A DNA stretch of 64,000 bases from the NCBI GenBank assembly GCA_963664175.2, contig CAXXOI010000013.1, positions 9,784 to 73,783 of the forward strand, written 5' to 3'. The notes beneath the pieces are model-generated. The model was given only the letters and a program-made list of their open reading frames with translations, had not been told where the DNA came from and did no database searches. Each line of letters begins with the position of its first letter. The stretch's first letter is position 1. Shown one piece after another: positions 1 through 64,000 of this stretch. The translations under genes were made by a program, and so were the position numbers. The stretch comes from Dehalococcoidia bacterium. GTDB lineage: Bacteria > Chloroflexota > Dehalococcoidia > Lucifugimonadales > UBA3495.

Positions 1-1591
1 CGTTAGCTCCCCTGCGTAACACCCGCCCGGGCAAAGCCCCGGTGTGCTCTGCTTCATCAATGACCACCTCCCCGTTCACCACCACAGTCGAGATGCCCGT
101 GGCGTATTGGTGCGGCTCATCGTATGTGGCCACCTCCGCCACGGTGTCCGGGTCGAAGACCGTGACGTCGGCCCAGTTGCCCTCTGTCAAGGTGCCCCGG
201 TCCACCAGCCGGAGGGCCGCAGCCGACCCTCCGGTCATCTTGTGGACGGCGGTGTGCAGGGGCATCAGGCCCAGGTCGCGGACGTAGTGGCCAAGGACCC
301 GGACGAAGGTCCCGTAGAACCGGGGGTGCGGCTTCCCCTGCCCGGTAATGCCGTAGGGCGCCAGTGAGTTGCCGTCGGAGCCTACCAGGACCATGGGCGA
401 GCGCAGGATTTCCTGCACGTCCTCTTCCGCCATTGAGGTGACTACGATACGGGTGTGGCCCCGGTCGGCCAGGAGTATGTCGCAGGCGGCGTCCAACTGG
501 TCGATGCCCCTGGCCTCCGCCACCTGGCCAACCGTCTGACCGGCCAGCTCGGGAGTCTCGGGGCTGATGGCGATACGGACGGCGTGCCACGATTCCACTC
601 GCCCGAAATTGTTGAGCCCGTCCTGCAGGATATCGCCCCGTATGCGCTCCCTTGCCTCGCCGTCCCGCAGTCTCTGCAGCATGGGCTCCACCCCGCCCTC
701 CTGCACCCAGACGGGCAGCAGGTTGCGCAGGGGGTTGGTGCCCGCTGTATACGGATACTGGTCGCAAAAGACGTCGATACCCTGCTCCTTCGCTTCGATT
801 ATCAGTGACAGCAGCGACGGCACGTCTCCCCAGTTGTCCGTGCCCGAGAGCTTCAGGTGGGCGATCTGCACCCGCACTCCGGCGCTCTCGCCGATGCCAA
901 TGGCCTCTCTCACTGCATCGAACACGTGGTTGGCCTCGTCGCGGATGTGCGAGGCGTAGGTTGCGCCGTGCTGGCGCAGGACAGTTGCCAGGGACAGCAG
1001 CTCCTCTCTCCTGGCATAGTTGCCCGGCGCGGTGAACAGCCCGGTCGACATGCCCAGGGCGCCCGCCTCCAGTCCCTCGGCCAAGAGCTGCTGCATATGC
1101 GACAGCTCGCTGTCAGTGGGGTCCCGAGCCTCCAGGCCCACGGCCATCAGCCGCAGGGTCGCGTGTCCCACCTGCATCACCGTGTTCACCGAGGTGGCGG
1201 GGAAGCCGTCCACGTACTGGGCAAAGGTGCGCGGCTCGTATTCCAGCCATGGAGCTCCGGCCCTCAGGTAGTCCTGGAGGGCTTCGGCCTTGCCGGGCAA
1301 CACGGGGGCAGTGGAGTAGCCGCAGTTGCCCACCACCTCCGTGGTGACTCCCTGGCGGATCTTGCTCTCGGCCAGCGGGTTCAGGGGGAGGGTGAAATCG
1401 GAGTGGGTGTGTATGTCGATGAAACCCGGAGCGACGATCTGTCCCGAGGCATCGATCTCCCGTTGAGCCTCCAGGTCTCCGCAGTCTCCCACGGCAGAGA
1501 TGCGTCCGTTTCTGATGGCAACGTCCGCCCGCCGCGCTGGTGTGCCAGTGCCGTCGATCACCTGTCCACCGCGAATCAACAGGTCTTCCAT
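1..1591 (-). CDS. N-acyl-D-amino-acid deacylase (D-aminoacylase) family amidohydrolase; C-terminus runs off the window
   Basis: Absent from the ORF track because no stop is reached. Manual minus-strand translation from ATG at 1591-1589 gives MEDLLIRGGQVIDGTGTPARRADVAIRNGRISAVGD...APGFIDIHTHSDFTL...GVTTEVVGNCG...HLKLSG...VLVGSDG, open to base 1. The HxH metal motif and overall layout are typical of D-aminoacylases. ORFs 117..767, 857..1726 and 1113..1598 are shadows of it. Confidence 0.8.
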   Translation of the reverse strand, partial: MEDLLIRGGQVIDGTGTPARRADVAIRNGRISAVGDCGDLEAQREIDASGQIVAPGFIDIHTHSDFTLPLNPLAESKIRQGVTTEVVGNCGYSTAPVLPGKAEALQDYLRAGAPWLEYEPRTFAQYVDGFPATSVNTVMQVGHATLRLMAVGLEARDPTDSELSHMQQLLAEGLEAGALGMSTGLFTAPGNYARREELLSLATVLRQHGATYASHIRDEANHVFDAVREAIGIGESAGVRVQIAHLKLSGTDNWGDVPSLLSLIIEAKEQGIDVFCDQYPYTAGTNPLRNLLPVWVQEGGVEPMLQRLRDGEARERIRGDILQDGLNNFGRVESWHAVRIAISPETPELAGQTVGQVAEARGIDQLDAACDILLADRGHTRIVVTSMAEEDVQEILRSPMVLVGSDGNSLAPYGITGQGKPHPRFYGTFVRVLGHYVRDLGLMPLHTAVHKMTGGSAAALRLVDRGTLTEGNWADVTVFDPDTVAEVATYDEPHQYATGISTVVVNGEVVIDEAEHTGALPGRVLRRGAN

Positions 1592-2223
1592 GCGTCACTC
1601 CTCGATGTCGGGTCCGATGGCCAGCGAGTCCACCGCCCGTTAATGGCTAACCAACAACTCTTGGATAGAGGCCGCTGGCGGCAGGGACCGGCCCGGACTG
1701 CACACCCTCCGGCGGCATGGCGATAGTTTACGCCAGAACGGACCCGTCCTCCACGATCTCAATGGTCGTTACGAAACAGTGAATGAGAGCTTACCGCTCC
1801 GGGAAGGCACCTTCCAAGAGGAACGCCCGGAGGTCGGCCACGTACCCTTTTGATCTCCAAACTGGGGGACGACTCCGCCCATCGTTGCAACCCAGCAGCG
1901 GGGTCTGGGAATAATATCCTGCCGGCGCAGAGCAAATCCGCTTACCCTCTTCACGTGCGCTACAATTAAATCCTTGTGCAAGTTTCTGGCTATGCTCACA
2001 TTGGTCCCGTTGTAGCAGGGATGGCCACCAAAGCAAGCGCAGCCCGGGGTTGAGTGAGACATATGCACAGTGCTTATTCAGTCTACGGTTCCAACTTTAG
2101 CTCTTCCTCTTAGGCCAATGGAACCGCAAGACTATTCCTCGTCGATCAGACCTTCAGGCTGCTGTCCTGATCTTCCCACCCTTCTGGTCATGCGCCTCAA
2201 CTTGGCTTTTAATAGCGCCGGAT

Positions 2224-2625
2224 CTATGGACCATGCCCGAGTGCTGCGCTGATGCGAACTCTGGCAAGCACGTACGCGTGGTGGCCATCGATCCACCCAT
2301 AGTCTCTCTTCAAGTGATCAGGCACTGACTGACATCGTCCTTTGCTACTGAAAAGCCGGTGCACCCGTTCTCCATAATTCGGTTGGTGAAGTCCATCCAA
2401 CTGGCAACCGAAAGGCGGTAGATCCAAAGTGTACGACCTCGTGGGGAACTTTTCCCCTTGCGATGTGACGCTCGTCTCCTTGCCGGAACAATGGGTGCAA
2501 CTAAACTGAGTACAAGCCCCAACGGCCGGTGGAGCTGCTCTGACAAAGCCATCCGTCGAGCACGGCGCGTGGTCAATTGTTGTTTTAGTGGAACTCCTCA
2601 ACGAGCGAATGCATTGGGAAATCAC
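2224..2625 (-). CDS. Hypothetical 133-aa Cys-rich protein conserved in both repeat copies
   Basis: ORF-track protein is nearly identical to 49685..50086. It diverges from the integrase gene and contains CTQFSCTHC. No family recognised; could be non-coding. Confidence 0.3.
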   Translation of the reverse strand: MISQCIRSLRSSTKTTIDHAPCSTDGFVRAAPPAVGACTQFSCTHCSGKETSVTSQGEKFPTRSYTLDLPPFGCQLDGLHQPNYGERVHRLFSSKGRCQSVPDHLKRDYGWIDGHHAYVLARVRISAALGHGP

Positions 2626-2653
2626 ACGAGACGCTTCCCATAGCAGGTAGGCG

Positions 2654-3803
2654 ATGGCGCGTGGGACGATTAGACAGCGTTCGAAAGTCAGGAAGGACTC
2701 GTGGACCGTCCAGGTCTACACCGGTGTGGACCCCAACACTAGGAAGAAGCGCTATTACTAAGAAGCTGTCAAGGGGACCAAGACCTTGGCCCAGCACCGA
2801 CTGACCGAGTTGCTGCGCTAAGTGGACACAGGTACTTTCGTGGAGCCCTCTCGCCAGACGGTGGCTGCATATCTCGAGCAATGGCTCCGGGATTCAGCGG
2901 CGCCCCGTGTCTCCAGCCGTACGCTGGAGAGCTATAAGGGTAATGTTGATCGCTACCTCGTGACCAAGCTGGGTGAAGTTCCTCTGGAAAAGCCTGCCCC
3001 TCGTCACGTGCAGGAAATGGAAGCTCAACTCCTAAAAAAGGCGGTAGAAATGGAGGGCCACTTTCACCCCGGACCGTGGTCCAAGTCCACAGAGTTCTAT
3101 CAAAGGCAATGAACGTCGCAGTCAAGCTCGGTATAGTGTTCAGGAACGCGGTCGATGCTGTTGAGCCTCACCGTACGACCAAGTACGAGGCGCAGTATCT
3201 GGGCTGGGAAGAGGTGCACGCTTTCCTGGACCAAATAACAGACCCGCTGCATCAGACCCTGGCCTTGCTAGCCATTCAGACGGGGCTGCGAGGTCCGAGT
3301 TAAGGGGACTCCATTGGAGAGACATTGATTTTTGTGCCAGCACGCTGTCCGTGCGAAGGGCGCTAATCAAGCTGGCATCCAGCGCGACGGAATTGGAGGT
3401 GCCCAAGAATGGCCACGGACGAGTAGTTGACTTGCCTTCAGAGTCGTACGAGGCTTTGAAGGCTCACCGGGAACGAAATCGGGATACCTCGGGGATTGGC
3501 AATTTCGTTTTTTGCCATTCTGATGGGTCTCCCCTCGATCCTGACCTTGTAACTCAAGCGTTTGAGCGCTTGGCGAAGAAAGTTGGTCTGCCGGGATTGA
3601 GGCTCCACGACCTGCGCCACACTCTCGCCTCCTTGATGATGTCTCAAGGTATACACACCAAGATAGTCTCCAAACGGTTGGGGTATAGTTCCATCGGAAT
3701 AACGATTGATTTATACTCGCATGTGTTGCCAACGGTGCAAGGAGAGGAATTAAGCCATTTGGGGGCTGAGTGGAAGAAAAGAATGGCAGATTCAGGTGAC
3801 TGA
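2654..3803 (+). pseudogene. Tyrosine (phage-type) integrase, copy 1, disrupted
   Basis: Starts MARGTIRQRSKVRKDSWTVQVYTGVDPNT. In-frame TAA at 2759-2761 and 2819-2821. Frameshifts near 3040 and 3290 split it into track ORFs 2822..3112, 3076..3303 and 3351..3803. The C-terminal part keeps LRLHDLRHT...IDLYSHV (HxxR and catalytic Tyr). Confidence 0.9.
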
Positions 3804-3824
3804 AATCCTCTAGTATCGTATCTC

Positions 3825-3863
3825 GGGAGTGGATGGGGCCCGGTGGCCCTTGCGGTCTTCAAA
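3825..3863 (+). other. Truncated tRNA-Sec 5' half (acceptor 5' strand through anticodon loop); putative attL core
   Basis: The 39 nt GGGAGTGGATGGGGCCCGGTGGCCCTTGCGGTCTTCAAA are identical to positions 1-39 of the tRNA at 51306-51402. Identity stops inside the anticodon loop. Confidence 0.85.
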
Positions 3864-4766
3864 TAAGTAAGGATAGCCTTTGGGAGCCTCACCCAGACCC
3901 ATTCAGCTATGAAATCGCTGGCAGAAGCCATCTCTAGGGATCTTTTCCCAGCTTTGAGGCGAATGTAGCCGCGTGGAGAGTAATGGCAAAAGAATGGCAA
4001 GTTCTCCCCTCACATTAGTGTCGTCTTGACGGCAAATTTTGCTAATGTCGGTGGGCTGTAACTCCCTCCCTCCCTCCGGGGTGCCCGCACTGCTGTCATT
4101 CCCGACATTGCTACCAAGGGTATGCATGTCACGGCGACACACATAATCTTTGCAGTCAAACTTTTCGGGTGAGAACCAAAAAGACGGTAAAGAATTCGTC
4201 CGATCGGGTTCAACAGTTCGCTATTTCTGCTCAGCTAATGATGACCATAATGTTAATCCCCCTCGTCCCTAGGAATGCCGCCAGGTTCCTTTCCACCACT
4301 CGTTTTACTGCTGGTCCTTTTGCATCTACCAAGGCAGAATGGCTGCGCGTCGCCACCTGATTCCAAACCGTGATATAGCCTAGTCGCTCGCCTATTGGCC
4401 GGCGCGACCTCCCCCGGGCACTCACCGTCGACAAGGGGACCATACCGGGTTCTCGCACCTTTCGCTTGGTTTGTGTACGGGTTCGTATCGAGCGGCGCAT
4501 CGATACCCCGTTGCCGTCTGGGACCTACGAATCATGGAATCGGTTGGCGATTTGGCACGCGATTTGTCGTTGGAGGAAGTCAACATCGCCGATCTGTGAT
4601 TTTCTGCGACTGCATACATTCCGCTCCGTTCGCGCCCCTTTTCGTAATTGAGTTCAGATCGATTATCTCGGAATCAGACTTCTCTCATTAGTTTTTCCTC
4701 CAGCTTTTTCTGTCGACGGCCTCAATCTTCGTCAGTCTTCCCGCCCCGACTGACATTCCACTCCTC

Positions 4767-5270
4767 TTGGACAATGCCGAACTTTCCCGCAACTACCGGC
4801 AAACATTGCCGGGATCCAGTCCTGTATTTTTCAATGGAATTGACAGTAATGGTTTGAGAAGACTCTACACACGGGCGCGGCGGGTGCAGGACATGGAGGT
4901 CCAAGACGATTGGGAGTTTTTCCTAGACAACCTGCGAACGGGGAGTGAACAGCTACTGATCCTGATGGAGGATCCCGAGTCAGAACTTGGCTGGAGGTTG
5001 CTGACCAAAGGCGATGTGAATACTCTCCGGCAAATCCTGGATCACCAGACAAGCGAATCAGCCACCCTTCCGAACAGGCTCTGCTACAACGTGGAAGAGG
5101 CCGCACAACTGGTGGGTGTGTCAGTGCACAAATTCAACGGGTGGTTGAAGCGGAGGGACCACCCGATCCCGCACATTCAGGACGGCAGGAGGATCATCAT
5201 ACCGGGAGAAATGTTGGAAGAGTGGCTCCGGGACGAGGCTCTTAGAAACATTCTTGCATCTGACAAGTAG
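4767..5270 (+). CDS. Excisionase/MerR-like helix-turn-helix DNA-binding protein (real start may be ATG at 4893)
   Basis: C-terminal CYNVEEAAQLVGVSVHKFNGWLKRRDHPIPHIQDGRRIIIPGEMLEEWL resembles HTH_17/Xis-type DNA-binding domains. Located near the island end. Confidence 0.55.
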   Translation: MDNAELSRNYRQTLPGSSPVFFNGIDSNGLRRLYTRARRVQDMEVQDDWEFFLDNLRTGSEQLLILMEDPESELGWRLLTKGDVNTLRQILDHQTSESATLPNRLCYNVEEAAQLVGVSVHKFNGWLKRRDHPIPHIQDGRRIIIPGEMLEEWLRDEALRNILASDK

Positions 5271-5373
5271 AGGAAAGGTGTTGAACTCCTTGCCACATGG
5301 AGGAGCGAGTTACAACGCAAACCAGGCATGGTCAACTTTTACCTCGCTCTCAGTCCTGTGGGTCTGGTGTCCT

Positions 5374-6030
5374 TCAGAAGTCGCTGGTCGTGCCCTCCTC
5401 CTGAAAACCGTCGTCAGCTCCATCGGGGCAGTCGGCCGGGGTGATCTCACAGAACCGGCACTCCCCTGGGCTGGGCACCCGCTTGGCAGGAATCTGCGAC
5501 GCCAGGCGGCGGATGAGCGCGCCCAGGCTTTCGACAAACCTCCCGTCGACCGCCTCGGCCGGTATGTCGACCACATGGTCGGGGTAGGCCATCTGGCCGG
5601 CGATGCTGAGCCCACGGTACCGTTCCAGCGCGCAGGGCAGGGCGTACATGTAGATCAGCACCTGAGCGGTGTGGGCCGGGCTGGGACGGCTGGTCTTGGC
5701 GTCTATGACCGTTATCTGATCCCGTCGCCTGGCGACCAGGTCGGGCTTGCCGGCCAGCACGGCGCTGCTGCCCCGGAGGTTGAAGGAGTTCTGTCCCTCG
5801 GTCAGGACGCTGTAGCCCTGTTGCCCCCAACGCACACGCTGCACGTTCAGTAGTGCGGTGTGGTTCATCATCCAGCCGGTCTGGTCGAAATCGGAAGGCA
5901 TGCGGCTCCAGCTCCAGCCTTCGTGCTGGGCCTTGAACCACGATGACCACTCACAGGAGCTTCCCCCGGAGAGCAGGCTGGGCAGCCAGGTGATCCAGAT
6001 GTAGGGACCGGTGGGGCGGAGCTGGGCCAT
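5374..6030 (-). CDS. PD-(D/E)XK nuclease, Cas4/RecB-like, with Cys cluster
   Basis: KPDLVARRRDQITVIDAKTS (D...D-x-K type motif), plus one N-terminal Cys (SSCEW) and C-terminal CRFCEITPADC. This matches the Cas4/AddB-type 4-Cys Fe-S arrangement. Confidence 0.6.
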   Translation of the reverse strand: MAQLRPTGPYIWITWLPSLLSGGSSCEWSSWFKAQHEGWSWSRMPSDFDQTGWMMNHTALLNVQRVRWGQQGYSVLTEGQNSFNLRGSSAVLAGKPDLVARRRDQITVIDAKTSRPSPAHTAQVLIYMYALPCALERYRGLSIAGQMAYPDHVVDIPAEAVDGRFVESLGALIRRLASQIPAKRVPSPGECRFCEITPADCPDGADDGFQEEGTTSDF

Positions 6031-6847
6031 AATCCGATTCCCGTGGCGTTTGGTTTTAGGGACGGCTGTCTCTAGTTTTTGGGGGAGTTCCGCCGCTCAG
6101 CAACGGGCAATTGTCACCAATTGTGATGGCGGCTGAAGCTTTCCGTTGATCTTGCTGGTACATTCTTAGACAAGCGGGTATCTGGCTTAGGAAAGATGCC
6201 GGGTTCTGATTGTTGGCGGCCAGGCTTGGCGGGTGAGCGGCGGAAAGTTCATCGACGACACGAACGAGCTTGAGTAGATCTCCGCCTCTGTATGAAAAAC
6301 TGGGATGGTACCCGGTCTCCTTGTGGTGCTCGTCCTGCTGCTGGGCACCTCATCTGTGTCCCGGGACTGGAACCTTATTCGATGAGTTGACAGCGCCTGC
6401 TCCGTACTTGTGCTACGTCGACAATTCCTGCCGATATGGCGTTGATTGGTCTTGCGGTTCTCCTTGGCTTACCGAAAGGCTGCGTACAGCTTGGTTGATC
6501 GGCTGAACACTATGGACTTGCGCCGCCTACGGCTCCGGGCCAAGCCGGTCTTGCGGCCATTTCTGCTATAAGGGACGAATATGAGCATAGCCAGAACTAT
6601 GCTAATCGTAATTTTAAGCCGCCATGCCACAAGCGAGTACCAGTGACGCTTACGCATACAACCTACAGACCTAATGTCTGCGCTGTCCGACTGCGAGCAG
6701 GACTTCGAGGACATGGGGAGCGATGCCCCTGAGATCCTGTCTCCCGAAAGAGATGACGAGGCCGACTGGAAGCCCGGGACCTGTATGGCAGTACAGAATA
6801 AGGATTGACGAGACGAACCCTGCGAGTCGACACTGAATGCTGTCCAT

Positions 6848-9800
6848 TTGACCACTGGGGTTTTTGGACTCAGGAACCCATTCGACTCAGCGGTGCAAGA
6901 TATGGAGAACCCTTTCTTCGACGACCCGATACTGAACTCGCCTTACGACCACCCATCACGTCATTGGGAGTTGGACGAAGCGGGTCAACCGACCCAGGCC
7001 ATCATCGAGGCTCGCAGGGGAGCGGAGTTCATCACGCCCATCCCCAAGCCGCGTCAGCGAGGACGGGCGCGCGGCGGACGCCAAGAGCAACTGGTCTTCG
7101 ACGAGGGGCAAGGGCTTTCCACGGAAGAGCAGCAGTACGACGTTACTGCCGCGGTGAACGAGATTCGCCGGTACGTTGACCAGTGGCGTGAAATCCCCAA
7201 CCCTCGGGACTGGGGTGTGACGGCGGAGACCGCTCTGCTGCTCCAGCATTGGCGGCACCACAGGTTTAGCCACTACCGCCCTTTCTTCTGCCAGGTAGAG
7301 GCTGTTGAGACGCTTATTTGGCTCACGGAGGTTGCTCCCAAACTCGGTCAGGGCGAACGGCTGGCACTCCAGCGCCTGGAAAGCGCCAGCCTGGAAGCGA
7401 ATCCCGAACTGTTGCGGGTAGCACTGAAGCTGGCAACCGGGGCGGGCAAGACCACCGTGATGGCCATGATCATCGCGTGGCAGACCATCAACGCAGTGCG
7501 TCACCCAAACAGCCGCAGGTTTACCCGGGGGTTCCTGGTGGTGACACCTGGAATCACCATCCGCGACCGGCTCCGAGTGCTGCAACCGAACGACCCTGAC
7601 AGCTACTACGCCAGCAGGGAACTGGTGCCCACCGACATGTTGGGCGACCTGCAACGGGCGAAGATAGTCATCACCAACTACCACAGCCTCCGTCCCAGGG
7701 AACGACTGTCGATATCCAGCGGCGGCAGGGACCTCCTTCAAGGACACGGAAACCGCATCGAGACCGTGGAGACCGAGGGCCAGATGATGCAGCGGGTGAT
7801 GCCCGAACTGATGGCCCTGAAAAACATCATGGCGCTGAATGACGAGGGTCACCACTGCTATCGCCAAAAGCCCGGCGAGGCTGACGAAGGTCCTCTGACA
7901 GGGGAGGACAAGCGGGAAGCGGAACGGAACGCCGAGGAAGCCCGAGTGTGGCTCTCCGGGCTGGAGATGGTGAACAGGAAGCTCGGCGTCCGGAAGGTGG
8001 TGGACCTGTCGGCCACGCCGTTCTTCCTGCGGGGATCGGGCTACGCCGAAGGAACGCTGTTCCCGTGGACGGTGAGCGACTTCTCGTTGATGGACGCCAT
8101 CGAGTGTGGCATCGTCAAGCTGCCGCGCGTTCCGGTGGCGGATAACATACCGGGAGCCGACGTGCCGGTGTTCCGCAACCTGTGGGAGCACATTCGGGGA
8201 GAAATGCCGCGGGCGGGAAGGGGCCGGTCGGGTGTCCTGGATCCTCTGGACCTGCCCACGCCATTGCAGACAGCCCTGGAGGCCCTGTACGGGCACTACG
8301 AAAAGACATTCAAGGAGTGGGTGGCAGACGGTGCCGAGTGCCCGCCGTGTTTCATCGTGGTGTGCAACAACACGTCCACATCCAAGCTGGTCTATGACTA
8401 CATCTCCGGATTTGAGCGCGAGAACGAGGACGGCACCACCTCGGTGGTCAACGGGCGGATGGAATTGTTCCGAAACTTCGACGAGTACAGCAACCGGTAC
8501 TCCATCCCCCGAACCCTGCTGATTGACAGCCAGCAGCTCGAGTCCGGCGAAAAGCTGAGCGATGACTTCCGCCGCGCCGCCGCCGACCTGATCGAGCGGT
8601 TCAGGCGGGAACGCCAGGAACGCACTGGCAACCGGGAGGAGGCCGACAACATATCGGAGCAGGATCTCCTGCGCGAGGCCATGAACACCGTCGGCAAGGA
8701 GGGGCGTCTGGGCCAGGGCATCCGTTGCGTGGTCTCGGTGTCCATGCTCACCGAGGGGTGGGACGCCAACACCGTCACCCACGTGCTCGGCGTCAGGGCT
8801 TTCGGAACGCAGCTCCTGTGTGAGCAGGTGGTGGGCCGGGCTCTGCGGCGTCAGTCCTACGATCTGAACGACGACAACAAGTTCGACGTCGAGTACGCCG
8901 ATGTGCTCGGGATTCCCTTCGACTTCACCGCTCGGCCCGTGGTGGTGGGGCCCGGCAAGCCGCGGCAGACGGTGCAGGTTAAAGCGATGCGGCCCGAGCG
9001 GGGCCACCTGGAGATCACCTTCCCGAGGGTGGCCGGCTACCGGGAAGACCCTCCCAAAGAGGACTTGGTGGCAAACTTCACCGATGACTCACGGCTGGAT
9101 CTGACGCCGGAACTGGTGGGGCCGACGGAAACAAGAAACGAGGGCATTATCGGCGAGGGCGTGAACCTTAACCTGGTGCACACCGGCGACCTGCGCATGT
9201 CGACGCTGGTGCTCCACCTGACCAAGCGCTTGCTGGAGACCAAGTGGCGCGACCCGAATGAGGACATGAAGCTGCACTTGTTCGGCAAATTGCGGAGCGT
9301 GGTCAAGGAGTGGCTGGACAACTACCTGGACTGCCGGGGCGGGACCTATCCGGCGCAGCTGATGTACCAGTCGCTGGCCGACATGGCCTGCAACCGCATC
9401 ACAGCCGCCATCACCAGCAGATACGGTGAGCGGTCCGTCAAGGCTCTGCTGGACTCGTTCAACCCCACAGGCTCAACTCGCAACGTGAACTTCACCACCT
9501 CGCGGGAAGGACTGTGGGCCACGGACTCCCGTAAGTGCCATGTCAACTATGTCGTGCTGGACAGTGACTGGGAGGCGGAGTTCTGCCGGGTGGTGGAGTC
9601 TCACCCGTCGGTGCGGGCCTACGTCAAGAACCACAACCTGGGGCTGGAGGTGCCGTACCTATACGGCTCCACGCCCCGGCGCTACTTTCCCGACTTCATC
9701 CTGCTGGTGGACGATGGGCACGAGGACCCGCTGCATCTCATCGTTGAGATCAAGGGATACCGGGGTGAGGACGCCAAGGAGAAGAAGAACACCATGGAGG

Positions 9801-10072
9801 CCTACTGGCTTCCGGGCGTGAACGCCTTGGGCGACTACGGCCGCTGGGCCTTTGCTGAGTTCACCGACGTATTTGACATCGAACTCGGCCTGCGGCAGGT
9901 GATCGAGGCTCACCAAAGAGGCTCCGGGAATGGCCCACTTGACTATAGCGGCCTCAGTTTCAAGGAGTTATTGGTGTCAGGTCCTTCCTTCGACGATCTG
10001 GATCTGACACGATCAGTCGACTACGGACGTGATGTATCTTTTCTTCATGATGATGTCAGCGAGTCCCCTTAG
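6848..10072 (+). CDS. res: Type III restriction enzyme Res subunit (SF2 helicase + PD-(D/E)xK nuclease) with an extra antitoxin-like C-terminal tail
   Basis: LKLATGAGKTTVMA (motif I), NDEGHHCY (DExH), TEGWDANTV...QVVGRALRR (motif VI), YFPDFILLV...VEIKGY (nuclease). The last ~50 aa (nt 9911-10069) lie beyond the nuclease core. Confidence 0.9.
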   Translation: MTTGVFGLRNPFDSAVQDMENPFFDDPILNSPYDHPSRHWELDEAGQPTQAIIEARRGAEFITPIPKPRQRGRARGGRQEQLVFDEGQGLSTEEQQYDVTAAVNEIRRYVDQWREIPNPRDWGVTAETALLLQHWRHHRFSHYRPFFCQVEAVETLIWLTEVAPKLGQGERLALQRLESASLEANPELLRVALKLATGAGKTTVMAMIIAWQTINAVRHPNSRRFTRGFLVVTPGITIRDRLRVLQPNDPDSYYASRELVPTDMLGDLQRAKIVITNYHSLRPRERLSISSGGRDLLQGHGNRIETVETEGQMMQRVMPELMALKNIMALNDEGHHCYRQKPGEADEGPLTGEDKREAERNAEEARVWLSGLEMVNRKLGVRKVVDLSATPFFLRGSGYAEGTLFPWTVSDFSLMDAIECGIVKLPRVPVADNIPGADVPVFRNLWEHIRGEMPRAGRGRSGVLDPLDLPTPLQTALEALYGHYEKTFKEWVADGAECPPCFIVVCNNTSTSKLVYDYISGFERENEDGTTSVVNGRMELFRNFDEYSNRYSIPRTLLIDSQQLESGEKLSDDFRRAAADLIERFRRERQERTGNREEADNISEQDLLREAMNTVGKEGRLGQGIRCVVSVSMLTEGWDANTVTHVLGVRAFGTQLLCEQVVGRALRRQSYDLNDDNKFDVEYADVLGIPFDFTARPVVVGPGKPRQTVQVKAMRPERGHLEITFPRVAGYREDPPKEDLVANFTDDSRLDLTPELVGPTETRNEGIIGEGVNLNLVHTGDLRMSTLVLHLTKRLLETKWRDPNEDMKLHLFGKLRSVVKEWLDNYLDCRGGTYPAQLMYQSLADMACNRITAAITSRYGERSVKALLDSFNPTGSTRNVNFTTSREGLWATDSRKCHVNYVVLDSDWEAEFCRVVESHPSVRAYVKNHNLGLEVPYLYGSTPRRYFPDFILLVDDGHEDPLHLIVEIKGYRGEDAKEKKNTMEAYWLPGVNALGDYGRWAFAEFTDVFDIELGLRQVIEAHQRGSGNGPLDYSGLSFKELLVSGPSFDDLDLTRSVDYGRDVSFLHDDVSESP

Positions 10073-10497
10073 TGTATTTGCTAGACACCAACGTCGTCTC
10101 AGAGTTGCGCAGGCGAGACAGGTGCGACGAGAACGTGGCTTCCTGGTATGACAGTATTTCAGACGACGAGCTGTTCTTGAGCGTGCTGACGTTGGGCGAA
10201 ATTCGCAAGGGGATCGTGCTGGTTCAGGATCGCGACCCCTTACAGGCTGAAGCCCTTGACCATTGGCTGACGCATATGAAACAAAGTTACGATGGACGGA
10301 TTTTGTCAGTAAGCTCGAACGTTTCAGAAGTATGGGGTCAAATGCACTACATCCGAAACGCCCCCGTCGTTGATGGCCTTCTTGCGGCCACTGCCATGGT
10401 CCATAATCTGACGCTGGTAACACGCAACATTCAGCATGTGCAGGGCCTGGGCGCGAGCCTGCTCAATCCCTTTGCACCTGCCGCGGGAGGGCAATAG
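10072..10497 (+). CDS. vapC: VapC/FitB-like PIN-domain toxin
   Basis: MYLLDTNVVSELRR..., LTLGEIRKG, VDGLLAATA, LVTRNIQH: the typical PIN acidic-residue layout. The GTG start overlaps the res stop by 1 nt (TAGTG). The stop is 2 nt before the mod ATG. Confidence 0.85.
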   Translation: MYLLDTNVVSELRRRDRCDENVASWYDSISDDELFLSVLTLGEIRKGIVLVQDRDPLQAEALDHWLTHMKQSYDGRILSVSSNVSEVWGQMHYIRNAPVVDGLLAATAMVHNLTLVTRNIQHVQGLGASLLNPFAPAAGGQ

Positions 10498-10499
10498 CC

Positions 10500-13334
10500 A
10501 TGCCCCGACCACGACGCAACCGCACCGCCGCCGGCAAATCAGTCGAGGCGCTGCGCCACGAGGCGGACACCCGCACCAACATCCCCACCGCGGAGTACCA
10601 GTCGATGGTGGAGGAGGACACGGAGTCACCCCTCCGCATCGCCTACCAGCGGCGCAACCGCGACCTGGACCCGCAGCTGGTCTGGCGGGGCAAGGACGAG
10701 CAGGACATGGCCGACCTGGTGGTCAACGTGCCGCCCCTGTACATCCAGGAGAAGGTGCACCCCAAGGTGCTGATCGACGACCTGCTGCGCCAGTCGCGGA
10801 ACGGCAGCCAGCCGTCGGAGTACCAGGTGGAGATGTTCGCCGATTTCAACGGGCTGCCCGAGGGCGCCGACCGCACCGAGTTCTACCAGCACGAGGGCTA
10901 CTGGCAGAACCGCATGGTCCTGGGCGACAGCCTGCAGGTTATGGCCTCGCTGGCCGAGCGGGAGGGCCTGCAGGGCAAGGTGCAGTGCATCTACATCGAC
11001 CCGCCCTACGGCATCCGGTTCAATTCCAACTTCCAGTGGTCCACCACCAGCCGCGACGTCCGCGACGGCAACCGCCAGCACATCACCCGCGAGCCGGAGC
11101 AGGTCAAGGCCTTCCGCGACACCTGGCGAGACGGCATCCACTCTTACCTGACCTACCTGCGCGACCGTCTCACCGTGGCCCGCGACCTGCTGGCCGACTC
11201 CGGCTCCATCTTCGTCCAGATTGGCGATGAGAACGTCCACCGTGTGCGGTCGCTGATGGACGAGGTGTTTGGAGAGGAAAACTTCGTAAGCCTGATTTCG
11301 ATTCAGACAACTTCCGGATTCCAAGCCAAGTATCTGGGCAATATGTCGGATTTTGTACTGTGGTACGCCAAGAATATAGATACTGGGAAGTCACGTAGCC
11401 CCTTATACCGTAAAGAATTCGTCGTTGGTGAAGGCAATGCCCACTGGTTAATGTTTGATGATTTCACTTACCGGGGTGTGATGGCGCAAGAGAAACGGCA
11501 CTCGGTCGTCCCTGAAGGTGCCAAACCGTACAACCCGGGTGATCTCACATCGCAAGGTCGCGCCCGCGATAGGCAACCGTTCTTGTATGGCGGGAAAAAA
11601 TATGACACGTGGGACAAAAATGCGCACTGGAAAGCGAATTACCCGACAGGGATGAACCGGTTAGCACGAGCGGGTCGTATACATGTCGCGCAGAATTCCA
11701 TCAGGTATGTTCGTTATCACACAGATTTCGATGCAGCGGTTCACGGAAACATATGGACCGACACCGGGACCGGTAGCTTCACCGACGACAAAACCTACGT
11801 CGTGCAAACTAACTCGAAAATCATAGAACGTTGCATCTTGATGACCACCGACCCCGGAGACCTGGTGCTGGACCCCACCTGCGGCTCAGGGACCACGGCC
11901 TACGTGGCCGAGCAGTGGGGACGGCGGTGGATCACCATCGACACCTCCCGCGTCGCCCTGGCCCTGGCCAGGGCCCGCATCATGGGCGCCCGCTATCCCT
12001 ACTACATCCTCGCCGACAGCAAGGATGGGCAGCTCAAGGAGGCCGAGCTGTCCCGACGCGCCCCGTCGGAGATGCCCACCTACGGCAACGTGCGGCAGGG
12101 GTTCGTCTACGAGCGGGTGCCGCACATCACCCTGCGCGACATCGCCAACAACGCCGAGATCGACGTCATCTGGGAGGAGTACCAGGAGAAGCTGGAACCG
12201 CTGCGGGAGGAGCTGAACCGGGCGCTGGACACGGCGTGGGAGGAGTGGGAGATTCCTCGCGACGCCGATGATTCGTGGCCGGAGGAGGCCACCGAACTGC
12301 ACCGGCAGTGGTGGGAGCAGCGCATCGACCGGCAGAAGAAGATCGACGCCTCCATCGCCGCCCGGGCCGAGTACGAGTACCTGTACGACAAACCCTACGA
12401 GGACCGCAGCAGGGTGCGGGTGGCCGGCCCCTTCACCGTGGAGAGCATCTCGCCCCACCGGGTGCTGGGCGTGGACGAGAACGGCGACGTGATCGACGGC
12501 ATAGCCGAGGCCCGCAACGGCTACGGCACGGGCTACGACTTCGGCCAGGTCATACTGGATAACCTGCGGCGTTCCGGCGTGCAGCAGGCCCACCGCGAAG
12601 ACCGCATCAGCTTCACGTCGCTGACGCCCTGGCCGGGGCGGTTCGTCTGCGCCGACGGCCGGTACGTCGAGGGCGGCAGCGTCGGGGATGACGAGGATGC
12701 GCCGACAGGTCCCGAGCGGCGGGCGGCGGTGTTCATCGGGCCGGAGTTCGGCACGGTGTCGCGTCCCGACCTGGTGGAGGCGGCGCGGGAGGCTGCCGAC
12801 GGCGGGTTCGACGTGCTCATCGCCTGCGCCTTCAACTACGACGCCCACACCACCGAGTTCGAGAGCCTGGGGCGAGTGCCGGTGCTGAAGGCCCGCATGA
12901 ACGCCGACCTGCACATGGCGGGCGAGCTTCGCAACACCGGCAGCGGCAACCTGTTCGTCATCTTCGGCGAGCCGGACATCGATGTGCTGGACTGCGGGGA
13001 CGGGCAAATCCAGGTGCGGGTGAACGGCGTGGATGTGTTCCACCCCAACACAGGCGAGGTGCGCAGCGACGAGCCCGACGGCATCGCCTGCTGGTTCATC
13101 GACACCGACTACAACCAGGAGAGTTTCTTCGTCCGCCAAGCCTACTTCCTCGGTGCCGGCGACCCCTACAAGTCGCTAAAGACCACCCTCAAGGCCGAAA
13201 TCGACGAGGACGCCTGGGCCACGCTGCACAGCGCCACCTCGCGCCCGTTCCCCCGACCGGAGTCGGGCCGCATAGCCGTCAAGGTAATCAACCACCTGGG
13301 CGACGAGGTTATGAAGGTGTTCCGGGTGGGGTAA
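10500..13334 (+). CDS. mod: Type III-like DNA methyltransferase Mod (beta-class, DPPY then FxGxG)
   Basis: CIYIDPPYGIRFNSNF (motif IV) precedes LDPTCGSGTTAYVAEQWGRRWITIDTS (motif I). The long C-terminal extension is typical of large Mod proteins. Confidence 0.9.
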   Translation: MPRPRRNRTAAGKSVEALRHEADTRTNIPTAEYQSMVEEDTESPLRIAYQRRNRDLDPQLVWRGKDEQDMADLVVNVPPLYIQEKVHPKVLIDDLLRQSRNGSQPSEYQVEMFADFNGLPEGADRTEFYQHEGYWQNRMVLGDSLQVMASLAEREGLQGKVQCIYIDPPYGIRFNSNFQWSTTSRDVRDGNRQHITREPEQVKAFRDTWRDGIHSYLTYLRDRLTVARDLLADSGSIFVQIGDENVHRVRSLMDEVFGEENFVSLISIQTTSGFQAKYLGNMSDFVLWYAKNIDTGKSRSPLYRKEFVVGEGNAHWLMFDDFTYRGVMAQEKRHSVVPEGAKPYNPGDLTSQGRARDRQPFLYGGKKYDTWDKNAHWKANYPTGMNRLARAGRIHVAQNSIRYVRYHTDFDAAVHGNIWTDTGTGSFTDDKTYVVQTNSKIIERCILMTTDPGDLVLDPTCGSGTTAYVAEQWGRRWITIDTSRVALALARARIMGARYPYYILADSKDGQLKEAELSRRAPSEMPTYGNVRQGFVYERVPHITLRDIANNAEIDVIWEEYQEKLEPLREELNRALDTAWEEWEIPRDADDSWPEEATELHRQWWEQRIDRQKKIDASIAARAEYEYLYDKPYEDRSRVRVAGPFTVESISPHRVLGVDENGDVIDGIAEARNGYGTGYDFGQVILDNLRRSGVQQAHREDRISFTSLTPWPGRFVCADGRYVEGGSVGDDEDAPTGPERRAAVFIGPEFGTVSRPDLVEAAREAADGGFDVLIACAFNYDAHTTEFESLGRVPVLKARMNADLHMAGELRNTGSGNLFVIFGEPDIDVLDCGDGQIQVRVNGVDVFHPNTGEVRSDEPDGIACWFIDTDYNQESFFVRQAYFLGAGDPYKSLKTTLKAEIDEDAWATLHSATSRPFPRPESGRIAVKVINHLGDEVMKVFRVG

Positions 13335-13378
13335 AACCGAACAGTAGCCCTAAGCATTGTTTCCATTAGGATTGGAGC

Positions 13379-14263
13379 ATGACGTACTTCAGCGACAGAG
13401 AGTTTGGGCAGCGGCCGTCCACAGAGGAAGAGATTGAGGAGCCGGTGTGGGAAGGTCTTCGGGCACTCATTGTGAGCAAGCTCGAAGATGGTTCGTTTGG
13501 CGTGGACTTTCCTGACACTTGTCCAGATGGAACGGTACCGGTTGGTACCGACAAGGGTAAATTTGAAGCAGTCTTGTACGCAGAAATTCCAACCTTGCCT
13601 AGGAACATCTTTGGTCATTACCGTGACGGTTCTCCCACCACTATTGATATTCTTGACCTCTTGGAATTCTGCCTACTTCATGTTGCTGAACCGGTGGAGG
13701 GTTCTTATCATTCTTTCTTTCGTCATTCCCATTTGAGCTTCGATAGAGAGTTGGGCCGGCAGAAGTTTTCGGAAGCAGTTAACCGAATCCTCAGTCGCAA
13801 CGGGCTTGCATACACACTTACTGGCGAAGGAATCATCGAGCGGCTTGCACCTCCTGTCTTGCGAGAGGAGTTAATCTCCGCGCACTTTCAGTCAGGCGAT
13901 GCCACACTGGATGCATTATTGGAGGATGCTAGACGGAAGTTTTTCAGTCCCCGAAAGGAAACCCGTGGAGAGGCGTTGGAGAAACTTTGGGATGCCTGGG
14001 AAAGGCTCAAGACGACCGGGGAAGGGTCTGGTAAGAAGGAGCAAATCAACTCGCTGCTTGATGGAGCGGCCGGTACGATTTCCCCGCAGTTCCGGCAGCA
14101 TTTGGAAGCTGATGCAAAAGAACTGACTGACTTGGGCAACAACCTACAGATTCGGCACTTCGAGGTTGGCAAAGAAATGATATATAGGAGTGAACACATC
14201 GATTATCTGTTTCACCGTCTCTTCAACATGGTCCAGATCATCATTCGGACCAAGGGTATCTAA
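13379..14263 (+). CDS. Uncharacterised 294-aa protein, defence-island associated (possibly AbiJ-N-terminal-domain-like)
   Basis: GGAG ribosome-binding site 6 nt upstream. Visibly lower GC than its neighbours. N-terminus MTYFSDREFGQRP and C-terminal LGNNLQIRHFEVGKE...HIDYLFHRLF. The family assignment is from memory only. Confidence 0.65.
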   Translation: MTYFSDREFGQRPSTEEEIEEPVWEGLRALIVSKLEDGSFGVDFPDTCPDGTVPVGTDKGKFEAVLYAEIPTLPRNIFGHYRDGSPTTIDILDLLEFCLLHVAEPVEGSYHSFFRHSHLSFDRELGRQKFSEAVNRILSRNGLAYTLTGEGIIERLAPPVLREELISAHFQSGDATLDALLEDARRKFFSPRKETRGEALEKLWDAWERLKTTGEGSGKKEQINSLLDGAAGTISPQFRQHLEADAKELTDLGNNLQIRHFEVGKEMIYRSEHIDYLFHRLFNMVQIIIRTKGI

Positions 14264-14314
14264 CCAGCTATTGATAGCATTGCTGGTTCGATTAATAAGA
14301 CCCCATTCAATTCA

Positions 14315-16393
14315 ATGCAATTTCGCATAGCCGACACGTTCACCTCCAGCCTGGCCAAGCTGCCCAACGACCAGCAGAGGGCGGCGAAGACCACTGCTTT
14401 CGACCTGCAGACCAATATCGCCCATCCGAGCCTCAGCTTGCACCGCGTGACCGGGGCCAGGGATCCGGGCTTTTGGTCGGCGAGGGTTAACCTAGACCTG
14501 CGCATCATCCTGCATCGTGAGGGTGAGGACGTCGTCCTCTGCTACGTGGACAGCCACGATGACGCCTACCGGTGGGCGGAACGCCGCCGGCTGGAGACCC
14601 ACCCCACCACCGGCGCGGCGCAGCTTGTGGAACTGCGGGAGGTAGTGCAGGAGGTGGTTGTTCCGGTCTACGTGGAGGAGGAACGGACGGGGCTGCCGAA
14701 GTCGTTGCCTTTCGCTCGCATCCCGGATGAGCAACTGCTGGGGTACGGCGTGCCTAATGAGTGGCTCGACGATGTCAGAGGCGCCACCGAGGACAGTGTG
14801 CTGGACCTGGCCGACCACCTGCCGGCGGAGGCGGCCGAGGCCCTGCTGGAACTGGCGGTGGGTGGGACTCCGCAGCCGTCCCTCCCGGTGCCGGCGGGAG
14901 GCGATCCCTTCAGCCACCCAGATGCCCTGCGCCGGTTCCGCATTATGAATAACGTCGAGGAACTAGCGGCGGCCCTCGAATATCCGTGGGAGAGATGGAC
15001 TGTCTTCCTTCACCCCGACCAACGAGGCATCGTGGAGCGAAACTACAACGGGCCTGCCAGGGTATCCGGCTCGGCGGGTACGGGCAAGACCGTCGTCGCC
15101 CTGCACCGGGCTGCCCACCTGGCCAGGACCGACCCGGACGCCCGCGTGCTGCTGACAACCTTCTCTGACGCGCTGGCCAGTCAGTTGCGAGCTAAACTCG
15201 CGGTTTTGATGAGCGACGGACCTGAGGCGGTGGACAAAGTTGAAGTTCAAGCTCTGGATGCTCTGGGTCTCAGCCTGTACGAGGCCAGATACGGGACAGT
15301 GGAACTGGCGACGACGCGCATCGTTGAGGAACTCATCGTGGAGGCTGTCTCAGCAGAGGGAACCAACTTCGCCTTGGCGTTCGTTACGTCGGAGTGGGAG
15401 AGGGTCATCGACGCCTGGCAGCTGTCGACGTGGGAGGATTACCGGAACGTGCGTCGCATCGGCCGGTACCGGCGTCTGTCCGAGACCCAGCGTGAGACAC
15501 TGTGGCCGGTGTTCGAGCAGGTGAGGGCAGGACTTCGGCAACGAGGGTTGATTACAAAAGCGGAAATGTTCGGGCGGCTTACCACCGAACTCGCTGGGCA
15601 AGAAGTATCGCCGTATCAGTATGTAGTCGTGGATGAAGCCCAGGATGTCAGTGTCCCGCAGCTGAGGTTCCTGGCAACCCTCGCCGGAGGCCGCCAGAAC
15701 GGCCTGTTCTTCGCTGGCGACATTGGGCAACGTATCTTCCAGCAGCCGTTCTCATGGCGGGAACTGGGCGTAGACGTGCGAGGACGCTCACAGACCTTGC
15801 GCATCAACTACCGCACCTCCCACCAGATCAGGTCACAGGCGGATCGCCTGCTGGATCCGGAACTGTCAGACGTAGACGGCAACACCGAGGAACACAGGGG
15901 AACCGTGTCCGTCTTCAACGGGCCGAAACCGACCGTGCGGGCCCTCGCGGGCGAGAATGCAGAAATTGAGGCGGTTGCAGAGTGGTTAAAGGTGCGAATC
16001 AAGGATGGCCTTGAGCCCAATGAGGTTGGGATCTTCGTTAGGTCCCCTGAACAGATCGACAGGGCCGTCGCCACTGTGAAGAGTGCTGGCCTGCCGTACA
16101 GCGTCCTGGACGACGGTGTGGAGACGGGTGATGGTGCCGTTAACGTCGGCACGATGCACCTGGCCAAGGGCCTCGAGTTCCGCGCCGTCGCGGTGATGGG
16201 CTGCGATAGCGAGGTCATCCCTCTGCAATCAAGGGTCGAGTCGATCGTCGACGAGGCCGACTTGGAAGAGGTCTACAACACCGAGCGGAACCTGCTGTAC
16301 GTCGCCTGCACCCGTGCCCGGGACCAACTGTTGGTTACTGGGGTAAAGCCCGTATCAGAGTTTCTCGATGACCTTGTGATCAACGACAATTAG
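14315..16393 (+). CDS. UvrD/PcrA-type SF1 helicase with N-terminal RelE/ParE-like domain
   Basis: N-terminal DLRIILHREGEDVVLCYVDSHDDAYRWAERR, then GSAGTGKTVVALHRA (Walker A), YVVVDEAQDV (Walker B) and LLYVACTRARDQL. Confidence 0.85.
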   Translation: MQFRIADTFTSSLAKLPNDQQRAAKTTAFDLQTNIAHPSLSLHRVTGARDPGFWSARVNLDLRIILHREGEDVVLCYVDSHDDAYRWAERRRLETHPTTGAAQLVELREVVQEVVVPVYVEEERTGLPKSLPFARIPDEQLLGYGVPNEWLDDVRGATEDSVLDLADHLPAEAAEALLELAVGGTPQPSLPVPAGGDPFSHPDALRRFRIMNNVEELAAALEYPWERWTVFLHPDQRGIVERNYNGPARVSGSAGTGKTVVALHRAAHLARTDPDARVLLTTFSDALASQLRAKLAVLMSDGPEAVDKVEVQALDALGLSLYEARYGTVELATTRIVEELIVEAVSAEGTNFALAFVTSEWERVIDAWQLSTWEDYRNVRRIGRYRRLSETQRETLWPVFEQVRAGLRQRGLITKAEMFGRLTTELAGQEVSPYQYVVVDEAQDVSVPQLRFLATLAGGRQNGLFFAGDIGQRIFQQPFSWRELGVDVRGRSQTLRINYRTSHQIRSQADRLLDPELSDVDGNTEEHRGTVSVFNGPKPTVRALAGENAEIEAVAEWLKVRIKDGLEPNEVGIFVRSPEQIDRAVATVKSAGLPYSVLDDGVETGDGAVNVGTMHLAKGLEFRAVAVMGCDSEVIPLQSRVESIVDEADLEEVYNTERNLLYVACTRARDQLLVTGVKPVSEFLDDLVINDN

Positions 16394-16774
16394 CGCTGTA
16401 GACCGCATCGCTAGAGTGGATCGTGCAGGCGGAAGATCACCTACACTTTCCTGTCAGTTTGCCACGTCGGTGACACCTGAGTAGGACGGGTAACGCACCA
16501 GCTGCTGGTCTGCACCGGAGCGATCCGTGTGGGTGGCTAGCCTTGGCTTGGATGGGCCACAAGTCTCTCCCTTCAGCTTGTTCAGGTGTGGGTCACAAAG
16601 GCATGGTGCTATCCGCATCAATTGTGGGGCGAATGTCCCGCGTCAAGCATTTCTGGCGATTTTCGTTGCCTCACCAGAATATGGTACCGAAACTTTAGCG
16701 CCTGGAATCCATTCCAATCAGAGCCATTGACACCACTAATGTGGCCCAGTTCGCTGACGGTCAGCAGTTTATTT

Positions 16775-17605
16775 TCAATTGCCCTTTGGGCGGGGGTCGA
16801 ACATCTCGACCCGTACCTCCATTGCTTTGGGATAAAGGGCCGGGCCAAACTGGTTGAATATTGCCACGTCAGCCGCATCACGCCCATAAGCTACGGCAAC
16901 TCTCCCGCCACGTGGAGCGGCCTGCGTTGCATCGAAGGTGTACCAACGGCCACCAACAAACGCCTCGAACCAAGCGTGAAAATCCATCGGCATGAGTTCG
17001 TGCAGATAGCCTACAACCATACGCGCCGGGATGCAGAGACTGCGGCACAACGCGATGCCCAAATGAGCGAGCTCGCGGCATACGCCCTCCCCTTGACGGT
17101 TAACCTCGACTGCCGACATCTGAAAATTGCTGGAATCTGGATTAAAACGCACGGAGCTGCGGATCCACTCTACAATTCTGGCCACTTGATCGTAGCCGGG
17201 CTCGACACCGTTCACCAGGTCCCAGCCGAGGTCCGTAAATTGGTCTGATTCGCAATAGCGGCTGGGAAGAAGATAGGTTAGAACCTCTTCCGGTAGATTT
17301 TGCACCTCGTGAAATGGCGCGCCGGGCGACACGTCAATACCGCCTGGGGTTGAAACGTCCGCAGATCTACTGAAAGTGAACTCACCCGGGGGTGCAACCA
17401 ATCGCTCGCACAGGTTACCGTAACCGTCAACGAAGCCTGTGATTTGTACGTTTGGCGTCAACGTGCAGTCTTCATGAGCCACCCACTGATTTGCTCCACT
17501 ACGTGGACGGAGCATCAGGATGAAAGGCGCGGGGACGCTCACATCAAAGGTAATTTCACAACTTGTACGAAGCCACACTGCGATTCCGTTCCTTGTCATG
17601 ACCAC
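16775..17605 (-). CDS. Transglutaminase-like cysteine protease family protein
   Basis: GEGVCRELAHLGIALCRSL, DFHAWFEAFVGGRWYTFDAT: the Cys-His-Asp arrangement of the transglutaminase core. Confidence 0.8.
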   Translation of the reverse strand: MVMTRNGIAVWLRTSCEITFDVSVPAPFILMLRPRSGANQWVAHEDCTLTPNVQITGFVDGYGNLCERLVAPPGEFTFSRSADVSTPGGIDVSPGAPFHEVQNLPEEVLTYLLPSRYCESDQFTDLGWDLVNGVEPGYDQVARIVEWIRSSVRFNPDSSNFQMSAVEVNRQGEGVCRELAHLGIALCRSLCIPARMVVGYLHELMPMDFHAWFEAFVGGRWYTFDATQAAPRGGRVAVAYGRDAADVAIFNQFGPALYPKAMEVRVEMFDPRPKGN

Positions 17606-17799
17606 GTTTTCAACCGGCCATAGTCCAGTGTAACAGGGTGCCTAGAAATCTAACCGGACAGTGGGGTCGCTTCGTCGCTGCCTGAATTTGGAGTCAACAA
17701 GCGCGACTAGCGTAGCGAGGGCTGAGAGTCCTGGAAGGGCGTTCGCAACCAGCTGCATCTTGACCCTTAGGGGCGGTCAACCCCTACGGTTTGCTTGCC

Positions 17800-18120
17800 T
17801 CGCTGCGGAGCCAGTTGTTCCCAGACGCCGATTTCGCTTTGTCCTACTGCGCAGACAAGGGCTGGCACAGCGTCCCGCCCAGCCTGCTGGCCGCCGCCCT
17901 CTTGCTCTAGTCCCTAGACAAGGTCAGCGACACCGCGGCCAAGGCTCCTGGCAACTCAGATATCCTCTGGAGAGTGGTCTTGGGGATTGAGATGGAATAC
18001 GGGCCGGTTGCCAAAAGCATGCCGCAAGTTTTTCTCGCCCAGCCTACATCCGACCCGGAAGCCTGGCTACCTGAAAAATCGGAAGATGAATTTACGAAAA
18101 CTTCCTGCAGGTCCCTAATT
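17800..18120 (+). pseudogene. Transposase N-terminal (DUF772-like, IS5/IS1182-type) fragment
   Basis: Manual translation gives LFPDADFALSYCADKGWHSVPPSLLAAALLL*SLDKVSDTAAK...LWRVVLGIEMEYGPVAKSMPQVF, with an in-frame TAG at 17907-17909. No DDE domain follows. Confidence 0.4.
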
Positions 18121-18164
18121 CATGTTGTATTGGGTGTTTGCCTGGGAGCTGCGGCAGGTGTGGC

Positions 18165-18425
18165 GTAGGTCGTCTCAGCCAACTCAGTGCCTCGCCACGG
18201 GTGCGGTGGGCTACGATATGTCCGTGCTTCCAGGTACTCCTAGCGATGCGCAGTGGCGTTGGGTGCCCCGGCCGCCACAATCCTCCGGGCCATCCCGATG
18301 CGGCCGCTGTGTCGTCCTGGAGTCAGTCACCCAGGCCGCCGGGCCCCGCCGCTGCGCGCACCTGGTCGGTCAGGGCCTCGCCGTGGGCTCGGCGTCCTCG
18401 GGCAGGAATCCCGCAGGGCGATGGA
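18165..18425 (-). pseudogene. Tyrosine recombinase C-terminal fragment, frameshifted paralog of 24178..24930
   Basis: Across three frames the minus strand reads GEALTDQVRAAAGPGGLGD / HSGRIGMARRIVAAGAPNA / WKHGHIVAHRTRGEALSWL. The intact gene has GEALANRVRAAARAAGLGD, HSGRIGMARRMVAAGAPNA, WKNGNMVARYTRGESAGEALKWL. Confidence 0.65.
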
Positions 18426-18450
18426 GATCGACTGAGACTCCTTGCGGTAG

Positions 18451-21400
18451 CTATTCTGCCACTCTAATTCGACCGAATTCCTCCACAAGTAGTTCCTCAT
18501 CACACAATTCCTGCACACGCAAACTGATCGCAGAGTTAATCTTCGAGCCTGCCCTCCCGAACCCATAAACCCTTGCAACTTCCCTTATCAACTCGGACCT
18601 GGGGGTCCCGAACATTGCCCTTACGGTCTCCACGATGACCGCTCTCAACTCGCCTGGGGGCACGTATTCAATCTTTCGATCACAGGCTGTGCGTGGTTGC
18701 CGCTCCAGTTGCTCGTCATCGACCCATACAAAGTCCTCGGCTCGATGGAGAGTTCCCTGTCCGACCAGATGGTCAATGAGCCGAAATACCCTCCCTCTGG
18801 CAGTGGCGGACAGGCGCTCTGAGTAGTAACACTCTTTTATGCGGTCCAGGACAGCCTCTATAGGTACAGGGCCCTCGACTTTCACAACTGTGCCAACAAG
18901 TTCCGTCAGGACATTAACGGACTCGTCGGCAATTCCGTAACGCGAACCGGTCCTTGGCAAAGGAGCTTTCTGGTATTGCGCCAGTTCCAGCTTGCTTGCC
19001 TCGGGCTGCATGACCTCGAACTCTTCCAAATCAGATGCAGGAGTAGGGTAAAAATCAGCGGGCGCCTCGGCCGTAACCGTGAAACTGCTCCTCGAGGCAA
19101 TAAGGGCCTCCTCGACACGCTTAATCTCTGCGTCCGGATTTTTGGCCCAGGCTGTGGACCAGATCCTCAAGATACGCCAGCCGAGGCCCTCGAGGACCTG
19201 TTGCCTTTGCCAGTCGCGGTCTCTAGCGGCAGGGGCGCTGTGATATTGCCATCCATCACACTCTATCCCCAGATCATAGCCGTCCGAGTCCTCCGACATA
19301 ATAGCCAGATCAATCCGGTAACCCGCCACTCCCACCTGACGGTGGATCCTGTACCCTCTGGCGAGCAGCGCCTTCTCAACGGACTCTTCGAAAGGAGAGT
19401 CGGGTTCGGCTTCAGGGTCCACGGTCACCTGACCTACGATGGCACGGTTTGGAGCCTCAGCGTATTCCAGGTAGCGTTTGAGCATCCTAGGACCGGTCCG
19501 ATCAGAGGTGATTGCCGATGGAAGCAGGGAATGGACTACATCCATCCGCCGCCGGGCCCTGGAAACCACTACATTAAGTCTCCGCTCGCCCCCGGGAGTG
19601 TTTAGGGGCCCGAACCTGTTCGGCGTAGCTCCGGATTCTTGCGTGGGACCGTAGCCAATGCTGACTATGATCCGGTCCCGCTCGTCTCCCTGGACGTTCT
19701 CTAGATTCTTGACGAAAAAAGGCTCATCCAAGTCCGCTGCGAAACGATGGTCAACATCGCGTCCGTTTAGGCGTCTATTTTCGATCAATCTGTCTATATG
19801 ATCGGCCTGAGCACGGGATAGCGCTACGACTCCAAGGCTCTCATGGGCAGGACGGGACCGCATATGTTCGAATACCAGGTCTGCCACGCGTTCCGCCTCA
19901 GCCCGGTTCGTCCTGGTGGCCCCAGCGTCATATCTGCCCTCAGGGATGTGGATGTCATGCACACCTTCCCAGGAATTACCATCCGATTGTGACGGAGAGG
20001 GAAAGGTGAGCAATCGGTCATCGTAGTAATAATGGTTGGAAAATCGGATCAAACTGTCGTGTTTGCTCCGATAGTGGACGGATAGATGCGCCTCGGAAAA
20101 AACTGAGCCGGCCAATCCGATTGCAACGTCGAGGATACTTTCCTGTCCAGCAAGACGGTCTTGCGGTTCTTCATATCCGTCTTCGTCGTATCCCTCTTCC
20201 TCCTGAGCCTGGGCCCGGAAGAAACTGCTGGGTGGTAACTGCTTCTGATCTCCAGCGAAAACCACCTGTTTGCCGCGCCGAACTGCGGGAATGGCATCTT
20301 CGGGAAAGACCTGGGACGCCTCGTCGAATATGACAACATCGAAATCCAAGTCCGGGGGGAGAGATTGACTGACCGCAAGAGGGCTGACCAGAAAACACGG
20401 CTTGAGTACCTGCACAAGCCGCGGAATATTCTGCAGCAATCTCCGAACACTCCACTGGCGCCGTTGTTTGGAAAGTTCTCGGCGCATTATTGCCAGGTCG
20501 CTGGTTCCGGAGGTCCCTACGCGAAGATCCGGGTAGGACTGAAATACCCGTTTGCGTATTTCGTTTTGCGCGGTGTCGACCAGCCTCTGGTCAAGGTCCC
20601 TGAATCTGTCAGCGTGAGTGGCGTGCTCAGACGTTCCGAACTGGGCGAGCTCGGGCTCCTGGGAATTTAGCCAATCGAGCCATGCCGTCCACAGGCGGCG
20701 CTGGATGACCAGGGGAACTACGGAGCTGTCGTCGGTAGCCTCTCTAATTCGAGACGTAGTACCGCTCCCGATGTGGTTGTCCAGATCAGAAACGGCACCC
20801 TGATAGGTCAGCCAGTCACCCGCCGAATCCGCTTCCGCCGCAAGTCTCTTGAGCCATTGAAGTGCGTGATCAAAATCGGTTTCCTCACCTTCGGCGAAGG
20901 GAGTGAACGCCAGGTCGTATCGTTCCTCCAGGGATTCCAGCAGCATCCACATGCGATCAACCGTTGCAGTGGCATGTTCTGCGGTTTCCCGGTACGCAGA
21001 TGCAGGCATGGGATGTTCCACTTGTTGAATAAGGCTCGACGAGAAGTCGGCAGTGGGCCTCAGTCCGATCAGGTGCCGGGCCCAATCCAAGGATTCCTCA
21101 ATCTCGGTCCAGTCGGTGTCGAAATCCCGGTAGCGCGCGCCGAATCCTAGCTGAAGGTCAACTTGCCGCTCCGTGTTCTCTCCTTCCAACCGGCGAACAC
21201 TGCTCCCCTTTTTCAACAAATTTTTCAGATGGACTACGTCAGGAATCGTGCCGCGGCTGGTATCAACAGAGGATTCCACCACCTTTTCAATCCTCTCCAC
21301 AATTCCTAGCGCTTCATCCAATTGCTCTGTGTAGTTCTTCAAGTTCAGGACGTCGTTCGATAACTTCTGCCCTACCTGCGTGTTTAGTTGGCTGCAATGC

Positions 21401-24054
21401 AGCTGGTTGGACGAGGCCAGACATTGCTCTAGTGAGGTCCCAAGCCGGGAGAAACGGTCAATAAGACCCGGGTCTACCAGTATTTCACGACGCCTCGAGA
21501 ATTGGGGCATCCCGGATTGGGCAGGCGTAAGGAAGCCGTCGACCTTGGAAATCTCCTGCAATACCGCATCCCAGTCGGTATGACGCCCCGCCATCCGGTC
21601 GCCCATCGCAGTCGCCAGCCGTTCCCTCCTTGAGTCCCAGTTGGCGGTGAGTTCCTTGAATTCGGCAACCTCGGATACCGCCTGCAACTCTTGTAGGAAC
21701 GTAGTGCTCCCGGCCGCGCGCCTCAGTGATCTTACGGTTCTTCGGTCTACCCTGTAACCTCCACCGAAAATTCGTTTGAGCTTTGACTGATGATCGGTCC
21801 GAAACCGTCTGATCATCGAATCGTCAATCGCCTCCAAGGCGGCGGACTGGAATTCCGAAAGAATATGAGCCTCAACCTCCTCCAATCTTGCGACGTTTTC
21901 CCTTGCCTCTTGGATTTCTCTGGCCGCCTCATTTCTTCCCGCGGTGGTCAACCAGCTATTGGGAACCGGGTGCATTCCCTCGATGGCCGTTGACCAGACA
22001 GCCAAGTTCTGTAGATCGCTCCATACCGTTGGCTGGGGAACAGACAGGAACTCGGCCACCCGCTCACCGTTGGACAGTACCAGGGATAAGCATTCCTTGA
22101 TTTGCCGTAGTATCGAGGATATAGGACGATTTTCACTCACAATACCGCGTTTCCAAGAGTCCTTTAGCGTATTGTCAACACACTCACTCCGGCCCAGAAG
22201 TGCCTCCAATTCCATTGACAGCCGATCGTAGTTCAATTCCGATAAAGGGCTACCAAAGTACGGGCTGATATCGTCCAATAGTTCAGCCCTTGCGCTTTGA
22301 TTCCTTTTTTCGCGCATCGCCGTTTCTGTGAGGTACTTCAGTTGATCCGGCTCCAGCCAATCCCTGGGCACGCCAGGGCTGGATGATAGATGGAGAGCCA
22401 ACTTGGCCTGCGCAGCAACTCCACTAAACTTGTGCGGAGCAGGCAAGTGCAATTTGCCCGCAAGCTCAGATGTTGCAGTGATTACGCCTTCGAAGTAGCC
22501 GACGGCCTGTTGCATATCGGCTCTTATGGTGTCCGCGACTTCGAAAGTCGGTGTAGAGCTTCTTAGTGCCCACCACGGACTGGTCTGATGTTCTCTAAAC
22601 TCCTTGTCCCTCACTAGGATGCGTTCGGCTGCACTGATAATGGACGCAAGTCTTCTCCGGTCCAACTGTTCAATGTTGTCGACAGGAAATGGGATGTGAG
22701 GTGTGTCTCGGATGGAGGTCAGTCTGCCGAGGACAGTGAAAGCGCTCATTCCCAACGGCTGACGTTCCTCGTGCAGTGCCCTCACATAGTCATTGAGTTT
22801 CTTCCGGGCCTGCTCCAGGTCCTCAAATGGAAAGTCTGAGCGTCGTACTCTTCTCGGATCGTCAACTGCCTGTTTGAGCTGCTGATAAAAATTTGACTTG
22901 TTGCCACGCTCCCCATGCAGGTCAAGGCAAAACCCGCCTAACTGGCTTTCGTCCAACCGGTTCTTTACCACGTCCAGGGCAGCATTTTTCTCACTGACGA
23001 ACAGGACGGTCTTTCCCTGCGCAAGACTCGTCGCGATTATGTTTGCGATCGTCTGGCTCTTCCCCGTGCCCGGCGGACCGTATATGACCAAGTTATGCCC
23101 GTCTGCTGCGGCTTTGATCGCCACTAGCTGGCTGAAGTCTGCCGGAAGAACAGCGAATTGGTCCCTTACCTTGAGCAGGTCGTCCAGTCGTCCACCAGCC
23201 AGGTCCCGTTCCCGCGGTAGTGGAGGAAGACGATCCATGTCGCTGCTGGACTTGGGAAGATTGACCCCGGCTAGGGTAGCGATCATGTCATTCCCGGTTG
23301 GGTTGTCCTTAATCGACTCCAAGTCATGCCACATGGCCAGCTTCGAGTATGAGAATACGGAAAGGAAGACGGTATCGTTGACAGTCCAGTGCGCTCTTTG
23401 GCTGAGCGCCTTGCGGTAGTGGTCCAGGCATTCGCCTGGAGTTTCCTCTTCGAAGTTCAGTTCCGGCAGGTCTATTCCGAAGTCGTTTCTCAGTTTCGCT
23501 GACAGCGTTGAGTTGGGGACAAGGACGTCGTCGATACACCGTAGAGTGAAGGGGCTTCGGGGCGAATTTCGGTCCAGCTCACAGGGGAGGAGCAGAAGGG
23601 GAGACTGGAGAGCATGTCCGTCGATGTCCTCCCACTCAAGCACGCCAAGAGCCAAGTACAGTACCGACAGGCCCTGTTCATCGCGAAACTCGTTCGCTCG
23701 GCGCATGAGGTTGCGAAGTCGCCTCTGGAGTTCAGGAACAGGGCAATCACCAATCAAGTCGCCCGAGATGAAATGTGAAGCGGTCTCCTCGTCATCGGTA
23801 CTCTCGGGGTCATCCGCCTGGTTATTCCGCAAAGCGATCACGGGTTCCGCATAATCGAAACCCAACCCTGCAGATACATTCAGGAGCGAGGAAAAAATGG
23901 CATCCGGAGCCCAGTTCGTTATCCTTACTGCGCTTCTGCCAGGGCGAAAATTCAGCAAATTGTTACGCCGGTCCAACTGAAGCAACCTGTTTTGCCAGCC
24001 GTTCACCACGGCGGTAATCTGTGCGCTTATCGATTCCAATTCAGATGCATCCAT
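18451..24054 (-). CDS. 1867-aa DUF4011 / Upf1-DNA2-like SF1 helicase / Vsr(DUF559)-like endonuclease / DUF3320 protein (Hhe-like single-gene defence candidate)
   Basis: LLQLDRRNNLLNFRPG (DUF4011-like), IYGPPGTGKSQTIANII, VVIFDEASQV, LNVVVSRARRRMDVV, GYRIDLAI...LGIECDGWQYHS...GWRILRIWS (Vsr/DUF559-type), and a C-terminal VVKVEGPVPIEAVLDRI (DUF3320-like). Confidence 0.85.
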   Translation of the reverse strand: MDASELESISAQITAVVNGWQNRLLQLDRRNNLLNFRPGRSAVRITNWAPDAIFSSLLNVSAGLGFDYAEPVIALRNNQADDPESTDDEETASHFISGDLIGDCPVPELQRRLRNLMRRANEFRDEQGLSVLYLALGVLEWEDIDGHALQSPLLLLPCELDRNSPRSPFTLRCIDDVLVPNSTLSAKLRNDFGIDLPELNFEEETPGECLDHYRKALSQRAHWTVNDTVFLSVFSYSKLAMWHDLESIKDNPTGNDMIATLAGVNLPKSSSDMDRLPPLPRERDLAGGRLDDLLKVRDQFAVLPADFSQLVAIKAAADGHNLVIYGPPGTGKSQTIANIIATSLAQGKTVLFVSEKNAALDVVKNRLDESQLGGFCLDLHGERGNKSNFYQQLKQAVDDPRRVRRSDFPFEDLEQARKKLNDYVRALHEERQPLGMSAFTVLGRLTSIRDTPHIPFPVDNIEQLDRRRLASIISAAERILVRDKEFREHQTSPWWALRSSTPTFEVADTIRADMQQAVGYFEGVITATSELAGKLHLPAPHKFSGVAAQAKLALHLSSSPGVPRDWLEPDQLKYLTETAMREKRNQSARAELLDDISPYFGSPLSELNYDRLSMELEALLGRSECVDNTLKDSWKRGIVSENRPISSILRQIKECLSLVLSNGERVAEFLSVPQPTVWSDLQNLAVWSTAIEGMHPVPNSWLTTAGRNEAAREIQEARENVARLEEVEAHILSEFQSAALEAIDDSMIRRFRTDHQSKLKRIFGGGYRVDRRTVRSLRRAAGSTTFLQELQAVSEVAEFKELTANWDSRRERLATAMGDRMAGRHTDWDAVLQEISKVDGFLTPAQSGMPQFSRRREILVDPGLIDRFSRLGTSLEQCLASSNQLHCSQLNTQVGQKLSNDVLNLKNYTEQLDEALGIVERIEKVVESSVDTSRGTIPDVVHLKNLLKKGSSVRRLEGENTERQVDLQLGFGARYRDFDTDWTEIEESLDWARHLIGLRPTADFSSSLIQQVEHPMPASAYRETAEHATATVDRMWMLLESLEERYDLAFTPFAEGEETDFDHALQWLKRLAAEADSAGDWLTYQGAVSDLDNHIGSGTTSRIREATDDSSVVPLVIQRRLWTAWLDWLNSQEPELAQFGTSEHATHADRFRDLDQRLVDTAQNEIRKRVFQSYPDLRVGTSGTSDLAIMRRELSKQRRQWSVRRLLQNIPRLVQVLKPCFLVSPLAVSQSLPPDLDFDVVIFDEASQVFPEDAIPAVRRGKQVVFAGDQKQLPPSSFFRAQAQEEEGYDEDGYEEPQDRLAGQESILDVAIGLAGSVFSEAHLSVHYRSKHDSLIRFSNHYYYDDRLLTFPSPSQSDGNSWEGVHDIHIPEGRYDAGATRTNRAEAERVADLVFEHMRSRPAHESLGVVALSRAQADHIDRLIENRRLNGRDVDHRFAADLDEPFFVKNLENVQGDERDRIIVSIGYGPTQESGATPNRFGPLNTPGGERRLNVVVSRARRRMDVVHSLLPSAITSDRTGPRMLKRYLEYAEAPNRAIVGQVTVDPEAEPDSPFEESVEKALLARGYRIHRQVGVAGYRIDLAIMSEDSDGYDLGIECDGWQYHSAPAARDRDWQRQQVLEGLGWRILRIWSTAWAKNPDAEIKRVEEALIASRSSFTVTAEAPADFYPTPASDLEEFEVMQPEASKLELAQYQKAPLPRTGSRYGIADESVNVLTELVGTVVKVEGPVPIEAVLDRIKECYYSERLSATARGRVFRLIDHLVGQGTLHRAEDFVWVDDEQLERQPRTACDRKIEYVPPGELRAVIVETVRAMFGTPRSELIREVARVYGFGRAGSKINSAISLRVQELCDEELLVEEFGRIRVAE

Positions 24055-24177
24055 TCCTGACTGATCCTCTGACAGGACCGGCTGATTACCATGACTCCTC
24101 GAATCGCTCGGGCAGCCAGGGCGATCTGCTGACCTTCAACTTTCCTTTGACAATCTCCCGGCATTTCAAGGCCGCGG

Positions 24178-24930
24178 TCAGGTCAGCCACTTGAGGGCCT
24201 CCCCGGCTGACTCGCCCCTGGTGTAACGGGCCACCATGTTGCCATTCTTCCACCGGCCTTGGCGCTGCACCGCAGCGTTGGGCGCTCCGGCAGCCACCAT
24301 CCGCCGGGCCATGCCGATGCGGCCGCTGTGCCCCGTGAACCCGTCGCCCAGGCCAGCGGCCCGTGCCGCGGCACGGACCCGGTTGGCCAAGGCCTCGCCG
24401 GTCAGTCCGAACACCGCAGCTGCGGGGTCGCTGTCCTTGGGCAAGATCTCCTGCAAGGCGCGGGCGGTGCTTTCCGTGAATGCCACAGTGGGTGGTGCGG
24501 GCTGGTTCTTGCCCTTCTGGACCGTGATGCGTCCGGTGCCGTCGTCCCAAAGTTCCACGTCGCCCCAGGACAGAGCCGCGGCCTCGGAGCGCCGGAGCCC
24601 GCCGTCGGCCAGGACCCCGATGATGGCCAGGTCCAGGGCGGCACGCTTGTTGGCAGTCTCCGCTGTTTCCAGCCGCCTTGACCGTGTGGGTCTGGCCCTT
24701 GTCTGCGTTCCGGACTCGGCAATCATGAGGCGGGGCCGATGATACAGCAGCACTATGGTGGCGTTGTACACCCGGTGGCTGGAATGAGGACCACGAGCCA
24801 GCTCCGTACTTGATACAGGGACTGCAACGCCATGCGCCATTGCCAACACGCGCTGGGAGCGCCTCCGGGGCGAATTGCCGTCCTTCCCAGACCGAGGGTG
24901 CGTGGCTTCGGCAGAGGAGCAGGCCGCCAA
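24178..24930 (-). CDS. Tyrosine recombinase catalytic domain protein, probably N-terminally truncated
   Basis: GGLRRSEAAALSWGDV (Arg), GHSGRIGMARRM (HxxR), NMVARYTRGE (Tyr). No convincing core-binding domain. The upstream part overlaps the read-through of the LRR gene. Confidence 0.65.
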   Translation of the reverse strand: MAACSSAEATHPRSGKDGNSPRRRSQRVLAMAHGVAVPVSSTELARGPHSSHRVYNATIVLLYHRPRLMIAESGTQTRARPTRSRRLETAETANKRAALDLAIIGVLADGGLRRSEAAALSWGDVELWDDGTGRITVQKGKNQPAPPTVAFTESTARALQEILPKDSDPAAAVFGLTGEALANRVRAAARAAGLGDGFTGHSGRIGMARRMVAAGAPNAAVQRQGRWKNGNMVARYTRGESAGEALKWLT

Positions 24931-26053
24931 GGTTGCCCACCAACTTGTCGTCCAGGCTGCTCGTCACGCACCCGATCAAGTCGTTGCTGCCGAGCTTCAG
25001 CTCTACTAGGTTGGCGAGGCTGCCCAGCTCCGCCGGTATCTCTCCACTCAACTGATTATTCCTGAGGTTCAGATTTGTCAGTCTGGGGAAGTTGCTCAGC
25101 CACGGTGGTATCTCCCCGGTCAAGGCGTTGTTGCCGAGACCCAAGAATGCCAGGTTGATAAGGCTGCCCAATTCTGGCGGAATTTCCCCGCTCAAGTCGT
25201 TGTCGCCGAGGTCCAGCACCTCCAGGTTGGAGAGGCTGTTCAGCGCCGGCGGTATCTCCCCACTCAACCGATTGTTATAGATGACCAGCTCTGTCAGGTT
25301 GGAGAGGCTGCGCAACTCCGGCGGTATCTCCCCGCTTAACTGGTTCCAGTTGAGGTACAGGCGTGCCAGGTTGGAGAGGCTGCCCAACTCCAGTGGTTTC
25401 TCCCCGCTCAACTAGTTCCCACCAAGGCCCAGAACTGTCAGGTTGGAGAGGTCGCCCAGCTCCAGTGGTATCTCCCCGTTCAAATCGTTGTGTTCGAGGT
25501 TTAGATATTTCAGGTTGGAGAGGTTGCCCAACTGGGGCGGTGTCTCCCCGCTCAACTGGTTCGCGGCGAGGTGCAGCTGTTTCAAGTCGACTAGGTTGCC
25601 CAGGTGCGGTGAAATCGGCCCAGCCAGCTGGTTATGGTTGAGCAACAATGCGATCACCCGTCCCGTGTCGTCAGTGACAACAAGGTCCCATTCCTCCAAG
25701 GGTGCGTCGCTAAGCCAGTTTGTGTTGTTCTTCCAGTTTGGGCCGTTTGTGGCATGGTAGAGGGCGACCAGGGCTTCCCGGTCTGTTTCGGTGGAGCCAG
25801 AAGCGGAAGGCAACGCCATAGCCGGTGCACCGGTGGGAGTGGGCGAGGCCCCTGACCCTGGCGTGGAACGCGTCTGTGCGGGGGAGGCCTGCGTCTCCGA
25901 ATCACCAATGGGCCGTTCAGAGTCGGGCAGGTCTGTCGGTTCGGCGGTGGCCCGTTCCGAGGATGGCACAGCCGTCGGCTGATCAGGACCGGCGCAGGCC
26001 AGCAGCAGCAGTGTCAAGGCAAAGCTTCCCAGGAAAAGTGGTGATGTTCTCAT
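24931..26053 (-). pseudogene. Leucine-rich-repeat lipoprotein (24-residue LSGEIPPELGxLxNL repeats), interrupted
   Basis: Start ATG at 26053 gives MRTSPLFLGSFALTLLLLACAG (lipobox). In-frame TAG at 25412-25414 within GGN*LSGE (the repeat consensus has Q). The expected C-terminal ...LGGLLLC is followed by read-through into unrelated DNA (track ORF 24086..25411). Confidence 0.7.
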
Positions 26054-26573
26054 ATCGCCGCAGTTCCTGCGTTTGCTTGGCCTTGGTGGTGCGGCGTGTT
26101 CGCATTCTAGCACTCGCCGGGGAATTCCCTGCCTCCGCACCCTGCACACCGGAGTCAACGACCCAGACAGTTTACCCGTCTGGCGTCCGTTTCGACTCCG
26201 CCGGTGGCAGTGGCTTGCTGTGTCCCATGGGAGCGCCAATGTCAAAAACACCCACCCGGGAGAGAATGCCTGATCCACACTCCAGCGGACGGGGGCAATT
26301 TCCCCTCGGAAGTAGCGTCGTTGCAGTCGGTCGTCAACGGTCAGGAGACGAGGCCCGTTCAGTCCACCGGGTTACGTCTGGCAGTCAGGGGACCGGTTGC
26401 GCTAACCGCTATTTCAGAGTTTTAAGGGGCCATCTCCCGTGTGCGAGACTATGGTCAGGACTCCCGGGTGCAGGGATTGTTCCACGCGACAACGAAAATG
26501 AAAGTTGACGTTGAACACCCCGCGCGCATGCCCGAAACCCCACTGTTTGATTCGTCGTTGTAACATTGGGTAA

Positions 26574-26891
26574 ATGGCCAGAAAAGTGTCGGTCAAATGC
26601 GCCATCGCTGATTGCCACTACCATCGGAAGATGACCCTCGCCGAACGCGAGGAACTGAGGCGGGTGGGACGGGAGAACAACGCCGCGGCGGGCCTAGTCT
26701 GCCCGGCCCACGTGAAGGCTGCCTTCAACTTCGAATTCAACGATATCGACATCGATGTTCCCCTGGAGGAACTCCTAGTCGAGGCAGCCAAGAACACTCC
26801 CCGTTGGCGTGTGATCTTGACCCCGCTGGCGTGGGCGGCGGGTGAGCCAGACAGCTGGTCCACGCCAGGGCAGGGAGACAGGGTTATCTAG
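26574..26891 (+). CDS. Hypothetical protein (105 aa)
   Basis: ORF track only. Contains CAIADCHYH...CPAH. No family recognised. Confidence 0.35.
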   Translation: MARKVSVKCAIADCHYHRKMTLAEREELRRVGRENNAAAGLVCPAHVKAAFNFEFNDIDIDVPLEELLVEAAKNTPRWRVILTPLAWAAGEPDSWSTPGQGDRVI

Positions 26892-27029
26892 CCCATCCAC
26901 GCCGTCCCGCAACTCCCGGGTGAGGTCAGGCGATCTCAGACTGTAATGACCGGACGGTCTGGCCATATCCGGCGCGAGGGATCCATGTGGCTATAATGCT
27001 GGCAGCATTCGGAACAGGAGCCTTCGATT

Positions 27030-27194
27030 ATGGCCACGACCCCAGAATCCGTTGCCATCTACTGCCTGAAGTGCCGGGCCAAGACCGGCTCGAGGGATGT
27101 TGAACAGGTGACCATGAAGAATGGACGCCCGGCCCTTCGCGCTGTCTGCACCGTGTGCGGCACAGGCAAGTACCGCATCGGCTTCGCCGGATGA
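27030..27194 (+). CDS. Small zinc-ribbon protein (DUF5679-like, 54 aa)
   Basis: Below the ORF-track cutoff. Manual translation gives MATTPESVAIYCLKCRAKTGSRDVEQVTMKNGRPALRAVCTVCGTGKYRIGFAG, with two CxxC pairs and a GGAG-like site upstream. Confidence 0.6.
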   Translation: MATTPESVAIYCLKCRAKTGSRDVEQVTMKNGRPALRAVCTVCGTGKYRIGFAG

Positions 27195-27303
27195 ACCTGG
27201 CAGAGGTCCAGTTCATCGCGCTGGCTACCGTGTGCGGCACAGGCAAGTACCGCATCGGCTTCGCCGGATGAACCTGGCAGAGGTCCAGTTCATCGCGCTG
27301 GCT
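27150..27303. repeat. Perfect tandem duplication, 2 x 77 bp
   Basis: 27150-27226 and 27227-27303 are identical by eye. They cover the last 45 nt of the zinc-ribbon CDS plus 32 nt downstream. Confidence 0.95.
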
Positions 27304-27565
27304 TGTGCTTGCCTCAAAGGCAGAAATCCCAGCGAGGAGCCGCCATAGAGGAACATCAGCATCTGCGGGACGTAGCACAATGCGACGGCAATCACCGGCA
27401 ATGGGCGATTCACCGCCGAAGGCGTCAGGACCGAACTCAGCCTTTTGTATCCTGACACTCCAGCCTCGATTCAGTACAAGACTCCTCGCAGGCCAGCAAC
27501 CGCTTGGGAAACGGTTCTGCCAAGGACGTCGGTTGCATTAAATCTCACCGGAAAGGACGGCAATC

Positions 27566-28024
27566 ATGGAAACTTACATCGGAAAGGCGATTTCCGATTT
27601 CACCCTTCAGTCCAGCGATGGACGGACGATATCCCTTTGCAGCCTTCGCGGACAAAAGGTTCTGCTGTACTTCTTCACGAATCCGGGAGGTGGCAATTGA
27701 ACCCGCATGGCTCTTGGGTACCGAGAGCATGCTGCCAAGTTCACGGGGAAGAACGTCGTGGTGTTCGGAATCCATGACGGGAGCTTGGATACTGCCCGTC
27801 AGTGGGTCGAGAGAGAGCAGCTTCCGTTCGCGGTCCTGAACGACCCCGATAGACGAGTAGGAATTGAGTTGGGCATGTCCGCTCCAGGTGGAGAAAGGTA
27901 CGTCAAAGACCCGTCAGAGGGTAAAAGGCCCGCAGTTGTCATCGACGAACACGGTGTGATCTGTGAGTGGGAACCCGACATGAACCACACCGATCAGATT
28001 GCAGCATTGCTGGAGCGTCTGTAG
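27566..28024 (+). CDS. BCP/PrxQ-like peroxiredoxin with in-frame TGA (27698-27700) at the peroxidatic Cys position; candidate selenoprotein
   Basis: ATG at 27566 after GAAAGGA. METYIGKAISDFTLQSSDGRTISLCSLRGQKVLLYFFTNPGGGN[TGA]TRMALGYREHAAKF...VVVFGIHDGS... is in frame with track ORF 27707..28024. It aligns with E. coli Bcp [23 protein letters not shown] so that the TGA falls on Cys. Confidence 0.65.
27705..27732 (+). promoter_or_regulatory. SECIS-like hairpin 5 nt downstream of the peroxiredoxin TGA
   Basis: GCAUG(G)CUCUU-GGGUACC-GAGAGCAUGC: a stem of about 10 bp with one bulged G. The apical G residues lie 16-18 nt after the UGA. Confidence 0.5.
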
Positions 28025-28151
28025 GACGACCACAATAGTGCGGGATTTTGTACTGTTGCCCGCGCTTGTGCAGCCGGCATTTCGGCATTCGGCCTGGACT
28101 GTGGCTCAGCAGACCGATGAGGACCATGTAGGATGTGGCGAGACCCTAACG

Positions 28152-29398
28152 CTAAGCATGGAGTTCCGACCCTCTTCCTGTCCCCCTCTCCGAAAGCCTT
28201 TTCCCCAGCATCGTGTTGCGCTCCCCGGGTCGGCCGTTGCGCACCGCCATTGCCAATGCCTTCCGGCTTTCGACAGCCAAGTCTAGCCTCCTCCCCCTGG
28301 TGATCGCGGTGTGCAACAGGTTGCGCCGCAGAATCGGGTAGTGTTGCGACAGAAACGGGGCCACCACCGCGGGAAACTCGCTGCCCTGGGTCCGGTGCAC
28401 CGTCATCGCGAAGGAGGGCTGCAGCCAGTCCAGTTCCGAGAAATCGTAGTCCACGCCGGTTTTCTCGAAAGTGACAGCGATCCGGCCAGCGGCGAGGCCC
28501 ACCCCGGCCACCCGGCCCAGGTCGCCGTTGAACACATCCTTGTCGTAGTTGTTGACCGTCTGGACCACACGGTCGCCCACCCGAAGGTCCGTCCGAATCG
28601 TGTTACCTCGGTCCCCGCCGGGTTGAGGGCCTCCCGGAGCCTGTCGTTGAGCTGATGGACGCCGACGGCCCCCCGGTTCATGGGACACAGCACCTGGACG
28701 TCCCTGATGGGGTGCATGCCGAACCGCGCCGCAATCCGTTCCGCGCATAGGCGAACGACGGCGTTGGCCTCGGTCTGTGGGTCATCGGCTTCCACGAAGT
28801 AGAAGTCCCCCTGGGAGCCGCTGGATCCGAGAAAAGGCAGGAGTCCCCGTTTGACCCGGTGGGCCGCCTCTACAAATTCGCTCCGGTCCCCGTCGCTCCG
28901 TCCCCCCTGACGGAAAATCCGTTCCAGGCGTTTGAAGGGGACAACTCCGGACTCGAGGACGTCCCCAAGGAACTTGCCGGGCCCGACGGGGGGTAGCTGG
29001 TCCGCATCTCCCACGAACAGCACCGAGGCCTGGCGGGACACGGCCTGCAGGAGGTGGTGGCACAGCACGATGTCCAGCATCGACGTCTCGTCGATCACCA
29101 CGGCATCGGCGTCCAGCGGGCGCTCGGCGTCCCGTCCGCACCGGCCCTCCCCGGGCTTGAACTCCAGCAGACGGTGCAGCGTCTGGGCCTCGGGGCCGAC
29201 AGCCTCGCACAGGCGCTTGGCCGCTCTCCCGGTGGGGGCCGCCAATGCCACCCGCTGGCCGAGGGCCTCGAGGACCGATATCACGGCGCGCAGTATGGTT
29301 GTCTTGCCGGTCCCAGGCCCGCCTGTCAGGACGAAGACCTTTTGCGAAACGGTCTTGTGGACCGCCTGCCTCTGTTCCCCGGTCAGCTCCATTCCCAT
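28152..29398 (-). pseudogene. recD2: RecD2-type SF1B helicase, helicase-domain portion, frameshifted
   Basis: LTGEQRQAV...VLTGGPGTGKTT...VVIDETSMLD...VGDADQLPPVG in ORF 28403..29398. It continues after a frameshift near 28620 in ORF 28152..28748 (DRVVQTVNNYDKDVFNGDLG...AMTVHRTQGSEFP...LLHTAITRGRR). Confidence 0.85.
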
Positions 29399-29402
29399 CC
29401 GG

Positions 29403-30141
<739 letters not shown>

Positions 30142-30235
30142 CCCTTTGGTACAAAAGACCGTCAATAGGGACCGCTCCAGCACAGGTTTGATCAAAGGGT
30201 GGATGCCTGGCGCCAACCGATGTATCTGCAGATAC

Positions 30236-33200
30236 CTATTGGTACCGTTCCTCGAACCCTTCTGCACCATTCACCAGGACTACCTCAAAGCCGCTCACGT
30301 CACTTCCTTCAAACATGGTGAAATAGTACAGGTCCATTTCCATAGCCTTTACCTGTAGATCCACTTCGACGGGTTCGTTGTTCTGATCTGTAGCGTCGCC
30401 GCTCCAGCGGACGAAGGTCTTGGTGAACACGAACCGGCCGGGGATATCGAGGGAAGTTTGCCATTCAGTAATATCTCTGTTGTCTGCCAGGTATTGAACC
30501 TCGGTTGGGTTTCCATCCCAGTCTTCGAAATAGTTCGATCGCATCAGGCCTTCGCAATTCCACATGCCGTTCGAGAACTCGCAACTCTCATAGACGTCAG
30601 CCAGGGACGCGTCACTGACCTGCCCGTTATCGTCGTAGTACATCTTGTACAGCAGCTGTTTCAGGTGGATGCTGTAGCCGGTGGTGCCTGAGTGGTCCTC
30701 GTCCCATTCGCTCCAGTCAATCGTGTAATCGCCGTTGTGTTCCACCCGGGTTACAGCGAACCTGGTTACGGCGCATGCGGCGATCGTGCCGTCATTTTCA
30801 TCACTCCGGCACTGGCCGGCCACTCCGTCGTCTGTGGCTGGATTAGGCCGAGGAGGATCCTGCTGAGGCGGGTCTTGCTGGGGTGGATCCTGCTGGGGAT
30901 CCCCTTTGATTATCCTCGCCACGTATGTGGTGGACCCATCCCCCATGTCGTCGCTGACTTTGATGGTGACAACGTTTTCACCCAACGTGAGGTCTACATG
31001 ATGACCGTTCTTGCCGGGCCTGCTATCGGGGGGAGAAATATCCACTGACACTCCCGAACTGGCAGTGGGAGTCGCCACGACCTTGATTCGTTTCTTTTGG
31101 GCCGGCACACTGAGGTCATATTCGAGAACGCTGCTGTTGAAGGTGTAATCAATGTTTCCAAGCCTCAGATGTGACAGTGTTGTGTCGGCTGGGGGCGATG
31201 CGACCGTGTCAGCGGTCATCCCTTCCGAGCTCTTGCCGGTGCCTTCATCATCCGTGTAATCCACCATGGCACGGAGATACATCCCCACATCCGCCGTCTC
31301 CGGCATATAGGTGTCCGAAGAGGATCCGCTTATTGTCTCCCAGTTTGTGGACCCGTCCTGGGACCTTTCCCAGTGCCAGCTCTCGTCAGAGACTCCGTCG
31401 TCAGGGTCAGTCAACGTCGCTGTAATGGTCATTCCCACTTCCGGCTCCGTAGGCGACAAGGAGACCGTGCCCGGCTCATCAACGTTTACCAGGTTGATGG
31501 TTACTGTTATGTCGTCATCATTAGCCGAATCAGACTGGTGTTCAGCACTGAGGTTGTCAGTGACTTGCAACACTAGCTCGATGGATTGGGCTGCCTCGTA
31601 ATCCAAGACGGCCCCGGAAGCCACTTCCAGCCTGCCGGTGTTGGGGTCAACAAAGAACTTGTCGGAGTCTGTCCCCGTCGCCAGCGAATAAGTCAAAGTA
31701 TCCATATCCGCGTCCGATGCCGTCACTGCAGCACCAACCCTTGTTTCCGCCGGGGCGTTCTCGATGACCGAACGGGCGGCAGTTTCCCCTTCGTCAAACT
31801 CCGGCGCTGCGTTGGCCGGGCGGAACACGGCGTTGTCGGCAGTACCGATGGCCTCCTTGCCCGTGCCTTCTCCATCGCTATAAGAGGCCTTCGTGCGGAG
31901 GTACTTGCCAACGTCATTTGCCGAAGGCGTGTAGCTGCCGGAGGTGGCTCCGGTTATGTCAGTCCATGACTCGCTCTCGGTGCTGTCTGCTGTCTGCCAC
32001 TGCCATGTCAGGTCTCTTACCACTCGATCTGGGTCATCGAGTCGCGCGGACAGTTCCACCCCGAACTCAGGAGTGTCTGAGGATAAGATTACAGTTCCGG
32101 GATCATCCGCATTGGAAATATTGATTCTCACAAGGTGCCCGGAGTCCCACTCCGTGTCGGCCGCTCCGTAAGGCCCTTTGCTGTCCCGCACCCACACATA
32201 GAGAAAGTATCTCCGTTGGCCTTCATAATCCAGCTCTGCGTCCGTCTTCACGAATGGCTGACCATCAGTTGTTACGTCGAATGCGCTAATAGATCCGGAT
32301 TTAAATCCGAATGTCAGGCTGTCGCCTTCGGGGTCGGTCGCCGGCAGCGGGGTCCCAACGTTGGTTCCCGGCTCCGTGTCTTCGCTTACGATTAGCAACT
32401 CGAGAGCGTCGTCATCAAATGTCGGGGGAAGATTCGTAGGAGGGGCCGCAAGCACCGTGTTGTCGGTTTCCACCTCAATTGTCTTCGTATTTTCGCTGTC
32501 GAATCCATCAATGTAAGTGGCCTTGAAACGCAGCGTGTTATCAGCATCATCAGCCACAGGTGTGTATTCGAATGTGGCGCTGCTCGTGTCGGAGTCTGAT
32601 ATTTCGGTCCAGGTCTCGGAGTCCGTGCTCCTCTCCACTACCCAGTTGATCTGATTGTCATCCGTGAGGTCTACACCGTCGGGGTCAGTGAGAGTGGCAA
32701 CCAGAGCTGTGTCAACCTGGGGATTGGCGCTGCTCAGAGTGAGTTGCCCAATTTCCTCCGCGTTGGTTACCTGGATCTCAAATTCAAACTCGTCGTCCCA
32801 CGAATTTCTCGTACTTCCATCCCTGCCTTTGCCGTCCCGAACTTGCGCGGTCAGCTCAAACGTATCTTGACCCTCGTAGTCCAGGGACTTCCCGGTAGCC
32901 AACGTGACGTTCCCCTCGGTTATCTGGAAAGGATTACCCCTAGCGGGCAACAACCGGTAGGTGAGGTCATCCTGGTCCAGATCTGTGACATTGAGGGAAA
33001 CCAGGGTGTCCCCCTCTTCAGCGTCTTCAGCTACGGAAACGACCATACCGTCGGCATCGGTGAATTCGGGGTCGGCGTTGTGATTCACGCGAATCGTCAC
33101 GTTGATGGCATCGTCAATTGCATCGTCAGAGCCGTCCAGTTTGTTCTTGCCGTCACTAACTGAAGCGGTGAAGACAAACTCATCGCCTCCGGAAAAGTCC

Positions 33201-34891
33201 GTAGTTCCTGCCTTTGTGCGAATCTCGCCAGTTCCTGAATCCACGGTGAAGGAATCGGCGTCATCACCGGAAATGGAGTAGGTCAGTGTGTCTCCGTCGG
33301 TGTTTGCCACGTCCGGCAGATCGCCGACATGGCTGTCGCCATCAAGAGTGTAGTGGATCCTGAAGGAAGCGGAAGCTTCGCCGAAGGTGGGTATGGCGTT
33401 GAATTTGCCATAGGCATACAGCATCTCGTCATAACCGTCGGACACCCAGAACCTCAGGCCATGACTCGTCAGACCACCCGGTGGGTCGTTGTTGTCCGGC
33501 ACTAGGCGAAATTCTTTTGGCTTGCTTCGATTTCCGTCGGAGAGCCTGTACGCGTAGACATGCTTGTCATACCGGTCCAGGACCCAGATGGTCTGACCAT
33601 TCGACCATATTCCCTTTGGATCGCCGTTGTCCGAATGCAGGTCAATATCCCGGTCAGACTTGCGAGACCTGTTCGGGAGGTCGTAAGCATAAAGCTTGTC
33701 GTCCCCGGTGTCTGAGACCCACATTACGTCCCCGTTCGACCAGATTCCCCTTGGGTCTGAGTTATCCGAATCCAGAGTGACTGACTTGTACGGCGCGAGC
33801 GTCCCTACCTGGTTTGCCTCCGGTTCCATCGCATATGCATACAGAAAATCGTTTCTGTTCGATTGCGTTGCATCCTCAATTGCCCAAACCGTCTCGCCGT
33901 CCGACCAGATCGATAGCGGCCGTGTGTTAAAGTCCCCTAGTTGCACATCCTTGCCACTTTTCCGAAGACCGCTGCTGACGTCGTAGGCAATCAGCAGGCC
34001 GTGGTCAGACCTTCCAGTATCCGCGACCCACATGGTGTTTCCGTCGGTCCAGATTCCACCGGGCGTATCGACTTCATCGGTGCCAATTTCCTCCGACAGG
34101 TGACGGAAGTCCTTGTAGTACATAGCGTAAATTCGATCGTCGTATGTATCGACCACCCACATGGTCTCGCCGTCAGACCAGATACCCCGGGGCTTCCCGT
34201 TACCGAGTGGAAGTCTTATTTCCAGACTCTCATGACGTAGGACATCTGAGTAGGAATCAGTCAGAGTTGTATATGCGTAAAGCCTGCGATCTTCGAGGTC
34301 GTTCACCCAGACGCTCGAACCCTCGCCCCATATGCCCCAGGGATCGTCATTGCTTCCGGTCAGATTAAACTCCTCCGAACTCTGACGCGCACCGTCGGCA
34401 GTGCTGTAGGCATAGACATAGGTGTCGTCCTTGTCGACCACGTAGATGACTCCATCCTTCCCCCAAATGCCCCTGGGTCCATCGTTGCTTCCCGTCAGGT
34501 TTATGTCACGATCCCCTTCACGGTTGCCGTTACTGAGCTTGTATGCGTAAAGGTAGGTATCGTCCCAGTCCGCAACCCACATGATGGTGCCGTCTGACCA
34601 GATTCCCTGAGGCTTGCTGTTGCCGGCGCCTAGGTCGATATCCTTATTGGGTTTCCGGAATCCATCCGTCAGGTTGTAGGCCATAATCACGTCATGACCG
34701 TTGGTAACAACCCACAGCGTCGACCCGTCGGACCAGACCCCCCTCCAATCGTCATACAGGTTGAAGAGTTCGATGTCCCTGTCGGGGTTCTGCACCGCCG
34801 CATTCGAGGTTTCCTGGGTAAATACGAAGGAGATAATGGCGATCATTGCTGCTATAAAAACAGACAGTCGCGCAAACCGAACTATGCTCAT
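30236..34891 (-). CDS. 1551-aa secreted repeat protein (propeller-like GIWSDG repeats, cadherin-like domains, W-x-W modules, cadherin-like beta-sandwich, PQQD linker)
   Basis: Signal-like MSIVRFARLSVFIAAMIAIISFVFT. About 10 repeats of ~46 aa (GIWSDGxTMWVxD...LYAY). DGDTLTYSISGDDADSFTVDSGTGEI cadherin-type units. GDPQQDPPQQDPPQQDPP near the C-terminus. Confidence 0.85.
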   Translation of the reverse strand: MSIVRFARLSVFIAAMIAIISFVFTQETSNAAVQNPDRDIELFNLYDDWRGVWSDGSTLWVVTNGHDVIMAYNLTDGFRKPNKDIDLGAGNSKPQGIWSDGTIMWVADWDDTYLYAYKLSNGNREGDRDINLTGSNDGPRGIWGKDGVIYVVDKDDTYVYAYSTADGARQSSEEFNLTGSNDDPWGIWGEGSSVWVNDLEDRRLYAYTTLTDSYSDVLRHESLEIRLPLGNGKPRGIWSDGETMWVVDTYDDRIYAMYYKDFRHLSEEIGTDEVDTPGGIWTDGNTMWVADTGRSDHGLLIAYDVSSGLRKSGKDVQLGDFNTRPLSIWSDGETVWAIEDATQSNRNDFLYAYAMEPEANQVGTLAPYKSVTLDSDNSDPRGIWSNGDVMWVSDTGDDKLYAYDLPNRSRKSDRDIDLHSDNGDPKGIWSNGQTIWVLDRYDKHVYAYRLSDGNRSKPKEFRLVPDNNDPPGGLTSHGLRFWVSDGYDEMLYAYGKFNAIPTFGEASASFRIHYTLDGDSHVGDLPDVANTDGDTLTYSISGDDADSFTVDSGTGEIRTKAGTTDFSGGDEFVFTASVSDGKNKLDGSDDAIDDAINVTIRVNHNADPEFTDADGMVVSVAEDAEEGDTLVSLNVTDLDQDDLTYRLLPARGNPFQITEGNVTLATGKSLDYEGQDTFELTAQVRDGKGRDGSTRNSWDDEFEFEIQVTNAEEIGQLTLSSANPQVDTALVATLTDPDGVDLTDDNQINWVVERSTDSETWTEISDSDTSSATFEYTPVADDADNTLRFKATYIDGFDSENTKTIEVETDNTVLAAPPTNLPPTFDDDALELLIVSEDTEPGTNVGTPLPATDPEGDSLTFGFKSGSISAFDVTTDGQPFVKTDAELDYEGQRRYFLYVWVRDSKGPYGAADTEWDSGHLVRINISNADDPGTVILSSDTPEFGVELSARLDDPDRVVRDLTWQWQTADSTESESWTDITGATSGSYTPSANDVGKYLRTKASYSDGEGTGKEAIGTADNAVFRPANAAPEFDEGETAARSVIENAPAETRVGAAVTASDADMDTLTYSLATGTDSDKFFVDPNTGRLEVASGAVLDYEAAQSIELVLQVTDNLSAEHQSDSANDDDITVTINLVNVDEPGTVSLSPTEPEVGMTITATLTDPDDGVSDESWHWERSQDGSTNWETISGSSSDTYMPETADVGMYLRAMVDYTDDEGTGKSSEGMTADTVASPPADTTLSHLRLGNIDYTFNSSVLEYDLSVPAQKKRIKVVATPTASSGVSVDISPPDSRPGKNGHHVDLTLGENVVTIKVSDDMGDGSTTYVARIIKGDPQQDPPQQDPPQQDPPRPNPATDDGVAGQCRSDENDGTIAACAVTRFAVTRVEHNGDYTIDWSEWDEDHSGTTGYSIHLKQLLYKMYYDDNGQVSDASLADVYESCEFSNGMWNCEGLMRSNYFEDWDGNPTEVQYLADNRDITEWQTSLDIPGRFVFTKTFVRWSGDATDQNNEPVEVDLQVKAMEMDLYYFTMFEGSDVSGFEVVLVNGAEGFEERYQ

Positions 34892-36076
34892 CTCTTCAGC
34901 ATCCTTGACTTGAGACTTTGATCTGTTGAATCCAAAGCGAATAGTTGGATTACCATGCGGTTGCTTTCAGTGCCTCCTCATCTCACTTTGGCGCCAGGCG
35001 ACGGTGCTCGATCTCGAACGCAGAGCCAGGCTTCGATCGACTGGAGCGAGTAGAACGCCTGGTGAACTCCATTCTTTGCGACTGACGCAGAGTCGATTGC
35101 GGACGAAAAAAAGCTGACTTAACGAAAGATTCGCCAGCGAAAGGAGGTTTTTCCGCAATCTCTGCTGCTGTAGTCTGTTGAGATTGGCCGGTTCAAAAGC
35201 GGAATTTAACGGTGTCAATGCTCTGCCTCTTTCAGATTGCCTACTTCGAAACTAGCCTTTTGTTGTGTTATTGGTGTGTAATTAATCGAAAATTTTGTGT
35301 GTATAACGTAAGGTCTTTTACATATTCGTGAGTTATTTGTGGAGTTCAAATAGCGAGCTAGTGGCAGCACTCAGCTCACGATGGACCTGGAAACGACGCT
35401 CGCATGCCCGCGATAACTCGGAGGCGAGGGTCTAGTTACCCAAGAGGCGCGGAATCAAAAGAGTCAATTTCCCAAAGAAAAAGCGAGCACATTTGTGCTC
35501 GCCTTCAGTTCGCGCGATATGTTGAGAGCTACTCTGCTAGCGCCGCAGAACCTGACTTACATTAAAGTCCGGAAACTGTAGTGGACTGCCCGCGTCGGCA
35601 GCAGAGGCCAAGCGAGTTTAACCGGCAGTTTGGCACCGCCACTATTGTCACCCTTCGAATGAAGACGTTCCGTCCCGAAGCGCAACGGGCATTTATCACC
35701 TATGTTTTGAAGCCCAGCGCCTAGGGACTCTTTTGTCCTTGCAAGCCCGCTTGCGCCCTGGACTCAGCTTTGTGCCCCGAAATCACACTGACCCCAAAGA
35801 AGGCCAAGACGGTACCGGTCAAGCCTTCATTGGACAAACAACATCGGGGCGGCGACCAATCGCAGCGCGCTATCTTGCCCTGACCAGCAACAACTCCTCT
35901 TGGCCAGAAGCATCTCCGCCGTCCTCTTCGCTATCGCGGTGCACTCGGAAAACCTGTCCAGATCAGTGGCCCAAGCTCCTTTGGGCCGTGGACCGAAAAA
36001 TAGCGCAGGAGTGTTGAGATTCCTGCCCATTGCGGGCAACGAATCGAGATTCGCCTCTCACCAACGAAGACTCTCG

Positions 36077-36781
36077 TTAACGGCTGCCCACCCAGAGGTC
36101 ATTGGACTTCTTGTCGAATTTTCCGTTACCCGCTAGGTCATCGAGCCACACCCAGGTCTTGTTCAGCCAGCGCCAGCGGAAGTTCCTGATGAAGAAGCTT
36201 GGAATGGCATAGAACTTGCTCGGCGGCTTGGTCCAGGCGCAACGGCGGACGCAGGTGCTGCAGGTGTTACCGACACGGTTCTGGAAGGTCATGCACTTCT
36301 TCGCATCCACCTTCCACGACAAGACCCCGGTCGAATTGCTTTCGTCCAATGGCTCGAGACTTCGCCCTCCGGTCGTGATGGCCTTGGTGCCACACTTCGG
36401 GACGCAATTCAGGCACGCATTGCAGAACTCGGTGATACCCGAGTCCACGGCCCCAGCAAGCTCCTGAGGAAGGTCAGTGAAAATCTTGGAAATACGGCAG
36501 CACGCCCCCACCTTGGGATTGATCAAGAGGTCGTGTCTGCCCGCCTGCCCCAGGCCCGCGTCGACAGCCAGTGGGATGCTGAGCGCGGTATCGTTGGCCG
36601 CCGGATTCGCGTTGTATCCCAGCCTTCGAATGAACTCCGCCACCATCCACAGCGATGGCGCCATTCCTACCATCTTTTCTGGGGGTTTTGTAAACCGCTG
36701 AATGAACTTCACCCTGTTCCGAGGAGGTGACGCAAGGCTGGAGGATGGACCTCCGGGGCGGTCCACTTTGGAAAATCGCAC
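36077..36781 (-). pseudogene. Reductive dehalogenase (RdhA)-like C-terminal half only
   Basis: AGLGQAGRHDLLINPKVG, FCNACLNCVPKCGTKAI (Cx2Cx2Cx3C) and C-x10-CSTCVRRC (second Fe-S motif). No TAT leader or N-terminal half. The ORF abuts the next gene. Confidence 0.6.
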
Positions 36782-36837
36782 ATTAGCGCAATCAGAAGGT
36801 GGCGCCTACCAGCACTCACTCATATCCGGCCTTTCAG

Positions 36838-38457
36838 TCACTTGTCGCAGTTCAGGTTATATTCGTTGTTTTCAACTTGCTCGAGGGAGCGGAATAACAC
36901 GCAGACTGGAATTCGGGGAGGGACTCTCCCGAGAATATCATTCCCGTTGTAGTAGTAGGCGACCCCGTCCGCTTCGACAGACCCGGCACGGTATTTTGGA
37001 GGGCTTTCGGTCTTGAACTGCTCGGCCTTGAGGCCCACTGCCCGTGCCGCCCCGGTGACCGCCGCGCTGGACGATGGGCTGCCCGCCTCGCCGACGTACA
37101 GTATCCAGCCCAGTTCGGGTGCGTAGGGAGTGGTTGTATATGGTCTGAACAATTCGACTATCTCATCATTGCCTCCGGTGTCGTGAATTAAGTTCTTGCG
37201 CATAAAGTCATAGATCCGCTCCACGGCCTGACGCTCAGAGTCCACGTTGCCCACCATGCTGAAAGCAAGGGTCGGGTAGGACTGGAGCGTCCTGTCCGGC
37301 AACCTGATCTGGGACATGAATGAGATGTTTTCGTATGCGAAAGAAGCGACGCCAATCACCGAAGGGATCTTGTCCAGCCTCCTCTTGTAGAGCAGTTCCA
37401 TGTCCTCGGCGTCGTTGTCCCTGAAACTCCTGACGAGAATCCTCTCTCCGTCGGCCTTGGCGTAGTAGGCAAATGTTTTCAGCAACTCCCGATGGACGTG
37501 ACCCTGCTCCAGGATGACGCCGTAGTTTTCAGCCAGCCCATCGTAGGTGTCGTATCCCGTTTTCCCGTAGCAGTGGACGCACAGCCCTGGGTAGACGTTC
37601 ACCCCGTCCAGGACGCGGTCCAAACTGTCCACCTTCCAACTGATGACGTGGTGCCCACTGGAACGCTTCCCAATGTCTATCCCCATCATCATCAGGACCA
37701 GGGCCTGTGCTGATGCCACCTGGAGTTCATCTCCCGATAGCGGGTTTTTCGGGGTGAACCCGCTTTCGGGGTAACCCTGGCCAGGGACTGTTACCGGCCA
37801 GTTGTCCGGCCCCCACTTGCTGGTCAGGAAGGCCGGGTTGCTGAACAACCGAGTGTCGGCCCAGTCCAGGATGTCCCGCTCCTCAGCGTTCAGGCCGTCG
37901 CTGACAAAGTCGTACTCGGACGGAAGGTTCGATGCCGCCTTGGCCAGCAGCGGCGAGTAGCCGGCCAGCTCCGGGTTCACCGAGGGCGTAGGCGTCGGGC
38001 TGGGAGCAGGGGTCAACGTAGGCGTTGGCACCGGCGTGACTGTAGCGGTGGGCGCTGGAGTAGGCATAACCATGGGAATTGGCGTCGCGGATGGAGCGGG
38101 CGTCGGGTTCGGCATAGCCGTTGGCGGGGTTGTGGTGAGCGTCGGAGGAGCCGTGGGCGAAGGGGCCGGAGTCAGTGTCGCCGCCGGCGTTGGGGTTGCT
38201 GACGATTCCGGCGTCGGTGTCGGTTCGACCGTGGGCGACGGAACGGCTGAGGCAGTAGGCGAGGCCACGGCTGACAGTGTCGGCGACGGCGCGGCTGCAG
38301 TATTGGGTGTTTCGGTAGGCCCTGAGGTCGCCTCCTGGGCAGCGGTCGACAAAGCGGCCTCGGTTCCCGCCGCAGGCACCGGAGTGTTGTCATCTGCCCC
38401 GCAGGCAAGAGAGAACATGATGGCCAGAACGACGATCAGCAGGGGAACCAGTCGCAT
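36838..38457 (-). CDS. Lipoprotein with Pro/Thr/Ala-rich linker and ~380-aa domain of unknown function (paralog A)
   Basis: MRLVPLLIVVLAIMFSLACG lipobox and a long PT-rich linker. The C-terminal domain is collinear with 38645..40303 (for example WGPDNWPV, VYPGLCVHCYGKTGYDT, IHDTGGNDEIV, ...NLNCDK). Confidence 0.8.
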   Translation of the reverse strand: MRLVPLLIVVLAIMFSLACGADDNTPVPAAGTEAALSTAAQEATSGPTETPNTAAAPSPTLSAVASPTASAVPSPTVEPTPTPESSATPTPAATLTPAPSPTAPPTLTTTPPTAMPNPTPAPSATPIPMVMPTPAPTATVTPVPTPTLTPAPSPTPTPSVNPELAGYSPLLAKAASNLPSEYDFVSDGLNAEERDILDWADTRLFSNPAFLTSKWGPDNWPVTVPGQGYPESGFTPKNPLSGDELQVASAQALVLMMMGIDIGKRSSGHHVISWKVDSLDRVLDGVNVYPGLCVHCYGKTGYDTYDGLAENYGVILEQGHVHRELLKTFAYYAKADGERILVRSFRDNDAEDMELLYKRRLDKIPSVIGVASFAYENISFMSQIRLPDRTLQSYPTLAFSMVGNVDSERQAVERIYDFMRKNLIHDTGGNDEIVELFRPYTTTPYAPELGWILYVGEAGSPSSSAAVTGAARAVGLKAEQFKTESPPKYRAGSVEADGVAYYYNGNDILGRVPPRIPVCVLFRSLEQVENNEYNLNCDK

Positions 38458-38644
38458 ACATCCCTCCCGAGGTCGTTCCGAATCTAGTCGTCGGCCAAAG
38501 GACTGTCAACCTGACGGGACATCAAGCCGTTCCCTTGGCCAATACCCGGCAGCTCCTGGTGGCGACTACAGCTTTGATTTTCCAAAATCGACGATAAGCG
38601 CAATCAGGGGTAGCGTCTAATGACCTCGCTATTCTCGTGGGTCA

Positions 38645-40303
38645 TCACTTGTCGCAGTCCAGATCGTATTTTTGGTCCTCTATCCATTCCAGGTTGTCTC
38701 TTCCCGACATGTAAACGCAGAGCGGTGCGGTCAGGGAATCAGACCCCAAGAAATCGTTTCCGTCGTAGTAATAGATTGTTCCGTCCGCTTTCACGGAACC
38801 GGCATTAAGGTTCTTTCTCTGGCTCTTGAACTGCTCCGCCTTGAGGCCGATAGAACGAAACGCCCCCGTGATAACACCGCTGGACGACGGGCTGCCGGCC
38901 TCGCCCACGTACAGTATCCAGCCCAGTTCGGGTGCGTAGGGAGTGGTTGTATATGGTCTGAACAATTTGACTATCTCATCATTGCCTCCGGTGTCGTGAA
39001 TTAGGTTCTTGCGCATGTAGTCGAAGATCCGCTCCACGGCCTGACGCTCAGAGTCCACGTTGCCGACCATGCTGAAAGCAAGGGTCGGGTAGGACTGGAG
39101 CGTCCCGTCCGGCAACCTGATCTGGGACATGAACGATATGTTCTCGTAGTTGAACGAGCCTACCCCTATGGGAGAATTCCAACGTCCTCGTTTGTGAAGC
39201 AACTCCATGTCGTCGGCACTGTTGTCCATTAAGCTCCTGACTAGAATCCCCTTTCCGTCGGCCTTGGCGTAGTAGGCAAAGGCCTTCAGCATTTCCCGGT
39301 GCCCGTGTCCGACCTCCCAAATGAGCGGGCCGTAGTTGTCCCTCACTCCCTCACGGGTGTCGTACCCCGTTTTCCCGTAGCAGTGGACGCACAGTCCTGG
39401 GTAGACGTTCACCCCGTCGAGGACGCGGTCCAAACCGTCCACCTGCCAACTGACGACGTGGCGCCCATTGGAACGCCTATCGATGTCTATTGCCATCATC
39501 ATCAGGACCGTGGCCTGTACGGAAGCCACCTGGAGTTCCGCTCCCGATAGCGGGTCTTTCGGGGTGAACCTGCTTTCGGGGTAACCCTGGCCAGGAACTG
39601 CCACAGGCCAGTTGTCCGGCCCCCACTTGCTGGCCAGGAAGGCCGGGTTGCTTAACAACCGAGTGTCGGCCCAGTCCAGGATGTCCCGCTCCTCGGCGCT
39701 CAGGCCGTCGCTGACGAAGTCGTACTCGGGCGGAAGGTTCGATGCTGCCTTGGTCAGCAGCGGCGAGTAGCCGGCCAGCGCCGGGTTCATCGAGGGCGTA
39801 GGCTGCGGGCTGGGCGTGGCTGTTGGCGACGGCGTTGCGGTCGGTGCCGGGGTTGCGGTCGGAACAGGAGTGGGCGTCGGTGTCGGAGCGGGTGTCAGGG
39901 TAGGTGCGGCGGATGGCCCCGGCGTGGGTGTTGGCGTTGGTGACGGTGCCGGTGCCGGAGTCGCGGTCGGCGTCGGCGTCGGGGTCGGCGTGGGCGTTGC
40001 CGCTGGCTCAGGCGTGTTTGTCTCCTGCGGGGATTGCACCTGCGCCGGTGTCGCTTCCAGCGTGGGTGTGCTAGCTGGCGGCGCTGGTGTCGCGGCAATG
40101 CTGGCGGGGGTCGGCAGCTCCGTGGGCTCGGACGTCTCAGACGGAATGACGGTGGTCATCGCTGTGGCCGGGACAGCGGTGGCCACTACCGAAGAGGTCC
40201 CCTCGCCACCGCAGGCTGCAAAGGATATCATCGCCGCCAAGCACATCAGCGGCGGGACTGCTGCTCTCACCGTTCTGCTCAGCCTGCCCCATAACGCTTC
40301 CAT
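38645..40303 (-). CDS. Lipoprotein, paralog B of 36838..38457
   Basis: Likely start ATG at 40303 (MEALWGRLSRTVRAAVPPLMCLAAMISFAACGG). Same domain order and many identical blocks as paralog A. Confidence 0.8.
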   Translation of the reverse strand: MEALWGRLSRTVRAAVPPLMCLAAMISFAACGGEGTSSVVATAVPATAMTTVIPSETSEPTELPTPASIAATPAPPASTPTLEATPAQVQSPQETNTPEPAATPTPTPTPTPTATPAPAPSPTPTPTPGPSAAPTLTPAPTPTPTPVPTATPAPTATPSPTATPSPQPTPSMNPALAGYSPLLTKAASNLPPEYDFVSDGLSAEERDILDWADTRLLSNPAFLASKWGPDNWPVAVPGQGYPESRFTPKDPLSGAELQVASVQATVLMMMAIDIDRRSNGRHVVSWQVDGLDRVLDGVNVYPGLCVHCYGKTGYDTREGVRDNYGPLIWEVGHGHREMLKAFAYYAKADGKGILVRSLMDNSADDMELLHKRGRWNSPIGVGSFNYENISFMSQIRLPDGTLQSYPTLAFSMVGNVDSERQAVERIFDYMRKNLIHDTGGNDEIVKLFRPYTTTPYAPELGWILYVGEAGSPSSSGVITGAFRSIGLKAEQFKSQRKNLNAGSVKADGTIYYYDGNDFLGSDSLTAPLCVYMSGRDNLEWIEDQKYDLDCDK

Positions 40304-40734
40304 TGCACCATTCTCCACGCCCGGACCGGTGGCGTCTATAACCCCGTCCGGTCTGCCAGTCTGGCGTCCGGTTCGTCTCCGACAGCGCCTTCGGCCAGTT
40401 GTGCGCCGTCGAAGTGCCAATGGCAAAAACAACCGCACGGAGGAAAGGGCCGAAACCACAATCCAGCGGACGAGGGTAATTGACCTTCAAAGCCAACGCT
40501 GTTGCCTCGGCCGTGAACGGCGGGCATTCGTGGTTTCCTCTTTCCCCGGATTACGTCCACCCAACGGAACGGGCATTTAGCGAAGCGCAAAATCAGCGTC
40601 TAGGGCTCTCTCCTGTTAGATGGTCAATGCCGTCATAGGGTTGACTGTCTGTCATCTCCCCTGCTAGTGTCACACATGAATTACCCCCCGTCCGCTGGAT
40701 TGGCTCAAGCCCATCCCCCCGGGCGGGTGTTTTT

Positions 40735-41195
40735 TTGTCTATGCGCACACTGGTCCAGTTTGACGGCCAAAATCTCTATCGCCTGGCGATGAGGGCATAC
40801 GGACCCGGGCCACCTTATACCTGGCCCAGTTACGATGTCGTTTCGCTGGCCAAAGCCCTCGTATCCAGGGTTCCAGGCCGAATTCTGACCGAGATGCGAT
40901 TCTATACTGGCACTGGCGTCCCCAGCCAGTCCTAAGATGCCTTCTGGCACAAGTTCTGGAACACCAAGCTTAGAGCCCTACAGCGTCAAAGTGTCCATAC
41001 ATACAGGGCCGACTAAGCTCAAACGGTCAGAACGTGCAGGAGAAGGGAGTGGATGTCAGTATGGCCATTGATTTGGTGCAGGCTGCCCATCACCAGAGCT
41101 ATGACCTGGCGATCATTGTGAGTCAGGATTCGGATCTGGCTCCAGCAGTCGCGTTAGCGCGACAGGTGGCTCAAGCCAAAAAACAGAGCTGTTGA
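40735..41195 (+). pseudogene. NYN/LabA-like (PIN-like) domain gene, disrupted
   Basis: TLVQFDGQNLYRLA...FYTG in one frame, stop at 40933-40935, then QEKGVDVSMAIDLVQAAHHQSYDLAIIVSQDSDLAPAV in another frame. Confidence 0.65.
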
Positions 41196-41365
41196 TTTTG
41201 AGTCTGCAATCCCGCAGGTCCCTGGCCGACGTTTATTCGGGATCAGAGGTACTAATTGTCAATATGTTGTCGGTCTACGATCCGGTTACCTGCTAACTGT
41301 TCTGCGAATGTGTCATCCCTATGAGGGATGTAAAGTTGAATCAGTAGGAACAGGCCAGAATCCAA

Positions 41366-42871
41366 GTGCTTAACAGCGTGCTGGAGTACCAGCTTCCCAT
41401 CGCTCAGGCTGCCGAGATCATGGGAGTGAGCGAACGCCACACCAAGCGCCTCCTAGCCGCCTACCGGAAGCACGGTGCCGCCACGCTGGCCCGCGGGAAC
41501 AGGGGCCGCCATCCCCACAGCGCCGTCCCAGAGACGACCGTGCCGCCGTGGTGAAGCTGGCCAGCAATGGCTACGCCGGCGCCAACCACAGCCACTTCAC
41601 CAAGTTGCTGCGCGAGCGGGAGGACATAGACCTGAGCCGTCCCACGGTGCGTCGCATCCTCGTCAGGGCCGGCATCGGCAGTCGCCGGAGCCGCCGCTCC
41701 CAGCAGCACCGCTTCGGCCTGCGGCGCATGCTGGTGCAGATCGACGGCAGCCAGCACCTCTGGCTGGAGAGCCGGGGACCGAAGCTGACGATGCTCATCG
41801 CCGTGGACGACGCCACCGGCACCGTGTCCCAGGCCGTCTTTCACACCACCGAGCAAACCCGCGGCTACCTGGTGCTACTTGAGGGCCTGATCCAGCAGTG
41901 GGGAATCCCCCTGGCCCTCTACAGCGACCGCCACTCGGCCTTCAAGTACAACGCACGTCAGAAGCCGGTGGCTGTCGAGACCACCCAGTTTGCCGGTGTG
42001 CTGCGGAGCTGGGCATCCAGCAGATATTCGCCCTCTCGCCCCAGGCCAAGGGACGTGTGGAGCGGATGCTGGAAACCTTCCAGGACCGGCTGGTAACCGA
42101 GCTGCGCCTAGCGGGCGCCAGCAACATTGACGAGGCCAGCCTGGTGCTGCGTGAATATCTGCCCCGCTTCAACACTCGCTTCTCCGTGGCGGCGGAGCAG
42201 CCGAAGCCGGCCTACCGGCCGGTGCCGGAAGAACTGTCCCTTACCGAGACCATCTGCCTGAAGGACACCCGCAAGGTGGCCCGGGACAACACGGTGAAGT
42301 ACCAGTGACGGATCCTGCAGCTGCTGCCGGGTGCGGAGAGGCCCAGCTATGCTGGTCTCCGGGTGGACGTCTTGGAGCGGGCCGACGGCGAACTGATGAT
42401 CCGGTACCAAGGACAGGCCGTCGATTTTCAGGAGGGACCGCCGCCCACATCAGCCCTGTGGGGCGAGGGCACAGGCCACTCCCCCAGCGCGGAGGGAAGG
42501 AACACAGGTGGTGAGCAGGCCGCCAGCCACCTGGATGAGGACCAGCGAAAACTCCTGGCCGCTCTGGATCCCCGGTGGAGAAACGGACCAGCGTAAAGAG
42601 CGCGGCCGTCAAAGGCCGGACCGGCGAGGCCAAGCCCCTTCGCCACCAGTTGCACCGGAGACCCACAGCGACCCAGAAGGCCCGCTGGGAGGCGGTGCAG
42701 AAAGCCAGGAAACAGGGACAGTCCCTCAGGGTCATCTCCCGGACCTTGGGCATCGCCAAAAACACCGTGAAGAAGTACATGTCTGCTGAAAGCCCGCCCA
42801 CCAAGAAACTCAGCGCCAAAGAGCGTGCCAAGGCCTCGGCCCTGGCCGCATCACCAATGGCCACCGACTAA
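41366..42871 (+). mobile_element. ISNCY-like (rve integrase-core) transposase, multiply frameshifted, plus small HTH ORF
   Basis: N-terminal HTH (AAEIMGVSERHTKRLLAAYRKHGAATLARGNRGR), the core (VQIDGSQHLWLE...LIAVDDATG...ALYSDRHSAF...SPQAKGRVERM) spread over three frames with a stop at 42306-42308, then ORF 42575..42871 with LRVISRTLGIAKNTVKKYM. Confidence 0.75.
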
Positions 42872-42892
42872 CCCGGGTGACATTTTCGCTTT

Positions 42893-43297
42893 TCAATTAG
42901 GGTGACGGAATCGCTGGACAACAACAACATACCTCTGTCCTAATGACCCTGATTTTCGACACACCAGCTTTCCGGCCAGGACTGGGCCGATGCCCTTGAC
43001 CAGGCTGGAGGCCAGGTATCGGCGCACAGCATTGGCGTTGGCGGGCAACTGGGAGCTGTAGCTGTCGGCCCGGAACTGATAGCCGTGGACGGGATGATTT
43101 ATCCACCTGCCTCGCAGTTGCAACCGCTCTCCCGGCTGAATTCCCGGCATGGTCCCGGCGACGGTCACCAGGTCGCGCCTGCCCGGAACCACGAGGCGGC
43201 AGATGGTGAAACCGGACTCCTCCGAGCTGTAGACTAGCCTTTCATCCTCACCGCGTAGCTGTTCCAGGTCATTCGTCATGGGATTCATATTACACAC
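42893..43297 (-). pseudogene. recD2: RecD2 N-terminal fragment (homologous part about 42960-43279)
   Basis: MTNDLEQLRGEDERLVYSSEESGFTICRLVVPGRRDLVTVAGTMPGIQPGERLQLRGRWINHPVHGYQFRA...YLASSLVKGIGPVLAGKLV matches the RecD2 N-terminal OB-like domain. The sequence after LAGKLV is unrelated. Confidence 0.7.
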
Positions 43298-43371
43298 GTC
43301 CCAACTTCCCAGTAACTACGCTCCTGGAGGCACCGGTTCCGGCGTCGTAGCTAGCGCTAGGGGGATGCCAG

Positions 43372-43488
43372 TGCAGTCGACGGCAGTCAGCACCCCCTGG
43401 CTGGAGTACAGGAGGCCGAAGCTTACGCTGCTCATCGCCGTGGACGACGCCAACGGCACCGTGGCCCATGCCGCCCTTCCATACCGCT
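43372..43488 (+). pseudogene. Short fragment of a second ISNCY-like transposase
   Basis: PWLEYRRPKLTLLIAVDDANGTVAHAAL parallels LWLESRGPKLTMLIAVDDATGTVSQAVF of the 41366-42871 element. Confidence 0.45.
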
Positions 43489-43496
43489 GAGGACAC

Positions 43497-43700
43497 CCAC
43501 AGCCACCCGATGCTCCTGAAGGGCCTGCTGCGACGGTTTGGCGGTGCGATGCGCGATCAGCTCGGGGTGCTCTATAAAGTTGGTAGTCGAGTCCATCACC
43601 CCGGTAATCAACACCTTGCCTTCAGGGAGGTCGACGTTCTCCCAGGCTTTCCACTCGTGAGCCTGCCTCGGTCGGTTCCCTCGAACGACATCCCGCTGGC
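43497..43700 (-). pseudogene. Fragment resembling the C-terminus of a cobalamin-independent methionine synthase (MetE-like) family protein
   Basis: The minus strand reads HEWKAWENVDLPEGKVLITGVMDSTTNFIEHPELIAHR. No remainder of the gene is present. Assignment is from memory. Confidence 0.3.
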
Positions 43701-43710
43701 CGGGCCCACC

Positions 43711-45324
43711 TCACCCTACTCGGCCGCCTGAGAAGTAGAAATCGATGATGTCAAACAAGACAATCAGAGATATCTCACCGCCGAAGTAGTCATCAATGGC
43801 GTCAAACAATTCCGGGAGTTCTATGGTGCCGTTCCCGTTCGAGTCGTAGCTCGCTGCAGTCCCGGCGTCGGCCGCGACTGTAACTGTAGAAACCCCACCA
43901 ATATCCACTGATTCCCCGTCAAGGTTCACGAAGGTACCCGTAAACTCGAAGGGCCCTCCGGCTTCAGAGGGCGCTGTTACCTTGTAGATAACATTCGTTA
44001 CCCCCGCGCCTGTCAATACAACATTCACCATGTTGCCGCTCGGGCGGGCAAAGCCTCCGCCGCCGATAAAGTCGACGGAATTGGAGACTAAGCTGAAGCC
44101 CCCTGGCAGCGTTTCCGTAACCGAGCCGCCCTCTTCATAGTCGCTAAGTGCGATGTTGACCGTTAATTCGCCTCCAGGTGCCACTGTAGTTGCGGAAAAA
44201 CTTCTGGTAGCGCTGTGTTCGATCGCTTGAGGCATGGATGCCACAATTTCCAGGAATGTGGTGGCAGTAGTCTGGCCCACCCGGACCCAAACGATCAGGT
44301 AACCCGGTTCGAGCTGCGGCACCAGAACGGTGCTCTCGAAGTGGCCGTCAATGGAGGTGTGAATATCCGGAGGACAGGACCGGACGTCTTGGCCGCCGAT
44401 CTCTATCACTGCTACCTTGTTAAAGGCGGGGAAGTTCCTACCGGTGATGGTGATGTATTCGCCGTTCGAAATGGTGTCCGAACTTAAGGTCACCGTCGCA
44501 TCGGGTCTCTCCTGCGCTGGAGGCACAGGGACAGTTGTGTCAATTTCCAGGGGCGCAGTGGCCGTGGTCTGGCTCACCCTCACCGAGACAGTGTGGATAC
44601 CCGGTTCGAGCAGCGGCACCAGGACGGTGGACTCGAAATCGCCGTCAATGGAGGTGGCGGGAGGGGAACAGGGCCGCACGTCGATGCCGCCGATCTCCAT
44701 CATCGCCACAGCGGCGAAGGCAGGCAAGTTCCTACCGGTGATGGTGATGTTCTCGCCTGACGATATGGTGTCCGTGCTCAAGGTCACTAAAGCGTCCGGA
44801 ACCGTGTGAGTAGCCTTGGCAGTAACGCTCTTGTACCTCCCAATAAGTGAGGTGACCTCTACGTTATGCTTGGAGCCGATGTTGGCGGAGCTGGGAACGA
44901 CAAAATCAATGCTCACAGCACCAGAGGCGTCGACGGAGCCAGTGGTCAGGGTTCGGAACGTGCCGTTGATGTCGTATTTCACCAGCACCAGATCGCGGGA
45001 CGGAAACCCGCTGCCGCTGACGTTCACCGTGGTGCCGCGGCGGCTGGTCGCCGGGTCGAGCGTGATGGAGGCCTTGGGAATCTCGATCGAGCCTTCGGCC
45101 ACGCGGCCGGACCCGACAGCTGCCACCGAGACAGTCTTCTTGCCGAAACCAATACCAGGGCCTCTGGGTGAGCTGGGGACGTTTACGGCGATCACGATGT
45201 TACCAGCGGAGTCGGCTGTGGCGTGAACGACTGCGGTCTGGTTTCCAATGCTGACACTGGAAACCCTGTCGCCAGCAACAAAGCCGCTTCCCTCGATGAG
45301 GATCTGCTGACCAGGCACGGCCAT
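43711..45324 (-). CDS. Secreted IPT/TIG-repeat protein with C-terminal dockerin/EF-hand-like motif
   Basis: Repeated ...ITITGRN(L/F)PAF...IGG(I/Q)DVR...VLVP(L/Q)LEPG... units. C-terminal DSNGNGTIELPELFDAIDDYF. The N-terminal signal may lie in another frame upstream (see findings). Confidence 0.7.
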   Translation of the reverse strand: MAVPGQQILIEGSGFVAGDRVSSVSIGNQTAVVHATADSAGNIVIAVNVPSSPRGPGIGFGKKTVSVAAVGSGRVAEGSIEIPKASITLDPATSRRGTTVNVSGSGFPSRDLVLVKYDINGTFRTLTTGSVDASGAVSIDFVVPSSANIGSKHNVEVTSLIGRYKSVTAKATHTVPDALVTLSTDTISSGENITITGRNLPAFAAVAMMEIGGIDVRPCSPPATSIDGDFESTVLVPLLEPGIHTVSVRVSQTTATAPLEIDTTVPVPPAQERPDATVTLSSDTISNGEYITITGRNFPAFNKVAVIEIGGQDVRSCPPDIHTSIDGHFESTVLVPQLEPGYLIVWVRVGQTTATTFLEIVASMPQAIEHSATRSFSATTVAPGGELTVNIALSDYEEGGSVTETLPGGFSLVSNSVDFIGGGGFARPSGNMVNVVLTGAGVTNVIYKVTAPSEAGGPFEFTGTFVNLDGESVDIGGVSTVTVAADAGTAASYDSNGNGTIELPELFDAIDDYFGGEISLIVLFDIIDFYFSGGRVG

Positions 45325-45770
45325 TGCCGGTTGGATCGTCAGCGCAAGAACGCCTATGTCTTCTTGGCCCTAGTGGTCACCATGATCGCTGTTGCCAGGA
45401 AACCGAAATATTTGAGACTCATTTGCATAACTACCCCTTGCGCGAACCGCAAAATCGGCGTCTACGGGTCACTCTGATTAGACGGAGAAGGCGGCCTGAC
45501 CTTTCCAGTAATACACCCGGCCAACCCAACCGGTATATTCACTGTGGTACGCCTCTTCCCGTTCTTTACAGGAAATCCGATTGAGCCCGTCAGGTATTTC
45601 CAATGTGCTTCCTGCTCGCATGAATTTCATTCTGGGTCGTTCGCGCATAGAGAGACCTCCTAACATCGATGTGGCCGACCTTATCGACGTTCCACGACAC
45701 TTGTGCTACTTTTAGTTCACTCCTCCCCGCGGTCTGTTAGGCAGCAAGCCGCACGCACCAGCGGGGTTTG

Positions 45771-46151
45771 TCATTGGCCAATGACCAGCACCTCAGGCCT
45801 TCTCAGAAGATAATCCACAAGCTGGAATGAAGCGGTCATGGCGCCAGCATGTCGGACATCATTCATATGCGAGTTGTAGAAGTGGCCGTGCAGCTCACCG
45901 ACGACAGCCAGGCTGTTCTGCAGTGGGGGTTCCCTGGGGTCCGCCTGCTGCAGGTGTTCCATCACAAGGCGCCTGGACACCGGGGCGCCGCTGGCCATCA
46001 CAAGCCCGTGGTGGTCAACAATGGCAGCGATGATGTGGTTGATAGCTCCCCACGGCGTCTCGCCGGACGCGGTCAGAATGCCCCTGGCCTGGAGTTCTGA
46101 GCCCAGGATGACCATGCCCCGGGCCTCAGTAAGCCTTTGGGCAGGGGTCAT
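45771..46151 (-). CDS. PaREP1/HEPN-like helical protein (126 aa)
   Basis: ASGETPWGAINHIIAAIVDHHGL...GELHGHFYNSHM resembles the PaREP1 pattern (ASEKxWGAA...LHxNFYE). Its start overlaps the upstream gene by 4 nt (ATGA). Confidence 0.5.
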   Translation of the reverse strand: MTPAQRLTEARGMVILGSELQARGILTASGETPWGAINHIIAAIVDHHGLVMASGAPVSRRLVMEHLQQADPREPPLQNSLAVVGELHGHFYNSHMNDVRHAGAMTASFQLVDYLLRRPEVLVIGQ

Positions 46152-46555
46152 GCGGCCGCGTAGTATTCCTGCAGGCAGCTTACGAACTCCCTGGCGTTCT
46201 TCGGAGACATGAGGGTCTCCTCAATTTCCAGGAAGCGCAGGTGGAAGTTGTCGTACATTGCCCTGGCAGCTTCAAAGCGCACGAAGTGAGACCATTCGGG
46301 GCCGTGTTCTTCGTCCAGGGCGATGGCAAGGCGGAGCAGGTCGTCGTGGTCCTCATGGGGGAGATTTCTGCGCTGGGCCAGGCCAATCATCGTAATCTCG
46401 ATGGCGCTGTACATCATCAGGCCGGCATCCTCGATGTTTCCGGCGCTGATGGCCTTTTCCGCCTGATCAACTTGCCACAGCGGATAATTGGACGTCTCAG
46501 TCATCTTGTCCATTAAAGTCCTCTCGGGCATCCCAATTTTATACCAGGTGGACAT
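46148..46555 (-). CDS. PaREP1/HEPN-like helical protein (135 aa)
   Basis: AEKAISAGNIEDAGLMMYSAIEITMIGLAQRRNL...FEAARAMYDNFHLRFLE (R-x6-H spacing). Paralogous in layout to 45771..46151. Confidence 0.5.
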   Translation of the reverse strand: MSTWYKIGMPERTLMDKMTETSNYPLWQVDQAEKAISAGNIEDAGLMMYSAIEITMIGLAQRRNLPHEDHDDLLRLAIALDEEHGPEWSHFVRFEAARAMYDNFHLRFLEIEETLMSPKNAREFVSCLQEYYAAA

Positions 46556-46595
46556 TGGAGCGTTTCCAGGGGAACGGGCTCCCTTTCAGGCCTTG

Positions 46596-47015
46596 TCATG
46601 GACGTCCAGATACTCTCTCACCATCTTGGCACTGATCACAGTCAGGGCCTCTGACGTAGGCATTCCAACCTTGGAGCCAAGGCTCCACCCCGCCATAGGC
46701 GTGCTGCTTGATTGCCCAAAAGCACTCGTGGCAGATGTACACGTATCGACAGTCTGATTCTCCAAAGGGTTTGTGGACCCATACCGTGCTGATCCGAATC
46801 CCGGCCGACCCGTCCCTGTCGACGGATATTTGCACTGGCCCTCTTTGCCCGCCGGAATTGCATTGCTCACAGATGGGCAAGGCACCTTCTTCAGTAAGAT
46901 GCCGTGAGATACCCCTTCGGGTCTCAAAGGGATCCTGTTCACTCATCTGCGGCATACCTTCTCGACGGGTTTTTGCGGCTGCTGGAGAGTCTCCTGCCAT
47001 GTCTGATAAGTGCAT
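46596..47015 (-). CDS. Hypothetical Cys-rich protein (real start possibly internal)
   Basis: ORF track only. Contains CEQC...CRYVYICHEC...CDQC. No family recognised. Confidence 0.3.
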   Translation of the reverse strand: MHLSDMAGDSPAAAKTRREGMPQMSEQDPFETRRGISRHLTEEGALPICEQCNSGGQRGPVQISVDRDGSAGIRISTVWVHKPFGESDCRYVYICHECFWAIKQHAYGGVEPWLQGWNAYVRGPDCDQCQDGERVSGRP

Positions 47016-47082
47016 TTATCGGACATGTCAGGGGCAACTCCGGAGGGATGAATTTCGGAGGTGGCAGGGCCCCTCCAGAGGG

Positions 47083-47553
47083 CTACTGAGGTGCCTGCGC
47101 CGCCGTCGGAGGGGATATCTGTCCCTCGAGTTGGGCCATTTCAGCGTCCACGGCAGCCTGGCCTTCCACGAGTTCGGCCCTCACCGCCTCCAGGCTCTTG
47201 ATGCGCCCCTCTGCGTCCAGTTCATCCCGGTGTTTCATGGCCTTGACGTACTTCACTAAGGGGCGAATGGACTTTGCTTGGTCCTCGAGTTGCTCAAGTG
47301 CCGCGTACTTCGGGCCGAAGGGCATGCCCCGGGCGACTATCTCCTCGGGCAGCGGCTGGCAGAAGGCACCGTCCACGCACTGCAGTACCTGGCCAGCCTT
47401 CCAGTACTGTCGTCCATCGGAAAGGGTGTAGTTGGCCTTGCGCCTGGTGGGATAGACGTGGTCGTCCCGCCCCATGGAGCGGATGGTCCCGTCCCGGTCG
47501 CGGCGGTAAAACCAGACATGATAGTGGGTGTCCATGCGGACAATTGTACGCAC
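47083..47553 (-). CDS. Hypothetical protein with C-terminal coiled-coil-like region
   Basis: ORF track only; a plausible non-shadow composition. No family recognised. Confidence 0.4.
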   Translation of the reverse strand: MRTIVRMDTHYHVWFYRRDRDGTIRSMGRDDHVYPTRRKANYTLSDGRQYWKAGQVLQCVDGAFCQPLPEEIVARGMPFGPKYAALEQLEDQAKSIRPLVKYVKAMKHRDELDAEGRIKSLEAVRAELVEGQAAVDAEMAQLEGQISPPTAAQAPQ

Positions 47554-48100
47554 ACGGCCTTGAATGCCAATGTTGCTGATCAGCGCCCGAGGGGGGCGGG
47601 CGGCACGGTTCTATCATGATGAACATCCGGTTCGAGGGGAGCAACGTCACCGTGCCTCTGCTGAACTACGCGACGAAAAACCCGGCAGAGCAGACCGCCG
47701 CCGAAACCATGTCCGTCCTCGTCAAGATGGGGGCCACGGACATCCTCACCCACTATGGTCCCGGAGGCATGGCCACCGGCCTGAAATGGCGCATGGAGAC
47801 GGCAACGGGCCCATGGGCTTCTCTCTGCCCATCAACGCCGATGCGGTCTTCGAGATACTAGGCGTGTGGACATTCATCCACACACCGTCAGCGTTGCCGG
47901 GCCTAAAGGCCCGGTGGTGCTGTTCTTCGGTCGTCCGGGCCGGTTCCACCGGCGGTACCGTTTGCTTGTGGGGTGTAGCATAGCCCGCGATACAGCCCTT
48001 CGGGACACGCTAACGGTACTCGATAGACAGTCCCGAGGAGGGAGGCCGGCATCTACGCAAGCCGCCGGAAACTCCAATCCTCGCCTTGCAGTGAGTACGC

Positions 48101-48499
48101 ATGGCCACCCCAGTTCGCATCACTGCACTAGCCGCCTCTGGAGCCGGCTTCATCGCCGGCCTGATCATCCTCCCGCAGAGACACTGCTGCTGGGACGTGA
48201 TCCTGTGGGTCGCGGCGGCCGTCATCATCGGCGCGATGCTTGCGCAGGCACGGCGCTGGCTCTGGCTCGCCCACACCTTGCTCCTCATTGTCGCCGGCTG
48301 GGCGTTCTTCGCCGGCCTCGGCCACGAGCTCGCGGGGCCGGGCGACCCGGTCCTGTTCGGGATCACTTGGGGCGGGCTGCTGTGGCTGCTCACCGCTGGA
48401 CTGCTAGTTGGCAATGCCGGGTGGGCCGTCCTCCGTTTGGTAAGCAGAAACAGAAGGGAGATTCCCAATGGAGCGAGTGGTCGACGACAATACCCGTGA
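48101..48499 (+). CDS. Hypothetical membrane protein (about 4 hydrophobic segments)
   Basis: Hydrophobic stretches in the ORF-track translation. No family recognised. Confidence 0.4.
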   Translation: MATPVRITALAASGAGFIAGLIILPQRHCCWDVILWVAAAVIIGAMLAQARRWLWLAHTLLLIVAGWAFFAGLGHELAGPGDPVLFGITWGGLLWLLTAGLLVGNAGWAVLRLVSRNRREIPNGASGRRQYP

Positions 48500-48599
48500 C
48501 GACTAACCCACTAAACGCGGTGGTTACGTTTGATAGGGCCTGTGGACACTCAGACTGAAAAGATCGTTCTGGAGTCTGCGAAAGGATCATCAGTCATGC

Positions 48600-49500
48600 T
48601 GCTGATGCCAGTGGCAAGGCAAGTTGCGTATTGTATGCTGGGAATTTGTCGCTTGGCTTGTAGACCGTAGCTTTCGCAGTCCTTCGTGTGGACCGGGTCT
48701 CGATGATCCAGGAGGCCAGGTTCACCATCGCGCAGTAGCTGTCGGCCAGCTTGTTGTAGCGGGTGGCCACGGCTCGAAACTGCTTGAGGTCTCAGAAGTA
48801 ATTCTCGACCAGATGGCGGGTCCGGTATTGCAGCGGGCCATACCAGTACTGAACCCGGCGGTTGGCCCGTGGGGGAATGGTTGCCACAGTGCCCTGCGAG
48901 GCAAGCGACAGTCGTATGGGGTCGGAATCGTAGGCCTTTTCGGCGATAAGTTCGCCTGTGGAGACGCCGTCTAGAAGAGTGGTCAGCTCAGGTGCCTCGG
49001 CGGCGTTCCCCAGTCTTATGGTGAACCGGACAAGCCGTCCGGCCTTGTCCACCACCGCCATGAGCTTGGTGGTAAGCCCGCCTCGACTACGGCCGATAGC
49101 CTGCCGCGCAGCCGATTCGTCGAGCGGGCAACCGCTTTTTTTGCGCCAGCGCCGTGCTGGCGGGCCTTGGCAAAGGTTCCGTCGACCATCACGGTCTTCA
49201 AGTCCAGGTTCTCTTCGACAACCTGGAAAACCCGCTCGAACACGCCCGATCGCATCCAGCGGCGGAAGCGCCGGTGCACGGTGTTCCAGTTTCCGAACTC
49301 CTTGGGCAGGTCTCTCCAGGGAGCGCCGGTACGTGTTATCCAGATCATACCCTCCAATGACATTCGGTTGTTGTTTCCACTTCTCCCTGGATCACCTGTC
49401 CGTCCCGGCAGAACCGGCTCAATGAGTGCCCACTGTTTGTCAGTGAGCGTTGTTCGCGCCTCCAACCAATCCCACCCCACACGATTTATGCCTTGGAGGA
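48600..49500 (-). mobile_element. IS5-family (IS427-group-like) insertion sequence with frameshift site; ends not mapped
   Basis: OrfA 49016..49480 (LTDKQWALIEPVLPG...GAPWRDLPKEFGNWNTVHRRFRRW). A7 run on the coding strand at 49136-49142 (GCA AAA AAA GCG). The -1 frame continues GRSRGGLTTKLMAVVDKAGR...AEKAYDSD...HLVENYF[TGA 48792-48794]DLKQFRAVATRYNKLA. Confidence 0.8.
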
Positions 49501-49684
49501 CCCGATTCTAACCTGCAGGATCGCTTGCTGAAACCGGCGATAACCGTACCACGGGACAAGGCGAATCTGATGGAGGACTTGTTGCAGTCTTGCGACCGGT
49601 GCGGAGACCCGGAGGGAATGGTCCCGGATACAGGGGGAAATCACCCTCGGAGGATCTGAATGTCCACAGGCCCTAGCGCCGGAT

Positions 49685-50086
49685 CTATGGACCATGCCCG
49701 AGTGCTGCGCTGATGCGAACTCTGGCAAGCACGTACGCGTGGTGGCCATCGATCCACCCATGGTCTCTCTTCAAGTGATCAGGCACTGACTGACATCGTC
49801 CTTTGCTACTGAAAAGCCGGTGCACTCGTTCTCCATAATTCGGTTGGTGAAGTCCATCCAACTGGCAACCGAAACGCGGTAGATCCAAAGTGTACGACCT
49901 CGTGGGGAACTTTTCCCCTTGCGATGTGACGCTCGTCTCCTTGCCGGAACAATGGGTGCAACTAAACTGAGTACAAGCCCCAACGGCCGGTGGAGCTGCT
50001 CTGACAAAGCCATCCGTCGAGCACGGCGCGTGGTCAATTGTTGTTTTAGTGGAACTCCTCAACGAGCGAATGCGTTGGGAAATCAC
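49685..50086 (-). CDS. Hypothetical 133-aa protein, copy of 2224..2625
   Basis: The ORF-track proteins differ at only a few residues. Confidence 0.3.
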   Translation of the reverse strand: MISQRIRSLRSSTKTTIDHAPCSTDGFVRAAPPAVGACTQFSCTHCSGKETSVTSQGEKFPTRSYTLDLPRFGCQLDGLHQPNYGERVHRLFSSKGRCQSVPDHLKRDHGWIDGHHAYVLARVRISAALGHGP

Positions 50087-50114
50087 ACGAGACGCCTCTC
50101 ATAGCAGGTAGGCG

Positions 50115-51260
50115 ATGGCGCGTGGGACGAATAGGCAGCGTTCGAAAGTCAGGAAGGACTCGTGGACCGTCCAGGTCTACACCGGTGTGGACCCCAACAC
50201 TGAGAGGAAGCGCTATTACTTAAGAAGCTGTCAAGGGGACCAAGACCTTGGCCCAGCACCGACTGACCGAGTTGCTGCGCGAAGTGGACACAGGTACGTT
50301 CGTGGAGCCCTCTCGCCAGACGGTGGCTGCATATCTCGAGCAATGGCTCCGGGATTCAGCGGCGCCCCGTGTCTCCAGCCGTACGCTGGAGAGCTACAAG
50401 GGTAATGTTGATCGCTACCTCGTGACCAAGCTGGGTGAAGTTCCTCTGGAAAAACTTGCCCCTCGTCACGTGCAGGAAATGGAAGCTCAACTCCTAAAGA
50501 AAGGCGGTAGAAATGGAGGGCCACTTTCACCCCGGACCGTGGTCCAAGTCCACAGAGTCTTATCCAAGGCAATGAACGACGCAGTCAAGCTCGGAATCGT
50601 GTTCAGGAACGCGGTCGATGCTGTTGGGCCTCTCCGTACGACCAAGTACGAGGCGCTGTTTCCGGGCTGGGAAGAGGTGCACGCTTTCCTGGACCAAATA
50701 ACGGACCCGCTGCATCAGACCCTGGCCTTGCTGGCCATTCAGACGGGGCTGCGGAGGTCCGAGTTAAGGGGACTCCATTGGAGAGACATTGATTTTTGTG
50801 CCAGCACGCTGTCCGTGCGAAGGGCGCTAATCAAGCTGGCATCCAGCGCGACGGAATTGGAGGTGCCCAAGAATGGCCACGGACGAGTAGTTGACTTGCC
50901 TTCAGAGTCGATCGAGGCTTTGAAGGCTCACCGGGAACGAAATCGGGATACCTCGGGGATTGGCAATTTCGTTTTTTGCCATTCTGATGGGTCTCCCCTC
51001 GATCCTGACCTTGTAAATCAAGCGTTTGAGCGCCTGGCGAAAAGAGGTGGCCTGCCAGGGTTGAGGCTCCACGATCTGCGCCACACTCACGCCTCCTTGA
51101 TGATGTCTCAAGGTATACACACCAAGATAGTCTCCAAACGGTTGGGTATAGTTCCATCGGAATAACGATTGATTTATACTCGAATGTGTTGCCAGCGGTA
51201 CAAGGAGAGGAATTAAGCCATTTGGGGGCTCAGTGGAAGAAAAGGAATGGCAAAAGAATG
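50115..51260 (+). pseudogene. Tyrosine integrase, copy 2, two frameshifts
   Basis: MARGTNRQRSKVRKDSWTVQVYTGVDPNTERKRYYL, then a +1 shift at TTAA (about 50219-50222) into ORF 50248..51165 (GLRRSELRGLHWRDIDF, LRLHDLRHTHAS). A 1-nt deletion near 51147 (GGTTGGGTATAG versus GGTTGGGGTATAG in copy 1) removes the catalytic-Tyr segment from the frame. Confidence 0.9.
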
Positions 51261-51305
51261 GCAAATTCAGACCAAGACGGATAAAATTCTTTCCGTCCTG
51301 AACAC

Positions 51306-51402
51306 GGGAGTGGATGGGGCCCGGTGGCCCTTGCGGTCTTCAAAACCGTTATGCCTCGTTAGAAGCGGGGTAGGTGGGTTCGACTCCCTCGCACTCCCGC
51401 CA
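51306..51402 (+). tRNA. selC: tRNA-Sec (anticodon UCA), 97 nt including encoded CCA
   Basis: Acceptor GGGAGUG / CACUCCC, discriminator G, CCA. A 6-bp D stem GGGGCC/GGCCCU with the 4-nt loop CGGU. Anticodon loop CUUCAAA (same as E. coli selC). Long variable arm. GGUUCGACUCC T-loop region. One mismatch each in the 8th acceptor pair and in the T stem. Confidence 0.85.
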
Positions 51403-51692
51403 AATTTAGCCTAATACCGGGCGATCCAAAGCTAAAGCGGCTGCGGACCGCCTGTTTTGTTGCCCGTCCGCAGGGTGCGGGACGCTTCTTCGATTGGCCA
51501 TGAATTCAAGACTCCTGTGCTGGCACGGCAACGAGCCTGGCTCGGGGCACAGGTGCCCTTATTTCTGCCTGATACCCGGGACACTGGGGCCGTGCAACCT
51601 ATCCCACGCAGAAACACAGGCGGCTCAAGTACCCAACGCCCAAGGGGCGTACAGTCTGGCAATTGGAGACTGAGAACCACTGATTAGAGGGA

Positions 51693-52868
51693 TCACTCCT
51701 CCTCTGGCGACCCGTGGCGTCCGAATACAAGCGCCAGCGTGCCGCACAGGATGGTCACTCCCAAGCACATATAGCCAATGGCCGCGAATCCTGAGCTGGC
51801 CAGCAGACCGCCCGCCAGCGCCGCGCCGAACACGCCTCCTCCTTGGTTGCTCAGTCCCATGAGCCCAACGCCCGTGGCCGTTGATCTGCCGGAAAACCTC
51901 GTGCTGACGCTCACCAGTGTAGGAAAGGTTACGGCCAGGAGTCCCGTACCCACCGTGGCGATGGCCACGGAAGCCCATAGCCCAAGGTCGACCGCGAAAA
52001 ACAGCAGGCCGCAGACGCCTCCCGCCACGGACGTCGAGGCGACCACTACGGCATAAGTCCTGGTGTTGGATATCAGAGGCGCCACGTAGCTACCCGCAGT
52101 CTGTGCCAGGGCAGTAATTACCAGAGGCAACGCCAGAAAGCCCACGCTGACTCCGTGGGTCTGAATGAGGAATGCAGAGAAAAAGCTGACAAAGGCCCAG
52201 AATGCCATCCGCTGGATTGTGTTCACGGTCACGGCGACCTGGAAAAACCGAAGGGACAGCAGTGCCCGAAATCGCGAAAAGAACTCCAGGTTACGGGTTC
52301 GGTCCCTGCTCCCGCGCGGGAACCAGAACCAGGTGGACAGCAAGCTGGCCGCCAATAGCATGCCCGAAACAAGAAAGGCAATCCGCCAGCCCTGCCAATC
52401 GGCAAGGACGGCCATCAACGGCACTGTCAAGCCAGCGCTGATTACGTTGCTCGCCATCACGGTACCGATGGCCCTGGCGCGTCTCTCGGGGGCGAACGTG
52501 TCGGCTATCACTCCCATGGCATTGGGAGGAAGCATGCCACCACCAAATCCGCTTGCCGCCCGCAATACCATTAGAACCTCGAGATTGGGGGCAAAGGCCG
52601 AGGCAGTCACCGAGACCAACAGGATCAGTAATCCCGCAAGGGCCAACCACCTCCGCTCGAAGGAATCGGACAACGGGCCCCCGCAGACCACGGACACGGC
52701 CCACGCCGCAAAGGTCGCCGTGGCCAGCTGACCGGCCACCGGGACCGATACATCCATATCGAACGCGATGTCCACCAAAAGGGGCGGGACAATCAGGTTG
52801 GCATTCTGCGCCACCAGGACCGAGAACGAGAGTACCCCGATTATCCTGGCCTCTCCCATTACTCCCAA
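51693..52868 (-). CDS. MFS transporter
   Basis: About 12 hydrophobic segments, 391 aa, typical MFS layout. Confidence 0.8.
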   Translation of the reverse strand: MGVMGEARIIGVLSFSVLVAQNANLIVPPLLVDIAFDMDVSVPVAGQLATATFAAWAVSVVCGGPLSDSFERRWLALAGLLILLVSVTASAFAPNLEVLMVLRAASGFGGGMLPPNAMGVIADTFAPERRARAIGTVMASNVISAGLTVPLMAVLADWQGWRIAFLVSGMLLAASLLSTWFWFPRGSRDRTRNLEFFSRFRALLSLRFFQVAVTVNTIQRMAFWAFVSFFSAFLIQTHGVSVGFLALPLVITALAQTAGSYVAPLISNTRTYAVVVASTSVAGGVCGLLFFAVDLGLWASVAIATVGTGLLAVTFPTLVSVSTRFSGRSTATGVGLMGLSNQGGGVFGAALAGGLLASSGFAAIGYMCLGVTILCGTLALVFGRHGSPEEE

Positions 52869-52900
52869 TGGTGCCTGCGTCTCAGAAGTAGCTATGCCGC

Positions 52901-53578
52901 CTATTCCTCTTCCAGCATTCTGGCGACAATCGTATCCAGTTGCTGCCGGTCGATTGCGCCGGTCCAGGATTGGAACACCACCCCTTCGGAATCGATGAAT
53001 ATGGTGGTCGGCATTGCCCGAATACGGTATTTAGAAGTGATCGTCGCGTCATCCGTGTACCCGGCAGGGTAGGTGACGCCCAGAGAATCCAGCAATCTGC
53101 CGGCGTCCTTGGGAGAGCCCAGGCCGGTGAATTGCCCGATGTCGATGCCCAGCAGTCTCAACTCATCTCCCCTCTCCTCGTAGAAATCCTGCAACTCCGG
53201 CATCTCTTTCCAGCAGGGCCCGCAGAGCCGCGCCCAGAAGTTGAGCACTATGGGTTGGCCAGTTATGTCGGACAAACTCAACTCGGTGTCTCCCAGGGTT
53301 TCCTGTCCCTGAAAGAGCTTTAGCGGAAAATCTGGAGCGGTTGCACCGACCAGATTGCTGGTCCCCACGGGATCCGGGGCCAGGCTAGGCGCGGGAGTGG
53401 GCCGAATCGTCGTAGCCGGCTCAGACGTGGAATGTCCGGAGGAGGTTACGGTAGATTCCGGGGATTGGGAGGAACTGCAGCCGATTGCCAGAACGGAGAG
53501 CAGGGCACCGGACACCAAGAACACACCGAGCACGCGCCCGGTTTTGGCCAAACGCAAAGAAAGCGCGGAGAGTTTCAT
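52901..53578 (-). CDS. TlpA/ResA-like thiol:disulfide oxidoreductase lipoprotein
   Basis: Signal plus lipobox (LSVLAIGCSS). IVLNFWARLCGPCWKEMPEL is a thioredoxin-fold CxxC. Confidence 0.85.
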   Translation of the reverse strand: MKLSALSLRLAKTGRVLGVFLVSGALLSVLAIGCSSSQSPESTVTSSGHSTSEPATTIRPTPAPSLAPDPVGTSNLVGATAPDFPLKLFQGQETLGDTELSLSDITGQPIVLNFWARLCGPCWKEMPELQDFYEERGDELRLLGIDIGQFTGLGSPKDAGRLLDSLGVTYPAGYTDDATITSKYRIRAMPTTIFIDSEGVVFQSWTGAIDRQQLDTIVARMLEEE

Positions 53579-53639
53579 CCCGGTGATTCCCTCCGCGCTC
53601 CTCTTTCTGTCCGGTAGTCGAGTTTATTGCCCCGGGTCG

Positions 53640-55040
53640 TTATTGCTTGTTTATTGTACCGTCCGCGTTGATGGTTATGCCAACGATCGGAGCGATGGCG
53701 TCATTGAATACCCCAACGAACGGCGCATCGGGGCCGCCGACGCGGTCGACCCAGTTGGGGACTACATTGTTAATCACGGCGTCGTCACTGAGCGCCCTCA
53801 TCTCCGGCCCGAACTCGATGTATTCCAGGCCGGCGTCGATGTTCTTCTGCAGCCCCAGCTCGTTCTGGATTGAGCCAAGCCTCAGGGCCTCGAGCTCCAA
53901 CTTGACCGACTCTTCCTTCCAAATCTCTTGCAGATCGGTGGGGATTGCTTCCCAGATCTCCTTGTTGACCACGTTGTGGCTGGAGGGCCAGGAGGTGAGC
54001 GGACCGTTGATGTAGCTGATCACCTCGTACCAACGCTGGCTATGGCCCGCGTCGCCGCCGGTCACACCGGCCTCCAGGATGCCGCGTTCCAGGGCCGTGT
54101 ATACCTCGGCGAAGGCCAGGAACTGCGGCTCGCCTCCCATGCCCGCAATCCAGTCGGAAATGGAGGTGCCGAAGGCACGGGTCTTCATACCCACAACGTC
54201 CTCGGGCGTGTGCAGGGGCTCCTTGGTAAACAAGAAAATGTCGTCGCCGTTATGCCAGTTGACGTTGATTGGATAGCCGCCCGTATCAGCGATCAACAGG
54301 TCTTCGATGGCCTCCAGCATTAATACTGTGGCGTCGAATTGCTGGGACCGCTCGGTGTACAGGCCGAACAGGTACTGGATTTCCAGCTGCGGCAAGTCCC
54401 CTGCCACGTACGGCCCGAGAACGTTGACCATGTCCAGAGTCCCGTCCCTTACCAGGTTGAGCGTGTCGGGACCGGCCACTCCCAGCTCCGGGAACGAAGT
54501 GGACTCGATGAGCAGCTTGCCGTTGGTCCGCTCGGTAAGTCTTGGTTGCAGGAATGTTTCCACGATCTTGCAGAACACAATGGCCCGGTTCACGCAGGCG
54601 TTCTGAATGACAATGGGTTCACCGTCATAGACCAGCGGAGTGGGGTCAGTGTACTTGGCTCTGTCGATCAGGTTCCGGTAATAGTCTGACTCGTATACGT
54701 ACAGGTGCTTCTCCAGAGCATCCAGCGGAACGTTGCCGTCGGCGTCCCCTTCATCCACGGTCGGCGCCGGGCCGACCAGCATGTTCAGGTCTCCCACAAA
54801 AATTGCCCCAGGTCCGTTGGCCAGTTCATCCGCGATGGCCAGGAGCTCCGAGCTGTATTCGCCCTCCTCCATCATCGCATCATCCTCGGTAGGAGCCGCT
54901 GTAGGAGCTACCGTTGGAGCCTGGGTCGGAACTGCTGTAGGCACCGAGGTTGCCGTTGGCTCAGAGGTGGCTGCTTCTCCGCAAGCCAGCAGCAATAGCC
55001 CTATTGTTCCCAGGATAACCATCAGGATCAGTTTTCGCAT
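53640..55040 (-). CDS. TRAP-type (DctP-like) solute-binding lipoprotein, paralog 1
   Basis: MRKLILMVILGTIGLLLLACGE lipobox. MKTRAFGTSISDWIAGMGGEPQFLAFAEVYTALERGILEAG is DctP-like. Confidence 0.75.
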   Translation of the reverse strand: MRKLILMVILGTIGLLLLACGEAATSEPTATSVPTAVPTQAPTVAPTAAPTEDDAMMEEGEYSSELLAIADELANGPGAIFVGDLNMLVGPAPTVDEGDADGNVPLDALEKHLYVYESDYYRNLIDRAKYTDPTPLVYDGEPIVIQNACVNRAIVFCKIVETFLQPRLTERTNGKLLIESTSFPELGVAGPDTLNLVRDGTLDMVNVLGPYVAGDLPQLEIQYLFGLYTERSQQFDATVLMLEAIEDLLIADTGGYPINVNWHNGDDIFLFTKEPLHTPEDVVGMKTRAFGTSISDWIAGMGGEPQFLAFAEVYTALERGILEAGVTGGDAGHSQRWYEVISYINGPLTSWPSSHNVVNKEIWEAIPTDLQEIWKEESVKLELEALRLGSIQNELGLQKNIDAGLEYIEFGPEMRALSDDAVINNVVPNWVDRVGGPDAPFVGVFNDAIAPIVGITINADGTINKQ

Positions 55041-55349
55041 TTCGTCGCTCCTTGAACCTCAAATTCATTCCCACTTGCAAGCTGCTGGCGAGGGAAACGG
55101 CCGCATGCCACAAATGAAAGCGCAATTATAGTAATGTATGCGAATATGGTCAAAGCATTTATAAATGTATAGTTATTGTTCTTTGGTAAGTTATCATCTC
55201 TTTTTCATAATAATTTTGCTATTTTCTACGATATTAGTAACCTGCTTTCATTCCATAAATTCGTGGCCCGGCAGGCTGCAACCCGACAAAACAAAACCCC
55301 CGGGCCTTGTGAGGCCCGGGGGTGGGGGTCGCCAGAAATTGATTTGGGT

Positions 55350-56765
55350 CTATTGTGTCCTGGTTATGGTGCCGTCGGTCTCGATGCGTATTCCGACAAC
55401 AGAGCCAATGGCCTCGTTGAAGACTTCCTGAACGAAGAATTCCTCGGGGCCGCCGACGCGATCAACCCACTTGGGGAGCACGCTCTCGTTCACGGACTGG
55501 TCGCTGAGGGCCCGCATCTCGGGGCCGAACTCGATGTACTCCAGCCCGGCGTCGATGTTCTTCTGAAGACCCAGCTCGTTCTGGATCGAACCGAGGCGCA
55601 GGGCTTCCAGTTCCATCCGGGCCGACTCTTCCTCGAAGATAGCCTGGAGATCGTCGGGAATGGACTCCCAGATCTCCTTGTTGATCACATTGTGGCTGGT
55701 GGGCCAGCTGGTCAGGGGGCCGTTGATGTAGTTGACCACCTCGTACCAGCGCTGGCCGTGACCCGCGTCGCCGCCGGTTACACCGGCCTCCAGGATGCCG
55801 CGCTCCAGGGCGGTGTACACCTCGGCAAAGGCCAGGAACTGCGCCTCACCACCCATACCAAAGATCCAGTCGGAAATGGAGGTGCCGAAGGCACGCGTCT
55901 TCATGCCGTCGAAGTCTTCCGGCAGATTCAGGGGTTCCTTGGTGAACAAGAAGATGTCATCGCCGTTGTGCCAGTTGATACTGATGACGTGCCCGCCACC
56001 GCTGTTCTCCACCAAGATTTCCTGCAGGTAGGGGTCGAGATTGACCGTGGCCCCGAACTGCTGCTCGCGCTCGGTATAAATGCCGAACAGGGACTGGATT
56101 TCCAGTTCGGGCAGCTCGCCGGCCACGTAGACGCCCAGCACGCTTACCATGTCCAGGGTGCCGTCTCGGACCAGCGCGAGGGTGTCTGGGCCAGCAATGC
56201 CCAATTCAGGGAAGGACGAGGACTCCACGGTGAGCTGGCCATTGGTGCGCTCTTCCAGACTGGGGGAGAGGTAGCTCTCCACGATCTTGCAGAACACCAG
56301 CGCCCGGTTCACACAGGCGTGCTGGATCTTGATGCTCACGCCAGTGCTGGTAAGCTCCGTGGGATCATCAAAATTCGCCCGTCCGACGACGTCCTTGTAG
56401 TAGTCGGACTCGTATGCGTACTGATGATTCTCCAGCGCCGACAGGGGTACGTTACCGTCTGCGTCACCCTGATCTGCCGTGGGCGCAGGGCCAACCAGAT
56501 CGTTGAGGTCGCCGACATAGAAAGCACCCGGGCCGTTGGCCCGTTCAGCGGCCGCGGCCAGCACTGCCTCGCTGTACTCGCTTTCCATGGCTTCTGGTTC
56601 TTCGGTAGCCGCTTCAGCCTCGGTCGGCTCAGCCGTGGGCGCTACGGTGGGAGGTGGTTCCGTGGGAGCGGTGGTGGCTGTGGGGACCGGCGTCGCGGCC
56701 TCACCGCAAGCCAATAGCATGACGCTTACGATTCCAAGGATGAGGATTGCCAAAAGTTTTCGCAT
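55350..56765 (-). CDS. TRAP-type (DctP-like) solute-binding lipoprotein, paralog 2
   Basis: Start ATG at 56765 (MRKLLAILILGIVSVMLLACGE). Collinear with 53640..55040. Confidence 0.75.
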   Translation of the reverse strand: MRKLLAILILGIVSVMLLACGEAATPVPTATTAPTEPPPTVAPTAEPTEAEAATEEPEAMESEYSEAVLAAAAERANGPGAFYVGDLNDLVGPAPTADQGDADGNVPLSALENHQYAYESDYYKDVVGRANFDDPTELTSTGVSIKIQHACVNRALVFCKIVESYLSPSLEERTNGQLTVESSSFPELGIAGPDTLALVRDGTLDMVSVLGVYVAGELPELEIQSLFGIYTEREQQFGATVNLDPYLQEILVENSGGGHVISINWHNGDDIFLFTKEPLNLPEDFDGMKTRAFGTSISDWIFGMGGEAQFLAFAEVYTALERGILEAGVTGGDAGHGQRWYEVVNYINGPLTSWPTSHNVINKEIWESIPDDLQAIFEEESARMELEALRLGSIQNELGLQKNIDAGLEYIEFGPEMRALSDQSVNESVLPKWVDRVGGPEEFFVQEVFNEAIGSVVGIRIETDGTITRTQ

Positions 56766-56949
56766 AGACGCGCTCCTATAAATGTTATTCGCTACTGATT
56801 GCCGAAATCTGACAGAGGAAGCAGATTTCAACGGCAATCAGGGCGCGATTATAGGAACGTCGCGAAAAGGCGTCAACCAGATAAATATTGCGAACTGAAA
56901 ACGTAAATGAACTGCGAGCAGTGTTTAAATCGCAACTATTTTGTCCAGA

Positions 56950-57567
56950 TTACGGAAAACTCCATTCAAAGGGAGCATAATGGCCGTTCCTGCCGGTATT
57001 GTCCCAGGTCATGCCTTCGTCGGTGTACTCGCCACGCACGCCGCGGGCCAGGTATAGATCGCGATTGACACCGTGCCCGGTGTTGGACAGGAGCATGGCA
57101 TCGTCACGGCCAGGGATCTGAATAGGCTCGACGCAGAAGTCCATAACGCCGGGAACCGTCACGGAGTGAGTCTTACCATCAACTTGGAAGTCGATGGCGA
57201 CGTAGTGCACTCCCCGGAAATCGGTGGTCATGGCCCTCCATCGCTCGGCGGGGCCGCCCATGTCTCCCGACAGTATCTGCTCCATCGCCGCGCGCTGGGC
57301 GTCGTCAGCGCCTTCGTCCACGTAAAACGATGACGTCCATCCTCCGGCTGCCATGGGCCCGGGGGTGTAGTTCACGGCAATGAAGTTCAGGCCATTCAAC
57401 TCGACGCCGTCTAATTCGCCTTCTACGATATGAAAGGCCAGGGCAACGTCGCAGTGTCCCTCCGTAGGATCTATGTTGGTCCCCCTCACGATGCAGGGGC
57501 ACAGGACTTCGCAGTTGCAGCTCTCGAAATATTCGCCTTTGAGGCTCCACTTCTTGCCGTTGACCAT
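56950..57567 (-). CDS. DUF1326-like protein
   Basis: Start ATG at 57567 after GGGAGGG. MVNGKKWSLKGEYFESCNCEVLCPC is the typical DUF1326 N-terminus. Confidence 0.7.
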   Translation of the reverse strand: MVNGKKWSLKGEYFESCNCEVLCPCIVRGTNIDPTEGHCDVALAFHIVEGELDGVELNGLNFIAVNYTPGPMAAGGWTSSFYVDEGADDAQRAAMEQILSGDMGGPAERWRAMTTDFRGVHYVAIDFQVDGKTHSVTVPGVMDFCVEPIQIPGRDDAMLLSNTGHGVNRDLYLARGVRGEYTDEGMTWDNTGRNGHYAPFEWSFP

Positions 57568-57827
57568 TTCTACCCTCCCACTGCAAGGTGCAGGCGCAGA
57601 TTTTATGACAAGTGCAGCTTTGACCACCGTTACACTGCCGTATTCCGATCAGAGCGCATTCCCGGAGTGCGGGAGACCTGTCTGCTGCAATATACTGTGC
57701 GAACTGCCGCAGCGCCAGTGCCGAAACACTTCGCGCAACCGCCAGCGGCAGCTGGGTGGGCGCAGTTCGGCCGGACCACCCGATCATTGTCGAAATGCAG
57801 TAGCTCTATGGTAGCGGAGAGGAAGCC

Positions 57828-58577
57828 ATGAGACTGGAAGGCAAGGTTGCACTGATCAGCGGGGGAGCCAGGGGCATGGGCGCGACGGAGGCCCGCATGT
57901 TCGTCTCGGAAGGGGCCAGGGTTGTTATCGGCGACATCCTGGACGAAGAGGGCCGTCAGACGGAGGCGGCCATCAACGAGAGCGGCGGCGAATGCGTGTA
58001 CGTTCGCCTGGACGTAACCGACGAGTCGGCCTGGCAATCCGCTGTCGCCACCGCGGTGGACCGATTCGGGAAGCTGGACATCCTGGTCAACAACGCCGGC
58101 GTTGGCATCGTCAACAACGTGGAGGACACCAGCGGCGAGGAATGGGACCTGGTGATGGACATCAACGCCAAGGGCGTGTTCCTCGGCACCAAGGCTGCCA
58201 TTCCCGCGATGCAGGATGCGGGCGGCGGCTCCATCGTCAACATATCGTCCATCGCAGGCATCGTGGGCGGGCGCACCTCGTCCTACGCCGCCAGCAAGGG
58301 CGCGGTGCGGCTCCTGACCAAGTCGACGGCCATCCAGTACTCCCGCGACGGGATCAGGTGCAACTCGGTGCACCCGGGGGTCATCGACACCCCCATGACG
58401 CAGCCCATCATGCTCAACAGCGACGAAGGCCGACGGGAAAACGCGGCCCGGCACCCCATGAACCGTATCGGCCAGCCGGAGGATATCGCCTACGGCGTCC
58501 TTTTCCTCGCGTCCGACGAGGCCTCGTTCATGACCGGCAGCGAGCTGGTGATCGACGGCGGCCTCACCGCGCAGTAG
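57828..58577 (+). CDS. Short-chain dehydrogenase/reductase (classical SDR)
   Basis: KVALISGGARGMG (TGxxxGxG-type), NNAG, S...YAASKGAV (YxxxK). Confidence 0.9.
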   Translation: MRLEGKVALISGGARGMGATEARMFVSEGARVVIGDILDEEGRQTEAAINESGGECVYVRLDVTDESAWQSAVATAVDRFGKLDILVNNAGVGIVNNVEDTSGEEWDLVMDINAKGVFLGTKAAIPAMQDAGGGSIVNISSIAGIVGGRTSSYAASKGAVRLLTKSTAIQYSRDGIRCNSVHPGVIDTPMTQPIMLNSDEGRRENAARHPMNRIGQPEDIAYGVLFLASDEASFMTGSELVIDGGLTAQ

Positions 58578-58592
58578 CCTCCACAAATCCAC

Positions 58593-58625
58593 TCTCCCTT
58601 TGGTAGAGGGTCAGGGTGAGGGGGC
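58593..58625. repeat. REP-like G-rich palindromic element (copy 1)
   Basis: CTCTCCCTTTGGTAGAGGGTCAGGGTGAGGGGG, related to the elements at 59290-59398. Confidence 0.6.
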
Positions 58626-58682
58626 ACATTGCCTGCGATACGAATCCACATCCGAAAAAACGGCTCGTAAGGAGAGTTCGCC

Positions 58683-59273
58683 ATGACTACAGCCAGTCCC
58701 ATTGATCCCAACCGTTTGCTTCTCACCGGTGAGAACCCCTACATTCGTCTGAGCGCGACGGACGACGGCCCGGTCACCAGCGACGCCAGCTTCTGGCGCA
58801 TCCTGTTCTCTCCGGGCGGACCGGGGCACGTGCTGTTCCTGCAGGGCGAGCTCACCGGCGGAGAGCCGCGCATTTACACCGACAACATACAGATGACCCG
58901 CTGGCTCCAGGGCGAAATTCAGGGCAGGATAAACGCCACATTCGGCAACCTGGAGATACCGGCCACCGAGGCGTCCTTCGGGAGCTCAGGCGACCTGCGC
59001 TCGTTCTGGACGGAGTCATGCAGCGCCCACGGCGAGGAGATCGCGCTGACCTGGTACGACCTGGGCGAGCCGTTCATGACGCACAGCCTCCCCGGCGCCA
59101 ACCCGGAGCGCCCTCACGGGGTCTGCACGGTGTTGATCCCGGCCAACGGCGCGCGCATCACGCTGAACGGCCGCCAGGCCTCGGGCCAGCCCTGGCCCCG
59201 CCAGCGCGACGCACGCACCCACAGCACCTGCGCACTGGCGTTTTCGGAGTCGTGGACCCTGCCCTACGAATAA
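58683..59273 (+). CDS. Hypothetical protein (196 aa)
   Basis: ORF track, ATG preceded by AGGAGAG. No family recognised. Confidence 0.55.
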   Translation: MTTASPIDPNRLLLTGENPYIRLSATDDGPVTSDASFWRILFSPGGPGHVLFLQGELTGGEPRIYTDNIQMTRWLQGEIQGRINATFGNLEIPATEASFGSSGDLRSFWTESCSAHGEEIALTWYDLGEPFMTHSLPGANPERPHGVCTVLIPANGARITLNGRQASGQPWPRQRDARTHSTCALAFSESWTLPYE

Positions 59274-59289
59274 TCTGGCTGATCATTCT

Positions 59290-59398
59290 CCCTCTCCCTT
59301 GAGGGAGAGGGTTGGGGTGAGGGGAAACTGCAGGCCTAGAGAACTTTGCCTGATCAAAAGGCACGCCCCCACCCTAACCCTCCTCAGGAGGGAGAGGG
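59290..59398. repeat. Inverted pair of REP-like elements between convergent genes (likely bidirectional terminator region)
   Basis: 59290-59311 CCCTCTCCC-TTGA-GGGAGAGGG (perfect 9-bp stem) followed by TTGGGGTGAGGGG. An inverted, related copy lies at 59366-59398 (CCCCCACCCTAACCCTCCTCAGGAGGGAGAGGG). Confidence 0.7.
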
Positions 59399-59448
59399 AA
59401 CCACCCAAGTTTCTTCTTGGTTTTGGTTTCGTCGCTGGGGAGATTGCA

Positions 59449-60405
59449 TCACCCCAGCAGCTTGCGGGAGAGGTTCTCGTACATGTCATCGACCATGGCC
59501 TCGACGCCGTAGTCGGGGCGCCAGTCCCACTCCTGCCGGGCCGCCGTGTCATCGAGGGAGTTCGGCCACGAATCGGCGATGTACTGGCGCAGCGGGTCCA
59601 CGTCGTAGTCCATGGCGAATCCCGGCACCCGCCTGCGAATGGCCGCCGCCAGCTCCTCAGGCTCGAAGCTCATGGAGTTGACGTTGTAGTCGGCGTGGTG
59701 CTTCAGCCTGCCGACGTCCGCCTCCGCCACCTCGATCAGGGCCTTGATGGCATCCGGCACATACATCATGGGAAGGTAGGTACCGGGGCGCAGATAGCAG
59801 GTGTACCGTCCCTCGCGGATGGCCCCGTAGAATGCGTCGACGGCATAGTCCGTGGTGCCGCCTCCGGGCTCCACCTTCCAGCTGACCACGCCGGGAAGGC
59901 GCACTCCCCGGACATCAAGGCCAACCCTTTCAAAGAAATAGTTGCCCATCAACTCGCCGAACACCTTGGAAATACCGTACAGCGAGGTAGGCCGCTGCAG
60001 CGTCTCGTTGGGAGTGTTGTCATGGGGCGTATCATTGCCGAAAGCGGCGATGGAACTGGGAATGATCACTCGTTTCAGTCCCGCGTCGCAGGCCGCTTCC
60101 AGGACGTTCAACAGGCCGATTATATTCACCCGGTGGCCCAAGGGCCGGTTGGCTTCGGCGGCGACGGACAGCAGTGAACCCAGGTGGTAGAGGGAATCGA
60201 TGCCGTAGTCGCGGATGGCGCGTTCCACTGACGACTGCTCCGTAACGTCGACCTGCGTGGACGGGCCGGATTCCGCGACCTCCTCGGTCAGTGGGCTGCG
60301 GTGCCTTGCTGCGACCACGTTGTCGTTCCCGTACCGTTCCCGGAGGGCGGGAATCAACTCGGAGCCAAGCTGTCCGGCTGCGCCGGTGACCAGTATCCTC
60401 TTCAT
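59449..60405 (-). CDS. tdh: L-threonine 3-dehydrogenase, extended-SDR (NAD-dependent epimerase/dehydratase fold) type
   Basis: ILVTGAAGQLGSEL, SLYGISKVFGE (YxxxK), PGGGTTDYAVDAF, LPMMYVPDAI, NVNSMSFEPEELAAAI, VDPLRQYIADSWP. Close by eye to animal/bacterial SDR-type TDH. Confidence 0.8.
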   Translation of the reverse strand: MKRILVTGAAGQLGSELIPALRERYGNDNVVAARHRSPLTEEVAESGPSTQVDVTEQSSVERAIRDYGIDSLYHLGSLLSVAAEANRPLGHRVNIIGLLNVLEAACDAGLKRVIIPSSIAAFGNDTPHDNTPNETLQRPTSLYGISKVFGELMGNYFFERVGLDVRGVRLPGVVSWKVEPGGGTTDYAVDAFYGAIREGRYTCYLRPGTYLPMMYVPDAIKALIEVAEADVGRLKHHADYNVNSMSFEPEELAAAIRRRVPGFAMDYDVDPLRQYIADSWPNSLDDTAARQEWDWRPDYGVEAMVDDMYENLSRKLLG

Positions 60406-60443
60406 TGGATTAGAATAGCCGCATCACCTGAGGAGGGGCAACT

Positions 60444-61085
60444 ATGGCCAGCCAGGAGATCGCGCCAGGGTTTGAACGAGAGGCATGGGTTTCCATCCCC
60501 ACGGAGGCGGAGCATCGGGCCAACCTCCCTCCCGGCGCCCGGGGAGGCAACTACGACTTTGGCTACCTGCCCGCCATGGGCCGGTTGCAGGCCAGGCATA
60601 GGGAAATCGGCCCACTGTTCGGAGCGCTGTATCGACAGGTGATGTTCGGGCCCGGTGAGTTGGACCGGCAGGAGCGGGAGATGGTGGCGGCCGTGGCGGC
60701 TGCTGCCCAGGACTGCAGGTATTGAACCGTGTCCCACGCAGAGTTTCTGCGTGCCGAGGACGGGGACCCAGCCATCGTGGAGGCGGTAACCCACCGACGT
60801 TGGCGGGACCTGCCATCGCTGACGCCCAGACATCTGGCGCTGTGCACCGTGGCGGAGAAGCTGAGCGCCACGCCTACACGGATGGTGGAGGCCGACTGGC
60901 AGTCCCTGCGCGACCTGGGCTTCGACGACGTCGCGCTGCTGGAGGTGGGCCACATCGTCGGAATATTCAACTACCTGACCCGCCTGGCCGACGGCTTCGG
61001 GCTGCAGCTCGACCGGCGCACCATCGAGGCCTCGGAGACCGGGGTGTCGCTGCGACAAATGGCCGAACAGGCAGCGGACGACTAG
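60444..61085 (+). CDS. AhpD-like/carboxymuconolactone-decarboxylase-family 'peroxidase-related' protein with in-frame TGA (60723-60725) in a CxxU motif; candidate selenoprotein
   Basis: Track ORFs 60444..60725 and 60729..61085 are in the same frame, separated only by TGA-ACC: ...RQEREMVAAVAAAAQDCRY[TGA]TVSHAEFLR... This matches the family motif (S/A)xxNxCxYCxxxH with the TGA at the second Cys. Confidence 0.7.
60731..60761 (+). promoter_or_regulatory. SECIS-like hairpin downstream of the AhpD-like TGA
   Basis: CACGCAG-AGUUU-CUGCGUG (7 bp, 60735-60753), extended by GUCC/GGAC (60731-34 / 60758-61). The loop G lies 18 nt after the UGA. Confidence 0.5.
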
Positions 61086-61095
61086 GAGGGAGACA

Positions 61096-61533
61096 GTGAT
61101 ACAACTCACCGACGAAATGAAACGCCTGGTGAACAACGCCCGGGAGGACGGGTTTCCCAGCATCGTGGCGACCGCCTCCGCTGACGGCACGCCCAACGCC
61201 GGCTACATCGGCACCGTGCTGGCGGTGGACGACTCCACGTTCGTCTACAGGGACCGCACCCGCCGTCAGCCGCTGGAACACATCGAAGAAAACGCCAAGG
61301 TCATCTTGCTGTTTCGGAACGCCACCGTTGACGCGGGGTGGAAGTTCCGATGCACCGCCAGCGTTGAGCGACAGGGAGCTGTGTATTACGAGATGACGCA
61401 ACGCCTTGCCGACGCCGGGCTGATCAACGACCCCGAGATGGTGGGTGCCGCTATCGTGGTGCTGCGCATCGATCAGGTGCTGACGCTGTTCGGAGAGGTG
61501 CTGCAGGAACGAGAACCGGGAATGCGGTGGTAA
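61096..61533 (+). CDS. Pyridoxamine 5'-phosphate oxidase-family (split-barrel flavin/deazaflavin-binding) protein
   Basis: FPSIVATASADGTPNAGYIGTV...VILLFRN pattern typical of the PNPOx-like fold. Assignment by eye. Confidence 0.65.
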   Translation: MIQLTDEMKRLVNNAREDGFPSIVATASADGTPNAGYIGTVLAVDDSTFVYRDRTRRQPLEHIEENAKVILLFRNATVDAGWKFRCTASVERQGAVYYEMTQRLADAGLINDPEMVGAAIVVLRIDQVLTLFGEVLQEREPGMRW

Positions 61534-61623
61534 GCCGAAATTAACCACAGACGGCACAGAGACCACGCAGAACAATTGAGTTTAATCTCTGCGCGCTCCG
61601 TGTTCTGTTTGGTTAATTCCCAG

Positions 61624-61869
61624 CTAGGCGGCTATTTTGACCCTGTCGAACTGGTCTGGGTTGAGGTTGAAGGACCGACCCAGGCGCTCCCAGCGGATCA
61701 CCAGCCAGTGCAGTCCCGCGCCGGTGCGCCGGACGGTTGTGACCTCACCGATGTCGCCGACCTGGATAGTGTGGCCGGCTCCCTCCACGGGAGCGCCCAT
61801 GCTCACCCTGACCGAGAACTCCTGGACCGCCTCAACCTTGGTCCCAGCCTCAAACGCTTCGCAACTCAT
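61624..61869 (-). CDS. Hypothetical small protein (81 aa)
   Basis: ORF track only. Confidence 0.35.
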   Translation of the reverse strand: MSCEAFEAGTKVEAVQEFSVRVSMGAPVEGAGHTIQVGDIGEVTTVRRTGAGLHWLVIRWERLGRSFNLNPDQFDRVKIAA

Positions 61870-61950
61870 CTCGCTTGCACCCTGCCCTGCCTGTTGCGGG
61901 GCAGGAATCTCCTCGTAAAATGACCGGTTTCCAGAGACAGCCGGGCCGGC

Positions 61951-62994
61951 TCAGGCCAGGTTGGGCGCCACCTCTTCCATCATCAGCCGCAGGCTGTTGG
62001 CCTGGTTCTCCAGGGGAATGAGGTTACCCAAGTTGATCTCAAACATTACCTGATCGAGGCCCAACTCCGCTCCCAGCGAGTTGAGCTTGTCCGTAACCGC
62101 TTCGGGGGTGCCGTAGGCCACCTTGTCGCGCAGCCAGTCGTCGTAGGTCATATTGCGCACGCGATCAGCCTGGGCTCCCCAGTCCCCTAGAGTTCCAAGA
62201 CGTCCAGCGTAGCTTCCCACCCGGTCGGACAGGCGGCCCATAGAGAAGAGCGCGCTGTCCATCGGCTCGTCATGGGCCTTTTGGGCGTCGTGCGACAGGT
62301 AGATGGGTATCCGCAAGCCCACCTTGGCCTCGCCCTCGTGGCCAGCGGCCTTCCAGGCGGCGCGGTATTCGTCAATGGAGGACTTCAGCTCGGGCAGCGC
62401 AAACACCCGCGAGGGATTGATCAGGATGTCGAATCCCATTCGCCCCAGAATCGGGAAACTTTCGGCGGAGGTAACGCCCACCCGGATGGGCGGATGCGGC
62501 TGCTGGTAGGGCTTGGGGCTCACCGACATCTCGGGGAGGGTGAAGTGCTCGCCCTCGAAGGAGAAGCTGTCGGTGGTCCAGGCCTTGAGGATGATCTCAA
62601 TACTCTCCTCGAAACGGCCCCGGCTTTCCTCGAACGGCACCCCGAATCCCTCGTGAACATTGGGGAAAGTGCCCCGCCCGATACCGAACTCCACGCGGCC
62701 GTCGCTGATCTGGTCCAGCGTCGCGATCTCCTCGGCGACACGGACCGGGTTGGCCAGCGGCAGCAGCAGCACGGCCGTTCCGACGCGGATGTTCTTTGTC
62801 CTGGCGGCAATGGCGGTCAGGATGGCCACGGGGCTGGCAAGTACCCTTGCGGGATTGAAATGATACTCGGCCATCCAAACGGAGGGCACTCCCAGGTCCT
62901 CGGCCTGATCGACGAGAGCGAAGGACTCCTTGAAGGCTTCGTTTTCGTTGGAACCCTCCCGTACAGGGAACTCCAGGAACAGTCCGAGTTCCAT
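61951..62994 (-). CDS. LLM-class (luciferase-like) flavin/F420-dependent oxidoreductase
   Basis: Start ATG at 62994 (MELGLFLEFPV...). VWMAEYHF, GTAVLLLPLANPVRVAEEIATLDQISDGRVEFGIGRG are typical LLM motifs. Confidence 0.85.
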   Translation of the reverse strand: MELGLFLEFPVREGSNENEAFKESFALVDQAEDLGVPSVWMAEYHFNPARVLASPVAILTAIAARTKNIRVGTAVLLLPLANPVRVAEEIATLDQISDGRVEFGIGRGTFPNVHEGFGVPFEESRGRFEESIEIILKAWTTDSFSFEGEHFTLPEMSVSPKPYQQPHPPIRVGVTSAESFPILGRMGFDILINPSRVFALPELKSSIDEYRAAWKAAGHEGEAKVGLRIPIYLSHDAQKAHDEPMDSALFSMGRLSDRVGSYAGRLGTLGDWGAQADRVRNMTYDDWLRDKVAYGTPEAVTDKLNSLGAELGLDQVMFEINLGNLIPLENQANSLRLMMEEVAPNLA

Positions 62995-63201
62995 GACAAC
63001 CTCCGCTGCCAAGCCCGCAGTGCATTTGCCACACGGGCGGGTGGATAGTGCGGTTGATTGTACAGGGTGAGCAACGGCCGTCAAGCTGCAGCGGTCAGCC
63101 CTTGGTTCAGGTTTTGATGCACCGGCTGGCAAGGCTCGACTGCGACAAACTCACGACCCGTCCTGCATCACCATGGCCTCCCAGTACCTGGATCCCATGG
63201 A

Positions 63202-64000
63202 TCATCTGGCGACCTGACCATCCCCCCGGAGAGGTGGCCTCGTCTGCCGGAGTTGCATATGCGGCTGGACCACCACCTTGAGCGACTCGGAGGCATCCGC
63301 GGTGAGCTGGAAGCCAACGCCTGTCTCCTCCAGCGGCAGGCGATGGGAGATCATGTCGCCAACCTGAACGCGACCCGAGGCGATGAGGTCCAGAGCGGTG
63401 GTGAGATCGCCGGGTGCTGCAGCATAGGTGGTGGCGAGGGTGGCCCCGTTTCGGAAGAAAACATCGTTAATCGAAATCGGCAATTCGACGCCCGGCTCGG
63501 TGGGCGCGTAGAAAAGCACCGTCCCATCGCGGTCCACCGAATCCAGGGCCTGGTGCAGGGCGGGACGGGCCCCGGTTGCCACTATCACCACGTCGGCCAG
63601 GCGCCCGTCATTGACCTCGCGCAGCTTGTCCGGCGTGAACTGATCGGCCCGCAGTGTCTCGTCGGCGCCGAAGCGTCGGGCGGCCTCCAGGCGGAAGTCC
63701 GACAGATCGGTGGACACGATTCTTCCTGCCCCCACGGCGCGGGCAAGGTTAATGTGAAGCAGCCCGGCAAGACCGCTGCCCAGCACCAGCACAGACTGGC
63801 CCGGCAGAAGGTTGGCGCGGCGCTGGCCTCGGTAGACGCAGGCCAAGGGCTCGGCAACGGAGGCCTCGGGTAGGGTTACTCCGGGAGGAATAGGGATGGC
63901 GCCCCGGTCCACGTTGATTGCCGGGAGCCGGACATACTCGCAGAAACCGCCGGGGTCGAAGTTGGTGGCGCGCAGCGTATCGCAAACGGTGTGGCTTCCG
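63202..64000 (-). CDS. Zinc-type (MDR) alcohol/polyol dehydrogenase; N-terminus off the window
   Basis: EPLACVY, VLVLGSGLAGLLHINLARAVGA (Rossmann GxGxxG). The reading frame stays open to base 64000. Confidence 0.8.
   Translation of the reverse strand, partial: GSHTVCDTLRATNFDPGGFCEYVRLPAINVDRGAIPIPPGVTLPEASVAEPLACVYRGQRRANLLPGQSVLVLGSGLAGLLHINLARAVGAGRIVSTDLSDFRLEAARRFGADETLRADQFTPDKLREVNDGRLADVVIVATGARPALHQALDSVDRDGTVLFYAPTEPGVELPISINDVFFRNGATLATTYAAAPGDLTTALDLIASGRVQVGDMISHRLPLEETGVGFQLTADASESLKVVVQPHMQLRQTRPPLRGDGQVAR

Follow-up and report, generated by a model that had tools for sequence, protein, structure and literature searches.

To our knowledge, molecular detail exists for very few of the back-up suicide systems that sense disabled first-line immunity, chiefly PrrC and PARIS. 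The single-gene fused toxin-antitoxins, such as CapRel-SJ46 and EzeT, carry the antitoxin function as one part of a longer protein. RelE and HicA single-gene fusions of this kind have also been described (PMC11980606, PMC10865869). In the PrrC/EcoprrI Type IC restriction-modification (R-M) system, the "RM guardian", a latent RNase gene is nested in the R-M operon; an R-M protein is thought to serve as the antitoxin, and disabled restriction would unleash the RNase (PMC12707154). Defence genes embedded in Hma, BREX, DISARM and Type I R-M systems have been treated as independent, with no physical or genetic fusion of host and guest reported (Payne et al., bioRxiv 10.1101/2024.01.29.577857). In the Rpn systems, small proteins encoded by the 3′ part of a large nuclease gene are translated separately and act as antitoxins, neutralising the very protein that contains them (PMC10400941).

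The locus analysed here lies in a window of 64 kb (the whole stretch of DNA under study) and has a putative latent RNase gene, vapC, nested in a Type III-like R-M operon as the PrrC gene is in its own, or as the accessory defence and toxin-antitoxin (TA) cassettes of Payne et al. are between R-M genes. It differs from PrrC in that the toxin is a PIN domain and not an ABC-ATPase/anticodon nuclease, and in having a Type III-like instead of a Type I host; moreover, whereas no antitoxin-derived peptide is known on an R-M subunit of the PrrC system, the presumed mask can here be identified by homology. The locus resembles the FitAB/VapBC pairs in that VapC is a full-length FitB homologue, the Res tail and the C-termini of the cognate antitoxins are homologous and the stop and start codons overlap as in ordinary pairs; those pairs, however, have a separate antitoxin gene, and here a restriction subunit of ~120 kDa carries the peptide. 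Unlike in the single-gene fusions, where the antitoxin is joined to its own toxin, it is joined to a third, enzymatic protein and the toxin is separate. As in Rpn, the antitoxin function would be encoded in the 3′ part of a large nuclease gene, but its target would be another protein. An earlier note on this stretch had presented the whole architecture as one not known to be described for Type III R-M; accessory genes in R-M operons were already known (bioRxiv 10.1101/2024.01.29.577857; PMC12707154), and the new element is narrower than nesting, namely the antitoxin peptide carried by Res.

Operon layout and the encoded proteins

The features of the locus are the following:

6902..10072, + strand: res, Type III-like restriction subunit of the BPTD_3080 family, 1056 aa (NF046055, Pfam and motifs)
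9910..10497, + strand: low-GC swappable cassette, comprising the Res tail and vapC (GC content and blastn borders against locus L089)
9911..9955, + strand: linker HQRGSGNGPLDYSGL, with which the cassette begins on the left, just past the point where Res normally ends
9956..10039, + strand: tail core SFKELLVSGPSFDDLDLTRSVDYGRDVS, of antitoxin origin and homologous to the presumed toxin-binding part at the C-terminus of cognate antitoxins
10040..10069, + strand: 10-residue extension FLHDDVSESP, past the canonical antitoxin end, in fused clade A only
10072..10497, + strand: vapC, FitB-like PIN-domain toxin, 141 aa, GTG start (Pfam PIN and FitB profile)
10500..13334, + strand: mod, Type III methyltransferase, 944 aa (PADLOC MTase_III and Pfam N6_N4_Mtase)

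The stop codon of res (TAG, 10070-10072) shares 1 nt with the GTG of vapC (10072), and the vapC stop (TAG, 10495-10497) is followed by a 2-nt gap and the ATG of mod (10500). The earlier note had drawn vapC, mod, the overlap and the gap exactly so; for res it had given 6848-10072, of which the stop and the junctions are exact and the start is not. TTG 6848 is merely the start of the longest ORF (the 1074-residue version), and the true start is probably ATG 6902, giving 1056 aa, since the relatives are 1056 aa long and homology begins at 6902. As the earlier note had also stated, the list of ORFs at the junction holds no antitoxin-like ORF between res and vapC; the sole other ORF there (10029-10151, 40 aa) is out of frame and overlapping. 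A scan for sigma-70 promoters and terminators found none on the + strand within the operon, a result that carries little weight in a likely Chloroflexota host.

With residues 25-1017 of its 1074, Res matches the NCBIfam model NF046055 "BPTD_3080 family restriction endonuclease" at 1309 bits, and since this match ends at model position 968/970, about 57 Res residues are extra. It also matches Pfam ResIII and RE_endonuc, and its translation carries the SF2 helicase motifs GAGKT, DEGH and QVVGRALRR together with a C-terminal PD-(D/E)xK motif (PDF...EIK). The models of classical Type III Res match it only weakly (PRK15483, E=1e-3; PADLOC REase_III, 1e-6), so that "Type III-like" is the safer term. 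A literature search on "BPTD_3080" found no papers. Mod corresponds over its full length to PADLOC MTase_III (PDLC03632, E=0) and matches Pfam N6_N4_Mtase (E=2e-33); its translation has DPPY upstream of the AdoMet motif CGSGTT, and it falls by these marks among the Type III-type beta-class N6/N4 enzymes. A variable region of mod resembling a TRD, at ~11288-11786, shows gaps in blastn against the relatives and a GC content of 0.47-0.55.

VapC matches Pfam PIN (PF01850, E=4e-12), and its profile matches FitB (PDB 2BSQ, 2H1O, 2H1C) at E ~3e-19 over residues 1-137, that is, over the full length. The core acidic residues of the active site are intact: D5, E43 and D101 show little or no variation across 28 relatives. 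A caveat is that the fourth, less conserved acidic position of PIN domains is occupied by N119/H122 in the VapC of the window where FitB has Asp. Against PADLOC the protein gave no match at E<=1e-5; it is a PIN protein with no PrrC/RloC homology.

Origin of the Res tail and of the cassette

The extra segment of Res begins at codon H1022 (nt 9911). The nearest Res proteins without a tail (P0129 and L089) are identical to it through LRQVIEA and then end in YYSAHVH, the P0129 protein being 97% identical overall, and among the Res relatives compared a typical Res terminates ~35 aa past WAFAEF. Since the family model ends at residue 1017 and typical or tail-less Res proteins end sooner, the tail is, on this comparison of Res ends, foreign to Res and not native to it.

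The earlier note had seen in the tail the C-terminus of an antitoxin of the Phd/YefM type, and the two parts of that proposal fared differently. An HMM built from 43 free-standing antitoxin C-termini of related VapC loci matched 9956-10039 at E=3e-6 and ranked the Res tail 1st among 1254 six-frame segments of the window; it found no other antitoxin-like sequence in the 64 kb, although an antitoxin encoded elsewhere in the genome might act in trans. BLASTP of the tail against the free antitoxin of L057 gave E=1e-4. In the alignment of tails with free antitoxins L, P, R and R are invariant, the two Arg across the family; the free partner antitoxins end in LKALLASAPLDGIDLDRSRDLGRDVDL and the Res tails in FKELLAAAPLEGIDLTRPRDLPRDIEF. 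Canonical tails stop at RD[VI][DE][LF], and those of clade A run on as S[FI]L[YH]DD..E.. These alignments show the tail to be homologous to the C-termini of the antitoxins that partner the FitB-like VapC family. The Phd/YefM label, on the other hand, found no support, since neither the tail nor any of four representative free partners gave a match; the N-domains of these partners are a FitA-like RHH (PF22513, E=1e-14), a DUF2283 (E=2e-13), or give no match. The same peptide is thus found on RHH, DUF2283 and unclassified domains and on Res, and the toxin-binding peptides of antitoxins are portable modules. The same HMM gave a second, weak match at 25415-26371 on the - strand, in an LRR protein, which was judged spurious.

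The tail alone matched nothing in Pfam or NCBIfam, and the region preceding it is the Res nuclease domain in the AF2 model, so the N-terminal DNA-binding/dimerisation domain of the antitoxin is absent, as previously noticed. The tail profile meets no solved structure, and neither it nor the FitA-like partner matched FitA or VapB in searches of the PDB. AF2 gave the tail core a pLDDT of 36-41 with a short helix at FKELLV, and the tail is, in this model, a disordered appendage bearing a nascent helix. In the proxy AF2 model of a natural antitoxin-VapC fusion (P0247), the tail has a pLDDT of 37-52 and the PIN domain one of 88-98. An exhaustive phmmer search with the tail against 1.8 billion representatives returned 7 matches only, nearly all of them Res fragments sharing the tail; this search helped to show conservation and left the antitoxin family unnamed.

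The GC content falls to 0.50-0.56 at 9900-10500, versus 0.61-0.70 in the flanks, and blastn homology to L089 extends up to 9909 (90%) and resumes from 10498 (93%), L089 having at this site a complete, different pair of antitoxin and PIN toxin. This comparison shows the tail and vapC as one inserted cassette, sharply bounded at 9910 and 10497, in line with the AT-richer insertion that had been suspected.

Proposed role of the Res tail

We consider it probable that this is a FitAB/VapBC-type cassette whose antitoxin was cut down to the toxin-binding peptide and fused to Res, and that Res keeps VapC inactive. The cassette would have entered a Type III-like R-M operon at the point where res meets mod, and of its antitoxin only the C-terminal peptide would have been kept, joined in frame to Res at the latter's flexible C-terminal end. 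The tail would then bind VapC and hold it inactive on Res, one invariant tail Arg plugging the acidic PIN active site in the manner of VapB Arg64 and FitA Arg68; both invariant Arg of the tail fit the Arg plug published for VapBC/FitAB, in which a segment of the antitoxin occludes the active site of the toxin (PMC3384007). The 1-nt overlap would tie vapC translation to the completion of res, so that each VapC is made beside a tail. Since the DNA-binding/dimerisation domain is missing, TA autoregulation would be lost and the toxin would be regulated by the R-M operon.

Neutralisation of VapC would depend on the presence of intact, full-length Res, and a Res that is lost, truncated, degraded or sequestered would free the RNase, which could act as a back-up abortive response once restriction is disabled or, equally, select against loss or inactivation of res. 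We put forward more tentatively, as a possibility that may well not hold, that Res is itself the antitoxin, having captured the toxin-binding peptide of a FitA-type antitoxin and, in a separate event, that of a second family; VapC would be silent only with full-length Res, and phage anti-restriction that degrades, displaces or sequesters Res, or truncation of res, would lead to abortive infection. If true, Type III-like R-M would here have a "guard of restriction" spelt out at the molecular level and evolved via domain grafting, in which the presumed sensor link is legible in the sequence as an antitoxin peptide of ~30 residues on the flexible end of Res. "Orphan" vapC genes adjoining large defence proteins may not be orphans.

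Recurrence of the fusion and rival explanations

The architecture that the earlier note had taken from one locus recurs: at least 12 species genomes of Chloroflexota, spread over two deep clades of VapC, have intact Res-tail/vapC/mod loci. Every example of the fusion was recovered from a MAG or a metagenome. The vapC gene lies between Res and Mod in L001-L012, L015, L025, L048, L056, L058, L082 and L173, and those flanked loci for which a name is given are all Chloroflexota/Dehalococcoidia. An unfused nested version of the cassette, taken as ancestral, occurs in L057, from Acidobacteriota. The tail core has a pN/pS of 0.13-0.27 (p down to 4e-7) and is, by this measure, under purifying selection; the linker changes more quickly than the adjoining segments (dN/dS 0.29-0.36; L006 was left out of the dN/dS analysis on account of assembly frameshifts). 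In L089 a free antitoxin ending in WLAEAGGSAPDLEDIPRRRSEIQE is followed by a PIN toxin (PIN-2), and in L090 a Res ending in WLAKAGGSAPDLEYIPRRRSESLE precedes the PIN-2 orthologue; the L089 antitoxin and the L090 Res tail are 72% identical over 32 aa (E=8e-12). This match shows a second antitoxin tail, unrelated to the first, that was joined to the same Res family in an independent event and precedes a PIN toxin of its own.

Between the two readings that the earlier note had left side by side, decay and function, the functional one is favoured, by the purifying selection on the tail, by the two deep fused clades with intact genes and by the independent second fusion. That a deletion chance-fused a dying TA cassette to res, leaving tail and VapC as non-functional passengers, would account for the loss of the antitoxin N-domain, the foreign-looking composition, the in-frame stop in the vapC of two fused relatives (L015 and L082) and the degraded tail of the P0150 Res, but it agrees poorly with the constraint on the tail and on vapC (dN/dS 0.15-0.17), with a fusion kept across VapC divergence down to ~51% identity while res and mod are intact in 10/12 of the species genomes that carry it, and with the convergent fusion of a second family, and we hold it to be quite improbable. 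In another reading, an internal start within res would also yield a free mini-antitoxin of ~32 aa, as in rpn (PMC10400941): the FKELLV codons of the window read AAGGAG-N6-GTG, which is SD-like with good spacing, and in one metagenome a 32-aa ORF is called from that position (P0124), but at the candidate start the four closest relatives have GTA, one relative has TTG and clade B has GCN, and AAGGAG is also the plain Lys-Glu coding of a GC-rich genome. Since the candidate start is unconserved, the tail is unlikely to be made separately, and we rejected this origin of a mini-antitoxin as very improbable.

Selfish stabilisation only, by a hitch-hiking addiction module with no phage sensing, shares the binding of VapC by the tail with our preferred explanation; an antitoxin placed at the end of a 1056-codon ORF would punish deletion, frameshift and nonsense mutation of res. 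It is in keeping with the junction between res and mod being a general hot spot, where ParDE, BrnT and other PIN TA pairs whose antitoxins are free also sit, with the swapping and stacking of cassettes, and with the setting of the operon in the relatives, a mobile defence island with adjoining integrases. A free antitoxin, however, would stabilise equally well, yet the fusion arose at least twice and persists, and we regard an exclusively selfish role as rather unlikely. The tail might instead recruit an active VapC nuclease to the R-M complex as an integral effector, for instance against phage RNA or ssDNA; the tight translational coupling, the conserved synteny with res and mod and the frequency of PIN domains among defence systems agree with this, but the free-standing relatives are ordinary two-gene TA pairs, and tethering through the tail should inhibit VapC, because the homologous segment occludes the active site in the solved VapBC/FitAB complexes (PMC3384007), which makes such a role improbable. 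With its many kinds of cassette, the res|mod site of this family is a hot spot that can serve in the discovery of new defence genes.

In L002-L004 an IS element interrupts mod and the Res tail and vapC stay intact, an arrangement that fits a selfish or a functional view alike.

Operon layout and origin of the Res tail

The three open reading frames stand where the earlier note had placed them, with res ending at 10072, vapC at 10072-10497 and mod at 10500-13334, all on the forward strand. One base is shared between the res stop TAG (10070-10072) and the vapC start GTG, 2 bases separate the vapC stop (10495-10497) from the mod ATG at 10500, and no antitoxin-like ORF was found between the genes, in agreement with the reported absence of a separate antitoxin gene. 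The res start was revised: since relatives have a Res of 1056 aa and nucleotide homology to them starts at 6902, translation probably begins at ATG 6902 and not at TTG 6848, the start of the longest ORF. Res belongs to NCBIfam NF046055, 'BPTD_3080 family restriction endonuclease' (1309 bits over residues 25-1017, counted on the longest ORF of 1074 residues); Pfam identified ResIII and RE_endonuc in Res, PIN in VapC (E=4e-12) and N6_N4_Mtase in Mod, which PADLOC recognized as a full-length Type III methyltransferase. Within mod, the stretch 11288-11786, between the DPPY and AdoMet motifs, has low GC (0.47-0.55) and lacks nucleotide homology to relatives that are otherwise 84-92% identical; it is probably a swapped target-recognition domain.

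The NF046055 model is exhausted (968 of 970 positions) at Res residue 1017, and the final 60 residues gave no match in Pfam or NCBIfam searches. Relatives of the window VapC were gathered from species-representative genomes (80 genomic loci), and at each of them the ORF terminating at the vapC start was read. At most loci, chiefly from Alphaproteobacteria and Binatia, this ORF encodes a protein of ~90 aa with the C-terminus ...SLKALLASAPLDGIDLDRSRDLGRDVDL*, while at Dehalococcoidia loci it encodes a Res of ~1050 aa ending in ...FKELLAAAPLEGIDLTRPRDLPRDIEF* or, as the window does, in ...SFKELLVSGPSFDDLDLTRSVDYGRDVSFLHDDVSESP*. An HMM built solely from 43 free-standing antitoxin C-termini ranked the core of the Res tail (9956-10039) first among 1254 six-frame segments of the window (E=3e-6), and when tails are aligned with free antitoxins four positions are invariant (L, P and two Arg). 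Both results bear out the suggestion that Res carries an antitoxin C-terminal segment. Its assignment to Phd/YefM was wrong: among the free partners of VapC, a FitA-like RHH domain occurs in distant ones (E=1e-14) and DUF2283 in one (E=2e-13); no family matched the common alphaproteobacterial type. The VapC profile aligns to Neisseria FitB over its full length (PDB 2BSQ, 2H1O, 2H1C; E about 3e-19), with D5, E43 and D101 conserved. In solved VapBC/FitAB complexes, an Arg near the antitoxin C-terminus enters the acidic PIN active site, a mechanism called conserved (PMC3384007).

Across about 9900-10500 the GC content is 0.50-0.56, versus 0.61-0.70 on both flanks. Typical members of the Res family terminate ~35 residues past the WAFAEF motif, and the nearest tail-less Res (P0129), 97% identical to the window in its C-terminal domain, is the same through ...LRQVIEA and ends 7 residues on. 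At the nucleotide level its contig (L089) aligns with the window as far as 9909 (90%), and alignment resumes at 10498 (93%); the interval holds a complete unrelated pair consisting of an antitoxin (124 aa) and a PIN toxin (123 aa). Because the flanks align up to these borders around a different pair, 9910-10497 is an exchangeable module, coinciding exactly with the low-GC stretch, and the tail is foreign to Res and part of the cassette. The GC drop and the alignment borders confirm that tail and vapC form an AT-richer inserted cassette.

Cassette exchange at the res|mod junction

The R-M family was also sampled irrespective of the cassette, via the conserved Mod N-terminus (L092-L171, relatives of window 10500-10949). 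In about half of the operons res directly abuts mod, and in the other half the junction holds inserts of 0.2-2 kb, encoding DUF4062-HATPase_c_4, Bro-N, YhcG/DUF1016, ORF6N, DUF222-HNH, DUF3800, RHH+ParE, BrnT and antitoxin+PIN pairs. In the BPTD_3080-type R-M family the res|mod junction is a hot spot for cassettes, and its inserts agree with the published picture of immune operons that harbour embedded defence genes (bioRxiv 10.1101/2024.01.29.577857). On a complete 3.3-Mb chromosome (L173:1314-9699), two PIN cassettes are stacked between res and mod, with two additional copies of the initial ~35 mod codons between them, one copy being fused to a tail remnant (P0123). The stacked cassettes and repeated mod 5′ ends suggest that cassettes are swapped through recombination within the conserved flanks (res-3′ and mod-5′).

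A second antitoxin occurs in this family both free and on Res:
L089:4300-5042, free-standing version, with an RHH-like N-domain
L090:6001-7496, tail (...WLA.AGGSAPDLE.IPRRRSE...) fused to Res, with its own PIN toxin following

The L089 antitoxin ends in ...WLAEAGGSAPDLEDIPRRRSEIQE*, and its last 32 residues recur as the C-terminus of the L090 Res (72% identical, E=8e-12), which is followed, with a 4-nt overlap, by a PIN orthologous to that of L089 (63% identical). The L090 PIN had no BLAST similarity to the window VapC. We take L090 to be a convergent fusion to Res of a second, unrelated antitoxin tail. Other Res variants with this second (type-2) tail or with composite tails precede yet other PINs (L091, P0133, P0142, P0143, P0177). 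The composite extensions (L091:4475-6032; P0133) combine a tail of the window kind (type-1) or of type-2 with about 90 more residues (...EEYADHL.EQHR...), in L091 ahead of a third PIN family, and may represent either the graft of a third antitoxin or cassettes replaced in layers.

An Acidobacteriota (Vicinamibacterales) MAG (L057:2344-7829) also carries the type-1 vapC of the window inside the operon, after res and before mod; here Res ends normally and a free antitoxin with the type-1 tail precedes vapC. This antitoxin, of 188 aa, consists of DUF2283, Gly/Arg/Trp low-complexity repeats and the tail, and the locus is a nested, unfused form that we read as an intermediate.

Function or decay of the Res-VapC arrangement

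Whether the fusion reflects decay or function had been left undecided, and four lines, namely recurrence, selection, convergence (L090) and the intermediate (L057), favour function. The architecture recurs: the order Res-tail, vapC and mod is present in L001-L012, L015, L025, L048, L056, L058, L082 and L173, at VapC identities from 94% to about 51% and with full-length Res and Mod in nearly all loci; all named genomes are Chloroflexota/Dehalococcoidia. A neighbour-joining tree separates the fused loci into two deep clades (A, including the window, and B), one of which is sister to a free-standing Chloroflexota pair. Comparing the window with relatives gave pN/pS values of 0.13-0.27 across the 38 codons of the tail core (binomial p down to 4e-7), and in close pairs the dN/dS of this core (0.10-0.15) is on par with that of vapC (0.15-0.17), the linker (9911-9955) being above it at 0.29-0.36. 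Against a functional arrangement stand a degraded tail on one Res (P0150) and single in-frame vapC stops in two clade B genomes, at codon 46 in L015:6001-6405 and codon 88 in L082:6001-6405, either pseudogenes or long-read assembly errors.

In a 2.2-Mb genome contig (L002-L004:6429-8838) a DDE transposase interrupts mod after about 289 codons and leaves Res-tail and vapC intact, a natural R-M-dead, toxin-intact locus.

An AlphaFold2 model of the C-terminal 300 residues of the window Res, built with 86 relatives, has a confident nuclease domain to about residue 253 and pLDDT of 36-41 over the last ~45 residues, with a short helix over FKELLV only; the tail is thus modelled as a flexible appendage, as expected of an antitoxin segment folding upon binding. 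For P0247 (L172:3186-3818), a natural in-frame antitoxin-VapC single-ORF fusion from a free-standing locus, the PIN domain was modelled well. Its tail segment scored 37-52 (low confidence). Binding is therefore inferred, and we consider it fairly probable that the Res tail binds and neutralises VapC. P0247 and P0248, a VapC-Mod N-terminus read-through product, may each be real or an assembly artefact. The window FKELLV codons contain AAGGAG followed, after 6 bases, by an in-frame GTG; separate production of the tail from this internal start was rejected because at the GTG position the four nearest relatives have GTA and clade B has GCN.

In the most likely arrangement, VapC would be made at the res end by coupled translation and captured by the Res tail, an invariant Arg blocking its active site. 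Because the antitoxin has lost its DNA-binding domain, the toxin would now be under the control of the R-M operon and of what happens to Res. The selective benefit may be a guard against anti-restriction like that of PrrC (PMC12707154), enforced res integrity, or both. Separate precedents are known for gene embedding, RM guardians and fused TAs; our literature search found no published account of a restriction subunit bearing a fused antitoxin peptide.

The surrounding defence island

The R-M operon sits within a defence island, with these features around it:
5374-6030, reverse strand, Cas4-like PD-(D/E)xK nuclease, upstream of the operon
13379-14263, PADLOC candidate PDC-S32 (AbiJ_NTD4-like in a relative), downstream
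14315-16393, UvrD/GajB-like helicase, downstream
18451-24054, reverse strand, PDC-S37/Hhe-like protein of 1867 aa, downstream

Two further window regions, at 1984-3863 and 49675-52028, have 78-80% identity to the integrase-containing flank of relative L004, and a tRNA-SeC gene (51306-51402) adjoins one of them; they could mark the edges of the island or be duplicates of an integrase module.

What the first reader, a model, noticed from the sequence alone, without database searches (positions are those of the whole stretch)
27566..28024. Peroxiredoxin with UGA at the peroxidatic-Cys position plus a downstream hairpin: candidate selenoprotein
Seen in sequence: an ATG at 27566 with an upstream ribosome-binding site opens a frame that reaches the track ORF 27707..28024 through a single TGA (27698-27700), giving a 152-aa product of normal BCP/PrxQ length. 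Alignment by eye to E. coli Bcp ([23 protein letters not shown] versus VLLYFFTNPGGGN-U-TRMALGYRE) puts the TGA exactly on the catalytic Cys. A stable hairpin (27705-27732, about 10 bp, bulged G, G-containing apical loop 16-18 nt after the UGA) follows, as expected for a bacterial SECIS. A tRNA-Sec gene lies in the same window. Caveats: the usual Thr of the TxxC motif is not conserved (GGNU), and the gene sits in a pseudogene-rich island, so a simple TGC/TGT-to-TGA nonsense mutation remains possible. Sec-containing Prx-like proteins have been reported in selenoproteome surveys, so this is a notable annotation catch rather than a new family.
Basis: partly seen in the sequence, partly recalled or inferred. 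Interest (0 to 1): 0.65.

Follow-up and report, generated by a model that had tools for sequence, protein, structure and literature searches.

The report
Selenocysteine peroxiredoxin-like gene, mis-annotated as truncated
This is a real selenoprotein gene: a small peroxiredoxin-fold enzyme whose catalytic residue is selenocysteine, encoded by a UGA that gene callers read as a stop, so public databases hold only its last 105 residues.

Summary
ATG 27566, in-frame TGA 27698-27700 and TAG 28022-28024 give a 152-residue AhpC/TSA protein (Pfam PF00578, 76 bits). The UGA aligns with the peroxidatic Cys of solved BCP/PrxQ structures.

Of 70 homologous loci in Dehalococcoidia/SAR202 genomes (46-93% protein identity), 69 have TGA at this codon and one has TGC. 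Third-position bias shows coding selection on both sides of the UGA.

A 17-nt hairpin (CUCUYGG-GUA-CCGRGAG, 27711-27727) starts 10 nt after the UGA. It pairs fully in all 30 distinct sequences and shows compensatory changes at two pairs. Synonymous variation over it is suppressed (p = 0.001), and the Cys form lacks it.

A tRNA-Sec gene lies at 51306-51402. TGA ends 5 of 19 other large ORFs, so the codon is not reassigned. selA, selB and selD cannot be checked in a 64-kb window, but a published table lists them in two related MAGs.

The subfamily is unusual. Its motif is PGGGN-U-TRM, so it lacks the Pro and Thr of PxxxTxxC. Sec forms far outnumber Cys forms, no NCBIfam model covers it, and sponge-type genomes carry 2-3 copies.

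Verdict: a new member, with variant features, of the known Sec-containing Prx-fold proteins.

The parts
27550..27557 (+). Shine-Dalgarno-like GGAAAGGA, 8 nt upstream of the ATG
   Evidence: Read from the sequence. The stretch is conserved in the alignment of 14 loci.
27566..28024 (+). Complete selenoprotein coding sequence: 152 residues with Sec at position 45, then a TAG stop. AhpC/TSA (peroxiredoxin-fold) protein.
   Evidence: Translation. Pfam PF00578 at 76.4 bits against a cut-off of 26. Alignment to solved BCP/PrxQ chains. Full-length homologues with Cys at the same column.
27698..27700 (+). UGA codon read as selenocysteine, at the position of the peroxidatic Cys
   Evidence: TGA in 69 of 70 homologous genome loci and TGC in one. 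It aligns to the Cys of 'TPGC' in 5enu_A.
27711..27727 (+). Conserved 17-nt SECIS core: 7-bp stem CUCUUGG/CCGAGAG with a GUA loop, starting 10 nt after the UGA
   Evidence: Paired in 100% of 30 distinct sequences, with compensatory changes at 2 pairs; GGGUACC is invariant. Synonymous variation is suppressed over it.
27705..27732 (+). Extended hairpin: a 5-bp lower stem GCAUG/CAUGC and a bulged G, around the core
   Evidence: Minimum-free-energy fold. The lower stem is kept only in the relatives at 85% identity or more; 13 of 30 cells are broken at its top pair.
27707..28024 (+). The 105-residue ORF that gene callers report in place of the full gene. This is an annotation artefact.
   Evidence: About 90 database homologues are exactly 105 aa and start at this Met. 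Cluster members are named only 'peroxiredoxin'.
28025..28149 (+). Conserved 3' flank that travels with the gene and ends sharply at ...GAGACCCTA. It is predicted to form a long imperfect hairpin. Role unknown.
   Evidence: Alignment of 14 loci. RNAalifold on 10 loci.
51306..51402 (+). tRNA-Sec (anticodon UCA), the decoder needed for the UGA
   Evidence: ARAGORN. Rfam RF01852 at 69.8 bits, E = 3e-12.

Best explanation
The gene 27566-28024 encodes a 152-residue peroxiredoxin-fold selenoprotein.

Decoding (inferred from the established E. coli model). As the ribosome reaches UGA 27698-27700, the 17-nt hairpin that starts 10 nt downstream (27711-27727, G/U-containing apical loop) recruits SelB-GTP carrying Sec-tRNA(Sec). 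That tRNA is encoded at 51306-51402. Selenocysteine is inserted instead of terminating.

Position in the protein (shown by alignment and by a model of a Cys homologue). Sec45 lies in the first turn of helix alpha2, right after strand beta3. This is the position of the peroxidatic Cys in BCP/PrxQ peroxiredoxins.

Chemistry (inferred). The selenolate most likely attacks a peroxide or a similar oxidant and forms a selenenic acid. An external thiol partner then reduces it, in a 1-Cys-type cycle, because the family has no conserved second Cys. The conserved Arg (R121 in '..KRPAVVID') is kept. The Pro and Thr of the canonical PxxxTxxC motif are replaced by a Gly-rich loop (T-x-P-G-G-G-N-U), so the substrate may differ from that of classic peroxiredoxins.

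Shown: the conserved UGA, coding constraint on both sides, a covarying hairpin, the tRNA-Sec gene and the fold. Inferred: SelB-dependent insertion, peroxidase chemistry and the reductant.
For: 1. TGA at the homologous codon in 69 of 70 loci from Dehalococcoidia/SAR202/Chloroflexota genomes at 46-93% protein identity; TGC in L061.

2. Metagenomic full-length homologues have Cys there, in GGNNC-TRM. A 'Trp' version (P0002) is TGA translated with another code table.

3. Both halves evolve as one reading frame. Among 49 distinct close sequences, variable sites at codon positions 1/2/3 are 12/7/30 of 40 upstream of the UGA and 29/25/72 of 107 downstream.

4. Hairpin. Seven upper-stem pairs are paired in all 30 distinct sequences. 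Pair 20-36 changes CG to GC in 3 sequences. Pair 23-33 changes UA to AU or GC in 3 and to UG in 9. Pair 24-32 is UG or CG. Shifting the 3' partners drops pairing from 90% to 33-51%.

5. Only 3 of 12 third positions vary in codons 46-57, against 99 of 135 elsewhere (Fisher p = 0.0013).

6. The Cys-form gene has GGC CUC GGC UAC AAG GAG in place of the hairpin sequence.

7. tRNA-Sec is present in the window.

8. TGA terminates 5 of 19 large ORFs in the window, so it is an ordinary stop elsewhere.

9. Fold. PF00578 at 76 bits. Best PDB sequence matches are BCP/PrxQ chains 5enu, 2ywn and 3drn, with U on the peroxidatic Cys. The AF2 model of Cys homologue P0012 (pLDDT 85.6) puts Cys46 at the start of helix 44-55 after strand 32-37. 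Its best structural matches are BCP, PrxQ and AhpE, with TM 0.80-0.84.

10. In free-living-type relatives the gene sits in stable housekeeping synteny: an RsmG-like gene, leuB, this gene, a beta-propeller protein and a ThDP enzyme, in 7 genomes (neighbours named from reading their sequences, not tested against Pfam).

11. SelA, SelB and SelD are listed for SAR202 bin16 and bin87, which carry orthologues L047 and L040 (PMC5649159 Table S4).
Against: - selA, selB and selD are not in the 64-kb window, and the source genome could not be identified. An exact look-up of the 105-aa product found nothing.
- No Rfam SECIS family matches 27600-27850, even at E up to 10. Rfam has no general bacterial SECIS model, so this is weak evidence.
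- The hairpin in the window alone is only z = -2.2.
- The compensatory changes come from one divergent clade (L067-L069), so they may represent few independent events.
- The Pro and Thr that define the peroxiredoxin active site are absent. Peroxidase activity is therefore not assured.
- The window copy lies among IS remnants and pseudogenes. No promoter was assessed, so expression of this particular copy is unproven.
Confidence: 0.88

Rival explanations
1. Pseudogene. A TGC/TGT-to-TGA nonsense mutation inactivated an ordinary Cys peroxiredoxin in a decaying, IS-rich island, and the hairpin is coincidental.
For: The neighbourhood holds an IS630 remnant, a frameshifted helicase and an IS110 fragment. 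A few related copies are clearly broken: L052 and L053 are truncated and L055 is frameshifted. P0038 is fused to what I recognise, untested, as an IS21-type transposase N-terminus, and P0015 is frameshifted.
Against: The same TGA is present in 69 of 70 loci across 46-93% identity, including single-copy genes in conserved housekeeping synteny. Codon-position bias shows purifying selection upstream and downstream in one frame. The hairpin covaries and constrains synonymous sites. The window copy keeps every invariant residue of the family.
Confidence: 0.03
2. It is a true selenoprotein but not a peroxidase. It would be a Sec-dependent thiol/selenosulfide oxidoreductase or a reductase for another substrate, using the Prx/Trx fold only as a scaffold.
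For: The Pro and Thr of PxxxTxxC, which position and activate peroxide in peroxiredoxins, are replaced by T...GGGN in both the Sec and the Cys forms. No NCBIfam peroxiredoxin equivalog reaches its cut-off; the best, NF006960, scores 60.8 against 140 bits. Weak hits go to ResA-like and SelL-related redox models. ResA and other thiol-disulfide oxidoreductases are among the top structural matches.
Against: There is no CxxC/UxxC partner residue; the sequence is U-T-R-M. The conserved Arg of peroxiredoxins is retained. The best sequence and structure matches are BCP, PrxQ and AhpE.
Confidence: 0.3
3. UGA is read as a standard amino acid (Trp or Gly) because the organism uses an altered genetic code, or by near-cognate read-through without selenium.
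For: Some database entries translate the codon as Trp (P0002 and P0022).
Against: Those entries come from TGA in the DNA, read with another code table. TGA ends 5 of 19 long ORFs in this window. The aligned residue in non-TGA homologues is Cys, not Trp or Gly. A dedicated tRNA-Sec and a SECIS-type hairpin are present.
Confidence: 0.02
4. Two separate products. A 44-residue peptide ends at the UGA, and an independent 105-residue protein starts at Met48, as currently annotated.
For: Gene callers predict the 105-aa ORF in about 90 database entries.
Against: A 105-aa product would lack strands beta1-beta3 and the catalytic residue of the fold. Cys homologues are continuous 153-aa proteins. There is no ribosome-binding site before Met48; the codons there are the UGA and ACC CGC.
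Confidence: 0.03

Closest known systems
Sec-containing peroxiredoxin (Prx, PF00578, TxxU motif; e.g. PrxU of Eubacterium acidaminophilum, as listed in PMC13188914 and PMC2398784)
   Same: Same Pfam family. Sec replaces the peroxidatic Cys at the start of helix alpha2. A bacterial SECIS hairpin lies inside the coding sequence right after the UGA. The conserved active-site Arg is kept.
   Different: The motif here is T-x-P-G-G-G-N-U, not PxxxTxxU; both the Pro and the Thr are missing. There is no conserved resolving Cys. Sec forms outnumber Cys forms: 69 to 1 among the genome loci. In the GOS survey, Prx had 253 Sec against 7,348 Cys homologues (PMC2398784).
BCP/PrxQ peroxiredoxins (E. coli Bcp; PDB 5enu, 3drn, 2ywn, 3ixr) and the 1-Cys AhpE (1xxu)
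   Same: These are the best sequence and structure matches, with similar length (about 150-160 aa) and topology.
   Different: Identity is only 17-26%. The score is below the NCBIfam BCP equivalog cut-off (60.8 against 140 bits). The catalytic residue is Sec, and the PxxxTxxC signature is degenerate.
Prx-like thiol:disulfide oxidoreductase selenoproteins (PF00578, UxxC/UxxU; 'Prx-like 1' and 'Prx-like (UGC)' of the ocean surveys)
   Same: AhpC/TSA-fold selenoproteins found mostly in marine metagenomes, predicted by the same logic of a UGA/Cys pair plus a hairpin.
   Different: Those families have a second redox residue (UxxC, UxxU or UGC). This one has U-T-R-M, with no partner Cys or Sec.
E. 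coli fdhF SECIS / SelB recoding system
   Same: A stem-loop a short, fixed distance 3' of the UGA, with G and U in a small apical loop. From my own knowledge, the minimal fdhF element is a 17-nt upper stem-loop placed 11 nt after the UGA. Here a 17-nt stem-loop lies 10 nt after the UGA.
   Different: The sequences are unrelated. There is no bulged U in the conserved upper stem; the bulged G sits below it and only in close relatives. SelB binding was not tested.

Membership tests
Bacterial selenoprotein gene (SelB/SECIS-dependent UGA recoding) | In-frame UGA that aligns with Cys in homologues | tested here: met
   Cys forms GGNNC-TRM (P0012-P0014, P0017-P0021; L061 has TGC) against GGGN-U-TRM.
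Bacterial selenoprotein gene (SelB/SECIS-dependent UGA recoding) | UGA conserved among orthologues, with coding constraint on both sides | tested here: met
   69 of 70 loci have TGA. Third-position bias holds upstream (12/7/30) and downstream (29/25/72) of the UGA.
Bacterial selenoprotein gene (SelB/SECIS-dependent UGA recoding) | Stem-loop immediately 3' of the UGA with a small G-containing apical loop, conserved as structure | tested here: met
   7-bp stem and GUA loop, with the loop starting 17 nt after the UGA. Paired in 100% of 30 distinct sequences, with 2 pairs showing two-sided changes. Synonymous sites are suppressed.
Bacterial selenoprotein gene (SelB/SECIS-dependent UGA recoding) | Match to a curated SECIS covariance model | tested here: not met
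   No Rfam family hit on 27600-27850 at E up to 10. This says little, because Rfam has no general bacterial SECIS model, and bSECISearch was not available.
Bacterial selenoprotein gene (SelB/SECIS-dependent UGA recoding) | tRNA-Sec in the genome | tested here: met
   51306-51402: ARAGORN and RF01852 at 69.8 bits.
Bacterial selenoprotein gene (SelB/SECIS-dependent UGA recoding) | selA, selB and selD in the same genome | not testable with these tools
   They are not among the ORFs scanned in the window, and the source genome was not identified. Indirect support: SelA, SelB and SelD are listed for SAR202 bin16 and bin87, which carry orthologues (PMC5649159 Table S4).
Bacterial selenoprotein gene (SelB/SECIS-dependent UGA recoding) | Selenium actually incorporated (75Se labelling or mass spectrometry) | not testable with these tools
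   This needs an experiment.
Peroxiredoxin (AhpC/TSA, BCP/PrxQ-type) | AhpC/TSA domain above Pfam's gathering score | tested here: met
   PF00578 at 76.4 bits against 26, covering residues 5-132.
Peroxiredoxin (AhpC/TSA, BCP/PrxQ-type) | Catalytic Cys/Sec in the first turn of helix alpha2 of a thioredoxin fold | tested here: met
   AF2 model of Cys homologue P0012: strand 32-37, Cys46, helix 44-55. Foldseek TM 0.80-0.84 to BCP, PrxQ and AhpE. Sequence alignment to 5enu_A.
Peroxiredoxin (AhpC/TSA, BCP/PrxQ-type) | Universal PxxxT/SxxC active-site motif (Pro and Thr/Ser) | tested here: not met
   The window has T38-N-P-G-G-G-N-U45. The aligned positions of Pro and Thr are Thr and Gly, and this holds across the family.
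Peroxiredoxin (AhpC/TSA, BCP/PrxQ-type) | Conserved active-site Arg | tested here: met
   R121 in 'G(K/R)RPAVVID' is invariant and aligns with the Arg of 'ERSTFLID' in 5enu_A.
Peroxiredoxin (AhpC/TSA, BCP/PrxQ-type) | Score above a curated equivalog model (NCBIfam BCP/PrxQ) | tested here: not met
   NF006960 at 60.8 against a cut-off of 140 bits; NF053650 at 43.1 against 260.
Peroxiredoxin (AhpC/TSA, BCP/PrxQ-type) | Peroxidase activity | not testable with these tools
   This needs an enzyme assay.
Prx-like thiol:disulfide oxidoreductase selenoproteins (UxxC/UxxU/UGC) | Second redox residue 1-3 positions after Sec | tested here: not met
   The sequence is U-T-R-M-A. No Cys is conserved anywhere else in the family.

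The most novel reading that the evidence does not exclude
This would be a previously unrecognised, Sec-dominant, Dehalococcoidia/SAR202-restricted clade of Prx-fold selenoproteins. Its catalytic loop (PGGGN-U-TRM) has dispensed with the Pro and Thr thought universal in peroxiredoxins. The clade has been amplified to 2-3 copies per genome and moved on mobile DNA in sponge-associated lineages. In this window the gene is cargo of a roughly 47-kb island inserted in the tRNA-Sec gene itself. An island that targets selC would guarantee that any recipient can decode its selenoprotein cargo.
Probability: 0.2. Interest if true: 0.65.

Novelty: new member of a known kind. Interest (0 to 1): 0.45.

Why it matters
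Annotation. This gene family is systematically mis-annotated. About 90 database entries are 105-residue stubs that lack the catalytic residue. Antioxidant and selenium-use capacity in SAR202/Dehalococcoidia is therefore under-counted; these bacteria are abundant in the deep ocean and in sponges.

Biochemistry. The family offers a natural test of whether the Thr and Pro of the peroxiredoxin active site are dispensable, both when the nucleophile is selenocysteine and in the matching GGNNC Cys forms.

Genome biology. Copy-number amplification in sponge-type genomes, together with the published enrichment of SelA and SelB in sponge symbionts (PMC5649159), points to selenium-dependent redox defence as a possible symbiosis trait.

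Tried and rejected
1. Other selenoprotein genes in the window. I scanned all six frames for ORFs bridged by one TGA and ranked them by downstream folding energy. Nothing convincing appeared. The one tblastn-supported candidate (36476, minus strand) is an out-of-frame read of a reductive-dehalogenase-like gene fragment.

2. Second copy in the window. tblastn found none.

3. Integron cassette or MITE idea for the recurring 27479-28149 core. I looked for attC R''/R' boxes and for terminal inverted repeats by eye on the alignments and folded the 3' flank. There were no canonical boxes and no clear terminal inverted repeats. The left boundary also varies between loci. I did not pursue this further.

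4. Rfam SECIS models. No hit.

I modelled Cys homologue P0012 instead.

6. Exact look-up of the window's 105-aa product, to identify the source genome, found nothing on record.

7. tRNA-Sec next to the other 60 loci. None within 3 kb, so linkage to tRNA-Sec is specific to this window.

8. Literature searches for SAR202, Chloroflexi or sponge-symbiont selenoproteins found no description of this subfamily. The library is incomplete, so prior description cannot be excluded.

Full report
**1. The observation**

The sequence is as described. A ribosome-binding site GGAAAGGA (27550-27557) precedes the ATG at 27566. The frame runs through one TGA (27698-27700) to TAG (28022-28024) and gives 152 residues. 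With Cys in place of the stop, the protein matches Pfam AhpC/TSA PF00578 at 76.4 bits against a gathering score of 26.

phmmer against PDB sequences finds BCP/PrxQ peroxiredoxins: 5enu_A at E = 1e-10, plus 2ywn and 3drn. The alignment '...LYFFTNPGGGN[U]T' against 'LYFYPKDNTPGCT' puts the UGA on the peroxidatic Cys.

The hairpin is GCAUG-G-CUCUUGG-GUA-CCGAGAG-CAUGC at 27705-27732 and is the minimum-free-energy fold. Taken alone it is only moderately better than shuffles (z = -2.2). A tRNA-Sec gene lies at 51306-51402.

**2. Comparative test of the UGA**

A protein search returned about 90 homologues that are exactly 105 residues long. They start at the Met three codons after the UGA and are 57-92% identical to the window's protein. 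It also returned N-terminal fragments ending '...SPGGGN', and about ten full-length 153-residue proteins with Cys at the aligned position, in the motif GGNNC-TRM.

A scan of one genome per species returned 70 loci, all from Dehalococcoidia, SAR202 or other Chloroflexota MAGs, except one binned as Caldilineaceae. Reading the DNA, 69 loci have TGA at the homologous codon and one (L061) has TGC. Protein identity spans 46-93%.

Two odd database versions were resolved. The 'Trp' in P0002 is a TGA translated with another code table. The 'Arg' in P0010 is CGA, one base away from TGA, on a single 914-bp contig that still keeps the hairpin.

Only 3 of the 69 TGA copies carry additional damage (L052, L053, L055).

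Among 49 distinct close sequences, variable sites fall at codon positions 1/2/3 as 12/7/30 of 40 upstream of the UGA and 29/25/72 of 107 downstream. Both parts therefore evolve as one protein-coding frame. TGA ends 5 of 19 long ORFs in the window, so it is an ordinary stop elsewhere.

These results exclude a recent nonsense mutation, a split gene and a reassigned codon.

**3. The hairpin**

Across 30 distinct sequences the 7-bp upper stem and its GUA loop are always paired, and GGGUACC is invariant.
- Pair 20-36 switches CG to GC in three sequences.
- Pair 23-33 is UA in 18, UG in 9, AU in 2 and GC in 1.
- Pair 24-32 is CG in 17 and UG in 13.
- Sliding the 3' partners by 1-3 columns drops pairing from 90% to 33-51%.

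The two-sided changes accompany amino-acid changes (MALGYRE to HSRGYRD) in clade L067-L069, so the codons changed in a coordinated way. They come from one clade, so the number of independent events is small.

In the close group only 3 of 12 third positions vary in codons 46-57, against 99 of 135 elsewhere (p = 0.0013). This indicates an RNA-level constraint overlapping the coding sequence.

The Cys-form gene has GGC CUC GGC UAC AAG GAG there and does not form the stem. The 5-bp lower stem is kept only in close relatives.

The geometry is a 17-nt stem-loop starting 10 nt after the UGA, with the loop beginning 17 nt after it and containing G and U. [quoted passage not shown] No Rfam SECIS family matched, but Rfam has no general bacterial model.

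**4. The Sec machinery**

Only tRNA-Sec is in the window. None of the ORFs scanned there is SelA, SelB or SelD.

The source genome could not be identified. Its nearest relatives are complete Dehalococcoidia MAGs: L001 (OZ247426.1, 93% protein identity) and L027 (OY763410.1, 90% DNA identity over 3.8 kb).

Slaby et al. (PMC5649159) report SelA and SelB enriched in sponge symbiont bins. Their Table S4 lists SelA/SelB/SelD counts of 1/1/1 for SAR202 bin16 and 3/1/1 for bin87. These are the genomes that hold orthologues L047 and L040. This evidence is indirect but supportive.

**5. What the protein is**

An AF2 model of Cys homologue P0012 (61% identical; pLDDT 85.6) has the thioredoxin/Prx topology, with Cys46 at the start of helix 44-55 after strand 32-37. 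Foldseek ranks BCP, PrxQ and AhpE first (TM 0.80-0.84), with ResA-type oxidoreductases close behind.

The family keeps the active-site Arg (R121) but lacks the Pro and Thr of PxxxTxxC. Its loop is T-x-P-G-G-G/N-N-U/C in both the Sec and the Cys forms. There is no second conserved Cys, and the sequence after Sec is T-R-M.

It therefore fits none of the published motif classes for Sec-containing Prx-fold proteins: TxxU, UxxC, UxxU, UGC or UxxS (PMC2398784 and PMC13188914). No NCBIfam model reaches its cut-off.

Best reading: a 1-Sec thiol peroxidase-like enzyme reduced by an external thiol. A different substrate is a real possibility.

**6. Genomic setting**

In small-genome, free-living-type relatives the gene is single-copy, between leuB and a beta-propeller protein, with an RsmG-like gene and a ThDP enzyme nearby (7 genomes). 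I named these neighbours from reading their sequences and did not test them against Pfam.

In the 4-5 Mb genomes it occurs in 2-3 copies. Many of these genomes are from sponge-symbiont projects, judging from the record names and PMC5649159. Examples are three copies within 68 kb in CAXXKY010000003.1 and three in CBDCPE010000004.1.

A core equal to window 27479-28149 recurs in several unrelated flanks. It has a sharp right edge at ...GAGACCCTA, often followed by an IS630-family transposase.

In the window the gene is flanked by an IS630 remnant, a broken RecD-like helicase and an IS110 fragment.

The whole stretch 3864-51345 is bounded by a direct repeat. The repeat consists of the 3' end of a tyrosine integrase gene plus the first 40 nt of tRNA-Sec, up to the anticodon loop. 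The selenoprotein gene is therefore cargo of an island inserted in the tRNA-Sec gene.

**7. Comparison and novelty**

Sec-containing peroxiredoxins and Prx-like proteins have been known since 2001 and from ocean selenoproteome surveys. The kind is not new, and the decoding mechanism is the standard bacterial one.

What seems unrecorded is this particular subfamily:
- it is Sec-dominant (69 to 1 in genomes);
- it is restricted to Dehalococcoidia/SAR202;
- it has a degenerate active-site signature;
- it is amplified on mobile DNA in sponge-type genomes;
- it is uniformly truncated in public annotation.

I file it as a new member of a known kind with variant features. Interest is moderate.

**8. 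Confidence**

| Claim | Confidence |
|---|---|
| The UGA encodes Sec | about 0.9 |
| The enzyme is a peroxidase in the strict sense | about 0.5-0.6 |
| This particular window copy is expressed | unknown |

Noticed in passing
window 3640-3863 and 51104-51345 (island about 3864-51345): Near-identical direct repeat made of the 3' end of a tyrosine-integrase gene plus the first 40 nt of tRNA-Sec. Identity stops in the anticodon loop (...GGTCTTCAAA). The left copy has a truncated integrase (3351-3803) and a truncated tRNA. The right copy has a full integrase (50248-51165) and the intact tRNA-Sec. This outlines a roughly 47.5-kb integrative island in the tRNA-Sec gene that replaces the 5' half of the tRNA. 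From my own knowledge, that is the mirror image of the usual 3'-end integration.
   Followed up: partly
L001-L055 (e.g. L008/L015/L042 on CAXXKY010000003.1; L019/L031/L038 on CBDCPE010000004.1): The Sec-Prx gene is present in 2-3 copies per genome in large (4-5 Mb) Dehalococcoidia MAGs. A core equal to window 27479-28149 is embedded in at least four different flanks. The right boundary is sharp at ...GAGACCCTA and is often followed by an IS630-family transposase. How the unit spreads is unresolved.
   Followed up: partly
window 28025-28149: The 125-nt 3' flank is as conserved as the coding region. It is predicted to form a long imperfect hairpin, with arms at about 28059-28072 and 28127-28140. 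There is no T-run and there are no canonical attC boxes. Function unknown.
   Followed up: partly
window 27137-27226 and 27216-27303: A tandem repeat of about 90 bp (97% identity) lies inside the IS630-like remnant upstream of the gene.
   Followed up: no
window 6848-24054: Defence-type gene cluster inside the island: a ResIII helicase (6848-10072), an N6/N4 DNA methylase (10500-13334), an AbiJ N-terminal domain protein (13379-14263), a UvrD-like helicase (14315-16393), and an 1867-aa DUF4011/AAA_11/AAA_12/MTES_1575 nuclease-helicase (18451-24054, minus strand).
   Followed up: no
window 24086-26278 (-), 30236-34891 (-), 43711-45324 (-): Proteins of types common in eukaryotes: leucine-rich-repeat proteins, a 1551-aa cadherin-domain protein and a TIG-domain protein. 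Together with the closest relatives, this would fit a sponge-symbiont origin (my inference, not tested).
   Followed up: no
window 36077-36781 (-): ORF with weak, sub-threshold Pfam hits to the reductive dehalogenase C-terminus and to 4Fe-4S dicluster domains. It is probably a fragment of an RdhA-like gene.
   Followed up: partly
window 52901-53578 (-): A second thioredoxin-fold gene lies 1.5 kb from the tRNA-Sec. It is a TlpA/ResA-like putative lipoprotein with an ordinary CGPC motif, so it is not a selenoprotein.
   Followed up: yes
L074 184-645 (Tara Oceans contig, protein P0010): One homologue has CGA (Arg) instead of TGA while keeping the hairpin sequence intact. It is either a very recent Sec-to-Arg mutation or a sequencing or assembly error. 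P0002 and P0022 show 'W' only because TGA was translated with another code table.
   Followed up: yes
L059, L060, L062, L064, L065, L066, L070 (about 1000-6400 in each): In small-genome relatives the gene sits in conserved synteny: an RsmG-like methyltransferase, leuB, the Sec-Prx gene, a 337-aa beta-propeller (BNR/Ycf48-like) protein and a ThDP-dependent enzyme. I named the neighbours from reading their sequences and did not test them against Pfam.
   Followed up: partly

Follow-up and report, generated by a model that had tools for sequence, protein, structure and literature searches.

A gene split by an in-frame UGA in a Dehalococcoidia genome very probably encodes an AhpD-like selenoprotein

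Two open reading frames that follow one another in the same frame, with only TGA-ACC between them, raise the question of whether they are a single gene whose internal UGA is read as selenocysteine (Sec) or whether the TGA is an ordinary stop. Such a pair lies in the 64,000-nucleotide stretch of a Dehalococcoidia genome analysed here (assembly GCA_963664175.2, contig CAXXOI010000013.1, positions 9,784 to 73,783; ‘the window’). A preliminary description of the locus had joined the two frames into a product of 213 amino acids, and the sequence confirms this: the TGA is followed by ACC and then by GTG at position 60729, and the frame stays open until a TAG, so that positions 60444-61085 of the plus strand form one open frame once the TGA is read through, encoding 213 residues including U94 (Table 1). 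Around the UGA the read-through product is AAAQDCRY-U-TVSHAEFLR. Inspection of the sequence upstream of the GTG at 60729 revealed no Shine-Dalgarno element comparable to the GAGGAGG that precedes the ATG. We are confident that the locus is a single gene for a 213-residue, all-helical oxidoreductase of the AhpD/CMD fold and the TIGR01926 family, whose UGA would be decoded as Sec through SelB and the stem-loop at 60735-60753, with Sec94 acting as the nucleophile in a redox cycle with Cys91. A motif scan for other TGA-joined pairs of open reading frames in the GC-rich window returned 59 candidates, nearly all of them noise.

Table 1. Features of the AhpD-like locus and of the Sec machinery of the genome. 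Positions are those of the window unless a contig is named.
Feature	Position	Strand	Basis and remarks
Shine-Dalgarno GAGGAGG	60430..60436	+	7 nt 5′ of the ATG at 60444; read from the sequence
AhpD-like CDS, predicted selenoprotein (TIGR01926, CMD fold)	60444..61085	+	TAG stop at 61083-61085; profiles, AlphaFold2, Foldseek, dN/dS
In-frame UGA, very probably read as selenocysteine U94	60723..60725	+	TGA in the same column in 79/80 species loci (best 80 of 274) and in L014 and L016
Cys91 codon, first residue of CxxU, presumed resolving cysteine	60714..60716	+	Invariant in 41 sequences; TGC/TGT in 82/82 Sec forms
Glu79 codon	60678..60680	+	E-x11-C spacing; almost invariant in the 41-sequence alignment
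Predicted bacterial SECIS upper stem-loop, CACGCAGA-GUU-UCUGCGUG	60735..60753	+	Inside the codons for His98 to Arg103; pairing, synonymous constraint
Possible SECIS lower stem GUCC/GGAC, weakly supported	60731..60761	+	Folds in the window; 75% of cells paired among orthologues
selD	Contig C41:73623-74543 (locus L009)	-	Hairpin about 20 nt past its UGA
tRNA-Sec, anticodon UCA	51306..51402	+	ARAGORN; Rfam RF01852, 69.8 bits (gathering score 47)
PNPOx-like split-barrel flavin-binding gene	61096..61533	+	Pfam PF01243, E 1.5e-12; own GGAGG site

Profile searches placed the joined product in a known family. It scored 107.9 bits against the NCBIfam model TIGR01926 (‘peroxidase-related enzyme’; cut-off 81.8), and the Pfam CMD domain (PF02627) was found over residues 59-137, that is, across the UGA, with 38.7 bits against a cut-off of 23. 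The C-terminal open reading frame searched by itself matched no Pfam family. The motif E79...C91-R-Y-U94-T-V-S-H98 fits the AhpD pattern E-x11-CxxCxxxH with U in place of the second cysteine; together with the CMD and TIGR01926 matches, it bears out the initial view that this is the CxYCxxxH motif of AhpD/CMD proteins with UGA at the second Cys codon. C91, column 94 and H98 were invariant in an alignment of 41 sequences, and E79 was nearly so. The AlphaFold2 model built from these 41 sequences (pLDDT 91.7, pTM 0.88) is all-helical and unbroken across position 94. When it was compared with solved structures by Foldseek, 6K40, 3C1L, 2PFX, 2OYO and 2PRR were retrieved at a probability of 1.00 with TMt values of 0.76-0.86, the best match being 6K40 (TM 0.76/0.86). 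Sequence comparison with 6K40 and 2OYO showed a cysteine aligned with U94 in both.

Conservation of the UGA was assessed by a DNA-level scan in which each GTDB species was represented by one genome and which yielded 274 related loci. Among the best 80 of these, examined at the UGA column, 79 had TGA at exactly this position with the sequence conserved on both sides, and the remaining one had TGC; orthologues therefore do not end here as genuinely shorter proteins. These 80 loci come from Dehalococcoidia, Binatia, Deltaproteobacteria and Thermomicrobiales, among other groups. When the class was sampled evenly, five of the 121 genomes, counting that of the window, had a close orthologue, and all five carried the TGA; two further loci, L014 and L016, have it as well. 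Comparison with 32 in-clade orthologues gave a dN/dS of 0.048 for the 78 codons 5′ of the TGA and of 0.069 for the 105 codons 3′ of it, at a dS of about 1. Such strong purifying selection on each side indicates that both halves are translated in this frame. One Dehalococcoidia orthologue (G125:C8:33464-34048) carries a TAA besides the TGA and may be a genuine pseudogene.

At this position six loci (L095 and L101-L105) have TGC, and the proteins P0003, P0006, P0007, P0009, P0010, P0019, P0042 and P0073 have Cys in the aligned column. Alignment of Cys and Sec orthologues, which the preliminary description had put forward as a check, thus finds a cysteine opposite U94 in full-length homologues as well as in solved structures such as 6K40.

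The same description had noted a 7-bp hairpin with an AGUUU loop just past the UGA and a loop G 18 nt after it, and both details hold on the sequence. The helix at 60735-60753 is perfect and can be drawn either as 8 bp closing a GUU loop or as 7 bp closing the AGUUU loop; it begins 9 nt past the UGA, and the loop G60743 lies 18 nt past the A of the UGA. The bSECISearch rule for the distance of the loop from the UGA is 16-37 nt. As expected of a bacterial SECIS, the hairpin lies directly 3′ of the UGA, and its small apical loop contains a G. Folded alone, it has a free energy of -10.8 kcal/mol, and a 71-nt stretch that includes it gave a z-score of -2.33 against shuffled sequences. A search of positions 60600-60900 against Rfam, with E-values up to 10, returned three chance-level matches and no SECIS family, a weak negative given that Rfam 15 may hold no such model.

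The hairpin is located within the conserved peptide H-A-E-F-L-R, so amino-acid conservation alone could mimic conservation of the RNA. Synonymous codon choice separates the two. From +4 to +9 relative to the UGA, the codons of 82 Sec forms have an entropy of 0-0.58 bits, against 1.4-2.1 bits for the four- and six-fold degenerate codons (Ala, Val, Arg and Leu) in the flanks. Arg+9 is CGT in 79 of the 82 and Phe+7 is TTT in as many; Ala+5 is encoded by GCA or GCG only, and either third base can pair with the opposite U. Such choices are unusual for this GC-rich gene, in which CGG, CGC or CGA account for most of the remaining Arg codons. All 83 Sec forms scored for pairing keep 7-8 of the 8 pairs, against 4-6 of 8 in five of the six Cys forms, the peptide of which is identical or very nearly so; the degraded hairpins of the Cys forms use codons such as GCC, TTC and CGG. 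The sole exception among the six is L103:1044-1679, which has TGC (Cys) and retains a perfect hairpin, and looks like a recent switch from TGA to TGC, that is, from Sec to Cys.

Over 81 distinct orthologous sequences, 97.4% of the cells of the upper helix are paired, and the exceptions are G-U/U-G wobbles and one compensatory change from C-G to U-A (L085). Since the helix is almost invariant, there is little true covariation, with this single double change. The extension of the hairpin to 60731-60761, also part of the preliminary description, is feasible for the window sequence, yet over the same 81 sequences no more than 75% of its cells are paired, and we do not count the lower stem as an established element. 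Two lines of evidence make the case for a SECIS: the suppression of synonymous variation and the contrast with the Cys forms, the latter drawn from 6 loci. Judged by these sequence patterns, the hairpin appears to behave as a selected RNA element, conserved and synonymously constrained in the Sec forms, with selection confined to the forms that carry UGA. The HAEFLR codons, frozen in 82 Sec forms of several phyla and relaxed in most Cys forms, make an unusually clean natural experiment on bacterial SECIS elements, and the dataset could help train predictors of SECIS and selenoproteins.

Most of the Sec machinery is present in the draft genome (3.59 Mb in 60 contigs, 92% complete). Profile searches detected selA (538.5 bits) and selD (379.1 bits), and the latter is itself Sec-containing (motif SHCAGUAAK). 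The loop of its predicted SECIS lies farther from the UGA than that of the AhpD-like gene; both distances agree with the values commonly given for bacterial SECIS elements. The genome has one tRNA-Sec, and it is located in the window. About 140 nt separate this tRNA gene from the end of a preceding tyrosine-recombinase (phage-integrase-like) open reading frame, 50248..51165 (+), and so the region that the preliminary description had called an island may be integrated at or beside tRNA-Sec. Also close to tRNA-Sec, at 52901-53578 (-), is a TlpA-like lipoprotein gene with a WxxLCGPC thioredoxin motif in its Cys form.

Presence of selABD had been proposed as a further check: selA, the Sec-containing selD and tRNA-Sec were found, but selB was not detected with TIGR00475 and PF09107 in the 60-contig, 92%-complete assembly. 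PF09107 gave no match, and the TIGR00475 matches in the genome were rejected as SelB, reading instead as EF-Tu, IF-2 and TypA. An open reading frame with EF-Tu domain 2 beside locus L015 was likewise dismissed as a SelB fragment, being an 85-residue stand-alone barrel protein. All 20 relatives searched, 12 of them of the same genus, have a selB above cut-off. When the 20 kb round selB of one same-genus genome (G012) were aligned to the genome of the window, contig C51 was matched through to its final base (33028), and the alignment picked up again at the end of C43 (38764) and in C6; the 8.6-kb stretch of G012 that holds selB (L106 6335-14943) was unmatched. With selB in 20 of 20 relatives and a syntenic flank that ends at the end of a contig, its absence is best explained by an assembly gap and not by gene loss; we infer such a gap as the likely cause, and it is well supported.

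These data bear on the possibility that the UGA is read through without selenium, by a near-cognate Trp or Cys tRNA, by Cys carried on tRNA-Sec under selenium limitation, or through a recoding signal that is not a SECIS. TGA terminates 498 of the 1217 long open frames of the genome and is thus not reassigned genome-wide. Locus L015:261-893, where the Sec column holds GGA (Gly) and the hairpin is slightly weakened, indicates that the position can change, though this copy may be inactive. Against selenium-free decoding stand the cysteine in non-UGA homologues, which forms a classic Cys/Sec pair with the UGA, a hairpin of SECIS geometry that appears to be under RNA-level selection in UGA forms only, a genome equipped with selA, a Sec-containing selD and tRNA-Sec, and the fact that the family is catalogued as a CxxU selenoprotein (PMC13188914). 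We regard it as very unlikely. Family membership, the Cys column, conservation of the TGA, the hairpin and the machinery all favour the original proposal of one gene with an in-frame UGA for Sec, and we infer incorporation of selenium at this codon.

How would such a protein be made and work? During translation, SelB with Sec-tRNA(Sec) would bind the stem-loop at 60735-60753 and deliver Sec to the ribosome at the UGA in place of termination. The Sec94 selenolate would then attack an oxidised substrate, either a peroxide or the sulfenate or disulfide of a partner peroxidase, with His98 and Glu79 as the putative proton relay. Cys91 may resolve the product to give an internal selenenylsulfide, from which a cellular dithiol reductant would regenerate the enzyme. 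In M. tuberculosis AhpD, Cys133 is the nucleophile and is activated via His137, a water molecule and Glu118. We take Sec94 and His98 to be the counterparts of Cys133 and His137 and, by motif spacing, Glu79 to be that of Glu118 in the proton relay. We know of no activity assay on a member of this exact Sec-containing clade. Among characterised proteins the nearest is DR1765 of D. radiodurans, the knock-out of which is sensitive to H2O2 and is complemented only when the CxxC motif is present (PMC8945050). On the strength of this relationship, a role in peroxide or disulfide redox chemistry appears most likely for the AhpD-like selenoprotein.

The genomic neighbourhood was examined as well. The flanking genes are intact, as first noted, and are syntenic in 32 related species. 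The order within the clade is SDR, orf196, epimerase, AhpD-like, PNPOx, orf81 and LLM. The PNPOx-like gene starts 10 nt past the stop of the selenoprotein gene, and the two are probably co-transcribed. Their adjacency is kept in the 32 in-clade species and was not seen outside the clade; at one distant locus of the Cys form, L101, a PNPOx_N gene is likewise found alongside, which hints weakly that the two may work as a pair. As the order of neighbours holds only within the clade, we treat it as synteny and not as evidence of function. No genes for ahpC or a lipoamide system adjoin the AhpD-like gene, its neighbours being the epimerase, the PNPOx-like gene and a luciferase-like monooxygenase.

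A different function on the same fold was also weighed, namely that of a selenol-dependent reductive dehalogenase, in which the AhpD/Bmp8 fold would serve deiodinase-like chemistry instead of peroxide or disulfide redox defence. Iodothyronine deiodinases provide a precedent for Sec-dependent dehalogenation. The Bmp8 debrominase (6OHJ/6OHI) has the AhpD fold and was matched by Foldseek at TM 0.72/0.81, and many of the closest orthologues come from metagenome-assembled genomes (MAGs) with UUID-style isolate names, and one comes from ‘Candidatus Poriferisocius’. We take these to stem from projects on symbionts of marine invertebrates or sponges, where organobromines are presumably abundant. Were the protein a dehalogenase, symbiotic Dehalococcoidia and other Sec-rich bacteria would detoxify or respire organohalogens, and the near-exclusive use of Sec (79/80 species, the best 80 of 274 loci) would mean that the chemistry of reducing carbon-halogen bonds requires selenium. 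Yet the protein is no more than 16% identical to Bmp8, and it has closer neighbours, in structure and in sequence, in 6K40, 2OYO and 3C1L, which are AhpD-like proteins of the peroxidase-related kind; the genes adjoining the AhpD-like gene include none for halogen metabolism, and orthologues also occur in Binatia and Deltaproteobacteria from soil and groundwater. There is, in our estimate, only a slight chance that the enzyme is a dehalogenase.

Protein databases present the family in a misleading form. Our protein search returned two types of relatives: full-length proteins of about 195-213 residues with 55-64% identity, and many entries of 117-118 amino acids that are 84-90% identical to the query but align with no more than its C-terminal 55%. 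The short entries are C-terminal halves, such as gene callers produce by stopping at the Sec codon. In the full-length homologues the aligned column is C, W or G. For P0004 (JGI), which has W at the Sec column, the underlying DNA confirms a TGA translated as Trp, and the W of P0005 and P0033 (JGI) presumably arose by the same reading of TGA. Public sets thus carry the family in two wrong forms, either as C-terminal halves or as full-length proteins with W (P0004, P0005, P0033, P0008-P0018 etc.). The gene is mis-called as two hypothetical open reading frames here and in most public assemblies, or given W at the Sec position, so that a redox enzyme is under-represented in the catalogued proteomes of these Dehalococcoidia; the finding is chiefly of practical value in this respect.

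That the locus should instead be a decaying pseudogene, or two separate small genes of 93 and 118 amino acids with the TGA as an ordinary stop, accords with its splitting by gene callers in most public assemblies, with the use of TGA as a normal stop in this genome and with the missing selB, but has next to no chance of being right in view of a TGA kept in 79 of 80 species of several phyla (the best 80 of 274 loci), a dN/dS of about 0.05-0.07 on either side, a CMD domain and predicted fold that span the stop, a GTG at 60729 without a ribosome-binding site, a C-terminal piece that matches no Pfam family, and the existence of full-length Cys homologues.

The single-gene, Sec-containing reading agrees with what has been described elsewhere. 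AhpD-like CxxU proteins were reported from the Sargasso Sea as a new selenoprotein family with 27 sequences (PMC1088965); in the GOS data ‘AhpD-like 1’ (COG2128, CxxU), with 299 sequences, was the fourth most abundant prokaryotic selenoprotein family (PMC2398784); and a 2026 review lists ‘AhpD-like protein, TIGR01926, CxxU’ (PMC13188914). The preliminary description was therefore correct that such selenoproteins are known from metagenomic surveys. With ‘AhpD-like, TIGR01926, CxxU’ catalogued, and known from marine metagenomes since 2005, the gene is best seen as an un-annotated, split member of a known family. Neither its family nor its motif nor the way in which its UGA is recoded is new, and the finding opens no new question. 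According to BSepDB, Dehalococcoidia including UBA1141 are among the bacteria richest in selenoproteins (PMC13326102). The UBA1141 genome carries an orthologue at locus L057, and the present gene adds to the evidence for large selenoproteomes in some Dehalococcoidia (PMC13326102).

Compared with known systems, the predicted recoding element resembles the SECIS of the E. coli fdhF type in being an intragenic stem-loop just 3′ of the UGA with an apical-loop G at a fixed short distance, presumably bound by SelB; it differs in having another sequence, a perfect 8-bp helix, a 3-nt (or 5-nt) loop and no obvious bulged U. With the AhpC reductase AhpD of M. tuberculosis (1GU9/1KNC) the protein shares the core of the CMD fold and the E-x11-C-x2-C-x3-H motif, but the relationship is distant (Foldseek TMq 0.49 and E 0.057 to 1GU9), and this distance together with the lack of an adjoining ahpC sets the protein apart from the canonical AhpC-reducing AhpD. 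NF041238 (AhpD_rel_CFYUT, the Sargasso ‘hypothetical protein 1’) is related through its C-terminal AhpD-like domain, which contains a C-x-Y-U-T motif, whereas its members are about 357 residues long against the 213 of the protein described here; the latter scored 60.1 bits against a cut-off of 175 and aligned only to model positions 181-344 of 357, and was not assigned to that family. DR1765 (6K40) is the best match both in sequence (E 1.7e-21) and in fold (about 30% identity in the Foldseek comparison), of similar length and with the motif ER-E...CxYCxVSH, but it has Cys where the present protein would have Sec, and it lacks a SECIS. The AhpD-like selenoprotein family itself (‘AhpD-like 1’, COG2128/TIGR01926) has in common with the gene the match to TIGR01926, the CxxU motif, the Cys/Sec pattern and a SECIS hairpin with a loop G close downstream of the UGA, and in nothing essential does the gene differ from it.
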